A stretch of DNA of 64,000 bases from the NCBI GenBank assembly GCA_049680405.1, contig JBAUHS010000010.1, positions 3,777 through 67,776 of the forward strand. Direction: 5' to 3'. The notes below the pieces were generated by a model. It searched no databases, was not told the DNA's origin, and was given only the letters and a program-made list of their open reading frames with translations. The first letter of the stretch is position 1. Each line of letters opens with the position of its first letter. Below are positions 1 through 64,000 of this stretch, piece after piece. This stretch comes from Salaquimonas sp. (GTDB lineage: Bacteria; Pseudomonadota; Alphaproteobacteria; Rhizobiales; Rhizobiaceae). Both the position numbers and the translations under genes were made by a program.

Positions 1-16
1 TTCAGGAGACAGGAAA

Positions 17-796
17 GTGGAAAAAAATTCACCTGAGCTATGGCAACCTTTCCTGCCTATCCCGACCTTGGATGGTCACAAATATGATCGCGGTCATGCG
101 ATTATTCTTGGGGCAAGCTCTTTAACCGGAGCGACCCGTTTGGCTGCAAGCGCATGTTCGCGAATGGGTGCAGGGTTGACGACCGTTATTTCCAACCAGC
201 AAGCCAGTGTATATCGACTCGCACTTCCTGCGGATATCATGGTGCGCGAGACAATCAGCAATGACATCAAGAAAGTAAGCGTACTGCTTGCAGGCCCTGG
301 CGGCACCAATGAGGAGCAGCGGAAGCTGATCGCTAACAATCCATGGCAATGCCCGTTGGTCCTTGATGCAAATGCTATTCCCGTAGATGGCAATTTTGCC
401 GGGTTGAATGACAATTGCGTGCTTACTCCTCATGAAGGAGAGTTTGAAAAGGCTTTTGGTAATTTTGGCAAATACAGAATTGAAAAGACATTGGAGGCTG
501 CAAAGCTTTCTGGTGCTATTATCCTCTTGAAAGGCATGCAGAGCATTATCGCCTCACCGGATGGGCGCGTTGTAGCGAATGATCATGCCAGCCCCTGGCT
601 TGCAAAAGCTGGAACCGGCGATGTGTTAGCTGGCATGATAACTGGTATGATTGCCCAGAAAATGGAGCCTTTTTGGGCGACATGTGCAGCGGTGTGGATG
701 CACGGGGAAGCGGGCAGAAGAATTGGGCCCGGTTTAATCGCCTCGGATATAGAAAATGAACTTCGGTTCATCCTCAAAAAAATTATGGAAGTTTGA
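17..796 (+). CDS. nnrD: NAD(P)H-hydrate dehydratase (YjeF C-terminal domain only)
   Basis: 259-aa ORF with a GTG start preceded by AGGAGA. Motifs HKYDRGH, LLAGPGG and KAGTGDVLAG are typical of the YjeF_C carbohydrate-kinase fold. No N-terminal epimerase domain is present. Confidence 0.8.
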   Translation: MEKNSPELWQPFLPIPTLDGHKYDRGHAIILGASSLTGATRLAASACSRMGAGLTTVISNQQASVYRLALPADIMVRETISNDIKKVSVLLAGPGGTNEEQRKLIANNPWQCPLVLDANAIPVDGNFAGLNDNCVLTPHEGEFEKAFGNFGKYRIEKTLEAAKLSGAIILLKGMQSIIASPDGRVVANDHASPWLAKAGTGDVLAGMITGMIAQKMEPFWATCAAVWMHGEAGRRIGPGLIASDIENELRFILKKIMEV

Positions 797-802
797 GTAC
801 CC

Positions 803-2407
803 CTAAGTCACTTTATTCGGCTGAGTATTTTTCAAATCTGCATCATGGTTTAAGTCAGTAGCTTCTACTTCATTTCCAAGGTCCGCTTCGGCTATCTGCT
901 TCATCAAAGCCTTTTCTTCCTTGCGCATCTGACGGCGTTTCTTGGCCGCTATTCTTGTTGCCCTATAAACGACTCGTCCTCTAAACACCGCATTTGAAAC
1001 GGCAGTGCTACCTTTTTGAACCCCTTCAAGCTCTGCGGAATAAGCAATTGCGAGAGCTTCACGCATGGTTGAGATGCCCTTTGTGGTTTCCACATGAAAG
1101 CGGCGAATGGTCAGCATCCAGATTGGTGAAATCATCAGCGAAACAGCGATAACTGACAAAGCCAGACGATAAGAATCTGCATCCAGAACCTGATTGGCTA
1201 TTCCGACCGAAGCCAGAATGAACGAAAACTCACCGATCTGTGCCATGGCTAGCCCGGAGGGTAGAGCCACATCCCAATCAAAACCAACCCGCCGAACCAG
1301 CAGAATATTCAAGAAAGTTTTGGCAATCACCGTCAACAATACAAAGGTAAGAACCAATCCCCAATTTGCCACGATATAATCAAGATCGATCAACAGCCCT
1401 ACTGACAGAAAGAACACAAAAACCAAAATGGACTGGACCGGATAGGTCAGTTCGATTGCCTCGCTTCGCAAAGTGGAATTTGCCACAACGAGACCCGCGA
1501 TGAAGGCGCCATAGACAGCAGACAGACCAAACAATGCACTGACGGTTGCGGCAGCGAAGCAAAGCGCAAGCATGGCCAATGTAATTAGATCGGGTTTGCC
1601 TTTTACATATTTTGTAAAAGGTAGTGTGATTTTTCCCGGTTTATTGAGATACCATATCAAGAGGCCTAACAGAGCGATTGAGCCGGCTATCAGGGCAATT
1701 GTAGCAATGCCAATACCCCCACCGTCAGCGCCGCCGAGACTTTGAGCAATGATAAGCATGGGAACAATGGCAATATCCTGGGCAATCAAAACGCCCACAG
1801 TGATACGACCTGTTTCCGTTCGTAACTCGCCGATATCCTCCAACACCTTGATGGCAACAGCCGTCGAAGAAAGCGCGACTACAAAACCAAGAAGAATGAT
1901 TTGCGGCCAACTCCAATCTAGATACCAACCAAGTATCAGCGTGACACCCATGCCTGCGATCACCTGACCTGTGGCAATCAATACTGAGGGAATCAGAACC
2001 AACACGAAGGCACGGACCGAGAGTTCCATGCCAATGAGAAAAAGCAGAAGCAAAACACCTAACTCAGCAAGCAATGTGATTGATTCAGACTGAACAACCA
2101 TTCCAAACCCTGTAGGGCCGAGCAGAATACCCGCCGCGATATAGCCAACAATAGGTGGCTGACGAAGACGAACGAAAATTAGTCCCAGGATCACCGCCAG
2201 TGATGCGACAGCAGCTATCGATCCCAGTTGTGACAGAGTGTCGTGAGCGCCAGACGCGTGCGTGTCACCAAGTGCTTCAACGGTTGTTTGAAGCACTTCA
2301 GCAGATTTTTCGATGACGGTTTCGACGGTCTCTTCCAAGGGACGGGTTCCAGCTGATTTGTTTCCAGCATAGATGAAAACGAAGTTGGATAGCAACGCCA
2401 ATCCCAA
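803..2407 (-). CDS. Monovalent cation:proton antiporter, CPA2/Kef-like, with charged C-terminal tail
   Basis: 534-aa polytopic membrane protein with about 12 hydrophobic segments. The signature GYIAAGILLGPTGFG...LLLFLIGMEL is typical of the Na_H_Exchanger family. The TTG start is uncertain. Confidence 0.75.
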   Translation of the reverse strand: MGLALLSNFVFIYAGNKSAGTRPLEETVETVIEKSAEVLQTTVEALGDTHASGAHDTLSQLGSIAAVASLAVILGLIFVRLRQPPIVGYIAAGILLGPTGFGMVVQSESITLLAELGVLLLLFLIGMELSVRAFVLVLIPSVLIATGQVIAGMGVTLILGWYLDWSWPQIILLGFVVALSSTAVAIKVLEDIGELRTETGRITVGVLIAQDIAIVPMLIIAQSLGGADGGGIGIATIALIAGSIALLGLLIWYLNKPGKITLPFTKYVKGKPDLITLAMLALCFAAATVSALFGLSAVYGAFIAGLVVANSTLRSEAIELTYPVQSILVFVFFLSVGLLIDLDYIVANWGLVLTFVLLTVIAKTFLNILLVRRVGFDWDVALPSGLAMAQIGEFSFILASVGIANQVLDADSYRLALSVIAVSLMISPIWMLTIRRFHVETTKGISTMREALAIAYSAELEGVQKGSTAVSNAVFRGRVVYRATRIAAKKRRQMRKEEKALMKQIAEADLGNEVEATDLNHDADLKNTQPNKVT

Positions 2408-2460
2408 ATGAAGCGCTTGTTATTAGCACCCTTATGCGAATTCTATCGACTTCTTGCGAT

Positions 2461-2502
2461 TGAACCAAACAACTTCCTCAGGCTCATCGAAGTCTGAGGA
2501 AG
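2461..2502 (-). terminator. Rho-independent terminator downstream of the ETF-QO gene
   Basis: Perfect 9-bp stem CTTCCTCAG / CTGAGGAAG (2473-2481 and 2494-2502) with a 12-nt loop. On the minus strand it is followed by TTGTTTGGTT. Confidence 0.55.
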
Positions 2503-2513
2503 CCGCATGCGAA

Positions 2514-4256
2514 TTACATATTCGGATAAACAGGACCCTCGCCACCTTGTGGTGGGACCCAATTGATATTTTGGTTAGGGTCCTTGATATCACAGGTCTT
2601 GCAGTGAACGCAGTTTTGGAAATTGACTACAAATTTCGCGCCTTCCAACTCGCCTTCACCATTGATGATGGTGTTGCCTGCAGCATCAACCCATTCATAA
2701 ACCCCTGCCGGGCAATAACGGCTGGATGGGCCTGCATATTTAGCCAATTCCGACGTGTTTTGCAGTTCAATATCCTTCACATGCAAGTGGGCTGGCTGCT
2801 CTTCGGCATGATTGGTGTTGGACAAGAATACCGATGACAAACGGTCAAATGTTAATTTCCCGTCAGGCTTGGGGTAATCAATTTTCTTGTGAGCCGAGGC
2901 CAATTCAGTTGCCTGATAATCCCATTTTTGATGATGCATTGTGCCGAAGGGTGACCACTTCAATATCGTGTTGCACCACATCTCGAAACCAGATGCCATG
3001 GTGCCCCACAAAGTACCCCATTTGCTGACAAGCGGTTTGACATTGCGAACACGTTTCAGGTCTTTGCCGATTTCGCTTTCGCGCCAAGCATTTTCATATT
3101 CAATCAGCTCATCCTGCTCTCGTCCGGCAGCAATTGCTTCGGCAACTTTTTCAGCGGCCAGCATGCCGGACAACATGGCATTGTGAGAACCCTTGATGCG
3201 CGGGACATTCACAAAACCTGCTGAACAGCCGAGCAATGCTCCGCCGGGAAAGCATAATTTTGGAACTGACTGCCATCCACCTTGGGTGATGGCTCGAGCG
3301 CCATAAGAAATGCGTTTTCCGCCTTCCAGAAGCTCTGCGACTTTCGGGTGTGTTTTGAAGCGCTGGAACTCTTCGAATGGAGACAAATACGGATTCTTGT
3401 AGCCAAGCGCGACGACGAAGCCGACATACACCTGGTTATTATCAATGTGATATATAAATGAACCGCCATCGGTTGAAGTATCCAGTGGCCAGCCGAAAGA
3501 GTGGGAAACATGACCCTGCTTGTGTTTGGCCGGATCAATCTCCCAAAGTTCTTTCATGCCAAGCCCAAATTTTTGCGGGTCGCTATCTTTGTCGAGATGA
3601 AACTTATTGATCAATTGTTTGGCAAGCGAACCGCGAACACCTTCGGAAATCAGCACATATTTGCCGTGTAGCTCCATTCCACGTTCAAAATTCGGACCAG
3701 GCTTTCCATCCTTGCCTACGCCCATATCACCTGTGGCAACGCCATATACTTCGCCTTTGTCGTTATAAAGGACTTCAGCGCCCGCAAAGCCCGGATAAAT
3801 TTCCACGCCCAAGGCTTCGGCTTTTTCGGCCATCCAGCGGCAAACATTGCCTAAAGAGACGATATAATTGCTGTGATTGTTCAATAGCGGCGGGAAAGCA
3901 AAATTAGGAAGCTTGAAGCCCCCCTTTTCACTTCGAAAATGAAACTCATCAGCTGTCACTTCCACTTTGAAGGGATGACCTTCATCGTCTTTCCAGTCAG
4001 GAATAAGTTTGTTGATCGCTATAGGGTCAACAACTGCGCCAGAGAGAATATGGGCACCGACCTCGGGTCCCTTCTCAAGGACAACAACGGTCAATTCCTC
4101 GTTCAATTGTTTCAGGCGAATAGCCGCGGATAATCCTGCGGGCCCCGCTCCAACGATCACCACATCAAAGGGCATGCTTTCGCGCTCTGGCAAAGCTGCT
4201 TGTTGGGATTCCGCTTCCATTTCAACTTCACTCGACGTTGTATTTTCTTCGGACAT
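2514..4256 (-). CDS. Electron-transfer flavoprotein-ubiquinone oxidoreductase (ETF-QO)
   Basis: 580 aa. N-terminal FAD fold DVVIVGAGPAGLSAA. C-terminal 4Fe-4S ferredoxin-like end NCVHCKTCDIKDP...WVPPQGGEGPVYPNM is characteristic of ETF-QO. Confidence 0.9.
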   Translation of the reverse strand: MSEENTTSSEVEMEAESQQAALPERESMPFDVVIVGAGPAGLSAAIRLKQLNEELTVVVLEKGPEVGAHILSGAVVDPIAINKLIPDWKDDEGHPFKVEVTADEFHFRSEKGGFKLPNFAFPPLLNNHSNYIVSLGNVCRWMAEKAEALGVEIYPGFAGAEVLYNDKGEVYGVATGDMGVGKDGKPGPNFERGMELHGKYVLISEGVRGSLAKQLINKFHLDKDSDPQKFGLGMKELWEIDPAKHKQGHVSHSFGWPLDTSTDGGSFIYHIDNNQVYVGFVVALGYKNPYLSPFEEFQRFKTHPKVAELLEGGKRISYGARAITQGGWQSVPKLCFPGGALLGCSAGFVNVPRIKGSHNAMLSGMLAAEKVAEAIAAGREQDELIEYENAWRESEIGKDLKRVRNVKPLVSKWGTLWGTMASGFEMWCNTILKWSPFGTMHHQKWDYQATELASAHKKIDYPKPDGKLTFDRLSSVFLSNTNHAEEQPAHLHVKDIELQNTSELAKYAGPSSRYCPAGVYEWVDAAGNTIINGEGELEGAKFVVNFQNCVHCKTCDIKDPNQNINWVPPQGGEGPVYPNM

Positions 4257-4408
4257 GATCGCTCCTCAAATTTGACTGGGTATTCATATCTGAAACAAGC
4301 GGTTACTGAAAGTCTTCAAACCGAAACAAATCACATCTAAATGCGGTGTTTGGGTCCTTGGTAAACAAAATTGATTGGGTTTAATTAGGGTAGGCGTTAA
4401 AAGAGCCT

Positions 4409-5269
4409 ATGATAGACCACCCGCTTCATATTCTGGAATGGCTCGCTGATATGGGCGATGACGTTCCTCTGGCTGATGCCCCCATCAATCGTTTTGGAGA
4501 AAGCGAGATGGCGCAAAAGGCTGCCAGTGAGCGCGCAACCAGCGCCGGCAAAGCCTCAACCGCTGGCTCAGGTGGTTCAAAAGGTAGCTTACAAGACCGC
4601 GTTGCCGCCATAAAGCAGACGACTAGTGCTCGAATACCAGCAAAACAAGCGGCGGTGCTGCCCGATGAATCAGTAGTGACAGCTGCCAGCAAAGCTGCGG
4701 CCAGTGCAGAAACCATAGAGGCGTTAAAAGCAGCAATTAGGGGATTTGAAGGCTGTAATCTGCGACTTAATGCCAAAAACTCTGTTTTTGCATCTGGCGA
4801 TCCAAATGCAAAATTGCTGCTGATTGATGAGCATCCAGGGCGTGACGAAGATCAATCAGGCGAACCATTTGCAGGGCGTTCAGGTTCCCTATTGCAAAAG
4901 ATGCTGGCTGCAATTGGCCTGACCCTTGATGATACCTATCGCGTCGCTGCTTTGCCTTGGCATCCCCCGGGCAACCGCAGCCCAACGCTGCCTGAACTTG
5001 AAATTTGCAAACCCTTTTTGAAACGCCACTTGTCGCTGGCCAAGCCAAAACTCATCATCACCATGGGCAACACTCCGGCTCGAATGCTGATTGAAAGCAA
5101 TTCGCAAGTGTTGAGTCTTCGCGGAAAATGGATGCAAAGTGATATGATCAGCGATGAACAGCATTGCCTTGCGACGCTCAATCCTGGCTTTCTATTGAAA
5201 CAGCCTGCGCAAAAGAAACTCGCCTGGTTCGACCTTTTGATGATCAAAAGCAAACTGGCCGAAAGCTGA
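4409..5269 (+). CDS. Uracil-DNA glycosylase, family 4, with Ala/Ser-rich N-terminal extension
   Basis: 286 aa. The C-terminal core has the family-4 pattern LLLIDEHPGRDEDQSGEPFAGRSGSLL...NPGFLL. It is divergent from ETF-QO, as is common in alphaproteobacteria. Confidence 0.75.
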   Translation: MIDHPLHILEWLADMGDDVPLADAPINRFGESEMAQKAASERATSAGKASTAGSGGSKGSLQDRVAAIKQTTSARIPAKQAAVLPDESVVTAASKAAASAETIEALKAAIRGFEGCNLRLNAKNSVFASGDPNAKLLLIDEHPGRDEDQSGEPFAGRSGSLLQKMLAAIGLTLDDTYRVAALPWHPPGNRSPTLPELEICKPFLKRHLSLAKPKLIITMGNTPARMLIESNSQVLSLRGKWMQSDMISDEQHCLATLNPGFLLKQPAQKKLAWFDLLMIKSKLAES

Positions 5270-5288
5270 TTTGGCCTCGTTAGCTAGC

Positions 5289-6374
5289 TTACGCCCGTGC
5301 CGCTAAAAACGACTTGACGGAAATGTTCGACCATTTGCCCAGATGTTGTGCGGCGCCAGTATAACTTGCCACGATACGCGCTGTCAGTTCGTCACGCTCT
5401 GCCAATTCAGACATGACCTCGCCTGTTGCTTGCTTGGCAGCAGCGATCACATCTTTAGGAAATTCACGCAATATAACGCCATGGTCTTTTTGTAGCATTG
5501 CCAATGCAGTTGCATTTTCCCATTCTGCATCGCACAGGGAAATCATGTTTACCCATTCACAGGCTTTGGCCACAATTTGCTGCAAATCCGTTGGTAGGGC
5601 ATCCAATGCCTTCAGCGAGACCAGTGCTTCACCGGTTCCGTTTGGCTCGTGAAAGCCGGGAAAATAGTAATTCTTGGCAACTTTATAAAAGCCCATGGCG
5701 CTATCACTAAAAGGGCCCAGAAATTCAGTTGCATCAATAACGCCCGTTTGAAGGCTGGTGAATATTTCACCGGGAGCAAGGCCAACAGGGACAGCGCCAA
5801 GCTTTTGGACAACCAGGCCACCTAGACCGGGCATACGAATTTTGAGTCCTTGGAAGTCCGCAACCGACTTGATTTCATTGCGATACCATCCTCCCATTTG
5901 ATAACCGGTATTGCCCGCCATGAAAGGTTTCAAGCCAGCTGGCTTATACAATTCGTCCCAAAGTTCCTGGCCGCCGCCTTTTGTGATCCATGTATTATGT
6001 TCAAGAGGTGTCAGGCCAAAAGGTGCCGCGGTAAAAATTGGCGCTGCGGGCATTTTACCTGCCCAAAACAATGGCGCTGTATGGGCAATTTCAGCGGTGC
6101 CATTTGAAACAGCTGAAAACACTTCCAATGGCGGCACCAATTCTCCTGCAGCAAACAAGCGAATAGTCAGCCGTCCATCGGAAAGTGATGTGATTGTATC
6201 AGCCAATAGTTGCGCCGAAACGCCGGGACCGGGAAGATTCTTCGGCCAGGAAGTCACCATTTTCCATTCGAAGGTTTCACCTGCCGCATTGGCGGCTTTT
6301 ACCGGGAGAGCCAAACCTGTGGCTGCGGACATTCCGGCAAAGGCCTTTAACGCTTGTCTTCTTGTAGAATTCAT
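5289..6374 (-). CDS. TRAP transporter substrate-binding protein (DctP/COG4663-type), orphan
   Basis: 361 aa. Tat-like signal MNSTRRQALKAFAG...A. The core matches the DctP family (FEWKMVTSWPKNLPG...). No DctQ/M genes are adjacent. Confidence 0.8.
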   Translation of the reverse strand: MNSTRRQALKAFAGMSAATGLALPVKAANAAGETFEWKMVTSWPKNLPGPGVSAQLLADTITSLSDGRLTIRLFAAGELVPPLEVFSAVSNGTAEIAHTAPLFWAGKMPAAPIFTAAPFGLTPLEHNTWITKGGGQELWDELYKPAGLKPFMAGNTGYQMGGWYRNEIKSVADFQGLKIRMPGLGGLVVQKLGAVPVGLAPGEIFTSLQTGVIDATEFLGPFSDSAMGFYKVAKNYYFPGFHEPNGTGEALVSLKALDALPTDLQQIVAKACEWVNMISLCDAEWENATALAMLQKDHGVILREFPKDVIAAAKQATGEVMSELAERDELTARIVASYTGAAQHLGKWSNISVKSFLAARA

Positions 6375-6420
6375 GGGTTTGAGCTTTCTGATAATATATC
6401 GATGACCGGCCTAAGAGCGC

Positions 6421-7245
6421 TTATGTCAGAGGCCATAGATTATGAAAATGATGGACAGGACCATGGCCTTTTCCAACTTGCAGCTGATCAGCTGCGGCAA
6501 TCGCCCCAGTCAGCCATATCTTGGCCGCACCAACGGCCTCAATCAGCGTCATGCCTTTCGCGAGATTTGCGGCGATGGCGGATGACAGCGAACAACCGGT
6601 CCCATGGGTATTTTTCGTGTTGATGCGAGCTGCGGTGAACCATTCTTCGCCGGATTTTGATATCAACAGATCGGCGCTTTCTACAGCTTCGCTATTGTCT
6701 GTAGCGTGGCCACCTTTCATCAACACCGCATTTGTGCCAGTTGCCAAAATGCCTCTTCCCTGTCCTTTGATTTCATTCGGGCATGCTGCTAGCTTGCCAT
6801 GGGTCAGGCGGGCAGCTTCATGAAGGTTCGGCGTAACCAAAGTGGCGATGGGAAATAGTTTTAACTTCAACGTATCAACAGCCTCATCAGCAATCAAAGG
6901 GTCTCCGCTTGTTGTAACCATTACCGGATCAACAACAATGTTTTTTGCATTCCATTTAACCAAAGCCTTCGCAACCGTCTCAATAATGGATGGCGTTGCA
7001 AGCATGCCAATTTTGACCGATGCAATATTCAAATCGGAAAACACAGCATCAAGTTGAGCGGTGATAAAATCTGTTGGCACATCATGAATGCCAGTAACGC
7101 CCAATGTGTTTTGTGCGGTTAAAGCCGTGATGACCGACGCGCCGTAAACTTCGTTGGCCGAAAAGCTTTTCAGATCCGCTTGTATGCCCGCGCCGCCGCC
7201 TGAATCAGACCCGGCTATTGTCAAAGTAATTGGAATTTGACTCAT
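6421..7245 (-). CDS. thiD: Hydroxymethylpyrimidine/phosphomethylpyrimidine kinase
   Basis: 274 aa. [18 protein letters not shown] and the C-terminal [12 protein letters not shown] motifs. Overlaps thiE by 4 nt. Confidence 0.9.
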
Positions 7246-7907
7246 GAAACATCCTTTGCTGTCCGCTTTGCACTTTCAATGATGGCGCGAAACTCAACGG
7301 CTGTATCCGCCACATTTTTTGCTTTGAAGAGCGCCGATATGATCGCAATTCCATCGGCACCGCTTTCAACCATTTCTCTGGTATTTTCAGTCGTGAATCC
7401 AGCAATAGCTCCAAGGGGTAATCGGGGAGAAGATGCTTTCAAAATAGCTGCGCGTTGCTGCCAGCCCGATACACCTATTGCTGTTGGATTGTTTTTTGAC
7501 TTTGTTTCATGAACGCCGCCGATAAAGGCATAATCCAACAGCTCGACTGGTGCGTTTTGAGCATCCTCGAGGGTCTTGATCGACAACCCGATAATAGCTT
7601 CAGATCCCATTAGCGCTCTGGCGTCTTCGACAGCCATATCGTTTTGTCCTAAATGGACCCCAGCTGCACCAGCGGCCATGGCAATATCCACACGATCATT
7701 CACTACAAGCGGTATATCTGTATGGGAAATCGTTTCAATGATTTCACTGACCGCGCCTACCATGTGGCGGGTATCATTTATCTTGTCGCGATATTGCAGG
7801 ATGGTTACACCATGTTCAGCAGCAATTGCAGCCAATTCCGCAAGATCACGGCCATTGCAGTGTTCCGGATCGAGTATTCCGTAAAGGCTGATATCCACTG
7901 GGTTCAT
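7242..7907 (-). CDS. thiE: Thiamine-phosphate synthase
   Basis: 221 aa. TMP-TENI motifs LQYRDK, VNDRVDIA, GVHLGQ. Overlaps both thiM and thiD by 4 nt. Confidence 0.9.
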   Translation of the reverse strand: MNPVDISLYGILDPEHCNGRDLAELAAIAAEHGVTILQYRDKINDTRHMVGAVSEIIETISHTDIPLVVNDRVDIAMAAGAAGVHLGQNDMAVEDARALMGSEAIIGLSIKTLEDAQNAPVELLDYAFIGGVHETKSKNNPTAIGVSGWQQRAAILKASSPRLPLGAIAGFTTENTREMVESGADGIAIISALFKAKNVADTAVEFRAIIESAKRTAKDVS

Positions 7908-8683
7908 GATAGCCTCGCCTTTGTCTTTAACTGGTCCATTTGTATGTTTTGTATCTGGTCAATTAACGCGGCTTGAAAACTGCCAACACCACTGCATTGT
8001 TCCGCAGCAACTTCTCCGGCAATTCCAACCCAGCAGAATGCTCCCAAGGCAGCCGCCATTTTATTATTCGTCTTTGCCAACAGTCCAGCCATCAATGCGC
8101 CTTGCGCGCACCCAACTGCCGTTACTTTTGAGAGATAAGGATGCCCATTTGCTATGGTGATTTCACTTCGGCCAAAACGTAGAACATCTTCTTTTCCAGA
8201 TATCGCTACTGCCGAAGCCTCATTATCAAATAATGTGCTCAGCATTTCAGCTTCTGCACCGTTCAGCCGAATGATACCTGGGGCAGCAGCTATCACTTCC
8301 TGCGCCAACTCCAGTCTTGGAGGCGAGATGTGGCACATCACTGGGTCAAGAACGAAAGGTTTTTCCTCAACCCTGCAGACTCCCATGGATTTGCGGATCG
8401 CCTGCTTGCGGAGCTCATCCATCGTTCCAAGATTAATCAATACAGCATCAGAACGAGCCGAGAAGAATTCCACTTCATCAGGAGCAACGGTCATTGAAGG
8501 TGTGGCGCCAGCGCTCAACAGAATATTGGCGGTAAAGTTTTGAGCAACGGTATTGGTGATGCAATGCACGACAGCGCTATCCAGGCGCAGTTCAGAGATA
8601 GCCTCAAGTGCCTCCTCCAAGGTTTCCATCAGATTTTGTTCTTTAGCAGACACGTCAAACTCACCACAAATAGCTCTGGCCAT
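7904..8683 (-). CDS. thiM: Hydroxyethylthiazole kinase
   Basis: 259 aa. VHCITNTVAQNFTANILLSAGATPSM is the ThiM signature. The start could instead be the internal Met at 8629. Confidence 0.85.
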   Translation of the reverse strand: MARAICGEFDVSAKEQNLMETLEEALEAISELRLDSAVVHCITNTVAQNFTANILLSAGATPSMTVAPDEVEFFSARSDAVLINLGTMDELRKQAIRKSMGVCRVEEKPFVLDPVMCHISPPRLELAQEVIAAAPGIIRLNGAEAEMLSTLFDNEASAVAISGKEDVLRFGRSEITIANGHPYLSKVTAVGCAQGALMAGLLAKTNNKMAAALGAFCWVGIAGEVAAEQCSGVGSFQAALIDQIQNIQMDQLKTKARLS

Positions 8684-8719
8684 GAGGTGTAGAAAACGCG
8701 CTTGTTCAGGATAGGACTT

Positions 8720-8815
8720 GCGCTCATTCCCTACGCCGGCATGACCCGGATCAGGTTCAAGGAGTTAGCAGACTTCTACCTGCCTCTCAGCCTGATTGGA
8801 TCAGGCACCTCCATG
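8720..8815 (-). promoter_or_regulatory. TPP (THI-box) riboswitch in the thiMED leader
   Basis: The minus strand reads GGAGGTGCCTGATCCAATCAGGCTGAGAGGCAGGTAGAAGTCTGCTAACTCCTTGAACCTGATCCGGGTCATGCCGGCGTAGGGAATGAGCG. It contains the conserved CUGAGA and ACCUGAUCnGGnnnAUGCCnGCGUAGGGA cores of the TPP aptamer. Confidence 0.9.
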
Positions 8816-8887
8816 AGATGACAGTTACATAACCCCTTGTGAGAATGAGTTCAAGTTTACTGTAATATTATGTAGCATAACAGCCTA

Positions 8888-9478
8888 TTAAGGCCTGAAA
8901 AGTACTGCGATGAAAACCACGGCAAGCATTGCTATTGCCATTGTGTAATTGATCTTACGCTGGGTGGATTCGTGCAAATCCATTCGGTTCAAGGTAACTC
9001 CAGCCCATAGCCATGCAAAATGGATGGGTATCCAAACCAGATTCATCAAGATCAGTTTCAAAGTGACTTCTAATGCCAATTGATCAGGCATGAAGGCAAA
9101 GCCGCTCATAAGAGTTGTGTGAACAACATAAGCCTTTGGATTGATTGCCTGCAACAGCAAGCCACCCATGAATCCGGGTGGTTGATCGGATCGGATAAAG
9201 GCAATTTTGGAACCGGAAAAGGCGATTTTGGCAGCGAGATAGAGCAGATAAGCCGACGAAGCCAGCAGCAGAATAATGCGCAACCAAGGAAAGGAAAACA
9301 GTACTGCTGCGAGCCCGGAAATCACAGCAAGAGCGACCAGATTGTTTCCAACCCAAAGACCGCCAACATAAGCAATGCCGGCCCGAAATCCGAAGCCTGA
9401 CCCAATGCCCGCAGTAGACAGCACTCCTGGTCCAGGAGTGATGATCAAAAGGAAAACAGCGCTAATAAAGGCAAGCAA
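8888..9478 (-). CDS. LysE/RhtB family amino-acid exporter
   Basis: 196 aa, six hydrophobic segments. The N-terminus ITPGPGVL is typical of the LysE family. Confidence 0.8.
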   Translation of the reverse strand: MLAFISAVFLLIITPGPGVLSTAGIGSGFGFRAGIAYVGGLWVGNNLVALAVISGLAAVLFSFPWLRIILLLASSAYLLYLAAKIAFSGSKIAFIRSDQPPGFMGGLLLQAINPKAYVVHTTLMSGFAFMPDQLALEVTLKLILMNLVWIPIHFAWLWAGVTLNRMDLHESTQRKINYTMAIAMLAVVFIAVLFRP

Positions 9479-9481
9479 AAT

Positions 9482-11785
9482 CTATTCGCTTTTTGCTTGT
9501 TGGATTGCTGCCCAAACTGTTTGTGGCAGAGCCGGACTATCAATATTGGCGATGCCATAGGCCTCTCTCAGCGCATGGGAGACTGCGTTCATGACCGCAG
9601 GGCATGCGCCGATAGTGCCCGCCTCTCCGGCGCCTTTCATACCCATGGCATTGGTCGTTGAAGGCACATTTCTGGTTTCAAAATGAAAATTTGGAATCTC
9701 CGCTGCCCTTGGCATTGAATAATCCATGAAAGTTGCTGTTAAAAGCTGACCTTCATCATCATAAAACACACGCTCATTGAGGCATTGGCCAATGCCTTGA
9801 ACCACGCCTCCATGGATTTGTCCTGCCAGAAGAATCGGATTCACCGTGACGCCAAAATCATCAACAATGGTATAGGCCACCACATCGGTTTTTCCGGTAT
9901 CAGGGTCAACTTCCACTTCACAGATATGCGTGCCGTTTGGATAGGTCGCCTCATTCTGCTGGTATTCACCTTCACTATTGCGATCTTCTTTCGACGCTGC
10001 AGCGGCGATTGCAGCAAATGACATTGCCCGGTCTGTTCCTACAATGCGCGCTTCACCATTGCTTAACTCAATGTCGCCAGCTGAAGCTTCTAATTGGTCG
10101 GCAGCAACTTTCTTCATTTTTTTGGCCAGATTTTCGGACGCATAGACAACGGAAACTCCGCCAAGCGGAACAGAACGCGACCCACCGGTTCCTCCACCAT
10201 TGGCAAGCACTTTCGTGTCGCCCTGATGCACTGTGATCTGATCAATATCGACGCCAAATTTTTCTGCTGCCAATTGAGAATAGGCAGTGGCATGGCCTTG
10301 GCCGTTTGATTGGGTACCAATCCGAATGAGGATTTTACCATCTTCTTGCAATGTTGCGAAAGCTGGCTCTGAGCCGGCAAAGGCACAAGCCTCAATATAG
10401 GTCGCCATGCCTATACCGCGAATTTTGCTGCGTGATTTAGCCTCTTCATTACGGATATCAAAGCCCACCCAATCGGCCCGCTCCATACAAAGCTTCATAT
10501 GTTCGTTGAATTCGCCAGTATCATACATACGCCCGCCGGGAGTGGTGTAAGGAAGATTTTCAGTTGCAATAAAATTGATCGAACGGATTTCGTCTCTGCC
10601 CATTCCCATCTCAATAGCGCACTGATCTGCTAAGCGCTCAATCAGATAAGCCGCTTCTGGTCGCCCTGCTCCCCTATAGGCATCCAGTGGTGTCGTATTA
10701 GTATAGGTTCCACGGCAAGTAATCGCCATTGCTGGAATGTCGTAAATCCCGGTTGTCATCGTCATTCCCAACCACGGAATATAGGGTCCATAACAATGCA
10801 GATATGCACCCATGGCGGCAATCAGATCGACATCCATCGCAAGAAATTTTCCATTCTTGTCCATTGCCATTTTTGCATAGGCAACATTATCCCGGCCATG
10901 AGCGTCGGCGACAAAGTGTTCTGAACGGTCTGACGTCCATTTTACCGGGCGACCAAGGCGTTTGGCAGCCTCCATGGTCAGTGGATATTCACGATAGGGG
11001 AAAACCTTGGTTCCAAAACCGCCACCCACATCCGGCGTAATGACTCGAATCCGGTCAGGATTTTCTCCAGTGATCTTGGCAAGGTGACGTTTGATACCAT
11101 GGGCACCCTGGGAGCAAACAGTAACTGTATAGCCGTCTTCTTCGTTCCATTCAGATACGCAAGAGCGTGTCTCCATGTAATTGCAGATCAAGCGATTATT
11201 GATGATCTTCATTTGCGTGACATGGTCTGCTTTGGCAAATAGCTCATCGGTCTTTTTCTGATCACCGAGGAAAGTCTTGAAGGCCAGATTGGTTCCGGTT
11301 TCAGGATAAACCAAAGGCGCATCAGCGGCCAAACAACCCTCCGTGTCCACCACCACAGGCAGCCCATCAAACTCAATATCAATCAGTTCAGACGCATCTT
11401 TTGCCAAAGCAACGCTATCGGCAACGATGAAGGCAATTGCATCCCCGATATGCTTGACTTCATCAACGCATAGAACCGGAAGGTTCTGATTGACGATTTT
11501 CGAGCCATCAGCATTTTTTATGGGAGTTACATTTTCAAGTGGATTGAGATGGCCAATATCTGCGCCGGTCAAAACGAGATGCACGCCTTCACTTTGCTGA
11601 GCTGCCGAAACATCATTGATCTTGAATTTGGCATGGGCATAGGGCGAACGCAGTACAAACCCCTTCAACACGCCTTCTGGTGAGAAATCATCTGTATAAC
11701 GGCCTTTACCTGTTGCAAACGCATCATCTTCCTTACGCAGGACAGAAGCGCCTATGCCGAATTTCGCGTGCACTGTCTCATTCAT
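9482..11785 (-). CDS. Xanthine dehydrogenase/CoxL-family molybdopterin-binding subunit (orphan large subunit)
   Basis: 767 aa. The N-terminal Ald_Xan_dh_C motif GKGRYTDD and the overall length and pattern match aerobic-type CO dehydrogenase/aldehyde oxidase large chains. Confidence 0.85.
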   Translation of the reverse strand: MNETVHAKFGIGASVLRKEDDAFATGKGRYTDDFSPEGVLKGFVLRSPYAHAKFKINDVSAAQQSEGVHLVLTGADIGHLNPLENVTPIKNADGSKIVNQNLPVLCVDEVKHIGDAIAFIVADSVALAKDASELIDIEFDGLPVVVDTEGCLAADAPLVYPETGTNLAFKTFLGDQKKTDELFAKADHVTQMKIINNRLICNYMETRSCVSEWNEEDGYTVTVCSQGAHGIKRHLAKITGENPDRIRVITPDVGGGFGTKVFPYREYPLTMEAAKRLGRPVKWTSDRSEHFVADAHGRDNVAYAKMAMDKNGKFLAMDVDLIAAMGAYLHCYGPYIPWLGMTMTTGIYDIPAMAITCRGTYTNTTPLDAYRGAGRPEAAYLIERLADQCAIEMGMGRDEIRSINFIATENLPYTTPGGRMYDTGEFNEHMKLCMERADWVGFDIRNEEAKSRSKIRGIGMATYIEACAFAGSEPAFATLQEDGKILIRIGTQSNGQGHATAYSQLAAEKFGVDIDQITVHQGDTKVLANGGGTGGSRSVPLGGVSVVYASENLAKKMKKVAADQLEASAGDIELSNGEARIVGTDRAMSFAAIAAAASKEDRNSEGEYQQNEATYPNGTHICEVEVDPDTGKTDVVAYTIVDDFGVTVNPILLAGQIHGGVVQGIGQCLNERVFYDDEGQLLTATFMDYSMPRAAEIPNFHFETRNVPSTTNAMGMKGAGEAGTIGACPAVMNAVSHALREAYGIANIDSPALPQTVWAAIQQAKSE

Positions 11786-11975
11786 TACATACTACTCCAA
11801 AAGATTTTACGGCTTAGTAAAAGAGACCAGCATCTATGGAATCTACCGCGAAACGAATTGCCAATATAAGCACCGCAATCCTGCAATCAATCTTATTTTC
11901 ATCGTTTATTATCAAGACCGGATTGCGCCTTGCAAAGAGCTCTGCCATGGTTACCGTCAACCTTCGGTACGCCAT

Positions 11976-12905
11976 ATGCTTATTCAACCTTTTCGTGATC
12001 GCTTTAACCTGCTTGGTGACAACCTCAAGGGCGCGCTCATTTTGATGCTGGCTGCTGGCCTATTTTCCATCATGATTGTGATCATCAAGCTGCTGGGAAG
12101 CCACCTTCACGTCACACAGATATTGCTGGTTCGGCAAATTGTCATGACACTGATCGTGGCTCCAGCTGTTTTGAAGGGCTTTCCCGGGGTTTTGAGAACC
12201 CATCAACCGGGACTACAATTGACCCGGATTTGCTTTGCACTTGGGGCAATGCTGATGGGATTTTCCGCTGTGATTCACCTTCCACTGGCTGATGCAACTG
12301 CCCTTGGCTTTGCCAAGAGCTTTTTTGTCACGATTTTTGCAGTTGCCATTTTGAAGGAAACGGTCGGGGCCCGCCGCTGGGGAGCGGTTGCAGTTGGCTT
12401 TATTGGTGTGATGATCATGCTCAAGCCCGGAACGGATGCGTTCTCAATTTACGGACTTATGGCTGTTGCTGGAGCCGCCTGCGCGGGACTGGTCATGGTG
12501 ATCATAAGGTTCATGTCGCGAACCGATTCCCCAACTACGATTTTGACCTGGCAGGCTATCGGCGTTGGCCTGGCGATTGCCATCCCTGGCATTTGGTACT
12601 GGAAGCCCCCTACCTTGAATGAATGGTTTCTCCTGATCTCAATGGGCGGTCTTTCCTACATTGCGCAAATGGCAAACATCTATGCCTACAAATTCGGCGA
12701 AGCATCCGTGCTCGCGTCCCTCGACTATGTTCGACTTCTCTACGCAACCATTTTGGGATATCTTATTTTCGAGACGTTACCAGGTATCGCAACATGGATC
12801 GGGGCCGCGATCATCGTCACCGCATCCATCTATACCGTATGGCGCGAGGCAAAGAAGAAGCAGACACTGGTTCGCTCCCCGGCCGGGCGCGGCTATTCTC
12901 ATTGA
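11976..12905 (+). CDS. DMT-superfamily (EamA) transporter
   Basis: The ORF track gives 11754, but the first 74 codons are non-membrane junk that overlap the divergent promoter region. From the ATG at 11976, a 309-aa protein with 10 hydrophobic helices has the EamA duplication pattern. Confidence 0.8.
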   Translation: MLIQPFRDRFNLLGDNLKGALILMLAAGLFSIMIVIIKLLGSHLHVTQILLVRQIVMTLIVAPAVLKGFPGVLRTHQPGLQLTRICFALGAMLMGFSAVIHLPLADATALGFAKSFFVTIFAVAILKETVGARRWGAVAVGFIGVMIMLKPGTDAFSIYGLMAVAGAACAGLVMVIIRFMSRTDSPTTILTWQAIGVGLAIAIPGIWYWKPPTLNEWFLLISMGGLSYIAQMANIYAYKFGEASVLASLDYVRLLYATILGYLIFETLPGIATWIGAAIIVTASIYTVWREAKKKQTLVRSPAGRGYSH

Positions 12906-12921
12906 TCCAGGTACGACGATC

Positions 12922-14562
12922 TTAGCGGCTTTTTGCCAAGGCCTGATACGCACCTAAAAGCCCTGCGGTAGACGCATCTTTGCCTTTTGCGCTTTCTTTA
13001 CCTTTTACCATTGGCACCAATTGGTTTGCCAAAGCCTTACCAAGTTCCACGCCCCATTGGTCGAAGGAATTAATGCCCCATATCACGCCTTGCACGAAAA
13101 CCTTGTGTTCGTAAAGCGCGGTCAGCATGCCCAATGTTTTGGGGTCAAGGCGTTTATACAAAAATGTACTCGATGGCCGATTGCCCTCAAACACTTTATG
13201 AGGTGCCAGCTTCTTAATCTCAGCGGGTGTCTTGCCCTGGGCCGCTAATTCAACGGCCGCTTCTTCCACGGTCTTGCCGATCATCAGCGCTTCTGACTGG
13301 GCCAGGCAATTTGCGACCAAGAGAGCATGATGATCACCCAATTTTTCGTTCGGTTTTGCAGCAATTAGAAAATCGCAAGGAATGACGCCCGTTCCTTGAT
13401 GGATCAATTGGTAAAATGCATGCTGGCCATTGGTACCCGGCTCACCCCATAACACAGCGCCAGTATCACTGGTTACAGGTTTACCATTCATCATGACACG
13501 CTTGCCGTTTGATTCCATATCTAATTGCTGAAGATAGGCAGGAAAACGCGATAATCTATTATCGTATGGTAACACCGCTTGAGTGTCAAAACCCCAAATA
13601 TTGCGATGCCAAATGCCTATCAGGGCCATTAGAACAGGAATATTTTTTTCATAATCGGCTGACTTGAAATGCTCATCGGCCTCAAAAGCCCCTTGAAGAA
13701 ATGCGTCGAAATTCTTTGGACCAATCGCAATCATGAGTGACAATCCAATTGCTGACCAGATTGAATAACGTCCCCCTACCCAATCCCAAAACCCAAATGT
13801 TCGCTCGTCTTCAATTCCAAATTTACGTGTTGCTTCCAGATTGGTTGAAAGAGCCGCAAAATGCTCACCCACATCCTTTTTACCAAGTTTCTTGCGCAAC
13901 CATCTGCGGGCACTTTCTACATTGCGCATGGTTTCCTGAGTGGTGAAGGTTTTTGAAGCTATGATAAATAAGGTTGTTTCAGGAGTTATCTTTTCAAACG
14001 TATCGGAAAGATCTGCGCCATCCACATTTGAAACAAAATACGTTTTAGGTCCATTGTGCCAGGGCGAAAGCCCAAGCGTTGCCATTGCCGGACCAAGGTC
14101 AGAGCCTCCAATGCCAATATTCACGATATCTGTGACTTTGCCGCCGGTTACCTGGTATTTCCCGCTACGGATTTTGTTGGCAAAAGCGCCCATGGCCTTC
14201 AGCACTTTTCGAATGGCGGGCATGATGTCCTCACCATCCACTATGATCGGTTCGGAGGATTTATTCCTGAGTGCCGTGTGAAGAACTGCCCTGCCTTCGG
14301 TCTCATTGATGATTTCACCGGAAAACATCCGATTGCGATAACTGGCCACCCCCGCTGATTTGGCCAGGGCAACGAGTGAAGCCAAAGAAGGTTCATCAAT
14401 TCGGTTCTTTGAAAAATCAAACAAAAGATCGTTCAACTCAACACTAAATTTGGAAAACCGTTTTTTATCAGCTGCAAACATCTCGCGCAGATGAGTTCGT
14501 GACAAACGATTTTTATGGGCCTTGAGTTCGGACTGATGGGCCTTAAGCGCTGAACTGGTCAT
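12922..14562 (-). CDS. pgi: Glucose-6-phosphate isomerase
   Basis: PGI signatures are IGIGGSDLGP, the DWVGGRYS-type block FWDWVGGRYSIWSAIG, and GVIWGINSFDQWGVELGK. The start was chosen at the Met giving about 546 aa; the track start at 14619 adds 19 unlikely residues. Confidence 0.9.
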   Translation of the reverse strand: MTSSALKAHQSELKAHKNRLSRTHLREMFAADKKRFSKFSVELNDLLFDFSKNRIDEPSLASLVALAKSAGVASYRNRMFSGEIINETEGRAVLHTALRNKSSEPIIVDGEDIMPAIRKVLKAMGAFANKIRSGKYQVTGGKVTDIVNIGIGGSDLGPAMATLGLSPWHNGPKTYFVSNVDGADLSDTFEKITPETTLFIIASKTFTTQETMRNVESARRWLRKKLGKKDVGEHFAALSTNLEATRKFGIEDERTFGFWDWVGGRYSIWSAIGLSLMIAIGPKNFDAFLQGAFEADEHFKSADYEKNIPVLMALIGIWHRNIWGFDTQAVLPYDNRLSRFPAYLQQLDMESNGKRVMMNGKPVTSDTGAVLWGEPGTNGQHAFYQLIHQGTGVIPCDFLIAAKPNEKLGDHHALLVANCLAQSEALMIGKTVEEAAVELAAQGKTPAEIKKLAPHKVFEGNRPSSTFLYKRLDPKTLGMLTALYEHKVFVQGVIWGINSFDQWGVELGKALANQLVPMVKGKESAKGKDASTAGLLGAYQALAKSR

Positions 14563-14729
14563 TGAACATTCCATAAATTGAAGATGAGCGTTCTTAAACA
14601 GCCTTAAACAAAGGTTCAATAATCAACGCGATTTTTCTATCTGTATTTTTTTGCAAATGAAGAATTTCCGCTTTTGGCGGTTTTAGTTTAGTGGTTTTTT
14701 CAAAGAATCATCTGAAGAGTTTGCGTGTT

Positions 14730-17381
14730 ATGCTTAGAACCAATTCTGCCCGTCCGGTATTGTTGAAAGACTACAAGGCCCCAACTTATCTCGTTTCAAA
14801 TGTTGATCTGGATTTTCAACTTCACTCAACTGAAACAATTGTTACAGCAACTACTTCCTACTTTCTGAACAAGGGGGAAAAGACAGGTGCATCACTTGAA
14901 CTTGATGGTGACGGGTTGTCTTTCATTTCCGCAAAACTCAATGGCAAGCCTCTTGAGCCAAAAGCTTTCAATGTTACCGAAGATGCTTTTATTCTGGTCA
15001 ATCCGCCCAAAAAGTTTAATCTTGAAATTGTGACCAAGGTTGATCCGACAAGCAATACGGCTCTGTCTGGCCTATACCGTTCGGGCGGAAATTATTGTAC
15101 CCAGTGCGAGGCCCAAGGCTTTCGGCGGATAACCTATTTCCTCGACAGACCAGATGTATTGGCGCCCTATACAGTTCGACTTGAGGTTGACGAAAGTGAG
15201 GCCCCCCTTCTGCTATCCAATGGCAATCCCGGAAAAACAGGGAAAATCGGAAAAGACCGCCATTTTGCGATCTGGCATGACCCGCACCCGAAACCGAGTT
15301 ACCTATTTGCTCTGGTAGGCGGCGACCTTGATCACATTCACGAAGACTATGTCACTTCAGAAGGCCGCGAGGTTCGTCTTGGCATTTATGTCGAAAAAGG
15401 CAAATCCGATCGCGCTGGATATGCAATGGATGCACTTATTCGCTCAATGAGATGGGATGAGGAAGTTTTCGGCCTCGCCTACGACCTTGATGTATTCAAT
15501 ATTGTCGCTGTTTCAGACTTCAATATGGGCGCGATGGAAAACAAAGGCCTCAATATTTTCAATGATAAATATGTGCTTGCAGACAAGCAAACCGCAACGG
15601 ATGTCGACTTTGCGCGAATAGAAGCCATTATCGCCCATGAGTATTTTCACAACTGGACGGGTAACCGCATAACCTGCCGTGACTGGTTTCAGCTATGTCT
15701 CAAAGAGGGTTTGACTGTTTATCGTGATCAGGAATTTTCATCTGATATGCGTTCACGCGCAGTCAAACGCATTGAAGATGTTGTTGGCCTTAGAGGACAT
15801 CAGTTTCCGGAAGATGCTGGGCCCCTCGCCCATCCGGTAAGGCCTGACAGTTATCGTGAAATCAATAATTTTTACACGGCAACGATTTACGAAAAAGGCG
15901 CTGAGATAGTTCGCATGATCGCGACTTTGTTGGGGGAAAAGAATTTTGCCAACGGCATGAAACGGTATCTGAAAAAGCATGATGGCGATGCAGCGACGGT
16001 CGAAGATTTTCTCAATTGTTTTGAATTCGTCAGCAGGCGTGATCTTTCACAATTCTTTCTTTGGTATGAGCAGGCCGGAACGCCAAGCCTGCATGTTGCC
16101 TCTGACTACGATGCGGCACGAAAAACCTTCACCGTGGAAATTGAACAGTCCCAATCTCCAACAGCAGGGCAATCCCGCAAAAAGCCATTGCTAATGCCAT
16201 TGCGGATCGGTCTGATGGGCATGGTCAGCGGAAAAGAGATTGCATTTGAAAAGGCTACAGGCCCAATCCATCATGGGGACGTTTTCGAGATTGATAAGCG
16301 AAAACAAAAAATCGTATTTCATGGGGTAACCGAGCGTCCGGCGCTTTCGATCAATCGGAATTTTAGTGCGCCGGTGGAAGTCAATTATCGCCATACAGAT
16401 AAAGAGTTGATTTTCCTTGCTGCAAATGATGTCGATCAATTCAATCGTTGGCAGGCATTCAGGACAATTGCCAGCAGGCAGATATTGTCTGGGATGCGGG
16501 CTATCCAGCGAAAGAAAAAACCGAAATGGAATTTGGCTTTTCTTGAAGCTGCCAAAGAAATCGCAGCAAATGAGGCATTGGAACCAGCATTCAGATCTAT
16601 GGCTTTAACTCTCCCAGCCGAAAGCGAACTGGCGCGGCTGATTGGCCGAAATATTGATCCTGATGCAATCCACAACGCGCGAAAAGCCCTGCAATCGGCC
16701 TTGGGTGAAGCGCTGGAAGAAACAAGAATTAAAACCTCCAAGACCCTCAAGCCAGATGCCGACTATTCTGCAGCGGCCGAAGAAGCCGGAAAACGCTCTT
16801 TGTATAATCTGCTGCTTTCCTATGGTGTACATGCCGGCAGCGAACAGGCCGAAAAAGCGGTAGTGAAGCAATTCAAATCTGCGGATAACATGAACCAGAA
16901 TGAGTTTGCTTTCCGGATTATATTGCAGGAGATGGCTGACACACCGGATGCAGAAAAGGCCGTAGCCAGTTTCTACAAAACATTCCAGAATGACCAAATC
17001 GTTTTGGATAAATGGTTCACCACCCAGGCGATTACTCCTGGAAAAGGAGCATTGAAATGTGTTCGTGGCCTGATTGCTCATCCAGAATTCAAGTGGACTA
17101 ACCCGAATCGAGTACGTTCAGTCATTGCCGCCTTTGCGACCGCAAATCCGACCGGGTTTAACCGTGCCGATGGTGCAGGATACCGGCTGGTGGCCGATGC
17201 CGTCAGCAAGCTGGATGAGATCAATCCGCAAATCGCTTCGCGCCTTCTGACGGCATTTCGCTCCTGGAGAACTCTTGAGCCGAATCGGCGAAAACTGGCT
17301 GAAGCCAGTTTGAAAAAACTGAAACGACAAAAAGGATTGTCCCGGGATGTCAGTGAAATCCTCGATAGAACTCTGAGTTAA
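14730..17381 (+). CDS. pepN: Aminopeptidase N (M1 family)
   Basis: GAMEN exopeptidase motif, the HEYFHNW-(18)-E zinc motif, and a PepN C-terminal domain. The ATG at 14730 is preferred over the upstream GTG. Confidence 0.92.
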   Translation: MLRTNSARPVLLKDYKAPTYLVSNVDLDFQLHSTETIVTATTSYFLNKGEKTGASLELDGDGLSFISAKLNGKPLEPKAFNVTEDAFILVNPPKKFNLEIVTKVDPTSNTALSGLYRSGGNYCTQCEAQGFRRITYFLDRPDVLAPYTVRLEVDESEAPLLLSNGNPGKTGKIGKDRHFAIWHDPHPKPSYLFALVGGDLDHIHEDYVTSEGREVRLGIYVEKGKSDRAGYAMDALIRSMRWDEEVFGLAYDLDVFNIVAVSDFNMGAMENKGLNIFNDKYVLADKQTATDVDFARIEAIIAHEYFHNWTGNRITCRDWFQLCLKEGLTVYRDQEFSSDMRSRAVKRIEDVVGLRGHQFPEDAGPLAHPVRPDSYREINNFYTATIYEKGAEIVRMIATLLGEKNFANGMKRYLKKHDGDAATVEDFLNCFEFVSRRDLSQFFLWYEQAGTPSLHVASDYDAARKTFTVEIEQSQSPTAGQSRKKPLLMPLRIGLMGMVSGKEIAFEKATGPIHHGDVFEIDKRKQKIVFHGVTERPALSINRNFSAPVEVNYRHTDKELIFLAANDVDQFNRWQAFRTIASRQILSGMRAIQRKKKPKWNLAFLEAAKEIAANEALEPAFRSMALTLPAESELARLIGRNIDPDAIHNARKALQSALGEALEETRIKTSKTLKPDADYSAAAEEAGKRSLYNLLLSYGVHAGSEQAEKAVVKQFKSADNMNQNEFAFRIILQEMADTPDAEKAVASFYKTFQNDQIVLDKWFTTQAITPGKGALKCVRGLIAHPEFKWTNPNRVRSVIAAFATANPTGFNRADGAGYRLVADAVSKLDEINPQIASRLLTAFRSWRTLEPNRRKLAEASLKKLKRQKGLSRDVSEILDRTLS

Positions 17382-17402
17382 ACAAGCCCAGACAGAATTA
17401 GT

Positions 17403-17425
17403 GTGACTCAAAAGACTCACTTTTT
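17403..17425 (+). terminator. Possible weak rho-independent terminator after pepN
   Basis: GTGACTC-AAAA-GACTCAC gives 6 bp with one C:C mismatch, followed by TTTTT. Confidence 0.35.
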
Positions 17426-17566
17426 AACGATTTGCCAAGAAATTAACCAACCGTAAGGGAATTTGATTCTCCAGCCCTAGACAAGTGGATTCCTCCTGAT
17501 TCATTGTAAGTAAGAATCGTCGATGCGGTATTGGCGGTTTTTAATTTACAAGGGGAGGCCATTGGC

Positions 17567-19918
17567 ATGGCGCAGACAGACGCACGCTTTGCGGGCGCTG
17601 GGACTAGGGATTCTGGCATTGGGAAAAAAACTTCCCCATCCGGAATTGTTGGTTATGCCAAGCAATTGTATCACCCGGCCTATGAACGCCTTCTCAACTC
17701 AGAAGAGTTTCTGAGAAAACTGGTCCCTGTTCTTATTGTTGTCTTTCTGGTGATCATTGCCACGGCGCGCTGGGTGCAGATCAACACAATGGGCCAACAG
17801 ATTGTTGAGGCTAATAAAGCCGAACTCTATTTCATTGCAGAACTGGTCGAAGCAAAGCTTTCCAGTCAGGTAACCGCCACACCGGAGCAAATGAGCGAAA
17901 ACGAGCTACAGAACATGTTGAATGACAATGTTCCGGCGAGATATGTTCAGAAGGACAGACACGTTATCTTATCAGACGTAGACGGCGTCATCAGAGCAAC
18001 TCTCCCACGTAAGCGTGAATATATCGGCAAGCACCTCAATTCGATTTTCGAGAACTCCCTGCTTTTATCACGTTTCGGCAAACTGGCTGATTCCAGATAT
18101 ATTTTGGTAGATGGCAAGGAGCAGGCCCTTGGAGTGCACCGCCTGTTGCCAGGGCCCTATGGTGGCATCACGGTTTATCAGCCAACTGCGCCAATGATGG
18201 AAATCTGGCGCCGGAATGTATCCACAAATGTGACGCTTTTTGTCGGCACTTCGAGCATTTTACTTGTCATTCTTTATGCCTATTTCGCACAAAGCACCCG
18301 GGCGCGGGAGGCTGATGAAATTTACACCACGACCCAGCGCCGTTTTGACACCGCCTTGCAGCGCGGACGGAGTGGGTTGTGGGATTGGGACATATCGCGA
18401 GGCCGTATTTACTGGTCAGACTCGATGTATTCCATTTTGGGTAAACAAGTTGGACCAAGCGTTCTGTCGTTTAGCGAGATATCAAACCTAATCCATCCAA
18501 ATGATCCGGACCTGCACTCATTGGCCGATATGGTCTTGGTGGAGAATGCCGAAGCCGTTGATAAGGTCTTTCGAATGCGTCACGAGGATGAGCAGTGGGT
18601 TTGGATCAGAATTCGCGCCCAAGTGGTTCGAAACGAACATAGTGAGCCGCATCTTATCGGCATTGCGATTGATGTTACAGAACAAGAAAAAATACGACAG
18701 CGCACACGTCGGATTGCAAATCGCCTTCATGATGCAATTGAAAACCTGTCTGAAGCATTTGTTCTTTGGGATAGCCGCAAACGCCTGGTCATGTGCAATG
18801 GAAAATTTCAGGAATTGCATGGACTAAAGCCTGAGATGGCCACACCGGGAATTAGTTATGAGCAGTTGATGGAAGCTGCAACAACTTCCCTGGTCGGCAC
18901 AGAAATCATGATGAACGACAAAGATTCATTGAATGCAAGATCTTACGAAGTTCAACTAAAAGACGGCCGCTGGCTGCTCATCAATGAACGCAAAACACAA
19001 GATGGTGGGTATGTATCGGTTGGTAACGACATCACTGCTATCAAACGGCACGAAAACAAATTGCTTGATTCAGAAGGTCGGCTGAAAGCCACTATCTTTG
19101 ACTTGAAAAGATCACGTCAAACGCTGGAATTGCAAGCCCAACAGCTTGTGGAACTTGCCGAGCAGCATGCTACCGAAAAACACCGGGCAGAAGCAGCCAA
19201 CAAAGCGAAATCTGACTTTCTAGCCAATATGAGCCATGAGTTGCGCACCCCTCTTAATGCCATCATCGGATTCTCGGAAATCATGAACCAAGAAATGTTT
19301 GGCAAACTGGGGTCGAATAAATATCATGAATATTGCCGTGATATTCATGACAGCGGCAGTTTTCTTCTTGGCGTGATCAACGACATTCTTGATATGTCCA
19401 AAATTGAGGCTGGTCGCTTTACGTTGGATATTGAAACGATTGGCGTTGATGAAATTATTGAAGAAACCCTGCGCATAATCAATAGAACCGCAGAACAAAA
19501 AAGCATAACCATTGAGGAAGAAATCAAAGCCGGCTTGGAAATTGAGGCGGACCGTCGTGCCGTGAAACAAATCCTGCTGAACCTGCTATCCAACGCTGTC
19601 AAGTTTAGTAACGAAAATGGCAAGATCTTCATACGCGCACGTATCGTGTCGAAGTGTTTGAGAATAACCATTGAAGACAAGGGCATCGGCATTTCCAAGG
19701 AAGACTTGAAAAAACTGGGCCGCCCATTTGAACAAGCCCAAAATCAGCTCACCCGAAACCATGATGGCTCTGGCCTCGGCCTTGCGATCTCACGTTCGCT
19801 GACAGAGATGCACGGTGGCGCATTGAAAATCCGCTCGAAGGAGAAAGTAGGAACAATCGTTTCGCTGCAATTGCCGCTCACCTTCAAAACCAAGGATGCA
19901 ACGCCAACATTTTCATAG
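17567..19918 (+). CDS. Membrane-bound PAS-domain sensor histidine kinase (PleC/DivJ/PdhS-like HisKA-HATPase core)
   Basis: ATG at 17567 lies behind AGGGGAGG. Features are an N-terminal TM-periplasmic-TM region, two PAS-like segments, the H-box FLANMSHELRTPLNAIIGFSE, and N/G1/G2 boxes. No receiver domain is present. Confidence 0.85.
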   Translation: MAQTDARFAGAGTRDSGIGKKTSPSGIVGYAKQLYHPAYERLLNSEEFLRKLVPVLIVVFLVIIATARWVQINTMGQQIVEANKAELYFIAELVEAKLSSQVTATPEQMSENELQNMLNDNVPARYVQKDRHVILSDVDGVIRATLPRKREYIGKHLNSIFENSLLLSRFGKLADSRYILVDGKEQALGVHRLLPGPYGGITVYQPTAPMMEIWRRNVSTNVTLFVGTSSILLVILYAYFAQSTRAREADEIYTTTQRRFDTALQRGRSGLWDWDISRGRIYWSDSMYSILGKQVGPSVLSFSEISNLIHPNDPDLHSLADMVLVENAEAVDKVFRMRHEDEQWVWIRIRAQVVRNEHSEPHLIGIAIDVTEQEKIRQRTRRIANRLHDAIENLSEAFVLWDSRKRLVMCNGKFQELHGLKPEMATPGISYEQLMEAATTSLVGTEIMMNDKDSLNARSYEVQLKDGRWLLINERKTQDGGYVSVGNDITAIKRHENKLLDSEGRLKATIFDLKRSRQTLELQAQQLVELAEQHATEKHRAEAANKAKSDFLANMSHELRTPLNAIIGFSEIMNQEMFGKLGSNKYHEYCRDIHDSGSFLLGVINDILDMSKIEAGRFTLDIETIGVDEIIEETLRIINRTAEQKSITIEEEIKAGLEIEADRRAVKQILLNLLSNAVKFSNENGKIFIRARIVSKCLRITIEDKGIGISKEDLKKLGRPFEQAQNQLTRNHDGSGLGLAISRSLTEMHGGALKIRSKEKVGTIVSLQLPLTFKTKDATPTFS

Positions 19919-19946
19919 AATACACTACTTCCCTGCCCAACTGGCG

Positions 19947-19978
19947 CCCCGGATCGTTCGCGGTTCGGGGTTTTTTTT
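19947..19978 (+). terminator. Rho-independent terminator after the PAS kinase gene
   Basis: CCCCGGA-(10 nt)-TTCGGGG stem of 7 bp including one G:U pair, followed by T8. The T-run overlaps the glnE stop codon. Confidence 0.6.
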
Positions 19979-22934
19979 ATGTTAAATTCAGGGCGTCCTT
20001 AAAAATTCTACGTACTGATTTTTGAGTGGCACTGAGCAGATTGCGCAAAACCTTCAAATCGGGGGCGGAAGTCTGTTCCAGCAAGAGTTGCGGAAATCCC
20101 TTCTCCTCCCCGTCTGGCTCGAAACCACCTTCAAGGCAAACCCGTTCGATCTGCAAGACCGAATTGTAAAGTTCATAGGCATTTTTCAATTCTTCCTTGT
20201 CGGCCAGATTCAAGGTTTCTTCTGGTATCCGCTCTATCAGTTCAATCGTTGCTGGATTGTAGTCTGTGCTGGCATCCAGAGGATGTTTAAACACACCCCA
20301 TTGGGCAATGAATTCGATATCTATCAAACCACCGCTGGCAAGCTTTACGTCGAAAATGCTTTTCGCAGGTTTTTCCTTATCCAGCGTTTTGCGCATCTCG
20401 AGAATATCCTGAGCAGTTTTCTTGATGTCCCTTTTCTGTTGGCGAACATTAGAAACTTCCCTCTCAATGTCTTTGAGTATCGCCATGTCACCTGCAATTG
20501 GCCGGGCTCTCACCATTGCCTGGCTTTCCCAAGTCCAGGCTTCAGTAAGCTGATATTTCGTAAAAGAAGCCAGTTGAGTGGCCAAAGGCCCTGAATTGCC
20601 GGAAGGGCGCAGGCGGAAATCCAGTTCATAAATTACACCTTCGGCTGTTGGGGCGCTCATCGCCGCGATCAGCCTTTGTACCAAACGTATGAAATATTGC
20701 TGCGGATAAAGTGGTTTTTCTCCGTCTGAGGCTTCAGCGTCTTCGTCATGATTATACAAGAAGATCAGATCAAGATCGGAGCCAGCTGTGAGGTCCCGGC
20801 TTCCCAACCGCCCCATTCCCAGAATACCGATTTCCCCGCCGCTGATCCTTCCATGCTTTGCTTCAAATTCGTTTCGGACAACTTGCATCATGCATTCAAG
20901 AAGTGTTTCAGCCAAGGCGGTATAAGCAAGCCCCGCCTGTTGAGAGTTGATCGTCCGGTTGATCAGCCTGATACCAATGAGAAACTTCTGTTCGGCAGCG
21001 AATATACGGGCCTGATCCAATTTTGCTTCATAGCTCTCCAATCGATCCAATGTGATTGCCAACCGCTCCTTCAACTCAGTTTTTTCAGGGACGCTGGCGG
21101 TAAATGACGGATCAATCAGACTATCGACCACATGAGGCTTGCGAGTGATGATTTCAGACAAACGCGGCGCTGAACCAAGAATTAGGGTGATCAGCCTGAT
21201 GAGATTTGCGTTTGATTTCAAAATGGCAAAAAACTGCAAACCTGCCGGAAGCCCGGCCAAGAAGCGATCAAATGAGAAAAAAGAAGTATCTGGCGTTTGC
21301 GTCTCTGCAAAAGCTCCCAGCAAAACCGGTGTCAGCTCGGTAAGCAATTCACGGGCCTGACCGGATCGTACGGAATTGTATCGACCGTAATGCCAACCTT
21401 TGACGGTCGAGATGATTTGGGAAGGTTGTTTAAACCCCATCTCACTAAGTGTTTCAAGCGTTCCCGGGTCTTCATCGTCTCCAGTGAATACAAGATTGCC
21501 ATCTTTTCCGGTTAATTCCGGCGATGCCTCAAACAAAGCTGCGTAATGCGTCTCCACACATTTCATCACTTTTGTGATGTCATTGGAAAACGCTTCAACC
21601 GAAGCTGCTCCCATCATGAAAGCGATGCGCTCAAGGCCCTTATTATCATCCGGCAATGTATGGCTTTGTTCATCGGCAACCATTTGTATCCGGTGCTCAA
21701 CGCAGCGCAAATACCAATAAGCGCGGGTTAATTCAGTTGCTGCTTCTTTCGTAATCCAGCCATCAGCGCATAAGGCATTAAGACCATCTATTGTGCTGAT
21801 CACACGCAATTGCTCTCGACGCCCGCCTGCTATCAATTGCTGGGTCTGAACAAAAAACTCAATTTCGCGGATACCGCCTCGACCCAGTTTGACATTGTGG
21901 CCTTTAACAGCAATTTCACCATGCCCCTTATGAGCGTGGATTTGGCGTTTGATGGAGTGGACATCCTGAATGGCTGCAAAATCTAAGTACTTACGCCAGA
22001 CAAAGGGTGCCAGTTCTTTCAAAAACTGTTGGCCTGCAGCAACATCTCCAGCCACAGCTCTCGCCTTTATGAATGCCGCCCTCTCCCAGTTTTGCCCATA
22101 GGCAGCATAATAATTTAAAGCAGTTTCAACTGGGATTGCCAAAGGCGTGGAACCAGGATCAGGCCTCAGCCGAAGGTCCACGCGAAACACATATCCATCG
22201 CCGGTGCGCTCCTGCAGCAGTCTGCTCAACTGCTTTGCGAGGCGGACAAAAACGGATGTTGGATCATCACTTAGGATTTTAGTTTTCCGATAAACATCGA
22301 AAAACAAAATGATATCAATATCCGAGGAATAATTGAGTTCAAAGGCTCCATATTTCCCCATGCCAAGGATGATCAAACCTGAGTCTTCGCATGGGTTCTC
22401 AATATTGGCCAAAGCGATTTTACCGCTATTGTGCAACTCCAAAAGCAGAAAACTGCAAACGGCCGTAAGTGCCGCATCCGCAAACCGACTTAGCGAAGCG
22501 GTTATGACTGATGGCTCCAGAAAGCCCCCCATATCCGCCAGTCCAAGACAAAGAGACATTTTCCGTTTTGCCTTGCGTAAGGCTGCCATCAAATCGGACG
22601 CGCTTTCATGCTCACGCCACATCAATGAGGTTCGTTCGACAGTCTCATCAATCGTTTGGGAAAAGGGTTGGACCAGACATTCGGCAAGGACGCCAATTTT
22701 GATCAGCGCACAGTCTTTCAGATAAGATGAAAGCGAAAACGCATTTCCGAGGAAACCAAGCGCTTCAGGGGAGGCTGATAACTGTTTGAGCAAAGCTACG
22801 GCATACTCATTTTCACCGCTGAAATGAGACAGTCTTTCAACTATGTCATTTTGTATATCTGCGGAGTGTTTGGCATTGAGCGGCTTCAGCTTCAGCGGCT
22901 TCGATTTAAAAATATCACCCAGCTTCTCTGCCAT
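19977..22934 (-). CDS. glnE: Bifunctional glutamine synthetase adenylyltransferase/adenylyl-removing enzyme
   Basis: About 985 aa with two nucleotidyltransferase repeats (GKYGAFELNYSSDIDIILF and GRLGSRDLTAGSDLDLIFLY). The start at the MAEKLG Met (22934) overlaps the upstream kinase stop by 20 nt. Confidence 0.9.
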   Translation of the reverse strand: MAEKLGDIFKSKPLKLKPLNAKHSADIQNDIVERLSHFSGENEYAVALLKQLSASPEALGFLGNAFSLSSYLKDCALIKIGVLAECLVQPFSQTIDETVERTSLMWREHESASDLMAALRKAKRKMSLCLGLADMGGFLEPSVITASLSRFADAALTAVCSFLLLELHNSGKIALANIENPCEDSGLIILGMGKYGAFELNYSSDIDIILFFDVYRKTKILSDDPTSVFVRLAKQLSRLLQERTGDGYVFRVDLRLRPDPGSTPLAIPVETALNYYAAYGQNWERAAFIKARAVAGDVAAGQQFLKELAPFVWRKYLDFAAIQDVHSIKRQIHAHKGHGEIAVKGHNVKLGRGGIREIEFFVQTQQLIAGGRREQLRVISTIDGLNALCADGWITKEAATELTRAYWYLRCVEHRIQMVADEQSHTLPDDNKGLERIAFMMGAASVEAFSNDITKVMKCVETHYAALFEASPELTGKDGNLVFTGDDEDPGTLETLSEMGFKQPSQIISTVKGWHYGRYNSVRSGQARELLTELTPVLLGAFAETQTPDTSFFSFDRFLAGLPAGLQFFAILKSNANLIRLITLILGSAPRLSEIITRKPHVVDSLIDPSFTASVPEKTELKERLAITLDRLESYEAKLDQARIFAAEQKFLIGIRLINRTINSQQAGLAYTALAETLLECMMQVVRNEFEAKHGRISGGEIGILGMGRLGSRDLTAGSDLDLIFLYNHDEDAEASDGEKPLYPQQYFIRLVQRLIAAMSAPTAEGVIYELDFRLRPSGNSGPLATQLASFTKYQLTEAWTWESQAMVRARPIAGDMAILKDIEREVSNVRQQKRDIKKTAQDILEMRKTLDKEKPAKSIFDVKLASGGLIDIEFIAQWGVFKHPLDASTDYNPATIELIERIPEETLNLADKEELKNAYELYNSVLQIERVCLEGGFEPDGEEKGFPQLLLEQTSAPDLKVLRNLLSATQKSVRRIFKDALNLT

Positions 22935-24363
22935 TTGAATTGGTTTTCTTCTTTGTTTTTGCGTCTTGCTGCAGCTTAGGAAATTCCAAACTTGCGCGCA
23001 ATCCAGGTTTTGCATCACTTAATACAAGCTCGGCATCATGCAGCTTGGCGATTGCGTCAACCAATGCAAGGCCCAAACCATTACCCGGTAGCGAACGACT
23101 TTCATCAAGGCGGGCAAAACGCTCTTTTACTCGCTCAATATCCGCTGGTGGAATGCCTGCGCCTTTATCTGTTACTGCCGCCACAACTTTTCCCGAAGCC
23201 TCTGTCAAGGTGATCTCAATCTGATTGTTTTCGGAGACATCTGTCCGACCATATTTCAGGGCGTTATCAAGAAGATTGACCAGAGCTTGCGAGAGCAATT
23301 CGCGACTACCTAGAATTTTGATCTCAGGTTTTACATCTACTTTCAGCGAGAACCCTTCATCTTCACAGACCGGCTCATAGAGCTCCGCAGCATCGTGAAC
23401 CAGTTCGCTCATATCAAGTTCAGACAACTCGGCAACTTGGGAACCTGCCTCAACCCGCGAAATCATCAGCAGTGCATTGAAGGTTTTGATCAGCTGATCA
23501 GAATCGTTGATCACCTCAGCCAAAGCCTCCTTGCTGGCGCTATCAACTGGGTCGCCAGACAGAGCTGTATCAGCCTTGTTGCGCAGACGCGTCAAAGGGG
23601 TCTTTAGGTCATGGGCAATGGAGTCAGACACATTGCGAAGCCCCTTATCGAGCAAGAATATCCGATCCAGCATGACGTTCATACGGCGTGATAATCTATC
23701 AAACTCATCATTAACCCCTGTTACCGGTAGTCTTTCTGATTGATCACCGGCCAAAATTCTTTCAGTCGATCTTGAAACCATATCGATGCGTTTCAAAGCT
23801 CTGCGACCCACAAAATACCAGATTAAAAAGCCGGTTATTAGCATCATGCCCAAGGAAATAGATAAAGCACGGCGGACAATCCCGCGCAATCTTTCTGGTT
23901 CACCAATATCCTGACCAACCAGAATTCGCATGCCATTGGGCAATTGAAATGACCGGGCAACTGCCCGATTGGTCTTTTCCGTAGGGCTTTCGCCAAAGCC
24001 ATCATACCTGAACGGGTGCATATGCCAACCTGTCCCTATCAGCAATTCCTGATCAATTGAGCGCACATTACCAGCAATGATTCTACCGCTGGGATCACTG
24101 ACCACATAAAGATTGGCGCCGGGGGCTCTTGCCCTTTGTTCCATTGTGCGGATCAGGCCATTAAGACCACGGCTTGCATAAATCTCCCGGAGTGAAACAA
24201 CTTCGGCATTGATGCTGGATTGAAACTGTTGACGCAGATAATCCACCGCGCCGCCGGTCATGTAAAAGACCAGAACAACCGCCAAAAGCCCGAAGGCCAG
24301 TGTGTAGGCAATTGACAGGCGAATAGCGGTGATGCGCCAAAGAGACTTCAGCCTTGCCCACAT
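22915..24363 (-). CDS. HAMP-domain sensor histidine kinase (partner of the OmpR-type regulator at 24634)
   Basis: 482 aa. Two TM segments flank a periplasmic loop, followed by HAMP. H-box SDSIAHDLKTPLTRL and HATPase G-boxes GNGLGLALV. Confidence 0.85.
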   Translation of the reverse strand: MWARLKSLWRITAIRLSIAYTLAFGLLAVVLVFYMTGGAVDYLRQQFQSSINAEVVSLREIYASRGLNGLIRTMEQRARAPGANLYVVSDPSGRIIAGNVRSIDQELLIGTGWHMHPFRYDGFGESPTEKTNRAVARSFQLPNGMRILVGQDIGEPERLRGIVRRALSISLGMMLITGFLIWYFVGRRALKRIDMVSRSTERILAGDQSERLPVTGVNDEFDRLSRRMNVMLDRIFLLDKGLRNVSDSIAHDLKTPLTRLRNKADTALSGDPVDSASKEALAEVINDSDQLIKTFNALLMISRVEAGSQVAELSELDMSELVHDAAELYEPVCEDEGFSLKVDVKPEIKILGSRELLSQALVNLLDNALKYGRTDVSENNQIEITLTEASGKVVAAVTDKGAGIPPADIERVKERFARLDESRSLPGNGLGLALVDAIAKLHDAELVLSDAKPGLRASLEFPKLQQDAKTKKKTNSNGREAG

Positions 24364-24587
24364 TAGGGTCTGGATCCAAGAGGGAATTGAACTGCACAGC
24401 TACCCAATTTGGACGAGATTAGGCGAAATTGCCGAAGTTTACTTCCTGTAAATGAGGGAATTTCGACGACATTTCGGGTAAATTGGGCGCTGTCCACATG
24501 GATTTGGCTAAAATGAGCTGTTTCAGCGCCGAAAAGCCTCGTAAATGCTAAGGCATTGCTTGCGTTTTTCTTCTCGAAATAAATCAT
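24363..24587 (-). CDS. Hypothetical 74-aa protein wedged between response regulator and kinase
   Basis: The ATG is preceded by AGGAGATAAA. Its TAA stop shares a base with the kinase ATG (TAATG). No recognisable domain or TM segment. Confidence 0.35.
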   Translation of the reverse strand: MIYFEKKNASNALAFTRLFGAETAHFSQIHVDSAQFTRNVVEIPSFTGSKLRQFRLISSKLGSCAVQFPLGSRP

Positions 24588-24633
24588 TTTATCTCCTATG
24601 CAGTCTCAATTCCAAATTGGGTTCAGACCCTAG

Positions 24634-25320
24634 CTAAACAACTTCCTGATCTTCGCGCAGCAGATATCCTGCCCCGCGAATAGTGTGCAGCATGGGGCTT
24701 TCAAAATCCTTGTCGATTTTTGATCGAAGCCTGGAAATATGCACGTCGATTACATTGGTTTGCGGATCAAAATGGTAATCCCAGACCTCTTCAAGCAGCA
24801 TGGTACGGGTTACTACCTTTCCTGCATTTCTCATAAGATATTCGAGCAGGCGAAACTCCCGCGGCTGAAGCAGAAGCTTCTTGCCTTCGCGGCGCACTTC
24901 ACGGGTTAATCTGTCAAGTTGAAGGTGGCCGACCGTCAGCAAAGTTTCAGCTTCATCAGGCTTCTTCCGTCGGGCCAGAATTTCTATACGGGCCAGCAAC
25001 TCTGAAAAAGCATAGGGTTTTGTAAGATAATCATCCCCTCCGGAACGAAGCCCCTTGACCCGATCATCGACCTGACCAAGCGCAGACAAAATTAGCGAAG
25101 GTGTGTCGTCATTCTCCGCTCTTAACTCGGTCAAAAGTGAAAGCCCATCGCGTTTGGGGAGCATCCGATCGACGATCAATACATCATATTCGGCGGAACG
25201 GGCCATCTCCAGCCCCAATTCACCATCAGCCGCATGATCAGGATTATGGCCAGCTTCTTTTAGCGCCTTCATCAGATAAGCCGCGCCTTCCCGGTCATCT
25301 TCAACAATCAGAATCTTCAT
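24634..25320 (-). CDS. OmpR/PhoB-family response regulator
   Basis: 228 aa. Receiver domain MKILIVEDD...D..LP...GL, and a winged-helix C-terminus LTxREFRLLEYLMRN...RGAGY. Confidence 0.9.
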   Translation of the reverse strand: MKILIVEDDREGAAYLMKALKEAGHNPDHAADGELGLEMARSAEYDVLIVDRMLPKRDGLSLLTELRAENDDTPSLILSALGQVDDRVKGLRSGGDDYLTKPYAFSELLARIEILARRKKPDEAETLLTVGHLQLDRLTREVRREGKKLLLQPREFRLLEYLMRNAGKVVTRTMLLEEVWDYHFDPQTNVIDVHISRLRSKIDKDFESPMLHTIRGAGYLLREDQEVV

Positions 25321-25478
25321 ATCAACTGCCTCAATATATCAATAGTAGGCGAATTATTTTGTTTTCCACCATATAGAAACGGCGAGCAAGGGGAAGTACC
25401 CGCCGTCTCTTTGGTCACAGGCTTAAAAGATACAATTCGCCAAATGACCAATTCGCTAACTGTTAGATAAGTCAGGCC

Positions 25479-27011
25479 TCAGCTTTTCGGAAATGGAATT
25501 GCCACAAAGCTGGAAGAACCATCACGCTTGATCTGGAAAAGAGTGCTTTTCCGTCCATTTTCCTCAGCATCCGTCACCAAGTCTGCAACCTCTTTAGGAG
25601 TAGCAACCTGTTGGCCGTTAATGGAGGCAACGATATCTCCTGAACGCAGACCCTTTTCGCCAGCAGGACTATCGGGATCAACCTCCATCACTAAGACGCC
25701 ATCGCCATCCGGGCTTTCGCCCAATGCCAGTCCGAGTTTACCTGTTTGGGGTTCCTCGTCTGGTTGCTCCGGTGTCTGGTCCGTTGCAACGGCATCACCC
25801 AGAGTTCCAAGCGTAACGCTGACTTCTTGTGTTTCGCCATTTCGCACGATGGTCAGCATGACTTTGCTGGAAGGCTCAAATTCGCCGATAAGACGCGCGA
25901 GGGCCTTTGGACCACGTACTTCGCGGCCATTGACCTCGGTAATTACATCACCGGAACGAATTCCAGCCTTTGCGGCCGGGCTTTCATTTTGCGGCTCTGT
26001 AACCATCGCGCCTTTTGCAGCTTCAAGAGCTAGCGCTTCAGCGATATCCTTGGTCACAGGCTGAATCTGAACACCCAACCAGCCACGCACAACGCTGCCA
26101 TTGACAATCAGTTCATCAACAATCTCCTTTGATGTCGCCGCAGGAATTGCGAAGGCAATACCGACATTGCCGCCAGATGGAGAGAAAATCGCTGTATTAA
26201 CGCCGATCACTCCGCCGCTCAAATCAAAAGCAGGACCACCGGAATTGCCTTTGTTTACGGCAGCATCAATCTGGATAAAATCATCATAACGGCTGGATCC
26301 AACTTCACGGCCATGGGCTGAAACGATGCCTGCGGTCACTGTGCCGCCCAATCCGAATGGATTTCCTACGGCAACGACCCAATCACCAATACGCGGCTCT
26401 TCTTCTGAAAAGCTCACATAGGTGAATTTTTTGTCGTTATCTACTTTTAGCACCGCAAGATCAGAGCGCTTGTCCGCACCGATTAGGCGAGCTTCATATT
26501 CTTCACCATCATTCATCACGACAGTATATTTTGTACCACCATCTATGACGTGGTTGTTGGTGACAACGTAGCCGTCTTCAGAGATGAAGAAGCCTGAGCC
26601 TTGGGAAGCGCCAAATTTGCGGCGGTCAGGACGATTGTCGCCACGGCGGTTTTCGTTTCCAAAGAAACGCTTGAACAGGTCCGGATTATTCTTGAAAAAT
26701 TCTGGTATGTCATCGCCACGATCGCCAAAACGACGATCAAAGCGGAACCCGCCATGATCATCCTCACTGTCAACAGCCGGTTCGATTACCTGCTCAACAC
26801 GCACACTAACGACAGCCGGCGAAACGGCTTCAACAACATCTGCAAAACCTGGCGCCTTTGGCGCTTCAACCCGAACTGCTTCTGCATTTGCTGGAGAAAA
26901 TGTGAGAATATTCGAGGAGTTTGGCGCGATTGCAAAAGCTGAAAGCGCAACGCTGGATGCCAACAAGCCTGATGCAATTCGATTCGTAAGATAACTGGAT
27001 TTATACTTCAT
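25479..27011 (-). CDS. degP: Periplasmic serine endoprotease DegP/HtrA (Do family, two PDZ domains)
   Basis: 510 aa with a signal peptide. Catalytic blocks TNNHV, D, GNSGGP, followed by two PDZ-like repeats. Confidence 0.9.
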   Translation of the reverse strand: MKYKSSYLTNRIASGLLASSVALSAFAIAPNSSNILTFSPANAEAVRVEAPKAPGFADVVEAVSPAVVSVRVEQVIEPAVDSEDDHGGFRFDRRFGDRGDDIPEFFKNNPDLFKRFFGNENRRGDNRPDRRKFGASQGSGFFISEDGYVVTNNHVIDGGTKYTVVMNDGEEYEARLIGADKRSDLAVLKVDNDKKFTYVSFSEEEPRIGDWVVAVGNPFGLGGTVTAGIVSAHGREVGSSRYDDFIQIDAAVNKGNSGGPAFDLSGGVIGVNTAIFSPSGGNVGIAFAIPAATSKEIVDELIVNGSVVRGWLGVQIQPVTKDIAEALALEAAKGAMVTEPQNESPAAKAGIRSGDVITEVNGREVRGPKALARLIGEFEPSSKVMLTIVRNGETQEVSVTLGTLGDAVATDQTPEQPDEEPQTGKLGLALGESPDGDGVLVMEVDPDSPAGEKGLRSGDIVASINGQQVATPKEVADLVTDAEENGRKSTLFQIKRDGSSSFVAIPFPKS

Positions 27012-27157
27012 GATTTTCCCTTTGGTTCAGTGGGTTCACCGTGAAGCAGGAGACAATTCACCTGCTGTTCCCAAGTTTATGGGGTAGAGCAGATTACGCG
27101 ATTGTTACGTTCAGATTAAATTTTTGTCATAATCGGAGAATCCGACAAATCGCAATA

Positions 27158-28390
27158 TTACATTTCGCTGATAATTGATGTTGTTACATCCGACTTTGAA
27201 TGTAGCGTTTTATGAACTGGACATTTATCAGCGATCTCCAGCAATTTTTCCATCACATCAGAATCAAGACCCGGTTTTACAATAATCTTGCGGTGAAATT
27301 GATCAATTTTCCCGGTGGACGATTTCAGGTCCTCGTTACAAGAAATACAATCCTCAGCGTGAATTTTGACATGGTCAACCACCACGCGCACTTTGCCGAT
27401 ATCCCAGCCTTTTCTTTCAGCATACATTCTAAGGGTCATATTGGTGCAAGCCCCCAGACCAATTGAAACAAAGTCATAGGGCGAGGGTCCGGTATCTGTT
27501 CCACCAAAGGATTTAGGTTCATCCGCCATCAAATGATGGGCACCCGCCGTGACCGCGTTTTGATACTTGCCAAACCCCGTTTCAGAGACGGTAATTCCCT
27601 TGAGATTTTCATCACCCTTTTTTTCCTCTTTGCCGGATAAATATCGCTCGGACCATGCTGCAATGGTAGAGGCAACAAATTGCGCATCAGCTTCGCTGGT
27701 CAAAAGGTGATCAGCAGTATCAAGAGAGACAAAACTTTTCGGATGCTTGGCTGCAGTAAAAATTTCAGCGGCATTTTCAATACCGACAGTTTGATCAACT
27801 GGAGAATGAAATACCAGCAATGGTTTTTTGAGCGCAGCAACATGCTCATTGACCGAACTTCCAGCCAAGTCATCGAGAAACTGTTTTTCGATTGTAAACT
27901 TTCGACCACCCAGGGTCACTTCCGCTTTGCCGTCAGAAGCAATGGTTTTCAAATCCGCTGCAAAATTATGCGTAACATGATTGGCATCAGCCGGTGCGCC
28001 AATTGTCACAACACCTTTGACTTCTGGTATTTGGCCAGCTGCCACCAATATCGCTGCCCCGCCAAGGGAGTGGCCTATCAACAATTCTGGCGCTTCAAAG
28101 TCCTCGCGCAGCATGTTTGCGGCACGCAGTAAATCTGAAATATTCGAGGAGAAATTTGTAGAGGCGAATTCGCCCTCTGATGACCCAAGCCCGGTAAAAT
28201 CGAAACGCAGAACCGCTATACCCTTTTGGGCCAACCCTTCGGATATCCGCTTTGTGGCGTTGAGGTCTTTGGAGCAAGTGAAACAATGGGCAAATATCGC
28301 ATAGGCCCGAACAGTCCCATCAGGAACATCCAGTCTTGCAGCAAGTATTGCTCCATGACCGCCCTCAAATTCCAATCTCTGTGATGTCAT
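27158..28390 (-). CDS. Bifunctional alpha/beta hydrolase - OsmC-family fusion protein
   Basis: 410 aa. The N-terminal half carries the nucleophile elbow GHSLGG. The C-terminal approx. 140 aa are OsmC/Ohr-like (GLGACTNMTLRMYA...CPVHKTL). Confidence 0.8.
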   Translation of the reverse strand: MTSQRLEFEGGHGAILAARLDVPDGTVRAYAIFAHCFTCSKDLNATKRISEGLAQKGIAVLRFDFTGLGSSEGEFASTNFSSNISDLLRAANMLREDFEAPELLIGHSLGGAAILVAAGQIPEVKGVVTIGAPADANHVTHNFAADLKTIASDGKAEVTLGGRKFTIEKQFLDDLAGSSVNEHVAALKKPLLVFHSPVDQTVGIENAAEIFTAAKHPKSFVSLDTADHLLTSEADAQFVASTIAAWSERYLSGKEEKKGDENLKGITVSETGFGKYQNAVTAGAHHLMADEPKSFGGTDTGPSPYDFVSIGLGACTNMTLRMYAERKGWDIGKVRVVVDHVKIHAEDCISCNEDLKSSTGKIDQFHRKIIVKPGLDSDVMEKLLEIADKCPVHKTLHSKSDVTTSIISEM

Positions 28391-28431
28391 CGGTGTTGTC
28401 CTTTCATTTCATGAAGAACCTACCTGATCAA

Positions 28432-28914
28432 TCAATCACGTTCATCAAGAATTTTCGTGAGTTTGTCGTGTTCGTTTTGTGAAAGGGAAATTTCATCGCC
28501 TGCTGATTTCTCTTCAGTGGCAATTGTTTGACGACTGGCAATCATTCTCCAAGAAAGGAACAAGCCAGCCACAAGTGCGATTAGAGGCGCAACCCATAAA
28601 ACCAGGTTTGCCATAGAGAAACTTGGTTTTAGCAATACAAATTCACCATAGCGATCCACCAGATAGCCCAACACCTCATCGTTGCTATCGCCTTTTGTTA
28701 TTCTATCACGCACAAGCAGACGTAAATCCTTGGCGAGATCAGCATCGGAATCGTCAATCGACTGATTTTGACATTTCATGCATCGGATAATACCGGACAA
28801 ATCTCTTGCCCGCTGTTCCAGTTTTGGATCATCCAGAATTTCGTCTGGATTGACCGCAAACGCAGGTGCCATTTGAAGTGACACCAAAACTAAAAGCGAA
28901 AGCAGTATTTGCAT
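28432..28914 (-). CDS. ccmH: Cytochrome c-type biogenesis protein CcmH (CycL)
   Basis: Signal peptide, then the [15 protein letters not shown] (LRCxxCQ) motif and a C-terminal TM. The start was taken at the internal Met (28914), 7 nt after the ccmF stop. Confidence 0.85.
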
Positions 28915-28921
28915 AAAAGAT

Positions 28922-30907
28922 CTAAGCAAGGGCTTTATCACCTTCCGAAACACGTTTTGCAGGTTTTGCAATTCCGACTCTTAACCGTCGGTCAGACAGG
29001 GAAATCAGACCGCCGAAAACCATGAAAATCGTACCGAGCCAAATCAATGTAATTTGCGGTTTCCACCACACGCGCACAACTGTCTTGCCTGTTTGACCTT
29101 GATCCCCAAGAGAAAGATATAGCTGGGAGAAACCAATTGTTTTTATGGCGGCCTCTGTCGTCGGCATACCGCGAGCCTGATAAAAGCGTTTGCTTGGCTT
29201 CATTACGAAGGGAGCATAGCCCTCCCTAAATATCGTCACTGTTGCAACCGTTTCGGAGAAATTCGGCCCGCTAATAGGCACAGAACCATCAAAGCGGATA
29301 TCATATCCGGCCAATTCCATTTGTTCGCCAGGCGCCAGATCTGCAACAGCTTCTTTTTCAAAAGCGGTCACACAAACAACCCCCAGTAACAAAATGCCCA
29401 AACCAAGATGACCAAACGCAGTTCCCCACATTGTCCTTGGCAATCCACGCATCCGCAAGAACCCTGTATTGAATCCGGTTTTTGAAAAACCTGCGCGGTT
29501 ATAAATCTCAGCGAAAGAACCCAAAATGCACCAGGCAGCAAGGCCGATCCCTAGGCTTGCCATTACGGGTTGATCCGTAGTGAAGGCATAGACCAAAACG
29601 GTGACTACCAGGGCTGCAACACCAATCCAGAAAAGACGTTGAACAACAGGATAAAGCTCAGCACGCTTCCATGACAGCAATGGTCCAAAAGGCACCAGCA
29701 ATAAAAGCGGGATCATCAAAGGGCCAAAAGTGATATTGAAAAACGGCGCACCGACGGAAATTTTCGCGCCGGTTACGGCCTCCATTACCAATGGATACAA
29801 AGTACCAACAAGCACTGTGGCGGCGGCTGTTGCGAGAAATACATTATTGAATACTAAAGCCCCTTCACGGGAAATTGGTTGAAACAGACCTCCTGATTTC
29901 AAGTTTCCGGCTCGAAGCGCGAAAAGCGTCAAGGAACCGCCAATGAATACAAGCAGGATCATCAGGATGAATACGCCGCGCTCAGGATCATTTGCAAACG
30001 AATGGACCGACGTCAGAACGCCAGAGCGGACTAGGAAAGTGCCAAGAAGCGACATCGAGAAAGTGATGATCGCCAAAAGGATTGTCCAGATTTTCAATGC
30101 CTCACGTTTTTCCATAACGAGTGCTGAGTGAAGCAAGGCAGTTCCTACCAACCAAGGAATGAAGGATGCGTTTTCAACAGGATCCCAGAACCACCAGCCA
30201 CCCCAGCCAAGTTCATAGTAAGCCCAGTATGAGCCCATAGAAATCCCGGCAGTCAGGAATATCCAGGCAGCCAATGCCCAAGGCCGAACCCATCTGGCCC
30301 AAGCAGCGTCGATCTTGCCGCTAATCATGGCTGCAACTGCGAATGAGAAGGTGATCGAAAACCCTACATAGCCGAGGTAAAGCATAGGGGGATGAATCGC
30401 CAAACCGATGTCTTGAAGTATAGGATTTAGATCATTGCCTTCAAATGGGGCCGGCACCAAACGGGCAAAAGGATTGGAAGTCAGCACGATGAAAAGCAGG
30501 AAGGCTATTGTGATCCATGCCTGAACCCCCAACACATTTGCTCTCAAATCCGGCGGCAAGTTCTTGCCAAACCATGCAACGAGCGAACCAAAAAAACTCA
30601 GGATCAGCACCCAAAGCAGCATAGAGCCTTCATGGTTGCCCCATACGCCAGTGACCTTGAAAAGCATTGGCTTTGCCGAATGCGAGTTTTCATACACATT
30701 TTGTAGTGAGAAATCGGAAGTGACGTAAGCATAGGTCAATGCAGCAAATGCGACAGCGATGAAACCAAAGCTGCCAATAGCCGTCGTATTGCCCATCGAC
30801 ATCAACCGATTATCAGCAATTTTGGCCCCATAAATTGGGAATGTGGCCTGGATAAAAGACAGCATCAAGGCAAGAACAAGAGCGTAGTGTCCAGTTTCAG
30901 CGATCAC
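28922..30907 (-). CDS. ccmF: Cytochrome c heme lyase subunit CcmF (CycK)
   Basis: About 661-aa polytopic protein. N-terminus [14 protein letters not shown] and a [15 protein letters not shown] tryptophan-rich motif. The GTG at 30907 overlaps the ccmE TGA (GTGA). Confidence 0.92.
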
Positions 30908-31347
30908 TTGGTTTCTCCCCCTTGCCACATACCTTTTTCTTTCAGCGTGTCTGCAACTTCCTTCGGCATATAGTTTTCGTCATGCTTTGCCAGGACCGTA
31001 TCAGCAGCAAAAAGACTATTTGCCTCCATCACACCCTCGGCAATAACGCCCTGCCCCTCACGAAAGAGATCGGGTAAAATACCAACAAAGCGAACAGGAA
31101 GTTCCTGATCCGTATCCGTAATTACAAAACTGACAGTCTCGCCATCTTTTTGAATACTACCATCTTTGACCAACCCGCCGAGACGAAATCTCTCGCCATT
31201 TGACGCTTTCTGCTCCAGCAAAATATCACTGGGAGAGTAAAAAAAGACGATCTCATCGCGAAGTGCAAACATGACAAGCAAAATCGCTGCCAGCAATACG
31301 GCACCGATTGAACCAATCATCGCCAGTCTTTTTTGCTTTCTTGTCAT
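30904..31347 (-). CDS. ccmE: Cytochrome c maturation heme chaperone CcmE (CycJ)
   Basis: 147 aa. N-terminal anchor, OB-fold, and the heme-binding LAKHDENYMPKEV motif. Confidence 0.9.
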   Translation of the reverse strand: MTRKQKRLAMIGSIGAVLLAAILLVMFALRDEIVFFYSPSDILLEQKASNGERFRLGGLVKDGSIQKDGETVSFVITDTDQELPVRFVGILPDLFREGQGVIAEGVMEANSLFAADTVLAKHDENYMPKEVADTLKEKGMWQGGETK

Positions 31348-31367
31348 CGATTTCCCTATTTATAAAA

Positions 31368-32507
31368 TCAATTCAACGTCTGCTGAACCGTATTCAAACT
31401 ATCCACAAAAGCCGTGTCTGATTTGTGGTACTCAGAAGCCGATTTGATGGCCTGAATTGCTTCATCCTTTTTCCCCAATACCACATAAGCGCGAATCAAT
31501 CGCTGCCAACCATTCTTGTCATCAGGATTCTCAGCGAGCTTTTTCGCCAGGCCATCCACCATAGAAGCAATCATTTCATTGCGGTCTTCAGCGGTCATAT
31601 CTTTCGCCGCTTCGATTTGTTCAGCATTTGGCCCTGGTATGGAAGGGGATCCAGGCTGAGCAAGTTCTATATCTGCGGCACTGGCTGACTCGGCAAGAAA
31701 ACTTCTTGCGGCTGCCATCCAAGGCGAGGCATCCGTGCCCCCACGGATCAGATCCTGCCAAGCGGCCACAGCTTCTTCATGCTTGCCTTCCTGACCCAAC
31801 GCCATGGCAAGATAAAAGCGCGCCTTTGCGGAAGCTTTATTGGCAGCAAATTCTGCTTCAAATAACTGCTTTGCCTCAGCGGTTACCACTCCCTCTGATA
31901 CGGCCAGAATGGCTTCGCCTAGTGTGGCCTTGATTTCAGGTGTCTCGGGCGCCAGACGATATACATTTGACCAGGCGTTCAGTGCCGCATCGTAGCGCCC
32001 CATCCTGTTATAGACCGGAGCGAGAACGGCCCAACCTTTTGCATCTTGAGGGTTTTGAGCCAGATGTGCTTCAGCCCTCGAAACCAGTTCAGAAATCGAT
32101 TGATCTTCGGGAGGAGCAGAAAGCCGTGACGCGAGAGACTGATCAGACATTTCCGGATTGCCTAATGCTAGGTAAGCGCTGAGGGCAGCAACGGGAAGAA
32201 GGATAACGCCAGAGAAAAAAGCCATTCGAACACCCATTTTATGATCCGTTTTGGAATGGGTAGCTTTTGAGGCGTTTTCGGAAAGAAAAATGAGTTTACG
32301 TGCTTCTTCTGCCTTAGTGGCTTTCGCCATTTCAGGTGATACGCGGCCTAGCTCAACGTCTTTGTCGATTTCCGCAATGCGTGCTTTGTAAACCGCTTTG
32401 TCGAACTCAATTGCTTCCGGCGCTATGGTTTCACGCGCAGATAGAGGCAGTACTACACAAAGCGCTGCTACAAAGGTCAAAACTGCTGCAAAAATCCAAA
32501 ATATCAT
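31368..32507 (-). CDS. ccmI: Cytochrome c-type biogenesis protein CcmI (CycH), TPR-containing
   Basis: 379 aa. Two N-terminal TM helices and periplasmic TPR-like repeats. It sits in the cycH position upstream of ccmE/F/H. Confidence 0.8.
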   Translation of the reverse strand: MIFWIFAAVLTFVAALCVVLPLSARETIAPEAIEFDKAVYKARIAEIDKDVELGRVSPEMAKATKAEEARKLIFLSENASKATHSKTDHKMGVRMAFFSGVILLPVAALSAYLALGNPEMSDQSLASRLSAPPEDQSISELVSRAEAHLAQNPQDAKGWAVLAPVYNRMGRYDAALNAWSNVYRLAPETPEIKATLGEAILAVSEGVVTAEAKQLFEAEFAANKASAKARFYLAMALGQEGKHEEAVAAWQDLIRGGTDASPWMAAARSFLAESASAADIELAQPGSPSIPGPNAEQIEAAKDMTAEDRNEMIASMVDGLAKKLAENPDDKNGWQRLIRAYVVLGKKDEAIQAIKSASEYHKSDTAFVDSLNTVQQTLN

Positions 32508-32629
32508 CAGATCAATTTAGTGCCCGTGTGACCGAAATAAAAGTTTATTGGTTGTTTATAGGCTTAAAAAGACAACAGGTCGCATGCCTTTTCCGAATTT
32601 CGGATCAACATCTACCATTTAAACGTCAT

Positions 32630-33046
32630 TCAAGACAGAGGTTCCCACAATCCATCCTGATTGCGGCAGGCGGTTGCCTGAACGGATCGGGTCGGCCCTG
32701 CTCCCGATATGACATGGGAATAGGTCCGGCAAACGCGGTTTGACACTTCAAACTGCTGGCCAGGCGTGACCTCACCCTCGATCTTGTCTTCTGACTGCCA
32801 CTTCAAGGCAGCACCGGCGTTTCCCTTTGACAAGGCTTCTATTTCTGCATCCAGGGCCTTGCGTTTTGTTGCGATGTCCAGTCCCTGTCCAAATTCACCT
32901 GATATGGGCCCTTTGGACATAAATTCCCTTGGGCCTTGCTGCAGAGCATCTGAGCTGGACACGCAAGCAGACAGAATCAATAAAGCCAGCAAGGCAAATA
33001 GAAGGCTGAAGGGATGGAATTTTGCCAAGTCGTTAGACTTCATCAT
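32630..33046 (-). CDS. Small lipoprotein (surface-antigen-like), co-transcribed with the upstream kinase
   Basis: 138 aa. Lipobox LILSAC. Two Cys residues in the C-terminal part (RVCRTY...ATACRNQDG). The ATGA overlap with the kinase stop suggests translational coupling. Confidence 0.6.
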   Translation of the reverse strand: MMKSNDLAKFHPFSLLFALLALLILSACVSSSDALQQGPREFMSKGPISGEFGQGLDIATKRKALDAEIEALSKGNAGAALKWQSEDKIEGEVTPGQQFEVSNRVCRTYSHVISGAGPTRSVQATACRNQDGLWEPLS

Positions 33047-34404
33047 GTTTTTCCTTGTGTCGGAATTGTCAGGCTTGCCTTCAAACCACCCAATGGCGAG
33101 GTGGAAAGTGCGATACTTCCTCCATATTCACCAGCAATATCCTTTACAATAGACAATCCTAAACCGGAACCCGGTTTCGTCTCATCTATTCTTGTTCCTC
33201 TTTGAAGGGCGGCCTTCGCTTGATCAGCGCTCATGCCTACACCGTCATCTTCAATCTCGAGGGTGATCATATTTGCCTGCACATTATTTGTTGAGATTTT
33301 CACGGTTGATTTGGCGAATTTACTAGCGTTTTCCAATAAATTGCCAAGCATCTCCTCAAAATCCTGTTGCTCTCCTGCAAATAAAAGCGTCGCCTCACTA
33401 GCTTGGGAAAACACAAAACTCAAGTTGGGATTGAGCTTGGTCATCACCCTCAACAAGCGCTCAATAGCAGGGACGATATTGGTCCGAGACGTGATGGTGC
33501 CTGCTCTTGCAGAGATTCGCGCTCGGTCAAGATAGGTTTGAATTTGCGATTGCATCTGGCTAATCTGCTGCTCAATGATGTCGCGCAATTCCGGACGCGT
33601 TTTTGCGCCTTCATTCTTTAGAACTGCCAAGGGAGTTTTCAAAGAATGCGCTAGATTGCCAACCTGGGTTCTTGCCCTTTCAATCACTGATTGATTTGAT
33701 GAAATAAGTGAATTTGTTTCATCAATGAGCGGCTGAATTTCTAACGGATATTCGCCATCCAGTTTTTCAATCTTGCCTTCACGGATATCGCCGAGTTTCT
33801 GTGTTGCCTCGCGCAACGGTGACAAACCAATGCGGACAATAAAATAGGTCACTAAAACGAAGCCGAGGGCAAACAGGCCAAGTACCAATAATAACTGTCG
33901 AACAAACTGGTTCACCTGACGGTCAACTTCTGATCGGTTACCGGTAATTTTAAATGAATATAGATTTTCGCCATCTCCCAGGAAGGCTTGAGCCTCAATA
34001 GCAACCAACTGGTTTCCGACCTTGTCTGCTATCCTGCTTTTACGCTGAAAGCTCTCATCAAATACTGTCGATAGCGGAATGTCTATTTGCTCGCCAACGA
34101 GTGAAGACGACGAGATTTGATTGGAAGGATTGGAAACTTCAATGACGGACCAATAATAACCCGATTGAAATGCTTGAAATCTGGAATCCCGCAAATCCGG
34201 ACGGCCGACCAAATTACCATTAATATTGGGAGAAACACTCCCCATGATATTATAAAGATTAGCGGTCAGACGGTCCGTGAGATTTGTTTCAACGCTTTCA
34301 CGGTAATTTTCACTGATGATCCATGCCACCAGTGCAATCGCGAAAACCGCCCAAATTGCAGTGAGAAAAAATAAGCGTCCGGTTAGAGTGCGGATCCGCC
34401 TCAA
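33043..34404 (-). CDS. HAMP-domain sensor histidine kinase (FeuQ-like by position next to cycHJKL)
   Basis: 453 aa. Two TM helices, HAMP, H-box NLAHSLKTPLAVL, and G-boxes GSGLGLSIV. Overlaps the regulator gene by 4 nt. Confidence 0.85.
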   Translation of the reverse strand: MRRIRTLTGRLFFLTAIWAVFAIALVAWIISENYRESVETNLTDRLTANLYNIMGSVSPNINGNLVGRPDLRDSRFQAFQSGYYWSVIEVSNPSNQISSSSLVGEQIDIPLSTVFDESFQRKSRIADKVGNQLVAIEAQAFLGDGENLYSFKITGNRSEVDRQVNQFVRQLLLVLGLFALGFVLVTYFIVRIGLSPLREATQKLGDIREGKIEKLDGEYPLEIQPLIDETNSLISSNQSVIERARTQVGNLAHSLKTPLAVLKNEGAKTRPELRDIIEQQISQMQSQIQTYLDRARISARAGTITSRTNIVPAIERLLRVMTKLNPNLSFVFSQASEATLLFAGEQQDFEEMLGNLLENASKFAKSTVKISTNNVQANMITLEIEDDGVGMSADQAKAALQRGTRIDETKPGSGLGLSIVKDIAGEYGGSIALSTSPLGGLKASLTIPTQGKT

Positions 34405-35102
34405 GCATCGTCCCCTTGCTCAGTTTCCCCTGATGATGCGGCAACCATTCTATATCCAAGACCACGAACAGTTTCGATAAACTCACCATTCAGCTTCTTG
34501 CGCAGACGCCCAATGAAAACTTCAATTGTGTTGGAGTCTCGGTCGAAATCCTGATCATATAAATGCTCAGTCAATTCAGTGCGGGAAAGAACCTTGTCCT
34601 GATGATGCATCAGATAAGATAATAATCTCAATTCATGGGAGGTTAATTTGACCGGATTGCCGTTCAACGTCACTTTGGATGTGCGAGTGTCAAGCATCAG
34701 CTTTCCGCAGCTGATTTCCGATGCTGCGTGTCCGGCGGAACGGCGAATGAGCGCACGAACCCGCGCCATGACTTCTTCAATGTGAAAAGGTTTGGTGACA
34801 TAATCATCTGCCCCGGCATCAATGCCTGAAACCTTGTCATTCCAGCGATCACGAGCGGTCAAAATCAAAACCGGCATTTTACGATCATCGCGGCGCCATT
34901 TTTCCAGAACTGTGATGCCATCCATTTCAGGTAGGCCGATATCCAGAACTATTGCGTCATAGGGTTCAGTATCGCCGAGAAAGTGGCCTTCTTCACCATC
35001 AAAAGCTTTGTCGACCGCATATCCGCCGTCTTCAAAGGCATCGACCAATTGGCGGTTCAGATCCCTGTCGTCTTCAACGATCAATACCCTCATGAAATCC
35101 AT
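34401..35102 (-). CDS. OmpR-family response regulator (FeuP-like by position next to cycHJKL)
   Basis: 233 aa. The receiver MRVLIVEDD...DLGLPEMDG and the OmpR winged helix LTSHELRLLSYLMHH...VRGLGYRM. The start may be the Met at 35093. Confidence 0.9.
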   Translation of the reverse strand: MDFMRVLIVEDDRDLNRQLVDAFEDGGYAVDKAFDGEEGHFLGDTEPYDAIVLDIGLPEMDGITVLEKWRRDDRKMPVLILTARDRWNDKVSGIDAGADDYVTKPFHIEEVMARVRALIRRSAGHAASEISCGKLMLDTRTSKVTLNGNPVKLTSHELRLLSYLMHHQDKVLSRTELTEHLYDQDFDRDSNTIEVFIGRLRKKLNGEFIETVRGLGYRMVAASSGETEQGDDA

Positions 35103-35140
35103 CCAGTTCTACTGAGAATCAATTCTTTAAGTTGTTCAGA

Positions 35141-35374
35141 TTAGCCTTTGAAGGATTTGGTGACCACCCTTGGTGGCTTGCCATTTTGGCCGGGGATTCG
35201 AAATGTTGCTTCGCACTGACCATTTCCCTGATCAGAAACGCTCAATACTTCGGCATTATCTTGAGCTGCTACATTTCTTGCTTGAGCCGCGCAATCAGCT
35301 GCCTGCCCCAAAGAGGGAGAGGTTACAAAGGTGATTATTGCAATCACAAAAAATGGTAAAGCGCGTGTTTTCAT
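35141..35374 (-). CDS. Small exported protein (PepSY-like?)
   Basis: 77 aa. The signal peptide MKTRALPFFVIAIITFVTSPSLGQA is followed by a two-Cys domain of about 50 aa. No confident family assignment. Confidence 0.45.
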   Translation of the reverse strand: MKTRALPFFVIAIITFVTSPSLGQAADCAAQARNVAAQDNAEVLSVSDQGNGQCEATFRIPGQNGKPPRVVTKSFKG

Positions 35375-35437
35375 GATGCAGTCTTAGCATTGTAAATCTG
35401 AACGGGAAATGAATACATCATCTCCTCAGTGTGTTTT

Positions 35438-35662
35438 CTACTCTGAACAGATCGCACCTAAAACAGCATTGTGTTCCGCGATTTGCATGACTGTCTCCTC
35501 CGCATCTTCATGTTGCCAGATGATTGGTAAAAACGCTATGCATATCCAAGCAAAGTCATTGCTCAGCTGGATTGCGGATTGCGGCCTTGTTGAGCTAGTC
35601 GTCTTGCAACTTGTCAGGAGCAATATCGCGACTATGCTTAGCAGAATGAGAGGCCCGGACAT
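35438..35662 (-). CDS. o-spanin-like (Rz1/LysC-like) lipoprotein, overlapping the preceding ORF out of frame
   Basis: From the internal ATG at 35662, MSGPLILLSIVAILLLTSC has a canonical lipobox. The C-terminal PIIWQHEDAEETVMQIAEHNAVLGAIC resembles the PI..S..D...T..QI..HN....C pattern of alphaproteobacterial phage Rz1-type proteins. It overlaps the 3' end of 35595..35831 by 68 nt. Confidence 0.45.
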   Translation of the reverse strand: MSGPLILLSIVAILLLTSCKTTSSTRPQSAIQLSNDFAWICIAFLPIIWQHEDAEETVMQIAEHNAVLGAICSE

Positions 35663-35831
35663 CCCGCCGGGCCTTGAGTGCTTTGATAAGCATATCATGG
35701 GAGTTTGCCTTGAATTGATTCTGGGTTTCGAGTTTGATCTTTTTGCTCAACTTTCGTTCAGACATGAAACGAACAAGTTGACGCAACAAACCAAGAATAG
35801 AAGCCAATACCGATAGCCATGCGGGAGTCAT
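35595..35831 (-). CDS. i-spanin-like protein (N-terminal anchor plus charged helical tail)
   Basis: 78 aa. The hydrophobic N-terminus PAWLSVLASILGLL is followed by a K/R/E-rich helix. It starts 2 nt after the stop of the holin-like ORF. Confidence 0.4.
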   Translation of the reverse strand: MTPAWLSVLASILGLLRQLVRFMSERKLSKKIKLETQNQFKANSHDMLIKALKARRDVRASHSAKHSRDIAPDKLQDD

Positions 35832-35833
35832 TT

Positions 35834-36040
35834 TCAGGAAATGATATCGGTGGCCGAAAGGCGGCCATAAATGGCTAGCAAGGAACCAGCGGCTCCGACC
35901 AATTGAACCAATATGCTTGCCAGTTCAGCCTGGGCTGCCTGATCAATTGATATCCCAATTGTTGCAGACAGGGCAGCAGCCACTGCAATAAGTGAACCCC
36001 AAATGGTTTTCGATTCGTACCAGGGTTTTTCTTCAACCAT
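35834..36040 (-). CDS. Holin-like small membrane protein (two TM helices)
   Basis: 68 aa. The helices are TIWGSLIAVAAALSATIGI and LASILVQLVGAAGSLLAIYG, with short polar ends. It starts 25 nt after the g15 stop. Confidence 0.45.
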   Translation of the reverse strand: MVEEKPWYESKTIWGSLIAVAAALSATIGISIDQAAQAELASILVQLVGAAGSLLAIYGRLSATDIIS

Positions 36041-36065
36041 GGATAATCCTTTCTTTGTTTCAGGT

Positions 36066-39000
36066 TTATTGAATTACGTTGAGTATTGTTTCCGGCCCTG
36101 AGCGGGAGCTGTTGGACAATTGAGATACGGCCAGAAAATATGCACTATCCAGCGCGCCAAGATCCTCCGAGCGATCTGTGTCAGAATAATTAAATTCAGG
36201 CGAAGTGGTGATTGTGGTTCTGATCTCCTGACCATCAGAATTTAAAACCCTGATGCGGTAACGCTCCAGTGTGAATTCGAGGGGAACTTCAGATACCTCC
36301 CAATTATCGCTATCGATGCGCGAACGCCTTATCCAAGAGAACTGGGAAAGCCCACTGTTTCTGGAGTGCCTCAAATGGCAAGGGCTTAAAGGCCTTGTGT
36401 TGATGCCCTCACAGACTGCCGTTTGTGTCACAAAAGTGCTATCTGAGAGATTGCTCCCAACAGGTCCAATTTTCCAATTTGTGAGCAACCCAACCTGGCT
36501 AAGGTTTTGAGTGACGGGCGTAATGGCCGCATCAAGCAGAACACCTGACGCCCCCATAGATGCGCCAATCAAAGCTTCCGCTTCGGTTCCCAACTGGCCG
36601 CGTAGCAAACCTGATAACCGCCAAGCCTTGGGCGCAATGAGATCGGCTGATTTGAATTGGATAATCTCCCAGTTTTCATTATCGCTTTGGACAGCCAAGG
36701 CGTTTGATCCGGAAAAGACCAGGTTGTCATCAAGCGATTCAAATTCGGAACTTGGATCGGTAACGATCAATTCCAGTTTTGCACTATTGTCCCAACGCCC
36801 ATAAGGACCGGGCTGCAAATCTTTCGACAGAGCAAAAATGGTTGCAGGGTCTATGATGCTGCCTACCCTTTGATAACCTGTTTCAATCGGTGAATTGTAT
36901 ATTGCATATTCCTTTTGCCACCGTACCGCGCTTGCGGCGAAATAGAGTCTGGGCACCGCATCCACGGTGGATTGGTCCAATGGCAGGTTCATGATCAAGA
37001 CTTCAGGTGCAGCATTCCCTATCACAGGGTTCGTCGCCTTCAGCTCAGGCTTTACCCAAGGCGATGCCTCGTCGAAGTAGCCAAAGCCAATCGCCCCGAT
37101 TTCCCGTCCCATTCCATCTATGATGTTATTGACCTGGAACTTTTCCCGTCGATCAATCTCGACAATGTCGCCCAGCCCTAAAGCTATATATTTCCAGGGA
37201 AGTTGAAACTTCGCTGCGTCCCTTGCCAGCCAAAAATCCCGAAGCCGGGCATTAGCCAACTTCATTGCACAAGCGCGATTTATCACTGATGACACTTCTA
37301 GCTTCACTTGACGGTCGCTTATCGTTTCGAGCCTTTTTGACGTCGAAGTAACTGTATCAAAGCCAGCATCAATGTCAGCGTGGGAGAGAATGATCTCCCG
37401 TGGCAGTTCGATTTCACTTTGGCGTGTAATAGACAGTTTGGATACGTCACCCTCTTGTATCATTTCGTCGGGAGATATCCTGACAACAGGACAGTAATCC
37501 TTACCGCTGAATACCAAAGAACCAGATTCTTCACTGACAGATATATTGTGCAATATCAGGACCGGCTCCAACGCAGACCGGATACTATTTTCGCCCGTTA
37601 CAACAAATCCATCAATATGGCCGTCCACTTTGCAAATAGGCTCTTCAAACTCGAAGTCCACAAAAAGCGCGCCGATAAGATCGTTGACCGGACATGTACC
37701 CAGACGTCCATTTAGCCAGTGGCCACGATACCAGTTTTCCCCATCGGACCACCCATCAAGGTTGTGGGGGAAAATCGGATAAGGTCGAGCATCCCAGGTC
37801 CACAGAAAAATATTGTCTGGTGAAACCATCCTTTGTAGATAGATGCTAGACATCGGGTTTACGTTGTCTTTGTCCGAATTGCTCTCGGACCAGTACTCCA
37901 GATGAGCCTGATTATAGCGCAGCGCAATCAGATCATCTCTACCTCCTTTGGAAAACCAGGGTGTGCCTGCTTCCGAAGACTTTGCGTCAATAAACAAATT
38001 GGGCTGATTTGCACCTCTGTCAATTGCCGGGCATCCCAGTTCAGTAAACCAGATGGGTTTGCTTTGTGGAACCCAATCTGTTGGCGTAGAAGAGCGAACA
38101 CCACCTTGCCTTTCGTGATGGGGATTGGCCCACCAGTTCTTCAAATCCTTGTAGGCCCAAACCCACTTCTCGCCACTTCCATCTGTGATGGGCGTTTGAA
38201 CCTGGTTCAAGCGTGCCATTTCATCATTGTAATACCAATCGAATCCTTCGCCACCGCTGATATTTGACTTCAAATAATTAGTGTCAAAAATCGAACTGAA
38301 TTCCGGCTGGGACGGATCAAGAGAGAAAGACCAATTGGCCAATGGCATATAATTGTCTATGGCGACGGCATCGATTGCCGATGAGGCCCAAAGCGGATCA
38401 AGATTGAAATAGACATCATTGTCAACATTCCCGGGGTGATACCCGAAATACTCGCTCCAATCGGCAGCATAACTGATTTTCGTTTCTGGCAACAAAACCG
38501 AACGGCAATCCGTTGCCAGTTGAACCAAGCCATCCACAAAGGGAAAAGCATCCTGATCATCCCGTACGCTGGTCAGACCGCGCATTTCAGAGCCGATCAA
38601 AAACGCATCAACCCCACCAGCTGCCTCGCACAAATGGGCATAATGTAAAATCATCCGCCGGTACGACCATTCTTCCGGGCCCGAGTAGTCAATCTTCTTG
38701 CCAGAAATTGAATAGTCATCCAATGCTGCCTGACCAAGGAATGCTTCAATCTGGTCATGCGCCAAGCTTGTCTGATCAACAGAAGATGCTTTTCCAATTG
38801 CCGGATGACAGGTTACTCGCCCGCGCCACGGATAAGGCGATTGTTGGGTGCCACCATAAGGATCAGGTAACGCGTTCCCAGCTTTAATATCCATCATCAG
38901 GAATGGATATAATGTCACCCTTAGACCTCGCGCCTTCAGATCGGCGATGGCGTCAATAACACTGTTATCAGAGGGGCTACCACCATAAGCGGGCAAGCCA

Positions 39001-39932
39001 TTTGCGGAGGTAACGATATTGGCGTCTTTGCGATTCAATCCAGACACTTTCCAGGATTTTCGTGCGTTGTCCTTGTGAGCCACTCTAGGCTCCACACTGC
39101 AGTTATCTGCCCTCAAATCAGTGCCGAACCAGGCCACTATCAATGATACATTTTCAAGATTTGGACACAAGGCCTGCAGTTCATCGATAGACGCTGCCCA
39201 GTCAGATTTGGCTATAAGGTTATGGCGATTTTCAGTTGTATCGCGTAGACTATGTATCTCCGATGAATAGCCAAATTCTGTTGCTCCCGGAATAACCGTG
39301 ATAGAACGTATTTGTTTATCAATAGCGGCTACCGAACGAATAATTTCAAAACTGACATGTGGGATCCTGTTGCCGAAATCTCCAAGGGGAAAGCGCTCGA
39401 AAACAACATAAGCAGTACCGCGAAAAGCAGGTGTTCTTCCGAAACCTTGTTTAGCCTCAATCAGAGGGTCAGGTAGTTGATCTTGTGTCCCAGTATGCTT
39501 TCTGATTTGGAATTTGGTTTGGTCAATTTCTTTTCCGTCAGCCCAAATTCTGCCAATATGACTGATCTCGCCTTCACAAATACCAATTGCAAAATTGCCA
39601 TAGTAACTGAAACTTTCACTTGATACAGATGGCCCGCCTTTTCCGCCTTTTTTTGAGACCGAGCGAACCTCTTCAAAGCGGGTTGCCCAAATCAGTTGGC
39701 CACCCATGCGAGTGCGCCCGTATACCCTTGGGACGACAGCACCGTCTGCAGCGGTCACGAACCGGCTATCTTCCAGACGACCACCACGAATGACCTGATC
39801 TTTTGTAAAAAGTTTTTGGTCGACTGCATAACCGGCTGCCGCTCCAACGGCTCGCCCAACTGCAGCGCCAACAGGTCCGCCTATCGCTCCGCCGATGGCC
39901 GCGCCAACGACTTGAAGTACAACTGTTGCCAT
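36066..39932 (-). CDS. GTA g15-type baseplate/host-specificity protein (glycoside hydrolase/phage-tail family, 'megatron')
   Basis: 1288 aa. The Gly/Ala-rich N-terminus MATVVLQVVGAAIGGAIGGPVGAAVGRAVGAAAGYAVDQ is followed by the PRVYGRTRMGGQLIWAT block conserved in RcGTA gp15 homologues. It is the last large gene of the cluster. Confidence 0.9.
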   Translation of the reverse strand: MATVVLQVVGAAIGGAIGGPVGAAVGRAVGAAAGYAVDQKLFTKDQVIRGGRLEDSRFVTAADGAVVPRVYGRTRMGGQLIWATRFEEVRSVSKKGGKGGPSVSSESFSYYGNFAIGICEGEISHIGRIWADGKEIDQTKFQIRKHTGTQDQLPDPLIEAKQGFGRTPAFRGTAYVVFERFPLGDFGNRIPHVSFEIIRSVAAIDKQIRSITVIPGATEFGYSSEIHSLRDTTENRHNLIAKSDWAASIDELQALCPNLENVSLIVAWFGTDLRADNCSVEPRVAHKDNARKSWKVSGLNRKDANIVTSANGLPAYGGSPSDNSVIDAIADLKARGLRVTLYPFLMMDIKAGNALPDPYGGTQQSPYPWRGRVTCHPAIGKASSVDQTSLAHDQIEAFLGQAALDDYSISGKKIDYSGPEEWSYRRMILHYAHLCEAAGGVDAFLIGSEMRGLTSVRDDQDAFPFVDGLVQLATDCRSVLLPETKISYAADWSEYFGYHPGNVDNDVYFNLDPLWASSAIDAVAIDNYMPLANWSFSLDPSQPEFSSIFDTNYLKSNISGGEGFDWYYNDEMARLNQVQTPITDGSGEKWVWAYKDLKNWWANPHHERQGGVRSSTPTDWVPQSKPIWFTELGCPAIDRGANQPNLFIDAKSSEAGTPWFSKGGRDDLIALRYNQAHLEYWSESNSDKDNVNPMSSIYLQRMVSPDNIFLWTWDARPYPIFPHNLDGWSDGENWYRGHWLNGRLGTCPVNDLIGALFVDFEFEEPICKVDGHIDGFVVTGENSIRSALEPVLILHNISVSEESGSLVFSGKDYCPVVRISPDEMIQEGDVSKLSITRQSEIELPREIILSHADIDAGFDTVTSTSKRLETISDRQVKLEVSSVINRACAMKLANARLRDFWLARDAAKFQLPWKYIALGLGDIVEIDRREKFQVNNIIDGMGREIGAIGFGYFDEASPWVKPELKATNPVIGNAAPEVLIMNLPLDQSTVDAVPRLYFAASAVRWQKEYAIYNSPIETGYQRVGSIIDPATIFALSKDLQPGPYGRWDNSAKLELIVTDPSSEFESLDDNLVFSGSNALAVQSDNENWEIIQFKSADLIAPKAWRLSGLLRGQLGTEAEALIGASMGASGVLLDAAITPVTQNLSQVGLLTNWKIGPVGSNLSDSTFVTQTAVCEGINTRPLSPCHLRHSRNSGLSQFSWIRRSRIDSDNWEVSEVPLEFTLERYRIRVLNSDGQEIRTTITTSPEFNYSDTDRSEDLGALDSAYFLAVSQLSNSSRSGPETILNVIQ

Positions 39933-40381
39933 TATGCAGATATGTCCTTTGCGGGAACGGGAAACTCAAAGCAACCTACAATTCGTGGGCGCCAATGATT
40001 GCCAAGAGATGATTGAATGACACCAACGCGCTCATAGGCATGAACGAAGGTGTTCTCGCTCATCAAAATGCCAATATGTTTTGCCGGTAAATTAGATTGC
40101 CAGCGAAACAGAATTGCTCGTCCGATGGCAAACTCTTGCGCTGGAATCATGTGTTCATGCGCCGCAGCGAACAAGTGTTCTTGGCTATCGGCCTCACCCC
40201 AATCGGCAGAATACGCAGGAAGCTTTTGAGGTTCGCAGCCATAGAGACGGCGCCAAACGCCTCGTAGCAATCCCAAGCAATCACAACCAACTTGTTTTTT
40301 GGAAGCCTGATGACGATAAGGCGTACCGATCCACTCCCGGCATTCCGCCAAGATGATCTCAGTAGTTAAATCTGTGTTCAC
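39932..40381 (-). CDS. GTA g14-type NlpC/P60 cell-wall peptidase
   Basis: 149 aa. The catalytic Cys context GCDCLGLLRGVW and a downstream His. The gene junctions on both sides overlap. Confidence 0.85.
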   Translation of the reverse strand: MNTDLTTEIILAECREWIGTPYRHQASKKQVGCDCLGLLRGVWRRLYGCEPQKLPAYSADWGEADSQEHLFAAAHEHMIPAQEFAIGRAILFRWQSNLPAKHIGILMSENTFVHAYERVGVIQSSLGNHWRPRIVGCFEFPVPAKDISA

Positions 40382-41274
40382 GGGACGAGTGGCCCTCCAT
40401 CCATTTGATCTGAGTTATTTGCATAGCTCATTGCAAAGTCAGTTCCTGGAAGATGAGGAAAGCCTCTAAAATTGATAGTATTTGCAAATTTGGACTGACA
40501 GGTTTTAAGCGTTTTATCGCAACCGGGCCGAACGGTGATTTCATCTCCGATGCCAACGCTATGGTAAGCTCCAGACCACATAGACAACAAAACTTCATTG
40601 GTCGATGGGCCACGTTTCGTACTCGCAACTATCTCAATTGACTTGCCTTGGTTGGTGCCGGATTGAAATGTCAGCTTGCCCCCGGAAAACCAGTCATCCT
40701 GAAAACCGTCAAGTCCCGTGACGATCAATTGGTCCTTGTTCAAAACCTTAGAAACAACCGCTTGAACGCGAAAGCTCCCTTCAACATCAATCCTGCAATT
40801 TGCATCACCAAGTTTCGCGCTGCAGCGTCGGTCAAAGCGGCGCATTTTGGTTTGGTCAAGTTTGGCGGACAAGGATTTCAGCTCAGCTTTGAACACGCCA
40901 TCACTAAGTGATATCTCACCAAGCAAATAAGTTCCCATTAGAACCCTTTGCTCTGGTTGAGACCAGTTCACAACATAATGCCGAATGGACGCATTGTCAT
41001 AGACCCTTGTCGCAATATCCTCATCTGTGATCCTGTCAGATTGCAGGGCGCCCAATATTTCGTGATTGTCGGGAGTAAGGTTGTTTTGCATTTCAACCTG
41101 GCTGGCTTCAAATCCTGAACCCGCCTCGAAAACTACATCATCAAATTCGATATCAAGATCATGATCGGTAAATCCGAGGCTCGAGCCGTTTGTTAGCACA
41201 ATCTGCCAGCAGTTACTGAGCGTGATACATTCTGAATCCAGATGTGCTTGGAATTCGTTAGATATGGTTCTCAA
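40378..41274 (-). CDS. GTA g13-type hub protein (DUF2163 / BR0599 family)
   Basis: 298 aa. The N-terminus CWQIVLTNGSSLGFTDHD and the C-terminal FRGFPHLPG pattern are typical of phage BR0599/DUF2163. Position between g12 and g14. Confidence 0.85.
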   Translation of the reverse strand: MRTISNEFQAHLDSECITLSNCWQIVLTNGSSLGFTDHDLDIEFDDVVFEAGSGFEASQVEMQNNLTPDNHEILGALQSDRITDEDIATRVYDNASIRHYVVNWSQPEQRVLMGTYLLGEISLSDGVFKAELKSLSAKLDQTKMRRFDRRCSAKLGDANCRIDVEGSFRVQAVVSKVLNKDQLIVTGLDGFQDDWFSGGKLTFQSGTNQGKSIEIVASTKRGPSTNEVLLSMWSGAYHSVGIGDEITVRPGCDKTLKTCQSKFANTINFRGFPHLPGTDFAMSYANNSDQMDGGPLVP

Positions 41275-41921
41275 ATGACAATCTCCACCAAAGGAATGGA
41301 TGCAATTTCCCCAGCAATAAAATTCGTCATGCTTGCGGTAATTTCATCGGTCTCAAACCTAACTGGCACGTCAAACTCAAAGCCTGCATAAACGCTCTCG
41401 TTCAAAAGCGGCTGTTTACCAGTAAGGAACGCAATTTGGCCCGAAGTGGCATCCACAGTAAAATCCTGGCCTTCAACTTTCTGGATACCCCCAACAGAAA
41501 CAGAAACCGTTCCCTCCACTGGCTTGCGGATAGGCCTTTGCCATTTACCATCCCCGGAACCATAGGACTTGAGAAGCTGGAAAGAAGTTTTAGTTCCATC
41601 CCCGACACCAATCAGCTGATCGATCGGCGATATTTCAGATTTGGGAGAACAGGATTTATGATCGACCGGATCCTTGAAACGAAAACCGAATAATCTGCCG
41701 CGGCGCTCTTCGAAGAAAGCGATCACCTCAGCAATGTCATCAAGAGTCTTAACCCCATAACCGGCATTGTAACGTCGCCGAGAATTGGCCCAGCGGGCAT
41801 TACGTTGCTCCCGGCCGGAGCCCAATGTCACAATTTCGGTTCTGCGTTGAGGCCCGCCCGTTGCGCCGAGGGCAATGTCTGTTGGAAAGCGAGTCTCATG
41901 AAACGAGTTCAATGCTGTCAT
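41271..41921 (-). CDS. GTA g12-type distal tail protein (DUF2460)
   Basis: 216 aa. The N-terminus FHETRFPTDIALGATGGPQRRTEIVTLGSGREQRNARW is the DUF2460/TIGR02217 signature. Confidence 0.85.
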   Translation of the reverse strand: MTALNSFHETRFPTDIALGATGGPQRRTEIVTLGSGREQRNARWANSRRRYNAGYGVKTLDDIAEVIAFFEERRGRLFGFRFKDPVDHKSCSPKSEISPIDQLIGVGDGTKTSFQLLKSYGSGDGKWQRPIRKPVEGTVSVSVGGIQKVEGQDFTVDATSGQIAFLTGKQPLLNESVYAGFEFDVPVRFETDEITASMTNFIAGEIASIPLVEIVI

Positions 41922-41938
41922 CTCTTAATGCCTTTGGT

Positions 41939-42526
41939 TTAGAGTTTTCGCTGTCCGCGTTGAACTGTTCGAGCCAACATAGCCGTCAACTGCCCCTCAG
42001 ATCGTTTGAAGCTTGCTGCATCACTGGATTGAACATTGAAGACCACGTTTACCGGCGCTGCCGATGCTTTGGCAGCAACGCCCAATTTGCCGTCTGCTCC
42101 ACGGGTAAGCGGCATAACGGCTTCTGCGCCTGCTTCGCCCATCAAGCCTGTGCCCCCAGCAAAGGAAAACAGGCTGGGTGAGGAAACCACGCCGCCTTTT
42201 GCAAACGGAATTGGGCCTGCATTAGAATAGGCTCCACCCTTTGCATTTGGAACTGGCGCTGCAAAACTTGCGAGCACATTATTCATCAAACTTGAGATCG
42301 TGTTTTCGATTGGAGCAAACGCCTTGTTGAGTGCCATGGTTGAAAGACGCATGGCGATGGAGCGCAGCGTCTCCTCAAAACTCTTTCCCGTTATTGCAGC
42401 TGACTTGAGGGTGGAAGTAAATATCCTGCCAAAGTCCTTGGTACTGTCCTTTGCCGCATTCATAGCAGCGTTAAACGAAGACAGGTCGGCATTTACCGAA
42501 ACTGTTGTTTGGGGCGATTTATCCAA
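41939..42526 (-). CDS. GTA g11-type short tail tape measure protein
   Basis: 195 aa, Ala/Gly/Ser-rich. The motif GEAGAEAVMPL is typical of tape-measure C-terminal regions. Position between the chaperone ORFs and g12. Confidence 0.75.
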   Translation of the reverse strand: MDKSPQTTVSVNADLSSFNAAMNAAKDSTKDFGRIFTSTLKSAAITGKSFEETLRSIAMRLSTMALNKAFAPIENTISSLMNNVLASFAAPVPNAKGGAYSNAGPIPFAKGGVVSSPSLFSFAGGTGLMGEAGAEAVMPLTRGADGKLGVAAKASAAPVNVVFNVQSSDAASFKRSEGQLTAMLARTVQRGQRKL

Positions 42527-42527
42527 T

Positions 42528-42728
42528 TTAATATCCTTTGGTATCGGGATAGGCGTTGATTATGTCTTGCAGCTGCGATCTGGACATCGCAGTACGAGGC
42601 TGGTCCGGAAATTTTGCTTTAATTAAAAGGTTGAATTCCGGTAAGGTCAGCTGCCAAAACTCTTTGGGTTTCATTCCCAACACGCCAAAGGCAAAATTTG
42701 CTGCATTGCTCCACCAAAGCCCCCGCAT
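42528..42728 (-). CDS. GTA g10.1-type protein (rcc01693 / TIGR02216-like, tail assembly chaperone-associated)
   Basis: 66 aa. The FGVLGMKPKEFWQLTLPEFNLL pattern. Its ATG directly follows, in frame, the TGA of the upstream ORF. Confidence 0.7.
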   Translation of the reverse strand: MRGLWWSNAANFAFGVLGMKPKEFWQLTLPEFNLLIKAKFPDQPRTAMSRSQLQDIINAYPDTKGY

Positions 42729-43049
42729 TCAGCTGTCGCTTGTGCCAAAGCTGGCAATCAGTAAATCAGCAACAATTCTTGCAAAGCCTGCAGCACCATC
42801 AGTACATCTCATTTCTGAAATGTCTTGCCGGGAAATGTCATGGCCCCCGCCTTTCAGGCCAGCTTGAATGATGGCCATCAGATCAGCAGATGAAAACTTT
42901 CCCGCAGAAAGAATCTCAGCAAGCTTGGGTAGATCATCGACATGAAAATAGTCTTCAAGCTCTGCCAATGCGCCAAGGGTCAAGCAAAGTGTCCATTGCC
43001 GATCATTAAGTTCAACCGTGATTTCGCCTCTACGTGGGTTGGCCATCAA
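42729..43049 (-). CDS. GTA g10-type protein (gene transfer agent family / tail assembly chaperone-like)
   Basis: 106 aa. NPRRGEITVELNDRQWTLCLTLGALAELE is typical of the GTA family protein that follows the tail tube gene. Confidence 0.7.
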   Translation of the reverse strand: MMANPRRGEITVELNDRQWTLCLTLGALAELEDYFHVDDLPKLAEILSAGKFSSADLMAIIQAGLKGGGHDISRQDISEMRCTDGAAGFARIVADLLIASFGTSDS

Positions 43050-43459
43050 GTGATCACCTGAAAAGTGATGGAGCCTGCAGATTCCAAAACAATTTCGAAG
43101 GTCACCTCGCCATTGTGTTGACCGGCATATTCCAGCGCTGTTATCTGAAACAAACCTTCCAGAGCTCCAAATTCAGGAATGACCACCTGCCAGTTTTTTA
43201 TATCACCGGCAAAGAAGACATCTCTGATCCGTTCATCCGATGCTGCATCCTTGAAAATACCGGAACCATTGATTGAGGCACGGCGTAGGCCAGAGCCCCC
43301 CAGAAGCTCCCGCCATCTACCGGCTGATTCAGAATCGGTGATATCAACGGTTTCCGTGTTGAATGAAATCTGCCGGGACCGAAGTCCGGCCACGGTTACA
43401 AAACCATTGGGAGCATCATCGACCTTCAACAGAAGGTCTTTACCTTTTTGAGCGCTCAT
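43046..43459 (-). CDS. GTA g9-type major tail (tube) protein, TP901-1 family
   Basis: 137 aa. The GKDLLLKVDD...FVTVAGLRSRQISFNTETVDITD pattern. Confidence 0.85.
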   Translation of the reverse strand: MSAQKGKDLLLKVDDAPNGFVTVAGLRSRQISFNTETVDITDSESAGRWRELLGGSGLRRASINGSGIFKDAASDERIRDVFFAGDIKNWQVVIPEFGALEGLFQITALEYAGQHNGEVTFEIVLESAGSITFQVIT

Positions 43460-43486
43460 TGTTATTCCTTTGAAAATTATTGCAAA

Positions 43487-43897
43487 TCATTCGGTTATGG
43501 GTTCGGTGACTGCTCTGAATGTAGAACTTGCCGTGAAAAACCTGTTGTCTTTCGTGCGATTGCTGGTGGTTGTTTCCCATGTGAAATTGATCAGGTGGTG
43601 GCCATCAATCAGTTTTGGCATTGCTTTAAGGGCAGCTTTTACGGCATCAACTATCACTCCGACTTCCTTGCGCCCTTTCGCAGAAGACCAGGCGATAATT
43701 TCAATGAGATGCTCTTCTCCCGCTTCTGTGCCAGTGCTCCAATCGTCACTCTCAATTTTGCTAAACACCAGATAAGGAAAAACTGAATGATCTGGAACGC
43801 CGTCAAAGACCTGCCGACCACCAAGAATTGAAAGCAGGGGTTGATCACCTATCAAAGTATCGAAAATCGCCTTTTGGACTGAAATGGCCGCGTTCAT
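43487..43897 (-). CDS. GTA g8-type tail terminator/completion protein (DUF3168)
   Basis: 136 aa. DUF3168-like pattern VFDGVP....PYLVF...SDDWST...GEEHLIEIIAWS. Confidence 0.75.
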   Translation of the reverse strand: MNAAISVQKAIFDTLIGDQPLLSILGGRQVFDGVPDHSVFPYLVFSKIESDDWSTGTEAGEEHLIEIIAWSSAKGRKEVGVIVDAVKAALKAMPKLIDGHHLINFTWETTTSNRTKDNRFFTASSTFRAVTEPITE

Positions 43898-44070
43898 CTT
43901 TGTTGCTTCCTGAATTTTGAATCACCGGAAAATTTCTTGTTTCTGGCCTGTTTCTTCCGACTTTCATCACGTGTATTTCTGTGTTCAGCAGGAATATCCG
44001 TTTTTGGGAAAAGTGCTTTTTGCAAGGTTACCGAAAGGCTTTGGGTTGTGAATTCGACTGAAAACTTCAT
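43894..44070 (-). CDS. Unannotated 58-aa ORF between g7 and g8 (below the ORF-track length cutoff)
   Basis: My own minus-strand translation is MKFSVEFTTQSLSVTLQKALFPKTDIPAEHRNTRDESRKKQARNKKFSGDSKFRKQQR. The ATG overlaps the g7 stop (ATGA) and the stop overlaps the g8 ATG (ATGA). It exactly fills an otherwise empty 169-nt gap. Confidence 0.35.
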   Translation of the reverse strand: MKFSVEFTTQSLSVTLQKALFPKTDIPAEHRNTRDESRKKQARNKKFSGDSKFRKQQR

Positions 44071-44402
44071 TCCGTCTCTCTAACTTCACAAAGAAAGTAT
44101 CTTCCACTTTCATCATGGTCCGTGACAACATCGATCAAGAAAGTTCTGGAGCCAGAGACAAATCTCATACCCGGCTCCACCCCCGGTCTCTGGCGAATGT
44201 AAATCCAATGGGTGTGCTCGGTTCTGTTGCTATCTGCCTCTGCAACCAGAATTCCTTTGATCGGAATCAGTTTTGCCCACACATCAAATTGTGGGATCCA
44301 GGTTTCACTTACTCCGCCGCAGCCATCTTCTGACTCTGTTGGAGCTTCAAGCGACAATCTTACATTAAAATGACCGGACTGAAGAAATTGATGAACTGTC
44401 AA
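44067..44402 (-). CDS. GTA g7-type head closure / head-tail adaptor protein
   Basis: 111 aa. TIGR01563-like pattern WAKLIPIKG....A........THWIYIR......GMRF....RTF.I. Overlaps g6 by 4 nt. Confidence 0.8.
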   Translation of the reverse strand: MTVHQFLQSGHFNVRLSLEAPTESEDGCGGVSETWIPQFDVWAKLIPIKGILVAEADSNRTEHTHWIYIRQRPGVEPGMRFVSGSRTFLIDVVTDHDESGRYFLCEVRETE

Positions 44403-44968
44403 AGCCGCACCCTCCGGAAGGGAGCAATAAGCGTTTGAAACCCTTGCGGCTCATTGGCAGGCTGCTGGTCAATAGTGACGGCACCGCGAAACTCATAATT
44501 ATGGGCGACCAGCAGCAGTAGCGCCCGACGCAAACTGTCAGGAACATCTATTCCGGTATTGCCAAACCCAACCACAAGGTCGATCTCTACACCGTTAATT
44601 TTGCGTTGCGTATGAACTGCTGTCTTCACCAGCAAGCGAGAGGGAGTTGAAATTCTGTCTAGCTCCAGAGCTCCCAGCGGTACGCTTTCGGGCGAGCCAT
44701 TTGCATCATAGATGCGCATATCAAGAACCCCCTGAACAGGTCCTTTGCCCAATCTGAATTGATTGCTGTCTGAAAAGCCGTCAAAATATTCGCGCCAGAT
44801 CTGGGTGATGAGACTGACGCCAAGAATGACCTCAAGGTGATTCACAGCAGCCTTGATCAATCCAGTGAGATAATCATCATCATCTGAAGTCTCGATGCGC
44901 AAATGGCTTTTTACTTCGGCCAGAGTCAGCGGCAATGCAGCTGGTGGAGTGATTAAAACGGCAACCAT
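44399..44968 (-). CDS. GTA g6-type head-tail connector (phage gp6-like)
   Basis: The track ORF (to 45229) runs into the capsid gene. The start was reassigned to the Met at 44968, giving MVAVLITPPAALPLTLAEVKSHLRIETSDDDDYLTGLIKAA, the gp6-like signature. Confidence 0.75.
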   Translation of the reverse strand: MVAVLITPPAALPLTLAEVKSHLRIETSDDDDYLTGLIKAAVNHLEVILGVSLITQIWREYFDGFSDSNQFRLGKGPVQGVLDMRIYDANGSPESVPLGALELDRISTPSRLLVKTAVHTQRKINGVEIDLVVGFGNTGIDVPDSLRRALLLLVAHNYEFRGAVTIDQQPANEPQGFQTLIAPFRRVRL

Positions 44969-44995
44969 AAATTCTTCCAAATTGAGGGATGAATG

Positions 44996-45070
44996 AAAAG
45001 GCCCCACCCGGTTTAAAATACCGGATGGGGCCGCGATACACGCCGGCAAGGCACGAGGAGGCACCTTGCC
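44996..45070 (-). terminator. Tandem hairpins after the capsid gene; the distal one is a strong intrinsic terminator
   Basis: Minus strand, hairpin 1 is GGCAAGG-(12 nt)-CCTTGCC (45045-45070). Hairpin 2 is GGCCCCATCCGG-TATTTTAAA-CCGGGTGGGGCC (45000-45032): 12 bp with one G:U pair, followed by TTTTCATTC. Confidence 0.7.
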
Positions 45071-45089
45071 AAGAGCCGGGAGGAGAACT

Positions 45090-46424
45090 CTAAGCGGTAC
45101 CGAACTTGATGAGCTTGATGGCGTCAAAGTCTTGAATGCCGCCACCCACTCGCTTCGTGGTGTAGAAAAGAACATAAGGTTTGGCTGAATAAGGATCCCG
45201 CAATACGCGGACACCAGCACGATCAACAATCAAATAACCCCGATTGAAGTCCCCAAAAGCGATGGACAGGCTGTCTGTTGCTATATCCGGCATGTCTTCA
45301 GCCTCCAGAACCGGGAAGCCCATCAACATGGCTTTTTCACCAACTGTTGCAGGTGGTTGCCATAGATAATTGCCATCGGCGTCTTTCAGTTTACGAATGT
45401 CGGCCTGCGTGCGGCGGTTCATCAACCAGTTGGCATTTTGCCGATAGCCTGCCTTGAGAGAATAGATGCTTTCGACCAGGACATCAGAAGGGTCGGTGCT
45501 AACAAAATCACCATCACCGCCTGTTGGCGTATACCCAAGATTTCCCCAGCTCCAACTTGTTTCAGCAACTACCGGATTATCCAAAATACCCTTTGGTTTA
45601 TTCACCCCATCGCCGCTGATAAATGCGGCGCTTTCCTGCTCGGCAAAGGCCGTTTCAACTTCCTGCGCAAGCCAGGCATCAATATTGATGGCTGCATCAT
45701 CCAACAGCGCCGAAGTCGCCGCCGGCATTGCATACAGTTCCATTGTTGGGAATTGCAACTCAGATAACGACGGTGCTGCGGTTTGCGGTCGAAGATCAGT
45801 TTCTGAAACCCATCCTGTGGCGGGGCCTGTCATGGCAAATGGTTTCTTGTACATCGACGAAGATACCGTGATGACTGAAGCCACTGAACGAATAGGGGAA
45901 ATCATCGATAGACGACGGCCAATTTCTGAAGCCGTTTCGTCCGGCACCAAATACCCGCCATCGGGGTCAGAAGATGAGGACATTGCCTTTTCTTCAAAAC
46001 GTCTCAGATCGTTCTCATTACCTCTTCGCACATAACCATTGAAGGCATTCTTATGCTCGATTGAGGCAATTGAGTAGCCTTTTGAACTTTCCGAACCTGG
46101 CCTGCGGCTTTTCAGAAACAGCTGATCCATCAAATGTTTCTGCTGATCGAGCGCGGAGTTGATGCGGTTCATTTTCTCAGTGGTCACAACATCCGCACCT
46201 ACGCGGGTTTCGACTTGCGCCAAACGCTCGTCATTGGCTTCGCGAAAAGCCTCAAAAGCGATCATGAAGTCATCAAACGCTTCAGCAACTTCGCTGGCAT
46301 TGCCAACTGCAACTGTCGGAGAAAGCGTGGTTTCCATCAGATCGTTTTTACGCGAAAGCGCTTTGGTTTCAGGCGCGGCTTTTCTGCCGCCGGGTTTCCC
46401 CGTTCTGTTTGTCAGTTTATTCAT
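45090..46424 (-). CDS. GTA g5-type major capsid protein, HK97 family
   Basis: 444 aa. N-terminal delta-like region with FEAFREANDERL, and an HK97-fold core (...GGYLVPDE..., FPTMELYAMP, ...VDRAGVRVLRDPYSAKPYVLFYTTKRVGGG). Confidence 0.92.
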   Translation of the reverse strand: MNKLTNRTGKPGGRKAAPETKALSRKNDLMETTLSPTVAVGNASEVAEAFDDFMIAFEAFREANDERLAQVETRVGADVVTTEKMNRINSALDQQKHLMDQLFLKSRRPGSESSKGYSIASIEHKNAFNGYVRRGNENDLRRFEEKAMSSSSDPDGGYLVPDETASEIGRRLSMISPIRSVASVITVSSSMYKKPFAMTGPATGWVSETDLRPQTAAPSLSELQFPTMELYAMPAATSALLDDAAINIDAWLAQEVETAFAEQESAAFISGDGVNKPKGILDNPVVAETSWSWGNLGYTPTGGDGDFVSTDPSDVLVESIYSLKAGYRQNANWLMNRRTQADIRKLKDADGNYLWQPPATVGEKAMLMGFPVLEAEDMPDIATDSLSIAFGDFNRGYLIVDRAGVRVLRDPYSAKPYVLFYTTKRVGGGIQDFDAIKLIKFGTA

Positions 46425-46439
46425 GGTTTTTCCTATGAT

Positions 46440-47135
46440 TTAGGGATGAAAAATGCTGGCAGCTGCTCTGATGCGACTTGCCAACTGGCTTTTCCCTGTC
46501 ACCGCATCGCGCTGGCTTAGGGCATGGCGATAACCTTTGGTAACAACCAATCGAGCATCGCCTCGCGACAGACCGGCATCCCGCACGAGCCATCGCTCAA
46601 ATTCTCTTATTGTAGGGTTCTGTTTGGCTTGCCACGCAACACATGAAGGCATGCTTTTTACGGACTTTATCCGGGCGCTTTCCTGCATGGGAAATGTAAC
46701 GACAGATATCTCCCATAAATCCGCTTCTAGGATGCGTCTCGATCCGGTAAGTGGGTCCTGGCGGGACCGAATGGTTCGAAACCCGATTGACAGACCGTCA
46801 ACTGCTCCAGTTCGCATGAGCTCAAGAACCTCTCGGCCTTTCACCGCCCCGGTGGTAATCTTACCACGAACCTCCAAACCATGCTCGGTCTCAGATATGG
46901 CCTCCCAAACTCCGATCGGCTCATCAGGATTGTGCTGAAAAAGCATACGAATATTGGATGCTCCGCGCTTTGCCAAGGAAGCTGAAAATGCACCCGGCGC
47001 TACAATGTCATTGCCCAGATCCACCTCATTATACACGCTCGCATAACCAGAAAAATTTCCGTCCAATCGAACCTGCTCAAGATTGCTCGACACAAATTTC
47101 GTCTCACGCAATTTCGCCAAACTATTGCTGTTCAT
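46440..47135 (-). CDS. GTA g4-type prohead protease, HK97 family
   Basis: 231 aa. FSGYASVYNEVDLGNDIVAPGAF...MLFQHNPDEPIGVW...GLSIGF motifs. Confidence 0.9.
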   Translation of the reverse strand: MNSNSLAKLRETKFVSSNLEQVRLDGNFSGYASVYNEVDLGNDIVAPGAFSASLAKRGASNIRMLFQHNPDEPIGVWEAISETEHGLEVRGKITTGAVKGREVLELMRTGAVDGLSIGFRTIRSRQDPLTGSRRILEADLWEISVVTFPMQESARIKSVKSMPSCVAWQAKQNPTIREFERWLVRDAGLSRGDARLVVTKGYRHALSQRDAVTGKSQLASRIRAAASIFHP

Positions 47136-47156
47136 TCACAACTCCATATTCATCAA

Positions 47157-47501
47157 TCAGGATGTTTGATTGGGTAGTTTAATTTTATTTCCAAGCGCTC
47201 CGCGAAGGAGGCCCAAAGCCCACCATGCGCAAAGGCTGGCGGCTGTTGCCCCCATCAAGGCTATTTCGAATTTTGACAATTGATCGCTTACATCGAAATA
47301 GGATGCGATCTTGGCACCCGATGTCGGGCCAAAACTGATTCCAAGGATCACGCCGGTGATAAACCGAATTGCCGCTTCACGGCGGCCCTTTGGCAGCACA
47401 TAAGCAATTGAAATCGCTGAACCGAGAACTGCGCCAACACCTTTGGCAACCCAAAGCCAGGCGGCTTCGGGCAGATCGTAAAAGGCAATGTTACCGGTCA
47501 T
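47157..47501 (-). CDS. Small three-TM membrane protein in the g3.5 position (portal-protease spacer)
   Basis: 114 aa from the ATG at 47501, which overlaps the portal end by 11 nt. The hydrophobic helices are AAWLWVAKGVGAVLGSAISIAYVL, AIRFITGVILGISFG and FEIALMGATAASLCAWWALGLL. Confidence 0.5.
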   Translation of the reverse strand: MTGNIAFYDLPEAAWLWVAKGVGAVLGSAISIAYVLPKGRREAAIRFITGVILGISFGPTSGAKIASYFDVSDQLSKFEIALMGATAASLCAWWALGLLRGALGNKIKLPNQTS

Positions 47502-48720
47502 CGAAAGCTTGCCCCGTCCGGCTACCTTGGCCAATCGCTCCATAACCGGTGGCAAGTCGTTTTTCGTCTGGTGTCAGAAAATCTGCTTCACTCAACCGTT
47601 TCCATAACGCATCGCGGTCTACAGAAAGTGCCTCAATCCGGTCCCGATCGATATCAAGGCGTAAACAGTGCGACCAATTGGGGCCAAGCCAGTTTTGAAT
47701 TGCCGTAACAACCCGCGCCACCATTGGTAAAATTGTTTGACGCCATAAAGCCAGGTTCGCTTCACGATAATTGGAATAGGTATTGTCCCCAGGAATTCCG
47801 AGCAGCATTGGCGGCACGCCGAAGGCAAGAGCAATATCGCGGGCCGCAGCGTTTCTTGCCTCGATGAAATCCATATCTTTCGGACTGAAACCCATTTGCT
47901 TCCAATCCAAGCCTCCCTCAAGAAGCATGGGTCGGCCTGCCCTACTCGCTCCTGTATATCCTTCTTCAAGTTCGACCTTGAGGCGTTCAAATTGTTCATC
48001 AGTCAGGTTGGTGCTTTCCCCCGAACCATAGACCAATGCACCGGACGGTCTTGCTGAATTATCCAACAGTGCCTTGTTCCATTTGCTCGCAGAGTTATGG
48101 ATATCAAGGGCCATATGGGCAGAAGCGAGAGGCGATACTCCCTCAAAATCATCTAGTGGATTGTAAAGTGCCAGATGCAGAATTGGGGAATGAACATCAG
48201 ACATTTCGTATCGAGTCTTGCGACCATTCACGCTGTAATCATAGGCTATCGGCCATCCGCTTTCATCGCGAATGCTTTCCATTCGGTCTGCCCGAAGCGC
48301 ATAAAGCTCTTTTGGAAAGCCATCCAGTTCGCTCTGGGACAAATAGGCATTCCCGCAAATCAACAGGCTCGAGAAAACGGCGTCAAAAAGCCCCTGGCCG
48401 CTCTGTCTGGCATTGGGTCTATTAAGCAAATCCAGCAATGGATGGGTATCCATCTCATCGTCGCCATCATAGGCTAACAGAGGAAGTGCCGCTGCTGACT
48501 CCGACAATAATCGGATACAGCGGTGAACAATGGGATTCTTGATATATCCTTCCCGCGCCAACCCACCATAGCTCGCATCACACCAGTTCGCCTCACCTAA
48601 TCCATGAAGGGCTATCAGCGGATTAAAGGCAGACTTCCGTTCGAGAGCCGAGGCGGTTTTGACGGTCAAAGGCCAAGTCTTATCGCTACCCTGGCGAAGC
48701 CAGCGCATAATTTTGCTCAT
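47491..48720 (-). CDS. GTA g3-type portal protein, HK97 family
   Basis: 409 aa. Pattern NPIVHRCIRLLSESAAALPL...GNAYL... and the C-terminal DEKRLATGY. Confidence 0.92.
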   Translation of the reverse strand: MSKIMRWLRQGSDKTWPLTVKTASALERKSAFNPLIALHGLGEANWCDASYGGLAREGYIKNPIVHRCIRLLSESAAALPLLAYDGDDEMDTHPLLDLLNRPNARQSGQGLFDAVFSSLLICGNAYLSQSELDGFPKELYALRADRMESIRDESGWPIAYDYSVNGRKTRYEMSDVHSPILHLALYNPLDDFEGVSPLASAHMALDIHNSASKWNKALLDNSARPSGALVYGSGESTNLTDEQFERLKVELEEGYTGASRAGRPMLLEGGLDWKQMGFSPKDMDFIEARNAAARDIALAFGVPPMLLGIPGDNTYSNYREANLALWRQTILPMVARVVTAIQNWLGPNWSHCLRLDIDRDRIEALSVDRDALWKRLSEADFLTPDEKRLATGYGAIGQGSRTGQAFDDR

Positions 48721-48747
48721 TTGAATTCCAATATTATTAGTGGTGAA

Positions 48748-50109
48748 TCAGGCTGACCGAATTCTCGGATTGCCCCGTGAACTTAATGCCAGTTCATGAA
48801 GTGCCCAGACCATTGCATCTAGCCGGTCGGGAGATTTCCCGTTGGCCAAACCATCCGGTCCGAAGTCACACAATTGATCTTCAAGTTCAGGAAATGAACC
48901 CACGTGCCGAACTCTTCCTTTTGCATATAACATTGCGATGGGTTCAGCCCGAAGCCATTTACCCCGGCTAGCCCGAACCGCCCTGATAGGCAATGAGGGA
49001 TCTGCCATACCAAGAACAGATTTTACCATGTCGCCGCCCTGATTAACTTCGGCAATCACGCAGTCTGCTTCCAGACGATGATAAAGCGCTGTTACCACGC
49101 TTGCCCATTTTTCAGGTACAACTCCTTGAATGGTAACATCTGCCAACAGATAGCAAATTCCGTCACCGTCTTTTCCAGCGGCAACAATGCCGCAGGCATC
49201 CGACTTTGCGTTCGAACTGGCGGGAGGATCAACAGCTATGATAATTCGCTTCAAAGGCGGATGGTTTTTTACCCGCAATTCATCAAGTTGAGAACGCTGC
49301 CAAAGGGCGCCTTCCCGATCTTCAATAATTTCTCCATTCAACTCCTGGCGACCCAAGCGAGTTCCTGCATATTCATCTGTAACATAGGCAAGAAAACCCG
49401 GAGCGAGAAACCCGCTATTCACAAATGTGGAAGAACGGGTCACTGACGTTGATTTTTCTTTCAGCATTTTCTTCAGAAAAGCCAATGGCTTAGGTGTTGT
49501 TGTAATCATCTGCCGCGGCATTGACCCAAGGCGCATGCAAAATTGCAGCATGTCAAATGTCGTTTCAAGATGTCTCCACTTCACAACTTCGTCGCACCAG
49601 GCTGCCCCAAATTGACTACCCCTCAAGCTTTCAGGATCGTTAGCCGAAAAGACTTGGCCTATCGTGCCATTTGGCCATTCCAACTGTCTGCGGGATGCGT
49701 TCCATTTAGGACGCTTGTCTTTACTGTGAATAGCCATCAGGCCGGATTCACCCTCGATCATGACGGCGAGCGCATCCTGGTAGGTTTCGCCAATGAGTGC
49801 GACGCGGCCCGCCGCATCGCCAAGGGCATAATGATCTTTCAGAATAATAGACTTTAGCCATTCCGCGCCGGACCTTGTTTTTCCGGCACCCCGGCCACCC
49901 ATCAGCAACCATTTTCGCCATTGGCCCGTAGGCGGGATCTGCGGCTCATGGGCCCATGCCCACCAGGTTCGTGACAGGTTCTCTTTTTCATGCGGGTTTA
50001 GTCTGCTCAGAAACTCCTGTCTTTGCTCCGCCGTTCGCAAGGTTCGCAATTTGCTTTTCAAGCGCGTTATGGAATTCCAAAGTATCTTGTGGGTGGAGAC
50101 TGCCAGCAT
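48748..50109 (-). CDS. GTA g2-type terminase large subunit
   Basis: 453 aa. WWAWAHEPQIPPTGQWRKWLLMGGRGAGKTRSGAEW (Walker A) and a C-terminal nuclease domain. The start is uncertain (ATG at 50109 or a TTG at 50061/50049/50040). Confidence 0.92.
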   Translation of the reverse strand: MLAVSTHKILWNSITRLKSKLRTLRTAEQRQEFLSRLNPHEKENLSRTWWAWAHEPQIPPTGQWRKWLLMGGRGAGKTRSGAEWLKSIILKDHYALGDAAGRVALIGETYQDALAVMIEGESGLMAIHSKDKRPKWNASRRQLEWPNGTIGQVFSANDPESLRGSQFGAAWCDEVVKWRHLETTFDMLQFCMRLGSMPRQMITTTPKPLAFLKKMLKEKSTSVTRSSTFVNSGFLAPGFLAYVTDEYAGTRLGRQELNGEIIEDREGALWQRSQLDELRVKNHPPLKRIIIAVDPPASSNAKSDACGIVAAGKDGDGICYLLADVTIQGVVPEKWASVVTALYHRLEADCVIAEVNQGGDMVKSVLGMADPSLPIRAVRASRGKWLRAEPIAMLYAKGRVRHVGSFPELEDQLCDFGPDGLANGKSPDRLDAMVWALHELALSSRGNPRIRSA

Positions 50110-50521
50110 CCGTAATTTTTTCCAGATTTGCGATCATTTCCTCGATGGTCAAGACTCCCTTTGCAATCGCCAGAACATTTCTGGTTTTCGTTTGGGCATT
50201 GCCTTCATTTTCTTCAGAAGCATTAAAACCCGTTTGTTTTTTCAACATCCGTTTCAAAAAATTCAAAATCTGTTTCGCTGTTCGTGCATTGGCCAAACGA
50301 AGATCGTCTTGGGATAAAGTCTTCGGAGTTGTTCTACTGCGAGAACTTGATCTATTTCTTTTTCCGGACTGCCATACTCCATCACAAGACCTTTCGATGA
50401 TCTCGGGTAAACCAATTCCCGACACTACCGAAATTTGCTCCAAGTCCAAACCATGCTTTTCATATAATGCGCGTAAAATTTGCCAACGCTCATCAGATGC
50501 ACGGGATTTATCCCCATTCAT
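49988..50521 (-). CDS. GTA g1-type small terminase-like protein (HTH N-terminus)
   Basis: It is the first gene of the cluster. From the ATG at 50521, the 177-aa protein begins with an HTH-like segment ERWQILRALYEKHGLDLEQISVVSGIGLPEIIERS, then a basic linker and a helical C-terminus. The call rests mainly on position. Confidence 0.55.
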   Translation of the reverse strand: MNGDKSRASDERWQILRALYEKHGLDLEQISVVSGIGLPEIIERSCDGVWQSGKRNRSSSRSRTTPKTLSQDDLRLANARTAKQILNFLKRMLKKQTGFNASEENEGNAQTKTRNVLAIAKGVLTIEEMIANLEKITDAGSLHPQDTLEFHNALEKQIANLANGGAKTGVSEQTKPA

Positions 50522-50625
50522 TTGGAAACCTTTATGATTGGCATTTTGAATTTGAAAATTTGCGCAAAAGCATTTTGAGGGGCGAAGAAGCTTCAATTAA
50601 TGCCCACTTCTTCGACCATGAACAG

Positions 50626-50654
50626 ATACTATCAAATCACCGTCTCGGTGTCAA
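50626..50654 (-). promoter_or_regulatory. Candidate sigma70-type promoter for the GTA cluster
   Basis: The minus strand reads TTTTTATTGACA-CCGAGACGGTGATTTGA-TAGTAT. The -35 TTGACA lies at 50649-50654, the spacer is 17 nt and the -10 TAGTAT lies at 50626-50631. An A/T-rich UP-like stretch precedes it. It lies in the ycgN-g1 spacer. Confidence 0.45.
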
Positions 50655-50673
50655 TAAAAATATGAATATATTC

Positions 50674-51141
50674 CTAATTATTTTCATCTTCATCGGGCCA
50701 GTTGACCAAATGGTCTTCATAATCCTCAGGTTTTAACCCTATTTCGGGTACAATTCGCCCCAAAACAGAGATGCCGGCCTTATGGACCGATTGAGGATCT
50801 CCAGAGACCAGAGGATGCCATGGCCGCAGATCCTTACCTTCTTTGACAAGACGATAGCCGCAGGTGGGCGGAAGCCAGTCAATCTCAGCAACTTTTTCCG
50901 GTGTGAGGTCAATGCAATCCGGGACAACATCAAACCGGAAATCGTAGCTTTTGCATCGACAGGTTTCACAATCGAGTTCGCTGCAGGCAATATTCGTGTA
51001 GTGAATCTCGCCAGTATCCCAGTCTTCAAGCTTGTTGAGGCAGCATTTCCCACAGCCATCGCAGAGAGATTCCCATTCCTGGGAGCTCATTTCTTCAAGT
51101 TTTTTGGTTTTCCAGAAAGGCGCGTTCAAATTATGCCCCAA
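50674..51141 (-). CDS. ycgN: YcgN-family (UPF0260) cysteine-cluster protein
   Basis: 155 aa. [33 protein letters not shown]...CRCKSY is typical of YcgN. Confidence 0.8.
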
Positions 51142-51275
51142 TTTTCATGCTGTTAATGATGACTGTTTACCAGAGGTCAAAACTTTGTGCCATGTGGTAT
51201 AAAAGTCTCCAATTCACCAAAATTCTGTTATATAGGAAATATCATAGTATAATTTGACCTGATGAGGTTAGCGCC

Positions 51276-53471
51276 GTGCGCAGTCCGTTCGACAACAATG
51301 GCAAGAAGAAAAAGAGCAATTGGCTCCTGGAAATCGATTCGTGGATCGATTCCAGCATGTTTCGGATGTTTGCTGACGGTTCCGAGCGGTGGGAAAATAT
51401 AACCGTATTCTTCCAGCGATTCAGGGTTACTGGCTTCAAGAAAGCGCTGGTTGAAGTGCTTGACGAAGGACTGACCGTTGGTCTGGCAGGCCTGATCCTT
51501 CTCTTGGCGCTAGCGCTTCCTGCCTTTGACGAAACGAGCAAGAACTGGCGCGACAAAGGCGAATACTCAGTCGTGTTCCTTGATCGTTACGGCAAGGAAG
51601 TTGGTCGACGCGGAATTCGCCAGGCTGACTCCGATGAAATCGACAAATTGCCAGATTACTTCATCAAGGCCGTTCTTGCGACGGAAGACAGGCGCTTTTT
51701 CGAGCATTACGGCATCGACTTTTTGGGCTTGGGCCGTGCGTTGGCCGAAAACGTGCGAGCCAACTCAGTTGTTCAGGGCGGCTCTTCCATCACGCAACAG
51801 CTGGCGAAGAACCTTTTTCTGACCAATGAGAGAACCATTGAGCGGAAGGTTAAAGAGGCTTTCCTTGCATTCTGGCTCGAAACCAATTTGACCAAGAACG
51901 AAATCCTGAAATTCTATTTGGACCGCGCTTACATGGGCGGCGGTAATTTCGGGATTGCAGCTGCAGCAGAATATTATTTTGAAAAAAGCGCCAAGGATTT
52001 AACGCTAGCGGAAGCGGCAATGTTGGCGGGCCTTTACAAAGCCCCTACGAAATATGCGCCTCATATCAATCTACCGAACGCCCGGGCCCGGGCCAATGAA
52101 GTTCTGACCAATATGGTGCAGGCAAATTTCATGACTGAAGGCCAGGTTGTTGCTGCACGCAAAAAGCCCGCAACGCCTGTTGAGCGAAACGATGGTGAAG
52201 GGCCGAACTACTTCCTCGACTGGGCTTTTGAAGAAGTGCAGGAAATCGCTCGCGGACTGCCTGACAAATCTTTCTTCGCCAAAACGACGATTGATGTTGA
52301 TCTTCAAAAAGCTGCCGAAGAAGCAATATCCAGCAATCTACGTCAATTCGGTAAGGAAAAGGGTGTGTCCGAAGCCGCGATGGTTGTGATGGACGATGAA
52401 GGCGCTGTAAGGGCCATGGTTGGCGGCAATGACTATGGCAGCAGCCAGTTCAACCGAGCAACCAATTCGCGGCGCCAGCCTGGTTCCTCGTTCAAGCCAT
52501 TCGTCTATGCAACAGCTGTTGATGAGCTTGAACTGTCTGAGACCAGCCGCGTGGTCGACGGGCCGATCTGCGTTACCACAGCTGGCAGATCCTGGTGCCC
52601 AGGCAATTATTCCGGCCGTTTTAGGGGCGGAATAGACCTGCAAACAGCTATCGTGAAATCAATCAATACAATCCCGGTCAAGTTTTATGTCGGCGCGGAC
52701 GGTCGAAAAGGTATTGGCGGCCAAAAGATTGTCGATAATGCTCGTGCAATGGGTATTGAATCAGAATTGATCATGTCCCCTGCCATGGTGCTCGGTGCCA
52801 ACGGATTGACCGTTATGGAAATGGCAACCGGGTATGGAACATTCATGACTGGCGGATACAAACTTGAGCGCCATGGCATTCTTCAGCTGACCAATACCCA
52901 GGGCGACATCATCTATGACAGACGGGAAAACTTGCAACCTGCAAAGAGAGTTTTGAATGAGCGGACAGTTGGCGTCATGAATAGAATGATGGCGCAAATT
53001 CCAGAATGGGGTACCGCGCGCAATGCTGCTTTGGAAGGCATTAGAGCCGCAGGTAAAACCGGAACAACCAATGCTTATCGTGATGCCTGGTTTATCGGCT
53101 TCACAGGTAATTATGTTGCAGCTGTGTGGATGGGTAATGACAATTATCAGCCGACCAGAAGACTTACTGGCGGAAACCTGCCGGCGATGACCTGGAACAA
53201 GTTTATGACCTTCGCTCATCAGAACATCGATTTGAAGCCAATCCCCTATATTGAGAACCCCCTCCCGGGCATCCCTGAGAAATCAGAAGGGGAGGACCTT
53301 ACCAGCAGTATTCAGCCTATCTTGCGTCCGAAGACACTTTCTGAAAGTGCCGAATCCACACTTCGAAATCTTGGACGCAAGTTGAAGAATGCAGCCCCTA
53401 TCAACAAGCCTGAGATACTTGCTTCACGTTTGCCATCGACAACCTCAATGGAAGGTCAGGCAGCGCAGTGA
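51276..53471 (+). CDS. Class A penicillin-binding protein (PBP1A family; glycosyltransferase plus transpeptidase)
   Basis: 731 aa with a GTG start. GT51 motifs EDRRFFEHYGID and GGSSITQQLAKN. Transpeptidase motifs SSFKP, SIN and KTGTT. Confidence 0.9.
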   Translation: MRSPFDNNGKKKKSNWLLEIDSWIDSSMFRMFADGSERWENITVFFQRFRVTGFKKALVEVLDEGLTVGLAGLILLLALALPAFDETSKNWRDKGEYSVVFLDRYGKEVGRRGIRQADSDEIDKLPDYFIKAVLATEDRRFFEHYGIDFLGLGRALAENVRANSVVQGGSSITQQLAKNLFLTNERTIERKVKEAFLAFWLETNLTKNEILKFYLDRAYMGGGNFGIAAAAEYYFEKSAKDLTLAEAAMLAGLYKAPTKYAPHINLPNARARANEVLTNMVQANFMTEGQVVAARKKPATPVERNDGEGPNYFLDWAFEEVQEIARGLPDKSFFAKTTIDVDLQKAAEEAISSNLRQFGKEKGVSEAAMVVMDDEGAVRAMVGGNDYGSSQFNRATNSRRQPGSSFKPFVYATAVDELELSETSRVVDGPICVTTAGRSWCPGNYSGRFRGGIDLQTAIVKSINTIPVKFYVGADGRKGIGGQKIVDNARAMGIESELIMSPAMVLGANGLTVMEMATGYGTFMTGGYKLERHGILQLTNTQGDIIYDRRENLQPAKRVLNERTVGVMNRMMAQIPEWGTARNAALEGIRAAGKTGTTNAYRDAWFIGFTGNYVAAVWMGNDNYQPTRRLTGGNLPAMTWNKFMTFAHQNIDLKPIPYIENPLPGIPEKSEGEDLTSSIQPILRPKTLSESAESTLRNLGRKLKNAAPINKPEILASRLPSTTSMEGQAAQ

Positions 53472-53532
53472 CGTTTCTCAAATATGCTAATTGCCATCTC
53501 CGTATGGCCTGTTTTTGTAATGGAATGCCCAA

Positions 53533-54114
53533 TTGCGCCTGATTGTGAATGTATTGGTAGTTGTTGCAATCGGTTTGGTGCTGGGCGCCACGACCGCTTG
53601 GTATTCTATTCAAAGAAATCAGGGACTAGGCGGCATTGAAGCCGGGCCATGGACCGCCTGGCCATTTGCTGGGGGATCCGAAGCCGATCCGTACACAATG
53701 GCCAAAGTATCGCGCGATGGGACTATTCCTCTAGGCGCAACAGAAGGTCTTGCCTTTGAAGCTACCACTGATGACCAAAACCAACTGTTGACAAGAAGTT
53801 GCGACTACTCGGTCTCAGGCATTACCCCGCCGTCAAAGCTATGGACCCTTGCGGTTTATGATTCTGATGGCAACACGATTGAACCCTCAAAAGGTAGCCG
53901 GTCGGCTTTGCATTCGGGCAAATTACTTAGATTTCCAGATGGCTCTTTCAGGGTTACGATCAGCAAATACCCGCAACCAGGCAATTGGCTAAGCGTGACA
54001 GGAAATGGTGATTTTTATTTCGTTCTTCGAGTGTATGACACGCCGGTGACCAGCACGTCCGGTCAGGTCAAGCCTCAAATGCCAAATATCATCAGACGGG
54101 ATTGCAGGCAATGA
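53533..54114 (+). CDS. Membrane-anchored DUF1214-like protein
   Basis: 193 aa. N-terminal TM, then GPWTAW...DPYT...LWTLAVYDSDG, resembling the DUF1214 FWSLTxYD block. Confidence 0.5.
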   Translation: MRLIVNVLVVVAIGLVLGATTAWYSIQRNQGLGGIEAGPWTAWPFAGGSEADPYTMAKVSRDGTIPLGATEGLAFEATTDDQNQLLTRSCDYSVSGITPPSKLWTLAVYDSDGNTIEPSKGSRSALHSGKLLRFPDGSFRVTISKYPQPGNWLSVTGNGDFYFVLRVYDTPVTSTSGQVKPQMPNIIRRDCRQ

Positions 54115-54659
54115 AGTGGCGTGCGGTATATTTGATCTTGATGGGGCTGGTTCTTGCCGGGCTGGTTCACATTGCGATTGTTTTGCTTATCCCAAAATAT
54201 GGGACAAAGGACGCCTGGGCATTTCTATCAGGTAGAACAGACCTGTTTTCGTTCACGCGGTTAAAGCCCGAGGAGACCGGCTCAGCTATCTCGGAAGTAG
54301 ACCCCTTCTTTACTTATGGAGTCTGCCGGTTTGATCTGGATGAAGCGCCTCTTAAAATGGTTGGACCTTTGACTTCGACGTTCTGGTCAGCATCTGCTTT
54401 TGATGATGATGGCACGGTTATTTACAGCTTGAACAACAGAACAGCTATCGACAACAAGCTTGATTTGTTGATTGTCAATCCTTTGCAGACTTTGGAATTA
54501 AGGGAAAACGAACCGGAGACGGTTGAAACTTCAGTGGTGATTGAAGCAGCTATATCTAAAGGTTTTGTGATAATCCGCGTCCTTCAACCGGATGAAAGCT
54601 GGACGACCGACAGTGATGCATTTTTCTCGCAAATTGAATGTCAGCGTTACACGTTTTAG
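54102..54659 (+). CDS. Membrane-anchored hypothetical protein paired with the DUF1214-like gene
   Basis: 185 aa. N-terminal TM and an FWSASAFDDDG block. It overlaps the upstream gene by 13 nt. The family assignment (DUF1254/COG5436-like) is tentative. Confidence 0.45.
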   Translation: MQAMKWRAVYLILMGLVLAGLVHIAIVLLIPKYGTKDAWAFLSGRTDLFSFTRLKPEETGSAISEVDPFFTYGVCRFDLDEAPLKMVGPLTSTFWSASAFDDDGTVIYSLNNRTAIDNKLDLLIVNPLQTLELRENEPETVETSVVIEAAISKGFVIIRVLQPDESWTTDSDAFFSQIECQRYTF

Positions 54660-55042
54660 GCGGCCGACTTGATTCTGCGCTAACCTAAGACTCAACTTGG
54701 CTTCTTGCCATCAGACGGTCGGATGGCATGGCTATCGGCCGTTGATATCTTACACCTGTAAAAAACAAAAGCTTCCCAAGCTCAGTTTTTCGATCATTTT
54801 TGCTCTCAAGACTGGTAGTTTCAAAATCACGGTCTTTTTGGCGAAACTCTAATAACATTCCCATCTTTGGCTCCTTTTTGACGCCAAACTCGAATCAACC
54901 ACAATTTTATGTGGCCTTTGGTGATTTCAACCCATGTAAGGTTAACAGTTCGCTAACAAATTAAGGCGCACATTCATTCCAACATATTAGTGATTCGTTC
55001 TTGTTGAGCGAATAATCTGACAAAAAATGGTTGGTGCAATTA

Positions 55043-56272
55043 ATGTCCGCAAATCTGAATCAAGTCACCCGTCCTGCATTTGAACAAATGCCTGTCACTG
55101 ATAGGGCATTGCAAGCTCGTAGCCTTAATGGTGACACATCGCGGGCTGCACATAATAAAGTCTCTGACAGGTCGTCGCATAGCCGCTCAATAGAACATGG
55201 CAAAAGAACATCACGCCTTTTGATTGATGCGACGCGTGATTTTGGTAATATCAAGCGCCCCTCCAGTGAGCAAATTACCCAGTATAAGGAATTGTTTTAT
55301 CAATTGATTGATCAATTGTGTGCTCCTGATCGCCGAATGATATCAGCCATGCTGGCACGCCTTCCTTTTACTCCGCGGGCCGTCGCACTATATTTTGCCC
55401 AGGACCAATTGGATATTGCGGCTCCGTTTTTACTCTTTTCGCAAATTCTCGGAGACCTTGATCTGAGGGCAATTGCCAAGAAAAAAGGGAAATCATATGC
55501 GGAAATCATCAAAAAGCGTCATACTGCACTTGATGCGCATACCAATGCTGCTTTGGACAAAATCATCAGTGGCGAGCAGGATATTGTCATAAGCCAAGCT
55601 GAACTGAAAACTGTTGTTTCGCCAATTGATAGTGTTGAAAAGCCCCAGGCAAAATGGCTGGACGGTAATGAAATTGTTGCTTTGGCCTCAGTCGGTGGAC
55701 GGCTAGGAAAAGGCACTTCAGAGCCTCTCAAACGTGAAACGGTTGAAGTTGCGCCAGTTGTCAGAATTGAAATTGATACCCTGCCAAAAACAGAAACCCG
55801 TCGATTGCTATCGCTGGCACGAAAGCAAGATCTTCCGGCGGTATCGGGTTACATTAAAGAATTGAGCGGCTTGGAAACGGATGCCTCACTTCGTCTGATG
55901 AAATCCAAAACCGGAGATGAGCTGTTGTATCTTGTAAAAGCACTTGGCTTGGCTGCGCCGCATGATATGCAACTCATATTGATGCTGGCGCCAAGGCTTG
56001 GCAGAAGCATCGAGAGCTATCAGCATGCAAAAATGGTTTTGAGCGAGTTGGAGACAGGCATCTGCCGGATGATTTTTAATGAGATCGGGGCACGGTTCAA
56101 TATTGCGGGAAATAACAATCTGAAAAATCAATCTGCGCTTCCAGAACCAGCTATGGGCTTCCAGGATGCAGCCAGAAGACGACGCAGTGACTACGAACGG
56201 GCACCGCTGAGCGCAACAGCCCCCAAACAAAGCAGGTTCAGTTTTGAGAAATCCTTCATTACGGCAAGTTAA
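55043..56272 (+). CDS. DUF2336-like protein
   Basis: 409 aa from the ATG at 55043. The helical-repeat region (ISAMLARLPFTPRAVALYFAQDQLDIAAPFLLFSQILGDLDL) resembles DUF2336 proteins, which are common in Rhizobiales. Confidence 0.5.
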   Translation: MSANLNQVTRPAFEQMPVTDRALQARSLNGDTSRAAHNKVSDRSSHSRSIEHGKRTSRLLIDATRDFGNIKRPSSEQITQYKELFYQLIDQLCAPDRRMISAMLARLPFTPRAVALYFAQDQLDIAAPFLLFSQILGDLDLRAIAKKKGKSYAEIIKKRHTALDAHTNAALDKIISGEQDIVISQAELKTVVSPIDSVEKPQAKWLDGNEIVALASVGGRLGKGTSEPLKRETVEVAPVVRIEIDTLPKTETRRLLSLARKQDLPAVSGYIKELSGLETDASLRLMKSKTGDELLYLVKALGLAAPHDMQLILMLAPRLGRSIESYQHAKMVLSELETGICRMIFNEIGARFNIAGNNNLKNQSALPEPAMGFQDAARRRRSDYERAPLSATAPKQSRFSFEKSFITAS

Positions 56273-56620
56273 TCAAGCCTTCGTATCAACTATCTGAAGC
56301 GATGTGATATCATCATTTTTTTCGATTTCCACTATCCAGCAATCCGGGTCGAATTTTAGCTGCATTTCCATTTTTGTCCGCACATCTTCCTCATTGAGTT
56401 CTCGACCGATACATTCAAAGAAGCGGTCCGACCGATCCTGATCATCAAGGAAAGTTTGTGGTGCAGGTCCATAAATATCAGCTTGATTATTTGCCTTTAG
56501 ATGAACCACAAATATAGCACCAGCTTCTTCAGAGCCTTTGTTCAGGACTACAGCAAAGCTGCCCTGCCCCACCTCCTGGCGGATAAGAGCGGAAACAAAG
56601 ATAGAGGATTTCAAGCGCAT
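56273..56620 (-). CDS. DUF1491 family protein
   Basis: 115 aa. The N-terminus MRLKSSIFVSALIRQ...GSFAVVLNKGSEEAGAIFV matches my memory of DUF1491. Its stop abuts the stop of the convergent gene. Confidence 0.55.
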   Translation of the reverse strand: MRLKSSIFVSALIRQEVGQGSFAVVLNKGSEEAGAIFVVHLKANNQADIYGPAPQTFLDDQDRSDRFFECIGRELNEEDVRTKMEMQLKFDPDCWIVEIEKNDDITSLQIVDTKA

Positions 56621-56644
56621 CGTTGAGCACTTGCGCTAGTCGCC

Positions 56645-57394
56645 TTAAACATGACCAAGCGTGATCAATTTTTCCAGAACGTCAATGTTTGGCTTTCCGG
56701 TAACTTCCAGTTTGTTCTTGAGCTGAAAATCACTAATTGCGGCTTCTGTCTTGCTGCCATATACGCCATCAGCTTCAATCGTCGCAATTCCCGCATTGAC
56801 AATGCCAGCCTGGATTTTCTTGACGATATTTCTATCGTAAGCGGCTTTGTCACTTGAAGCGTTATTATTACCGGAAATTAGTGATTTTAGCGGATCATTG
56901 TTGGAAGCGCTTACAATTGTTGGCGTGTCGCGATAGATCTTGCTCAGCAATTCCTCGCTTGGATTGCCAGTTGGTTCCATGTCATGGCGCTTTTGGTATT
57001 GCACGATCGAATTGCGAGTAACCGGGCCAATCAAACCGTCAACCGTACCGGAAAAATCACCGCTTTCCAGCAATGCCTGTTGAACTGACGCAACCAATTC
57101 AGAGCGTTGCGGTTTTGCGGTAGATGTATCGCGAGCCGCATCCCCATTGGTTGGCAAAGGTGCTTGTTTGGCAGCATATTTGGATACCTTCACCGGCTTG
57201 ACCATAGGGGTAATTGACTGGGTGGTTGTCAAATCGCGCGTGGCCCAAATTGGATCGGGATGGCTGCCGCTTTGGGCATAAAATGCATTGCCAGCCACAA
57301 GGGCGAATGCGATTGCAAATGTGCAAGTGCCTGCAGCTACAGAAGGGTTGTTCTGGAGTGAGGAAAACAGGGTGTCCATAATGCTGTTTCTCAT
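56645..57394 (-). CDS. Peptidoglycan-binding domain protein (two PG_binding_1 repeats)
   Basis: 249 aa. N-terminal anchor. The repeats are DGLIGPVTRNSIVQYQKRHDMEPTG and DGVYGSKTEAAISDFQLKNKLEVTG. Confidence 0.75.
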   Translation of the reverse strand: MRNSIMDTLFSSLQNNPSVAAGTCTFAIAFALVAGNAFYAQSGSHPDPIWATRDLTTTQSITPMVKPVKVSKYAAKQAPLPTNGDAARDTSTAKPQRSELVASVQQALLESGDFSGTVDGLIGPVTRNSIVQYQKRHDMEPTGNPSEELLSKIYRDTPTIVSASNNDPLKSLISGNNNASSDKAAYDRNIVKKIQAGIVNAGIATIEADGVYGSKTEAAISDFQLKNKLEVTGKPNIDVLEKLITLGHV

Positions 57395-57405
57395 GAGATA
57401 CTCCT

Positions 57406-58752
57406 TTACGCTATGTTGCGAGTAATTCGCAGATTATCTTGGTCAGCAGATAATTGCGGACGGATCGTCGTAATTTTTTCAATCGTGCTGGACGCAGGTA
57501 CCTGGCGACCGGGCTTACCATGAATAGGCAAAGTCAGTGTTACGGTCGTCCCTTTGCCGCGCTCGCTCTTGAAAACCACAGAACCACCATGAAGTTCTAC
57601 CAGACCTTTAACGACCGACAGACCAAGGCCCGTACCTTCATATTTTCGGTCATATTTGCTGTCGGCCTGAAAGAATGGCTTGCCCAAGTTTTCCAGATTC
57701 TCAGCAGAAATGCCGACACCTTCATCAATAATCCGAATGGAAACCGTTCTGGCGCGTCTTTCGGCCTTCACTGTGACAATGCCATTATTGTCTGAAAACT
57801 TGATCGCATTTGACAACAAATTGATCATGATTTGCTTAACTGCGCGTTCGTCAGCCACAATGTCGGGCATTTCATCCATGCCAATTGTCTTCAAATTGAC
57901 CGATGTCTTCGCTGCCTGCCCCTGCATTATTGCAGTCGTATTGAGCAAACATTTAGAAAGACAGAAATTCTCAGGGAAAATTTCATACATGCCGTTTTCA
58001 ATCTTCGACATATCCAGCACACCATTTAGCAATGTCAGGAGATGGCTGGCAGAATCGTGAATCAATCCGATATATTCACTGCGTTTTTCAGCCGTGATTG
58101 AGGCAATCAAAGGAGAATTGAGCATTTCCGAAAAACCGAGGATAGCGTTTAGCGGTGTTCTCAACTCGTGACTGATATTGGCAAGGAATTTGCTTTTTGC
58201 AGAATTGGCGTCTTCAGCTTCAGCGCGCAACAGTTCTGCGGCCTCGGCATTTTGTTTCGCCATGGAAATATTGCGATAAGTGGATAGTACAAAGCTTTCA
58301 CCGGATTTGGACCCAATGATCAAATTGGCCGTTAGCTCTACCCAGCTGGCAGCAGTGCTGTTGCGGCCAGACCTGATCGGTCGAAATTCAATGGCCTCAT
58401 TCGCATCAGAATGGCTATGGGCTACATTTGCAAGAAAATGACCAAGTGAAACGCGATCCTGAACATGGGATTCAGCCAAAAGGCTCGTCATGCTATCCTC
58501 AGCATCATGTCCCAATAGGTTTAACAGGCTTGCACTTACCCATAGCAATGCACCCTTTTGATCATGAATGCTGCAAGGTTTGGCAATTGAAGGTGTTCCA
58601 AGCGATTGGGCAACATCCTCAACCTTGTGCAATTCAGCAACAAGGGATCGTAGATCTGCTTTGAAAGCAGACGATCTGTTGTCAGTAATCAGAGGAGCTT
58701 CTGGCATATGCAAAACTTGTAACCTTTTAAGAGTTCCGCCCAAGGTTCGCAT
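57406..58752 (-). CDS. Cytoplasmic PAS-HisKA-HATPase histidine kinase (DivJ/PleC/PdhS-like core, no receiver)
   Basis: 448 aa with no TM segment. H-box FLANISHELRTPLNAILGFSEML and G-boxes GTGLGLSVV. Confidence 0.85.
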   Translation of the reverse strand: MRTLGGTLKRLQVLHMPEAPLITDNRSSAFKADLRSLVAELHKVEDVAQSLGTPSIAKPCSIHDQKGALLWVSASLLNLLGHDAEDSMTSLLAESHVQDRVSLGHFLANVAHSHSDANEAIEFRPIRSGRNSTAASWVELTANLIIGSKSGESFVLSTYRNISMAKQNAEAAELLRAEAEDANSAKSKFLANISHELRTPLNAILGFSEMLNSPLIASITAEKRSEYIGLIHDSASHLLTLLNGVLDMSKIENGMYEIFPENFCLSKCLLNTTAIMQGQAAKTSVNLKTIGMDEMPDIVADERAVKQIMINLLSNAIKFSDNNGIVTVKAERRARTVSIRIIDEGVGISAENLENLGKPFFQADSKYDRKYEGTGLGLSVVKGLVELHGGSVVFKSERGKGTTVTLTLPIHGKPGRQVPASSTIEKITTIRPQLSADQDNLRITRNIA

Positions 58753-59015
58753 ATTGCCTTTAATGGAACCCTAAGCCCAAAGGTTCACCAAAGAGTTTTA
58801 TCCAAAAACTGCTCATTCCTCGTTTTATAGTGAACAAAGGGTTACCGTTCTTCAATCCACCAAATTCCAATCCAAACGTATCATTATCGCTGTCTGATGA
58901 TCATCAATACGCAATTCGCACAGGATGCTTAAAGTTTTAGACAAATTGTCATCTGGCTTGGAACCCAACCTTAAATCAGCGGTGCTAAAGAGGGGTTCGG
59001 GAAAGGGACTATATC

Positions 59016-59366
59016 ATGTTTTTAATACGAGCAGCATTCTGGATTGCCTTGGTAGTGGCTTTCATACCGGTTCAACAAGCGGACCTGGAAGAAGGCCAGC
59101 GATCTGTATCCACGTTAGAAACCGTTGGGCTTGCCCAATCGGTCATGGCGGATATCGGCTCCTTTTGTGAGCGCAACAGTCAAACTTGCCAAACTGGTGG
59201 TGTACTGATTTCCCAGATGGGCCTAAAAGCGAGAGAAGGCGCACGCATTGCCTATAGCTGGCTTGACGAACGATATGGAGATAAGGCTTCTTATGCCGCA
59301 ACCGATGCCGGGCTAAAATCCGGAATAGACCCAGTTAAAACCTCGTCAATCAACGCTCAACAATAA
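59016..59366 (+). CDS. DUF5330-like small membrane-anchored protein
   Basis: 116 aa. MFLIRAAFWIALVVAFIPV anchor, then a Cys pair (FCERNSQTC). Confidence 0.5.
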   Translation: MFLIRAAFWIALVVAFIPVQQADLEEGQRSVSTLETVGLAQSVMADIGSFCERNSQTCQTGGVLISQMGLKAREGARIAYSWLDERYGDKASYAATDAGLKSGIDPVKTSSINAQQ

Positions 59367-59457
59367 TTGGCAATTGATTTGCCGCTTTAGCTGTAAAATT
59401 ATGGCTGGCTTCTATATATGGTTCTGAGAAATACCATTTGGAAAGCCGAAAGATCGT

Positions 59458-59874
59458 ATGACTGATATCAATGAGATTATTGAAAATTTCGAATTCCTGG
59501 AAGAATGGGAAGATCGCTATAAATATCTGATTGAACTTGGCGATCAACTTGAGCCGTATCCTGAAGAATTGCAGAACAGCGAAACGAAAGTACAAGGCTG
59601 TGTCAGCCAGGTCTGGATTGCTAGTAATACTCATAACGGCCATGATCCGATTATCGACTTTATCGGAACTTCCGACGCGCATATCGTACGCGGCCTGATT
59701 GCTATCACATTGGCAATTTTCTCGGGCAAAACGGCAAGCGAAATCGGTTCAATTAATGAGCAGGCAATCTTTACCTCACTTGGACTGTCAGAACATATTA
59801 CGCCACAGCGCTCGAATGGTCTTAGATCCATGGTCGCGCGGATCAAGGAAATATCCGCAAACGCTAAGAGTTAA
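59458..59874 (+). CDS. sufE: SufE-family sulfur acceptor protein
   Basis: 138 aa. The FEFLEEWEDRYKYLIELG...KVQGCVSQVWI motif contains the active-site Cys context. Confidence 0.85.
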   Translation: MTDINEIIENFEFLEEWEDRYKYLIELGDQLEPYPEELQNSETKVQGCVSQVWIASNTHNGHDPIIDFIGTSDAHIVRGLIAITLAIFSGKTASEIGSINEQAIFTSLGLSEHITPQRSNGLRSMVARIKEISANAKS

Positions 59875-59897
59875 GTGCAAGTTCTTTACCGGCTTTG

Positions 59898-60734
59898 TTA
59901 TACAAAAGAATCCGGACGATAGCTGCTATCTCCCCAATGGTTCATTGGTTGCTTCCTTGGAGACGGGCGCAACCCATAATGTCTGACCAGCTCCCGCAAT
60001 GCAGTGCGCAGCATCAGCTTGGCTGAACGTGGCGGCCAATGAAGCTCTTTCTCTATTGTCTCAAGCCCTTTGAGAAAACAGCAAACATCCAGCAATATGT
60101 TGGAAAGCTCCGGCCCGAGCGCATTGACCATCTTCTCTATTCGTTTTCGGGCATCCATGGCAAAGTCAGAAATATCGGCTCCCATATTTGCGCTGCGCGA
60201 GCCCGTGGCAACACTTGCGGACCAGTTTGCTGAAATTCTTGGCTGTAACTGAGATTTTTCAAAATCAGACCGTAAACGCTCCCCAGCCTGGAACTCAAAT
60301 TCATTTAACCAGCATTTTCCATGCTTGTCCTTACGGGTATAGAGCCGGGACAAGGGCGATTCATTTTCGTTTACAGTGACCTGACTGGCTATTCCATTTT
60401 CCGCGATCGTTTTGACAACCGGAGCCAAATGTTGCGAGCGGTAATCCATATCAGGGTGCAATGCCGCAACCAGAACTGCCCTTCCCTCCGTAGTGATCGT
60501 GATGTCGTTTTCACATATGCTTAAAAATCCTTGCTTCTTGCATCTGAAAACTAGGTCAGATTCAAATTTGTAGGTTTTACCTTTTAGCTGAATCAGAAAC
60601 TGCGCGGCGCTCGCTTGAAAATGGGCGACCTCGTTGTTTGCATTTAGCAGCAGCTTCAAAAGCCTTAGCTGAGCCTTCTTTTGGTCTTTGCCTTTTGCAT
60701 CAGTCATGGGTTTTCTGCCTGTCAGCCAATTCAC
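59898..60734 (-). CDS. GafZ-like protein (DUF6456-type; C-terminal half of the GafA GTA activator / anti-terminator)
   Basis: 269-278 aa. The blocks ESPLSRLYTRKDKHGKCWLNEFEFQAGERLRSDF and LLDVCCFLKGLETIEKELHWPPRSAKLMLRTAL match what I recall as the DUF6456 signature. It overlaps the upstream DnaA-like HTH gene. Confidence 0.6.
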   Translation of the reverse strand: MNWLTGRKPMTDAKGKDQKKAQLRLLKLLLNANNEVAHFQASAAQFLIQLKGKTYKFESDLVFRCKKQGFLSICENDITITTEGRAVLVAALHPDMDYRSQHLAPVVKTIAENGIASQVTVNENESPLSRLYTRKDKHGKCWLNEFEFQAGERLRSDFEKSQLQPRISANWSASVATGSRSANMGADISDFAMDARKRIEKMVNALGPELSNILLDVCCFLKGLETIEKELHWPPRSAKLMLRTALRELVRHYGLRPSPRKQPMNHWGDSSYRPDSFV

Positions 60735-61146
60735 TCAGCGCCCGAGCGGAAACCAAAAGATTTTCCATTGCTTCCAGGCGCTTATCAAACTCCTGATTAT
60801 CCCGGAGATCTTCAACCAGCTTGCAGGCATGGGAAATCGTGGTGCGGTCACGGCCCATAAAATCTGCGACCCTGTGATAGGGAACCGAAAATACCGTATG
60901 CATCAAATACATCGCTACTTGGCGGGCAAGGCAGATATCGGCTTTCCCTCTTGAAGTGCCTGTCAGTTCCTTTGGCTCAATTCTCTCAAGAATGGAAACC
61001 AGCTTCAATACGAGGTTTCCCGCTATCCCATCATATTCTTGCTGTGTCTGGCTGACGTTTATTGGTTTGACCGCAGCAATAGGCGATCCCACTGATATGG
61101 GTCTGGGTTTATTATTCAAATAATCAGTTACGCTGTGATACATCAT
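60700..61146 (-). CDS. GafY-like protein (DnaA domain IV-type HTH; N-terminal half of the GafA GTA activator)
   Basis: 148 aa. ARQVAMYLMHTVFSVPYHRVADFMGRDRTTISHACKLVEDLR is a Bac_DnaA_C-type HTH. A GGGAGA RBS precedes the ATGATG start. Confidence 0.6.
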   Translation of the reverse strand: MMYHSVTDYLNNKPRPISVGSPIAAVKPINVSQTQQEYDGIAGNLVLKLVSILERIEPKELTGTSRGKADICLARQVAMYLMHTVFSVPYHRVADFMGRDRTTISHACKLVEDLRDNQEFDKRLEAMENLLVSARALSELADRQKTHD

Positions 61147-61273
61147 GCTCTCCCATAAAAGGACTATATTCCTATTATGGGAATTGCAACCTTGAAATGC
61201 ATATCAAATGGAGAGATTTTCCAGCCAAAAAGGATTCTCTTAAAAAACTCAATGACTTAATGCGGTAATCAGA

Positions 61274-61672
61274 ATGTTGCTTCGAAATCTTATCCCCCTG
61301 TTTCAGTTGGAGTGCAGACTTTTCTCTTTTCAGAGAACCAAATTGAACCTTAAGCAACAACAAATTGCCCTTGAGATTGAGCGCAAGATCGCGAGCCATT
61401 GCCATGATTCAATCGCTAGATCCTGCACTCTGGCTCTGAACGGATACCAGCTTGAAAGAGCCGTAAAACACTTAACTGGACTGGAGTTGGATCTGGTGTG
61501 TGCAGATCAAACGGACGTTTGCATGATACTGGAGAGGTTGGAACGGTTGCAGAAAGGACTTCCTCAAAAAGGTTTTCAGGATTTGGCTAAATTTGACACA
61601 AACCGATTGATCGTATTGAACCAGTCGATCAATGGGTTGAGGCAGATTCTATGTGTTATTCCTGGGACATAA
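61274..61672 (+). CDS. Hypothetical Leu-rich 132-aa protein (weak call)
   Basis: It is the only plus-strand ORF in the 585-bp mucR-gafY spacer and ends directly at a bidirectional terminator. No recognisable domain. It competes with a 76-aa minus-strand ORF (61175..61405). Confidence 0.25.
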   Translation: MLLRNLIPLFQLECRLFSFQRTKLNLKQQQIALEIERKIASHCHDSIARSCTLALNGYQLERAVKHLTGLELDLVCADQTDVCMILERLERLQKGLPQKGFQDLAKFDTNRLIVLNQSINGLRQILCVIPGT

Positions 61673-61707
61673 AAAACTCCGCAAAACCAAAGCCCAGCGG
61701 AGTTTTT
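61671..61707. terminator. Bidirectional rho-independent terminator (mucR 3' end / end of the plus-strand ORF)
   Basis: The sequence is AAAAAACTCCGC-(14 nt)-GCGGAGTTTTT: a GC stem flanked by an A-run and a T-run, so it reads as hairpin plus U-tract on both strands. Confidence 0.65.
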
Positions 61708-61731
61708 GTATAAAAGATATGTAGAGTGCTC

Positions 61732-62205
61732 TTATTTGGCTTTTCGATAGCCTTTTTTCCGGCCCAAACCTTTTTCGCGGGCAAGGCTGGATCGCTTTTC
61801 AGAATAGCTCGGTGCGACCATTGGATAATCTGGTGGCAAATCCCATTTTTCACGATATTCTTCTGGGGACAGATCAAAATGCGAGCGCAGATGACGTTTC
61901 AATGATTTGAAATGCTTTCCATCCTCAAGGCAAATTATGTAGTCGCGAAATACTGATTTTTTTGGATTCACAGCTGGCTTAAGGTCTATTTTAACTTCGC
62001 TCTTACCATTTATAGACAGGCTTTTGAATGCCCGGTGCACTTCACCAATCAGGTTTGGTAAATCAGTGGTCGAAACAGGATTATTGCTAACATAGGCAGC
62101 AATAACTTCTGAAGTGAGCTCGACAATCATGGATTCATCATCAAACTCTTGTTGTTTCATATCAATTTCTTCAAGCATGGGTTTTCGTTCTTTCTTATCA
62201 TCCAA
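61732..62205 (-). CDS. mucR: MucR/Ros family zinc-finger transcriptional regulator
   Basis: ELTSEVIAAYVSNNPV..DLPNLI and the CLEDGKHFKSLKRHLRSHFDLSPEEYREKWDLPPDYPMVAPSY zinc-finger core. The start may be a downstream Met. Confidence 0.9.
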   Translation of the reverse strand: MDDKKERKPMLEEIDMKQQEFDDESMIVELTSEVIAAYVSNNPVSTTDLPNLIGEVHRAFKSLSINGKSEVKIDLKPAVNPKKSVFRDYIICLEDGKHFKSLKRHLRSHFDLSPEEYREKWDLPPDYPMVAPSYSEKRSSLAREKGLGRKKGYRKAK

Positions 62206-62510
62206 ACAATGGACATTTCTTCATTTCTGGAAATCAACTAACCCTAAACGCCCCATGTTGATTCCTATCAGGTATTTAGTATTCAGGTAAAAAATGTCAA
62301 TTTATTGTTATTAAATCATCTAATTTGCAACGGAATACACTTTTATAGTGTAAAAATTACAATTACTTATACGTAAGAATGTAATTCCTAATTGGTGCAA
62401 CCGAAAATACTAGGATCAGGACGCATTAATTGACACGATATGGTGGGAGGGAATTTGGAATGGGTCCTGACCCAAATTAGATTTTGTTAAAAGGTATCAA
62501 AAAATCTAAC

Positions 62511-62843
62511 TTAATCCTCACTGGATTTTTCGGACATCTCGTTGACCACAGATCCCTCCCAAAGAGGGTACCCGATGTTATAGGCGGCCCGTGCCAATAA
62601 ATGGGCTGCGATAGGTGCAGTCATGATGAAGAATACCAAGCCGGCCAAGGCTCTGATCGCCGTTCCAGTATCACCGGCGGTGACTGTCAAAGCTATCATC
62701 ATCAGCCCGGAACCCACAGTTCCCGCTTTCGAAGCTGCATGCATTCGGGAATAGATATCCGGCAAGCGGATCAAACCTATAGAAGCGATGAAGGCAAAGA
62801 AGGCTCCGATGATCACTAAAGTACCGGCTATGAAATCGATCAT
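62511..62843 (-). CDS. phaG: Monovalent cation/H+ antiporter subunit G (Pha/Mrp/Mnh)
   Basis: 110 aa, three TM helices. The motif [19 protein letters not shown] is typical of MnhG/PhaG. Confidence 0.85.
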
Positions 62844-63166
62844 GATTTACCCTTTTGAATTTTCGGTTCGTCTTCAGCTTCCAAATGGGCTGAGCCGCGT
62901 TCCAGCACAAACCTTGCCAGGGCCACGGTGGCCAAAAATCCGACAAGACCCAGCGCAATGGCTATATCAACATAGAGATAATAGCCCGTTTTGACCCCTA
63001 CCACCGCAATAAATCCGATCACAACGCCAACCAGCATATCAAGCGCCACAATACGATCAGGCAGTGTTGGGCCAATGATTACTCGGTAAGTCGTCACGAA
63101 AAATGACGCAATCAGAAAGATCATGGCGATGATGATTGCAATATCGAGAAACTCTTTGCCGCTCAT
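62840..63166 (-). CDS. phaF: Monovalent cation/H+ antiporter subunit F
   Basis: 108 aa. The [19 protein letters not shown] motif of MnhF/PhaF. 4-nt overlaps with the neighbouring genes. Confidence 0.85.
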
Positions 63167-63636
63167 CGAAATGCCTCCAAAATCTTCCGCTCAAACCCAT
63201 TGGCAATATCAAGTTTGGCTGCAGGCACATCTGAGCAGTCAATGGCATGAACAAACAAATAGCGACGATCCTTTGACACATCTACAGACAGTGTTCCTGG
63301 CGTCAGGGTAATCAAATTGGCAAGAAGTGCTATTTCAAAATCGCGATCAACCGTTAGTTCAAAGGCGAAAATACCTGGTTTCAAATTCATATCCGGACGC
63401 AAGACCAGCATTGCAACGCGAAATGCGGATAGTGACAGCTCTTTTATAAACAACAGGAACAAAGAGAGCATTCGGGTGGTTTTCCCAAAATATCCGCCTG
63501 TGCCTATCTGTTCGCGTATCAACCAGATTGCAAAGAAACCCAACACAAAGCCGAATATTAAATTAAGCTCTGTGAATGAGCCTGTCATGGCACCCCATGC
63601 CAACATCAACAACAGATTGACCAGCAGCAAGCTCAT
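63163..63636 (-). CDS. phaE: Monovalent cation/H+ antiporter subunit E
   Basis: 157 aa. [18 protein letters not shown]...[13 protein letters not shown] pattern of MnhE/PhaE. Confidence 0.85.
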
Positions 63637-64000
63637 TACAAATCACCTCCAAAAACAGAGCCGATATAATCGTTCGGGTATAGCAGCATTCGCGCACCAT
63701 CAGCAGATATTGAGATCAGCATTTCAGGGGCAAGGCCAATAGCGAGCGTCGCAACGACCAAAAGGCCTATCGATACAGATGCGGTTAATCTGAAGCTCTC
63801 GTCAAGTTCCGGTCTTTTCCAGGCTTCTGCTCCGTCTCTGGTTCCTTCAGGACCCCCGCGCCAAAACGCAAAAATCCAGACCCGGAAAACCGCAATGCTT
63901 GTGAGCAATCCTGATATCAAAATCGCCGCAGCCAGCCACCAGGCGCCAATTTCCAAAGATGCCTTGACCAGAATAAACTTGCCCCAAAAACCGGAAGTTG
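63636..64000 (-). CDS. phaD: Monovalent cation/H+ antiporter subunit D, 3' end only (gene continues beyond the window)
   Basis: The frame is open to the window edge. The hydrophobic NuoN/MnhD-like C-terminus ends 1 nt into the phaE start. Confidence 0.7.
   Translation of the reverse strand, partial: TSGFWGKFILVKASLEIGAWWLAAAILISGLLTSIAVFRVWIFAFWRGGPEGTRDGAEAWKRPELDESFRLTASVSIGLLVVATLAIGLAPEMLISISADGARMLLYPNDYIGSVFGGDL

Follow-up and report, generated by a model that had tools for sequence, protein, structure and literature searches.

A split gafA operon, gafY-gafZ, as the probable regulator of an RcGTA-type cluster in a Salaquimonas-like member of the Hyphomicrobiales

The window, by which we mean the whole 64-kb stretch of Salaquimonas sp. 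DNA that was analysed, carries two overlapping genes, gafY and gafZ, and an RcGTA-type head-tail cluster (Table 1). Both ORFs of the pair were present on the minus strand where the initial annotation had placed them, and its estimate of the overlap, 8-35 nt depending on the start of the second gene, was exact: the ATG gives 8 nt, and an alternative GTG start (59898..60734, 278 aa) gives 35 nt. The ATG is also the start chosen in the NCBI annotation of the Salaquimonas sp. MAG GCA_049682575.1, whose protein P0001 is identical to the gafZ product. On reading the sequence before gafY, a ribosome-binding site, GGGAGAG, was found 2 nt upstream of its ATG. The 8-nt overlap implies that gafY and gafZ are translationally coupled, and overlaps of this type, 4 to 11 nt in length, were also found in loci L010 and L012-L014 and in Caulobacter (L006).

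Table 1. Features of the gafY-gafZ locus and of the RcGTA-type cluster, in window coordinates
Feature	Position	Strand	Details
mucR/ros zinc-finger regulator, conserved upstream neighbour	61732..62205	-	Pfam ROS_MUCR, E 3.9e-47
mucR terminator	about 61668-61705		hairpin and T-run, sequence reading
Small ORF, 132 aa, between gafY and mucR	61274..61672	+	divergent from gafY
Putative gafYZ core promoter	61161..61189	-	hexamers inferred
GGAA-N4-TTCC-type box on gafY promoter, GGAATATAGTCC	61172-61161	-	one mismatch, overlaps likely -10
gafY orthologue (= hdaB)	60700..61146	-	148 aa, ATG start, DnaA-domain-IV-type helix-turn-helix
gafZ start/gafY stop overlap, 8 nt, ATGACTGA	60700..60707	-	sequence reading
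gafZ orthologue, putative processive anti-terminator	59898..60707	-	269 aa from ATG, DUF6456
sufE, conserved downstream neighbour	59458..59874	+	convergent with gafZ; Pfam SufE, E 1.7e-43
Second box, TAGGAATATATTCATA	50661..50676	-	7 bp upstream of GTA -35
GTA cluster promoter, TTGACA -17- TAGTAT	50626..50654	-	-10 preceded by TG (extended)
Palindrome CACCG-AGA-CGGTG, candidate GafZ-binding element	50650-50638	-	in -35/-10 spacer
Conserved block CATGGTCGAAGAAGTGGG, consensus YAYSGTCGGARAAGTG	50603..50620	-	initially transcribed region
RcGTA-type head-tail cluster g1 to g15	36066..50521	-	Pfam and NCBIfam matches
Strong predicted intrinsic terminator inside operon	45000..45032	-	57 nt past capsid stop, 31 nt before g6 start

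The domain assignments that had been made from the letters alone were borne out by profile searches. The 148-aa gafY product matched Pfam Bac_DnaA_C above the Pfam cutoff (E 9.9e-14; 51.6 bits, cutoff 31.5), in agreement with the DnaA-domain-IV-type helix-turn-helix (HTH) proposed for it, and it also matched domain IV of E. coli DnaA (PDB 1J1V, E 1.8e-5). The gafZ product matched DUF6456 (E 1.9e-46; 157.9 bits, cutoff 26.3) over profile positions 2-135, that is, 134 of 136. The blocks by which DUF6456 had originally been recognised, ESPL..L..R, D.CCFLKGLE and WPPRSAK, fall, when 35 homologues are aligned, on columns with little or no variation; 5283 homologues of the gafZ product were retrieved.

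The Caulobacter orthologues were located via the published NA1000 gafY cloning primer. Because the NA1000 gafZ forward primer had no exact match in any of nine Caulobacter loci, the type strain C. vibrioides DSM 9893 (L006) was taken as the reference. Pairwise alignment to its orthologues was significant for both proteins, which upheld the proposed GafY/GafZ identity: the gafY product shared 40% identity with C. vibrioides GafY over 96 aa (E 3e-22), the motif GRDRTT..HAC lying within this alignment, and the gafZ product shared 37% identity with C. vibrioides GafZ in a BLASTP alignment confined to the C-terminal 135 aa (E 7e-25). When the gafZ profile was aligned by hhalign to nine Caulobacter GafZ sequences, the match was full-length and colinear (query columns 8-246 against 12-241; 99.5%, E 2.4e-23). 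The Caulobacter proteins gave the same Pfam matches, with E 5.4e-44 for Caulobacter GafZ against DUF6456. Judged by sequence, both proteins are orthologues of Caulobacter GafY and GafZ. A PDB sequence search with GafZ found no relative (best E 0.55, irrelevant), and its AlphaFold2 model (pLDDT 73.9) gave nothing better than E 0.4 in Foldseek against PDB, so that this comparison lent no support to the reported sigma-like HTH of GafZ. No match was obtained in IMG/VR viral contigs with the single GafZ protein as query.

The surroundings of the pair have been described before. In the portion of Sherlock and Fogg 2022 that was consulted (PMC9638019, including Fig. S2), split gafA of Hyphomicrobiales is reported in the order mucR, small DnaA-like gene, DUF6456 gene, sufE, the DUF6456 gene product having 22-32 kDa. 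The gene order here is identical, and the locus is one more example of that arrangement as given there; in the same portion of the paper, we came across neither a link of the pair to GTA genes nor the shared operator box, the palindrome in the promoter or the small divergent ORF. This ORF lies in the spacer between gafY and mucR, and all of 52 loci have an antisense ORF there, with lengths of 60-178 aa. Thirty-nine of the 52 spacer ORFs, that of the Salaquimonas window included, belong to one BLASTP cluster, and the window's own ORF had no match in Pfam or NCBIfam.

On a larger scale, the order from mucR to TerL is the same in nearly all long related loci, and dozens of related metagenomic loci repeat the spacing of ~9 kb between gafYZ and the GTA genes, with every intervening gene matched. 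Linkage of sufE to gafYZ was also seen in Caulobacter L006. The initial annotation had singled out the closeness of the pair to the GTA cluster. The distance of about 9 kb was confirmed, but proximity as a special feature was not, since the same spacing and intervening genes are found across the clade; this recurrence rules out that the 9-kb closeness is a peculiarity of the Salaquimonas genome. The split gafYZ pair is a correct but ordinary finding, in an arrangement found in most related bacteria. More broadly, of 208 genomes that bear a GTA, 196 have gafA, and the gene co-evolves with the GTA cluster (PMC9765227).

The cluster itself is complete, with all genes from g1 to g15. It shares the orientation of the pair, as had been claimed together with a distance of about 9.3 kb; measured from the end of gafZ (59898), the GTA promoter (50654) and the g1 start (50521) are 9.2-9.4 kb away. 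Its head genes encode TerL, portal, DUF6107, S78 protease, capsid, gp6 connector and head completion proteins, and its tail genes encode the tail completion protein, the tube, GTA-gp10 and the RcGTA tape measure; DUF2460, hub, NlpC/P60 and megatron genes are also present. RcGTA_tape, GTA_TIM, GTA-gp10, DUF2460 and Gp84/BR0599 were all matched in the cluster, and the GTA megatron model NF048004 scored 1576 bits against a cutoff of 800. Chance is no explanation for the ORF pair, for its domains or for the GTA cluster.

Upstream of gafY, the core promoter has a putative -35 hexamer TTGCAA (61189-61184) and a likely -10 hexamer TATAGT (61168-61163). The box found here, of the GGAA-N4-TTCC type, had only two matches in 64 kb when up to 3 mismatches were allowed, against 0.12 expected, and the two copies are distributed one per promoter, to gafY and GTA. 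The gafY-promoter motif did not vary among the six loci aligned. Of 71 distinct regions upstream of gafY, 64 contained the box with at most one mismatch, among them those of Caulobacter L004 and L006, at a background rate of 0.14 per 280 nt. All nine Caulobacter loci matched 15-16 of the 18 positions of a longer form of the motif, and two GGAA-N4-TTCC repeats were read in the gafYZ promoter of Caulobacter L006. At the GTA promoter, the box adjoins the -35 region in 11 of 11 aligned promoters; it abuts it in nine, and lies 10 bp farther upstream in the Salaquimonas window and in L013. The box was likewise found in all three IMG/VR promoters that carry the GTA promoter pattern. That the shared motif is a CtrA box or a DnaA box was ruled out by inspection.

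In C. crescentus, the gafYZ core promoter fragments bound by RogA carry GGAA-N4-TTCC repeats, and RogA is common in Rhizobiales (Gozzi et al., PMC9632790). RogA combines an HTH with an inactive S24 domain; none of 10 candidate ORFs scanned at 1-36 kb of the window had HTH plus S24 domains. The box might instead be a GafY site, at which GafY would contact sigma-70 region 4 at the GTA promoter and autoregulate its own promoter. Contact with the -35, seen in nine promoters, is the usual place for sigma region 4 activators. GafY is characterised by binding to GTA-related promoters and by a requirement for IHF. In Caulobacter it binds RpoD domains 3-4, as well as its own promoter and that of the GTA (PMC11150451); no GafY motif was definable in Caulobacter (PMC9632790). 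We nevertheless regard a GafY site as unlikely, because the Caulobacter GGAA-N4-TTCC fragments bound purified RogA and the mapped Caulobacter GafY element (ACTATG, -123 to -113) differs from the box. In addition, a symmetric 4-N4-4 palindrome fits a dimeric LexA/cI-like repressor better than the monomeric DnaA-domain-IV fold, the overlap with the likely -10 of gafY is a repressor position, and a consensus -35 requires no recruiter. A RogA-type operator is the reading that we carry forward.

The GTA promoter was the best sigma-70-like match in 35.5-51.3 kb (10/12), and 14 loci share its architecture. At the syntenic site of the closest relative (L010, L011, L016), however, the conserved GTA promoter is missing. 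A Caulobacter GTA promoter given a consensus -35 is independent of GafYZ (PMC11150451). In view of this, the consensus -35 and extended -10 found here suggest that GafY may contribute less to activation than in Caulobacter, or may do so differently. Neither a YBE-like nor an IHF-site architecture of the type known from Caulobacter was recognised in the sequence upstream of this promoter.

The spacer of this promoter holds a palindrome. CACCG-N3-CGGTG is not significant by itself, with 2 matches in the window against 1.0 expected, so only its conserved position counts as support: the pattern TTGACACCG-N3-CGGTG recurs at the syntenic site of 10 related loci, and at least 11 loci have CACCG-N3-CGGTG between -35 and -10. 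The C. crescentus ZBE is also located between -35 and -10 (PMC11150451), and by this analogy the palindrome is a candidate GafZ-binding element, unlike the Caulobacter ZBE in sequence and like it in position. Further downstream, the block in the initially transcribed region begins with a -10-like hexamer and is shared by all 11 promoters aligned; if the lambda Q loading site is taken as a model, it may be a pause or loading element.

The predicted terminator within the operon has a 13-bp stem with 10 G-C pairs, followed by UUUUCAUU. Its minimum free energy was -32 kcal/mol (z -5.06), and none of 200 shuffles folded equally well. Of 78 related GTA loci, 35 have a similar hairpin with a T-run 3' of the capsid gene. 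In the leader, the hairpin at 50584-50617 is unsupported as a terminator because it is without a U-tract; intrinsic leader terminators are present in L014, L020 and L036.

Given the intact pair, the intact cluster and the conserved cis elements, it is reasonable to regard the cluster as a regulated GTA that is probably functional and that could be induced via the pair, as first suggested. Alternatively, the pair might be kept for a host function apart from particles, in which case the cluster would be silent or decaying and the pair would provide no handle for induction. Homologues of gafYZ in the same synteny have been scored as fitness or virulence factors in Brucella and Agrobacterium, and the literature searched contains no report of RcGTA-type particle production for the clade. 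Two individual loci also fit this reading, L015 with an IS1595 transposase directly past the GTA promoter and L010 with a GTA promoter that is not conserved. Against this, all of the at least 15 cluster genes of the window are intact, with full-length domain matches, and promoter, operator and terminator are kept across loci with only about 40% GafZ identity; moreover, the gafA phylogeny follows the GTA phylogeny (PMC9765227). A pair retained solely for the host thus appears quite improbable.

The shared operator also bears on what the gafY product does. Caulobacter CCNA_01111 was first described as HdaB, and homologues from three Alphaproteobacteria were active in the assay used (PMC7049699). 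The 148-aa protein, which has little beyond DnaA domain IV, could accordingly be mainly an HdaB, with a secondary link to the GTA: it would titrate HdaA, keep DnaA from regulatory inactivation and aid post-stationary replication restart. However, the HdaB phenotypes arose from overexpression. The implied translational coupling of gafY to gafZ, its clade-wide synteny with the GTA cluster and the operator motif common to gafY and the GTA promoter make a principal role of this kind very unlikely.

Taken together, we consider it probable that the gafY-gafZ operon is the split GafA of this Salaquimonas-like member of the Hyphomicrobiales and that it controls the RcGTA-type cluster 9.3 kb downstream. 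From the cis features, we infer a fit with RogA-type repression and with anti-termination by GafZ, a mechanism established in PMC11150451. In the off state, a RogA-type repressor, whose gene was not found among the ORFs scanned in the window, would occupy the box that overlaps the gafYZ core promoter, and probably also the second box, beside the GTA promoter. Upon derepression, GafY and GafZ would be made together. GafY, through its DnaA-domain-IV helix-turn-helix, would act at GTA-related promoters by way of sigma-70, and GafZ would dock on CACCG-N3-CGGTG in the -35/-10 spacer of the GTA promoter, joining RNA polymerase as it departs. GafZ could then carry the polymerase past the leader hairpin and the 45000-45032 terminator, which would allow expression of g6-g15, encoding neck, tail and baseplate.

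Tentatively, the switch of this clade may be wired differently from that of Caulobacter. In such a circuit, which we consider possible, a near-consensus sigma-70 promoter would work without a recruiter, a RogA-type operator would repress both the regulator and its target, and transcription would become productive only with GafZ loaded at a Q-like site made up of the spacer palindrome and the -10-like +1 block. The fast-evolving small ORF upstream of gafY might be a further component, for example an anti-repressor.

The assignment gives functional names to two genes that are publicly annotated as "DUF6456 domain-containing protein" and as an unnamed DnaA-like protein, and it marks the adjoining phage-like cluster as a regulated GTA and not a dead prophage. 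Its comparative value lies in the box, the spacer-palindrome promoter and the post-capsid terminator, which are kept across many uncultured Hyphomicrobiales. These conserved elements bear on whether the route from RogA repression to GafZ anti-termination holds order-wide, and on whether the repressor also acts directly on the structural operon.

The finding opens no new kind of system, and its features can be set beside those already known. The likeness to lambda Q and Pseudomonas AlpA, processive anti-terminators that are loaded at promoters, is in working mode only and would comprise a binding site in the -35/-10 spacer, a transcript that opens with a -10-like sequence and downstream terminators to be read through; there is no sequence or fold similarity (Foldseek against PDB; also PMC11150451). 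For R. capsulatus, PMC9638019 and PMC11150451 describe GafA (rcc01865) as a direct activator of the RcGTA-type cluster, with an N-terminal DnaA-like HTH that corresponds to GafY and a C-terminal DUF6456 region that corresponds to GafZ, the C-terminal part binding DNA over the -10, the -35 and the TSS. By the literature description, GafA is one 42-kDa polypeptide whose central region binds RNA polymerase omega, whereas two proteins are encoded here.

The closest comparison is with C. crescentus GafY (CCNA_01111, HdaB) and GafZ (CCNA_01112). The two systems differ in several respects. GafY is ~25 residues longer N-terminally here, and GafZ has a conserved C-terminal tail of ~23 aa (WG..DYRP) that is missing in Caulobacter. 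The 9 kb between gafYZ and the cluster contrast with Caulobacter, in which a large distance separates CCNA_01111-2 from CCNA_02861-80. A consensus -35 at the GTA promoter here stands against a degenerate one there, and the clear terminator lies past the capsid gene here, not past the first gene; a 150-bp repeat terminator was not noticed in our locus. In both, the pair consists of two genes with a stop/start overlap and the same Pfam domains, sufE and a DivJ-like kinase lie near gafYZ, one or more terminators lie inside the cluster, and a palindrome of unrelated sequence is located between the -35 and -10 of the GTA promoter. Both also have the GGAA-N4-TTCC box on the gafYZ core promoter. Compared with the C. 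crescentus RogA operator, the half-sites, their spacing and their place on that promoter are the same; the window, in which no RogA gene was found among the ORFs scanned, has one copy per promoter where Caulobacter has two, and it has an additional copy at the GTA promoter.

The initial annotation had described a 148-aa protein of the DnaA-domain-IV type whose gene overlaps that of a ~270-aa protein with DUF6456 signature blocks. Both ORFs lie on the minus strand and form an operon, with an 8-nt overlap read directly from the sequence, ATGACTGA, when gafZ starts at its ATG. The public annotation likewise starts gafZ at this ATG; it belongs to a MAG of the same organism, Salaquimonas sp. (Hyphomicrobiales, Salaquimonadaceae), and its GafZ protein is 100% identical to that of the window. 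In Pfam, the 148-aa protein matched Bac_DnaA_C (E 9.9e-14) and the 269-aa protein matched DUF6456 (E 1.9e-46), covering nearly the whole model, and the quoted DUF6456 blocks corresponded to invariant or near-invariant columns in an alignment of 35 homologues. The smaller protein also matched solved structures of DnaA domain IV (1J1V, E 1.8e-5); in a rival reading, its role may be the older HdaB function (PMC7049699).

The assignment to GafY and GafZ was examined against a Caulobacter reference, which was located by scanning the genome collection with a primer that Tran and Le 2024 list in their supplement for cloning gafY (PMC11150451); nine loci from Caulobacter were retrieved. In C. vibrioides DSM 9893, the type strain, it identifies a 122-aa gene ending in ...HAQDLP; the next gene, of 244-245 aa, overlaps this one by 4 nt and ends in ...RHYRMA, both ends as predicted by the published gafY and gafZ reverse primers. 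Over 96 residues, GafY of the window and its DSM 9893 counterpart are 40% identical (E 3e-22), including the DnaA-like GRDRTT..HAC stretch, and for GafZ the identity is 37% across the 135 C-terminal residues (E 7e-25); the Caulobacter proteins match the same two Pfam models. Furthermore, the GafZ clade profile aligned colinearly with a nine-sequence Caulobacter GafZ profile over residues 8 to 246 (probability 99.5%, E 2.4e-23), and thus the N-terminal halves are homologous too. By sequence comparison, the pair are GafY and GafZ homologues, as the initial annotation had held. Compared with Caulobacter, Hyphomicrobiales GafY has a longer N-terminus, and GafZ adds a conserved C-terminal tail of ~23 residues (W258, G259, then D/S-Y-R-P around P265). 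The link to R. capsulatus GafA is drawn from the literature, where three points are made: the protein's N-terminal part is the counterpart of GafY and its C-terminal part that of GafZ; a GafA BLAST retrieves proteins annotated as DUF6456 domain-containing (PMC9638019); and a DUF6456 protein represents the gafA family (PMC9765227). An AlphaFold2 model of GafZ (35 input sequences, mean pLDDT 73.9) showed a confident N-terminal alpha/beta domain (residues 10-85) and long C-terminal helices, with low confidence in the tail. Foldseek gave no PDB match to the model better than E 0.4 and searching the PDB by sequence returned nothing; GafZ thus has no relative of solved structure, in agreement with Tran and Le (PMC11150451).

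Coordinates of the features in the window
Feature	Position	Strand	Description
sufE	59458..59874	+	Pfam; downstream of the pair, convergent
gafZ	59898..60707 or 59898..60734	-	ATG start, 269 aa; or GTG start, 278 aa
GafZ tail	59898-59966	-	residues 247-269
gafY	60700..61146	-	148 aa; ATG with GGGAGAG ahead
gafY-promoter box	61172-61161	-	after TTGCAA, overlapping TATAGT
Small ORF	61274-61672	+	132 aa; divergent from gafY, fills the spacer to mucR
mucR hairpin	61668-61705	-	terminator-like, with T-run; directly 3' of mucR
mucR/ros	61732..62205	-	Pfam; flanks the pair upstream
Histidine kinase	57406-58752	-	DivJ-like
Second box	50661-50676	-	just ahead of the GTA promoter
TerL/g1 overlap	49988-50109	-	longest TerL ORF starts at 50109; g1 stop at 49988-49990
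Predicted terminator	45032-45000	-	57 nt past the capsid stop codon, 31 nt ahead of the connector gene start

According to Sherlock and Fogg 2022 (PMC9638019), the Hyphomicrobiales carry gafA as two separate genes, with a small DnaA-like gene ahead of a 22-32 kDa gafA homologue, sufE downstream and mucR upstream; the window has exactly that gene order. In the survey of Kogay et al., 196 of 208 alphaproteobacterial genomes with a GTA also had gafA, which co-evolves with the cluster (PMC9765227). Profile matches showed that the GTA cluster of the window is complete, with g1, TerL, portal, DUF6107, protease, capsid, connector and head completion genes followed by tail completion, tube, GTA-gp10, RcGTA tape measure, DUF2460, hub, NlpC/P60 and megatron genes; a rival reading is that the cluster is silent. 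In the g1-TerL region, the longest TerL ORF overlaps g1 by ~120 nt and the Pfam terminase domain starts only at residue 69, so translation of TerL probably begins further downstream and the junction needs re-annotation. Hundreds of IMG/VR contigs were likewise RcGTA-type clusters (~14-15 kb, 60-82% capsid identity to the window), and GTAs are thus being catalogued there as viruses.

The initial annotation had also stressed that the pair lies only about 9 kb from the cluster. The distance stands (9.3 kb), but it is not special to this genome. The gap holds genes for DUF5330, a DivJ-like histidine kinase, a PG-binding protein, DUF1491, DUF2336, DUF1254/DUF1214, PBP1A and a CxxCxxCC protein, and gene content and order from gafZ to the terminase are kept in relatives at only 37-55% GafZ identity. 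This was checked in five contigs fetched by protein identity and also found in nearly all longer loci among 80 metagenomic loci; TerL lies ~10.3 kb past the gafZ start in six metagenomic loci and 7.2 kb in one. Inherited synteny therefore explains the proximity, and a peculiarity of this genome is ruled out. Caulobacter, too, keeps sufE and a DivJ-like kinase beside gafYZ (the kinase at 830-1621 in the DSM 9893 locus). The kinase of the window has its best NCBIfam match in DivJ, a cell-cycle kinase of Caulobacter (E 6.6e-64, under the equivalog cutoff). A kinase of this type is linked to sufE and gafYZ in Hyphomicrobiales as in Caulobacter, so the GTA regulators occupy an old cell-cycle neighbourhood including mucR and a divJ-like gene.

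Alignment of the regions upstream of gafY revealed a strongly conserved element, ATAGGAATATAGTCCT, with the core GGAA-N4-TTCC. With at most one mismatch, this box occurs in 64 of 71 distinct upstream regions, against a background of 0.14 per 280 nt, and all nine Caulobacter loci match 15-16 of the 18 positions of the longer motif. Gozzi et al. (PMC9632790) found that purified RogA, a LexA/cI-like gafYZ repressor, binds fragments spanning the gafYZ core promoter; the bound region has two GGAA-N4-TTCC inverted repeats, both readable in DSM 9893. The box of the window likely sits on the gafY core promoter, given its position relative to two putative promoter hexamers. Across the whole window, the box 16-mer with up to three mismatches gave two matches, one at each promoter, versus 0.12 expected, and the copy at the structural promoter suggests that the cluster, too, is directly repressed. 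Mechanistically, the chief alternative is that GafY itself, not a repressor, binds the box. Adjoining the GTA -35, it would suit an activator touching sigma region 4; however, its palindromic form, its overlap with the gafY -10 and the binding data from Caulobacter favour a repressor.

The GTA promoter is the best sigma-70-like site of its region (TTGACA, 17 nt, TAGTAT, with TG ahead of the -10). Eleven aligned loci share the architecture [ATAGGAA-N4-TTC] TTGACA CCG-N3-CGGTG N5-6 TAGnnT N5 YAYSGTCGGARAAGTG, as do three IMG/VR contigs that reach far enough upstream. In nine of these eleven loci the box directly adjoins the -35; in the window and one other locus (L013) it is displaced upstream by one helical turn. 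Within the -35/-10 spacer is the palindrome CACCG-N3-CGGTG; the C. crescentus GafZ-binding element, mapped between -35 and -10 (PMC11150451), has the same promoter position but a different palindrome sequence. CACCG-N3-CGGTG alone is not rare in the window, and its weight comes from conserved position, not rarity. A conserved block at ~+1 to +18 opens with a -10-like hexamer; Tran and Le liken GafZ to lambda Q (PMC11150451), and we speculate that this block is a pause or loading signal. Unlike the Caulobacter GTA promoter, the promoter here has a consensus -35. Since a consensus -35 freed the Caulobacter promoter from GafYZ dependence (PMC11150451), the activator role of GafY may be reduced here. 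In a Rhizobiaceae MAG (L015, 20273-20801), an IS1595-family transposase gene directly follows the box and -35, suggesting disruption of the promoter by insertion. In the loci carrying the closest relative of the window's gafZ (L010/L011/L016, 54% identity), the TTGACACCG-N3-CGGTG promoter is absent after the CxxCxxCC gene up to the locus end, and small membrane-like ORFs stand in its place (20091-20500).

A scan of the coding strand of the cluster gave one outstanding predicted terminator, located after the capsid gene, with a 13-bp stem (ten G-C pairs) followed by UUUUCAUU and a folding energy of -32 kcal/mol (z -5.06). A comparable hairpin and T-run follows the capsid gene in at least 35 of 78 related GTA clusters from IMG/VR, a lower bound as the detector was strict. 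The promoter-to-g1 leader contains canonical terminators in three relatives; the leader hairpin of the window is without a U-tract. With the tail genes behind a strong predicted terminator, this would be a situation needing a processive anti-terminator.

The gafY-mucR spacer holds an antisense ORF of 60-178 aa in 52/52 loci examined, and 39 of these ORFs, including that of the window, form a single BLASTP cluster, the C-terminus being most similar (KFD.NR.I.L). The ORF had no match in Pfam or NCBIfam and is uncalled in the NCBI annotation of the Salaquimonas sp. MAG; it may be an unrecognised component of the gafYZ switch. The hairpin after mucR (AAAAACTCCGC...GCGGAGTTTTTT) has flanking runs of A and T and could serve as a terminator for mucR as well as for the small convergent ORF. 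Going by this predicted terminator, gafYZ are not co-transcribed with mucR.

The best-supported reading transfers the Caulobacter model to this clade, with local differences. A RogA-type repressor would keep gafYZ off via the box, and derepression would lead to GafY and GafZ being produced together. GafY would then work at promoters via sigma-70, while GafZ would load at the promoter palindrome and take RNA polymerase through terminators. The present data show that both proteins are homologues, that the genes form an operon linked to the cluster and that the elements are conserved; which protein binds which element, as well as termination and read-through, we infer. Taken together, the initial annotation was right in both observation and interpretation, and the pair is a fresh example of a published, widespread arrangement, at a distance from the cluster that is the norm for the clade. 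What is added is the conserved operator, promoter and terminator, with which the Caulobacter model can be tested in Hyphomicrobiales and which hint that the wiring there differs somewhat.
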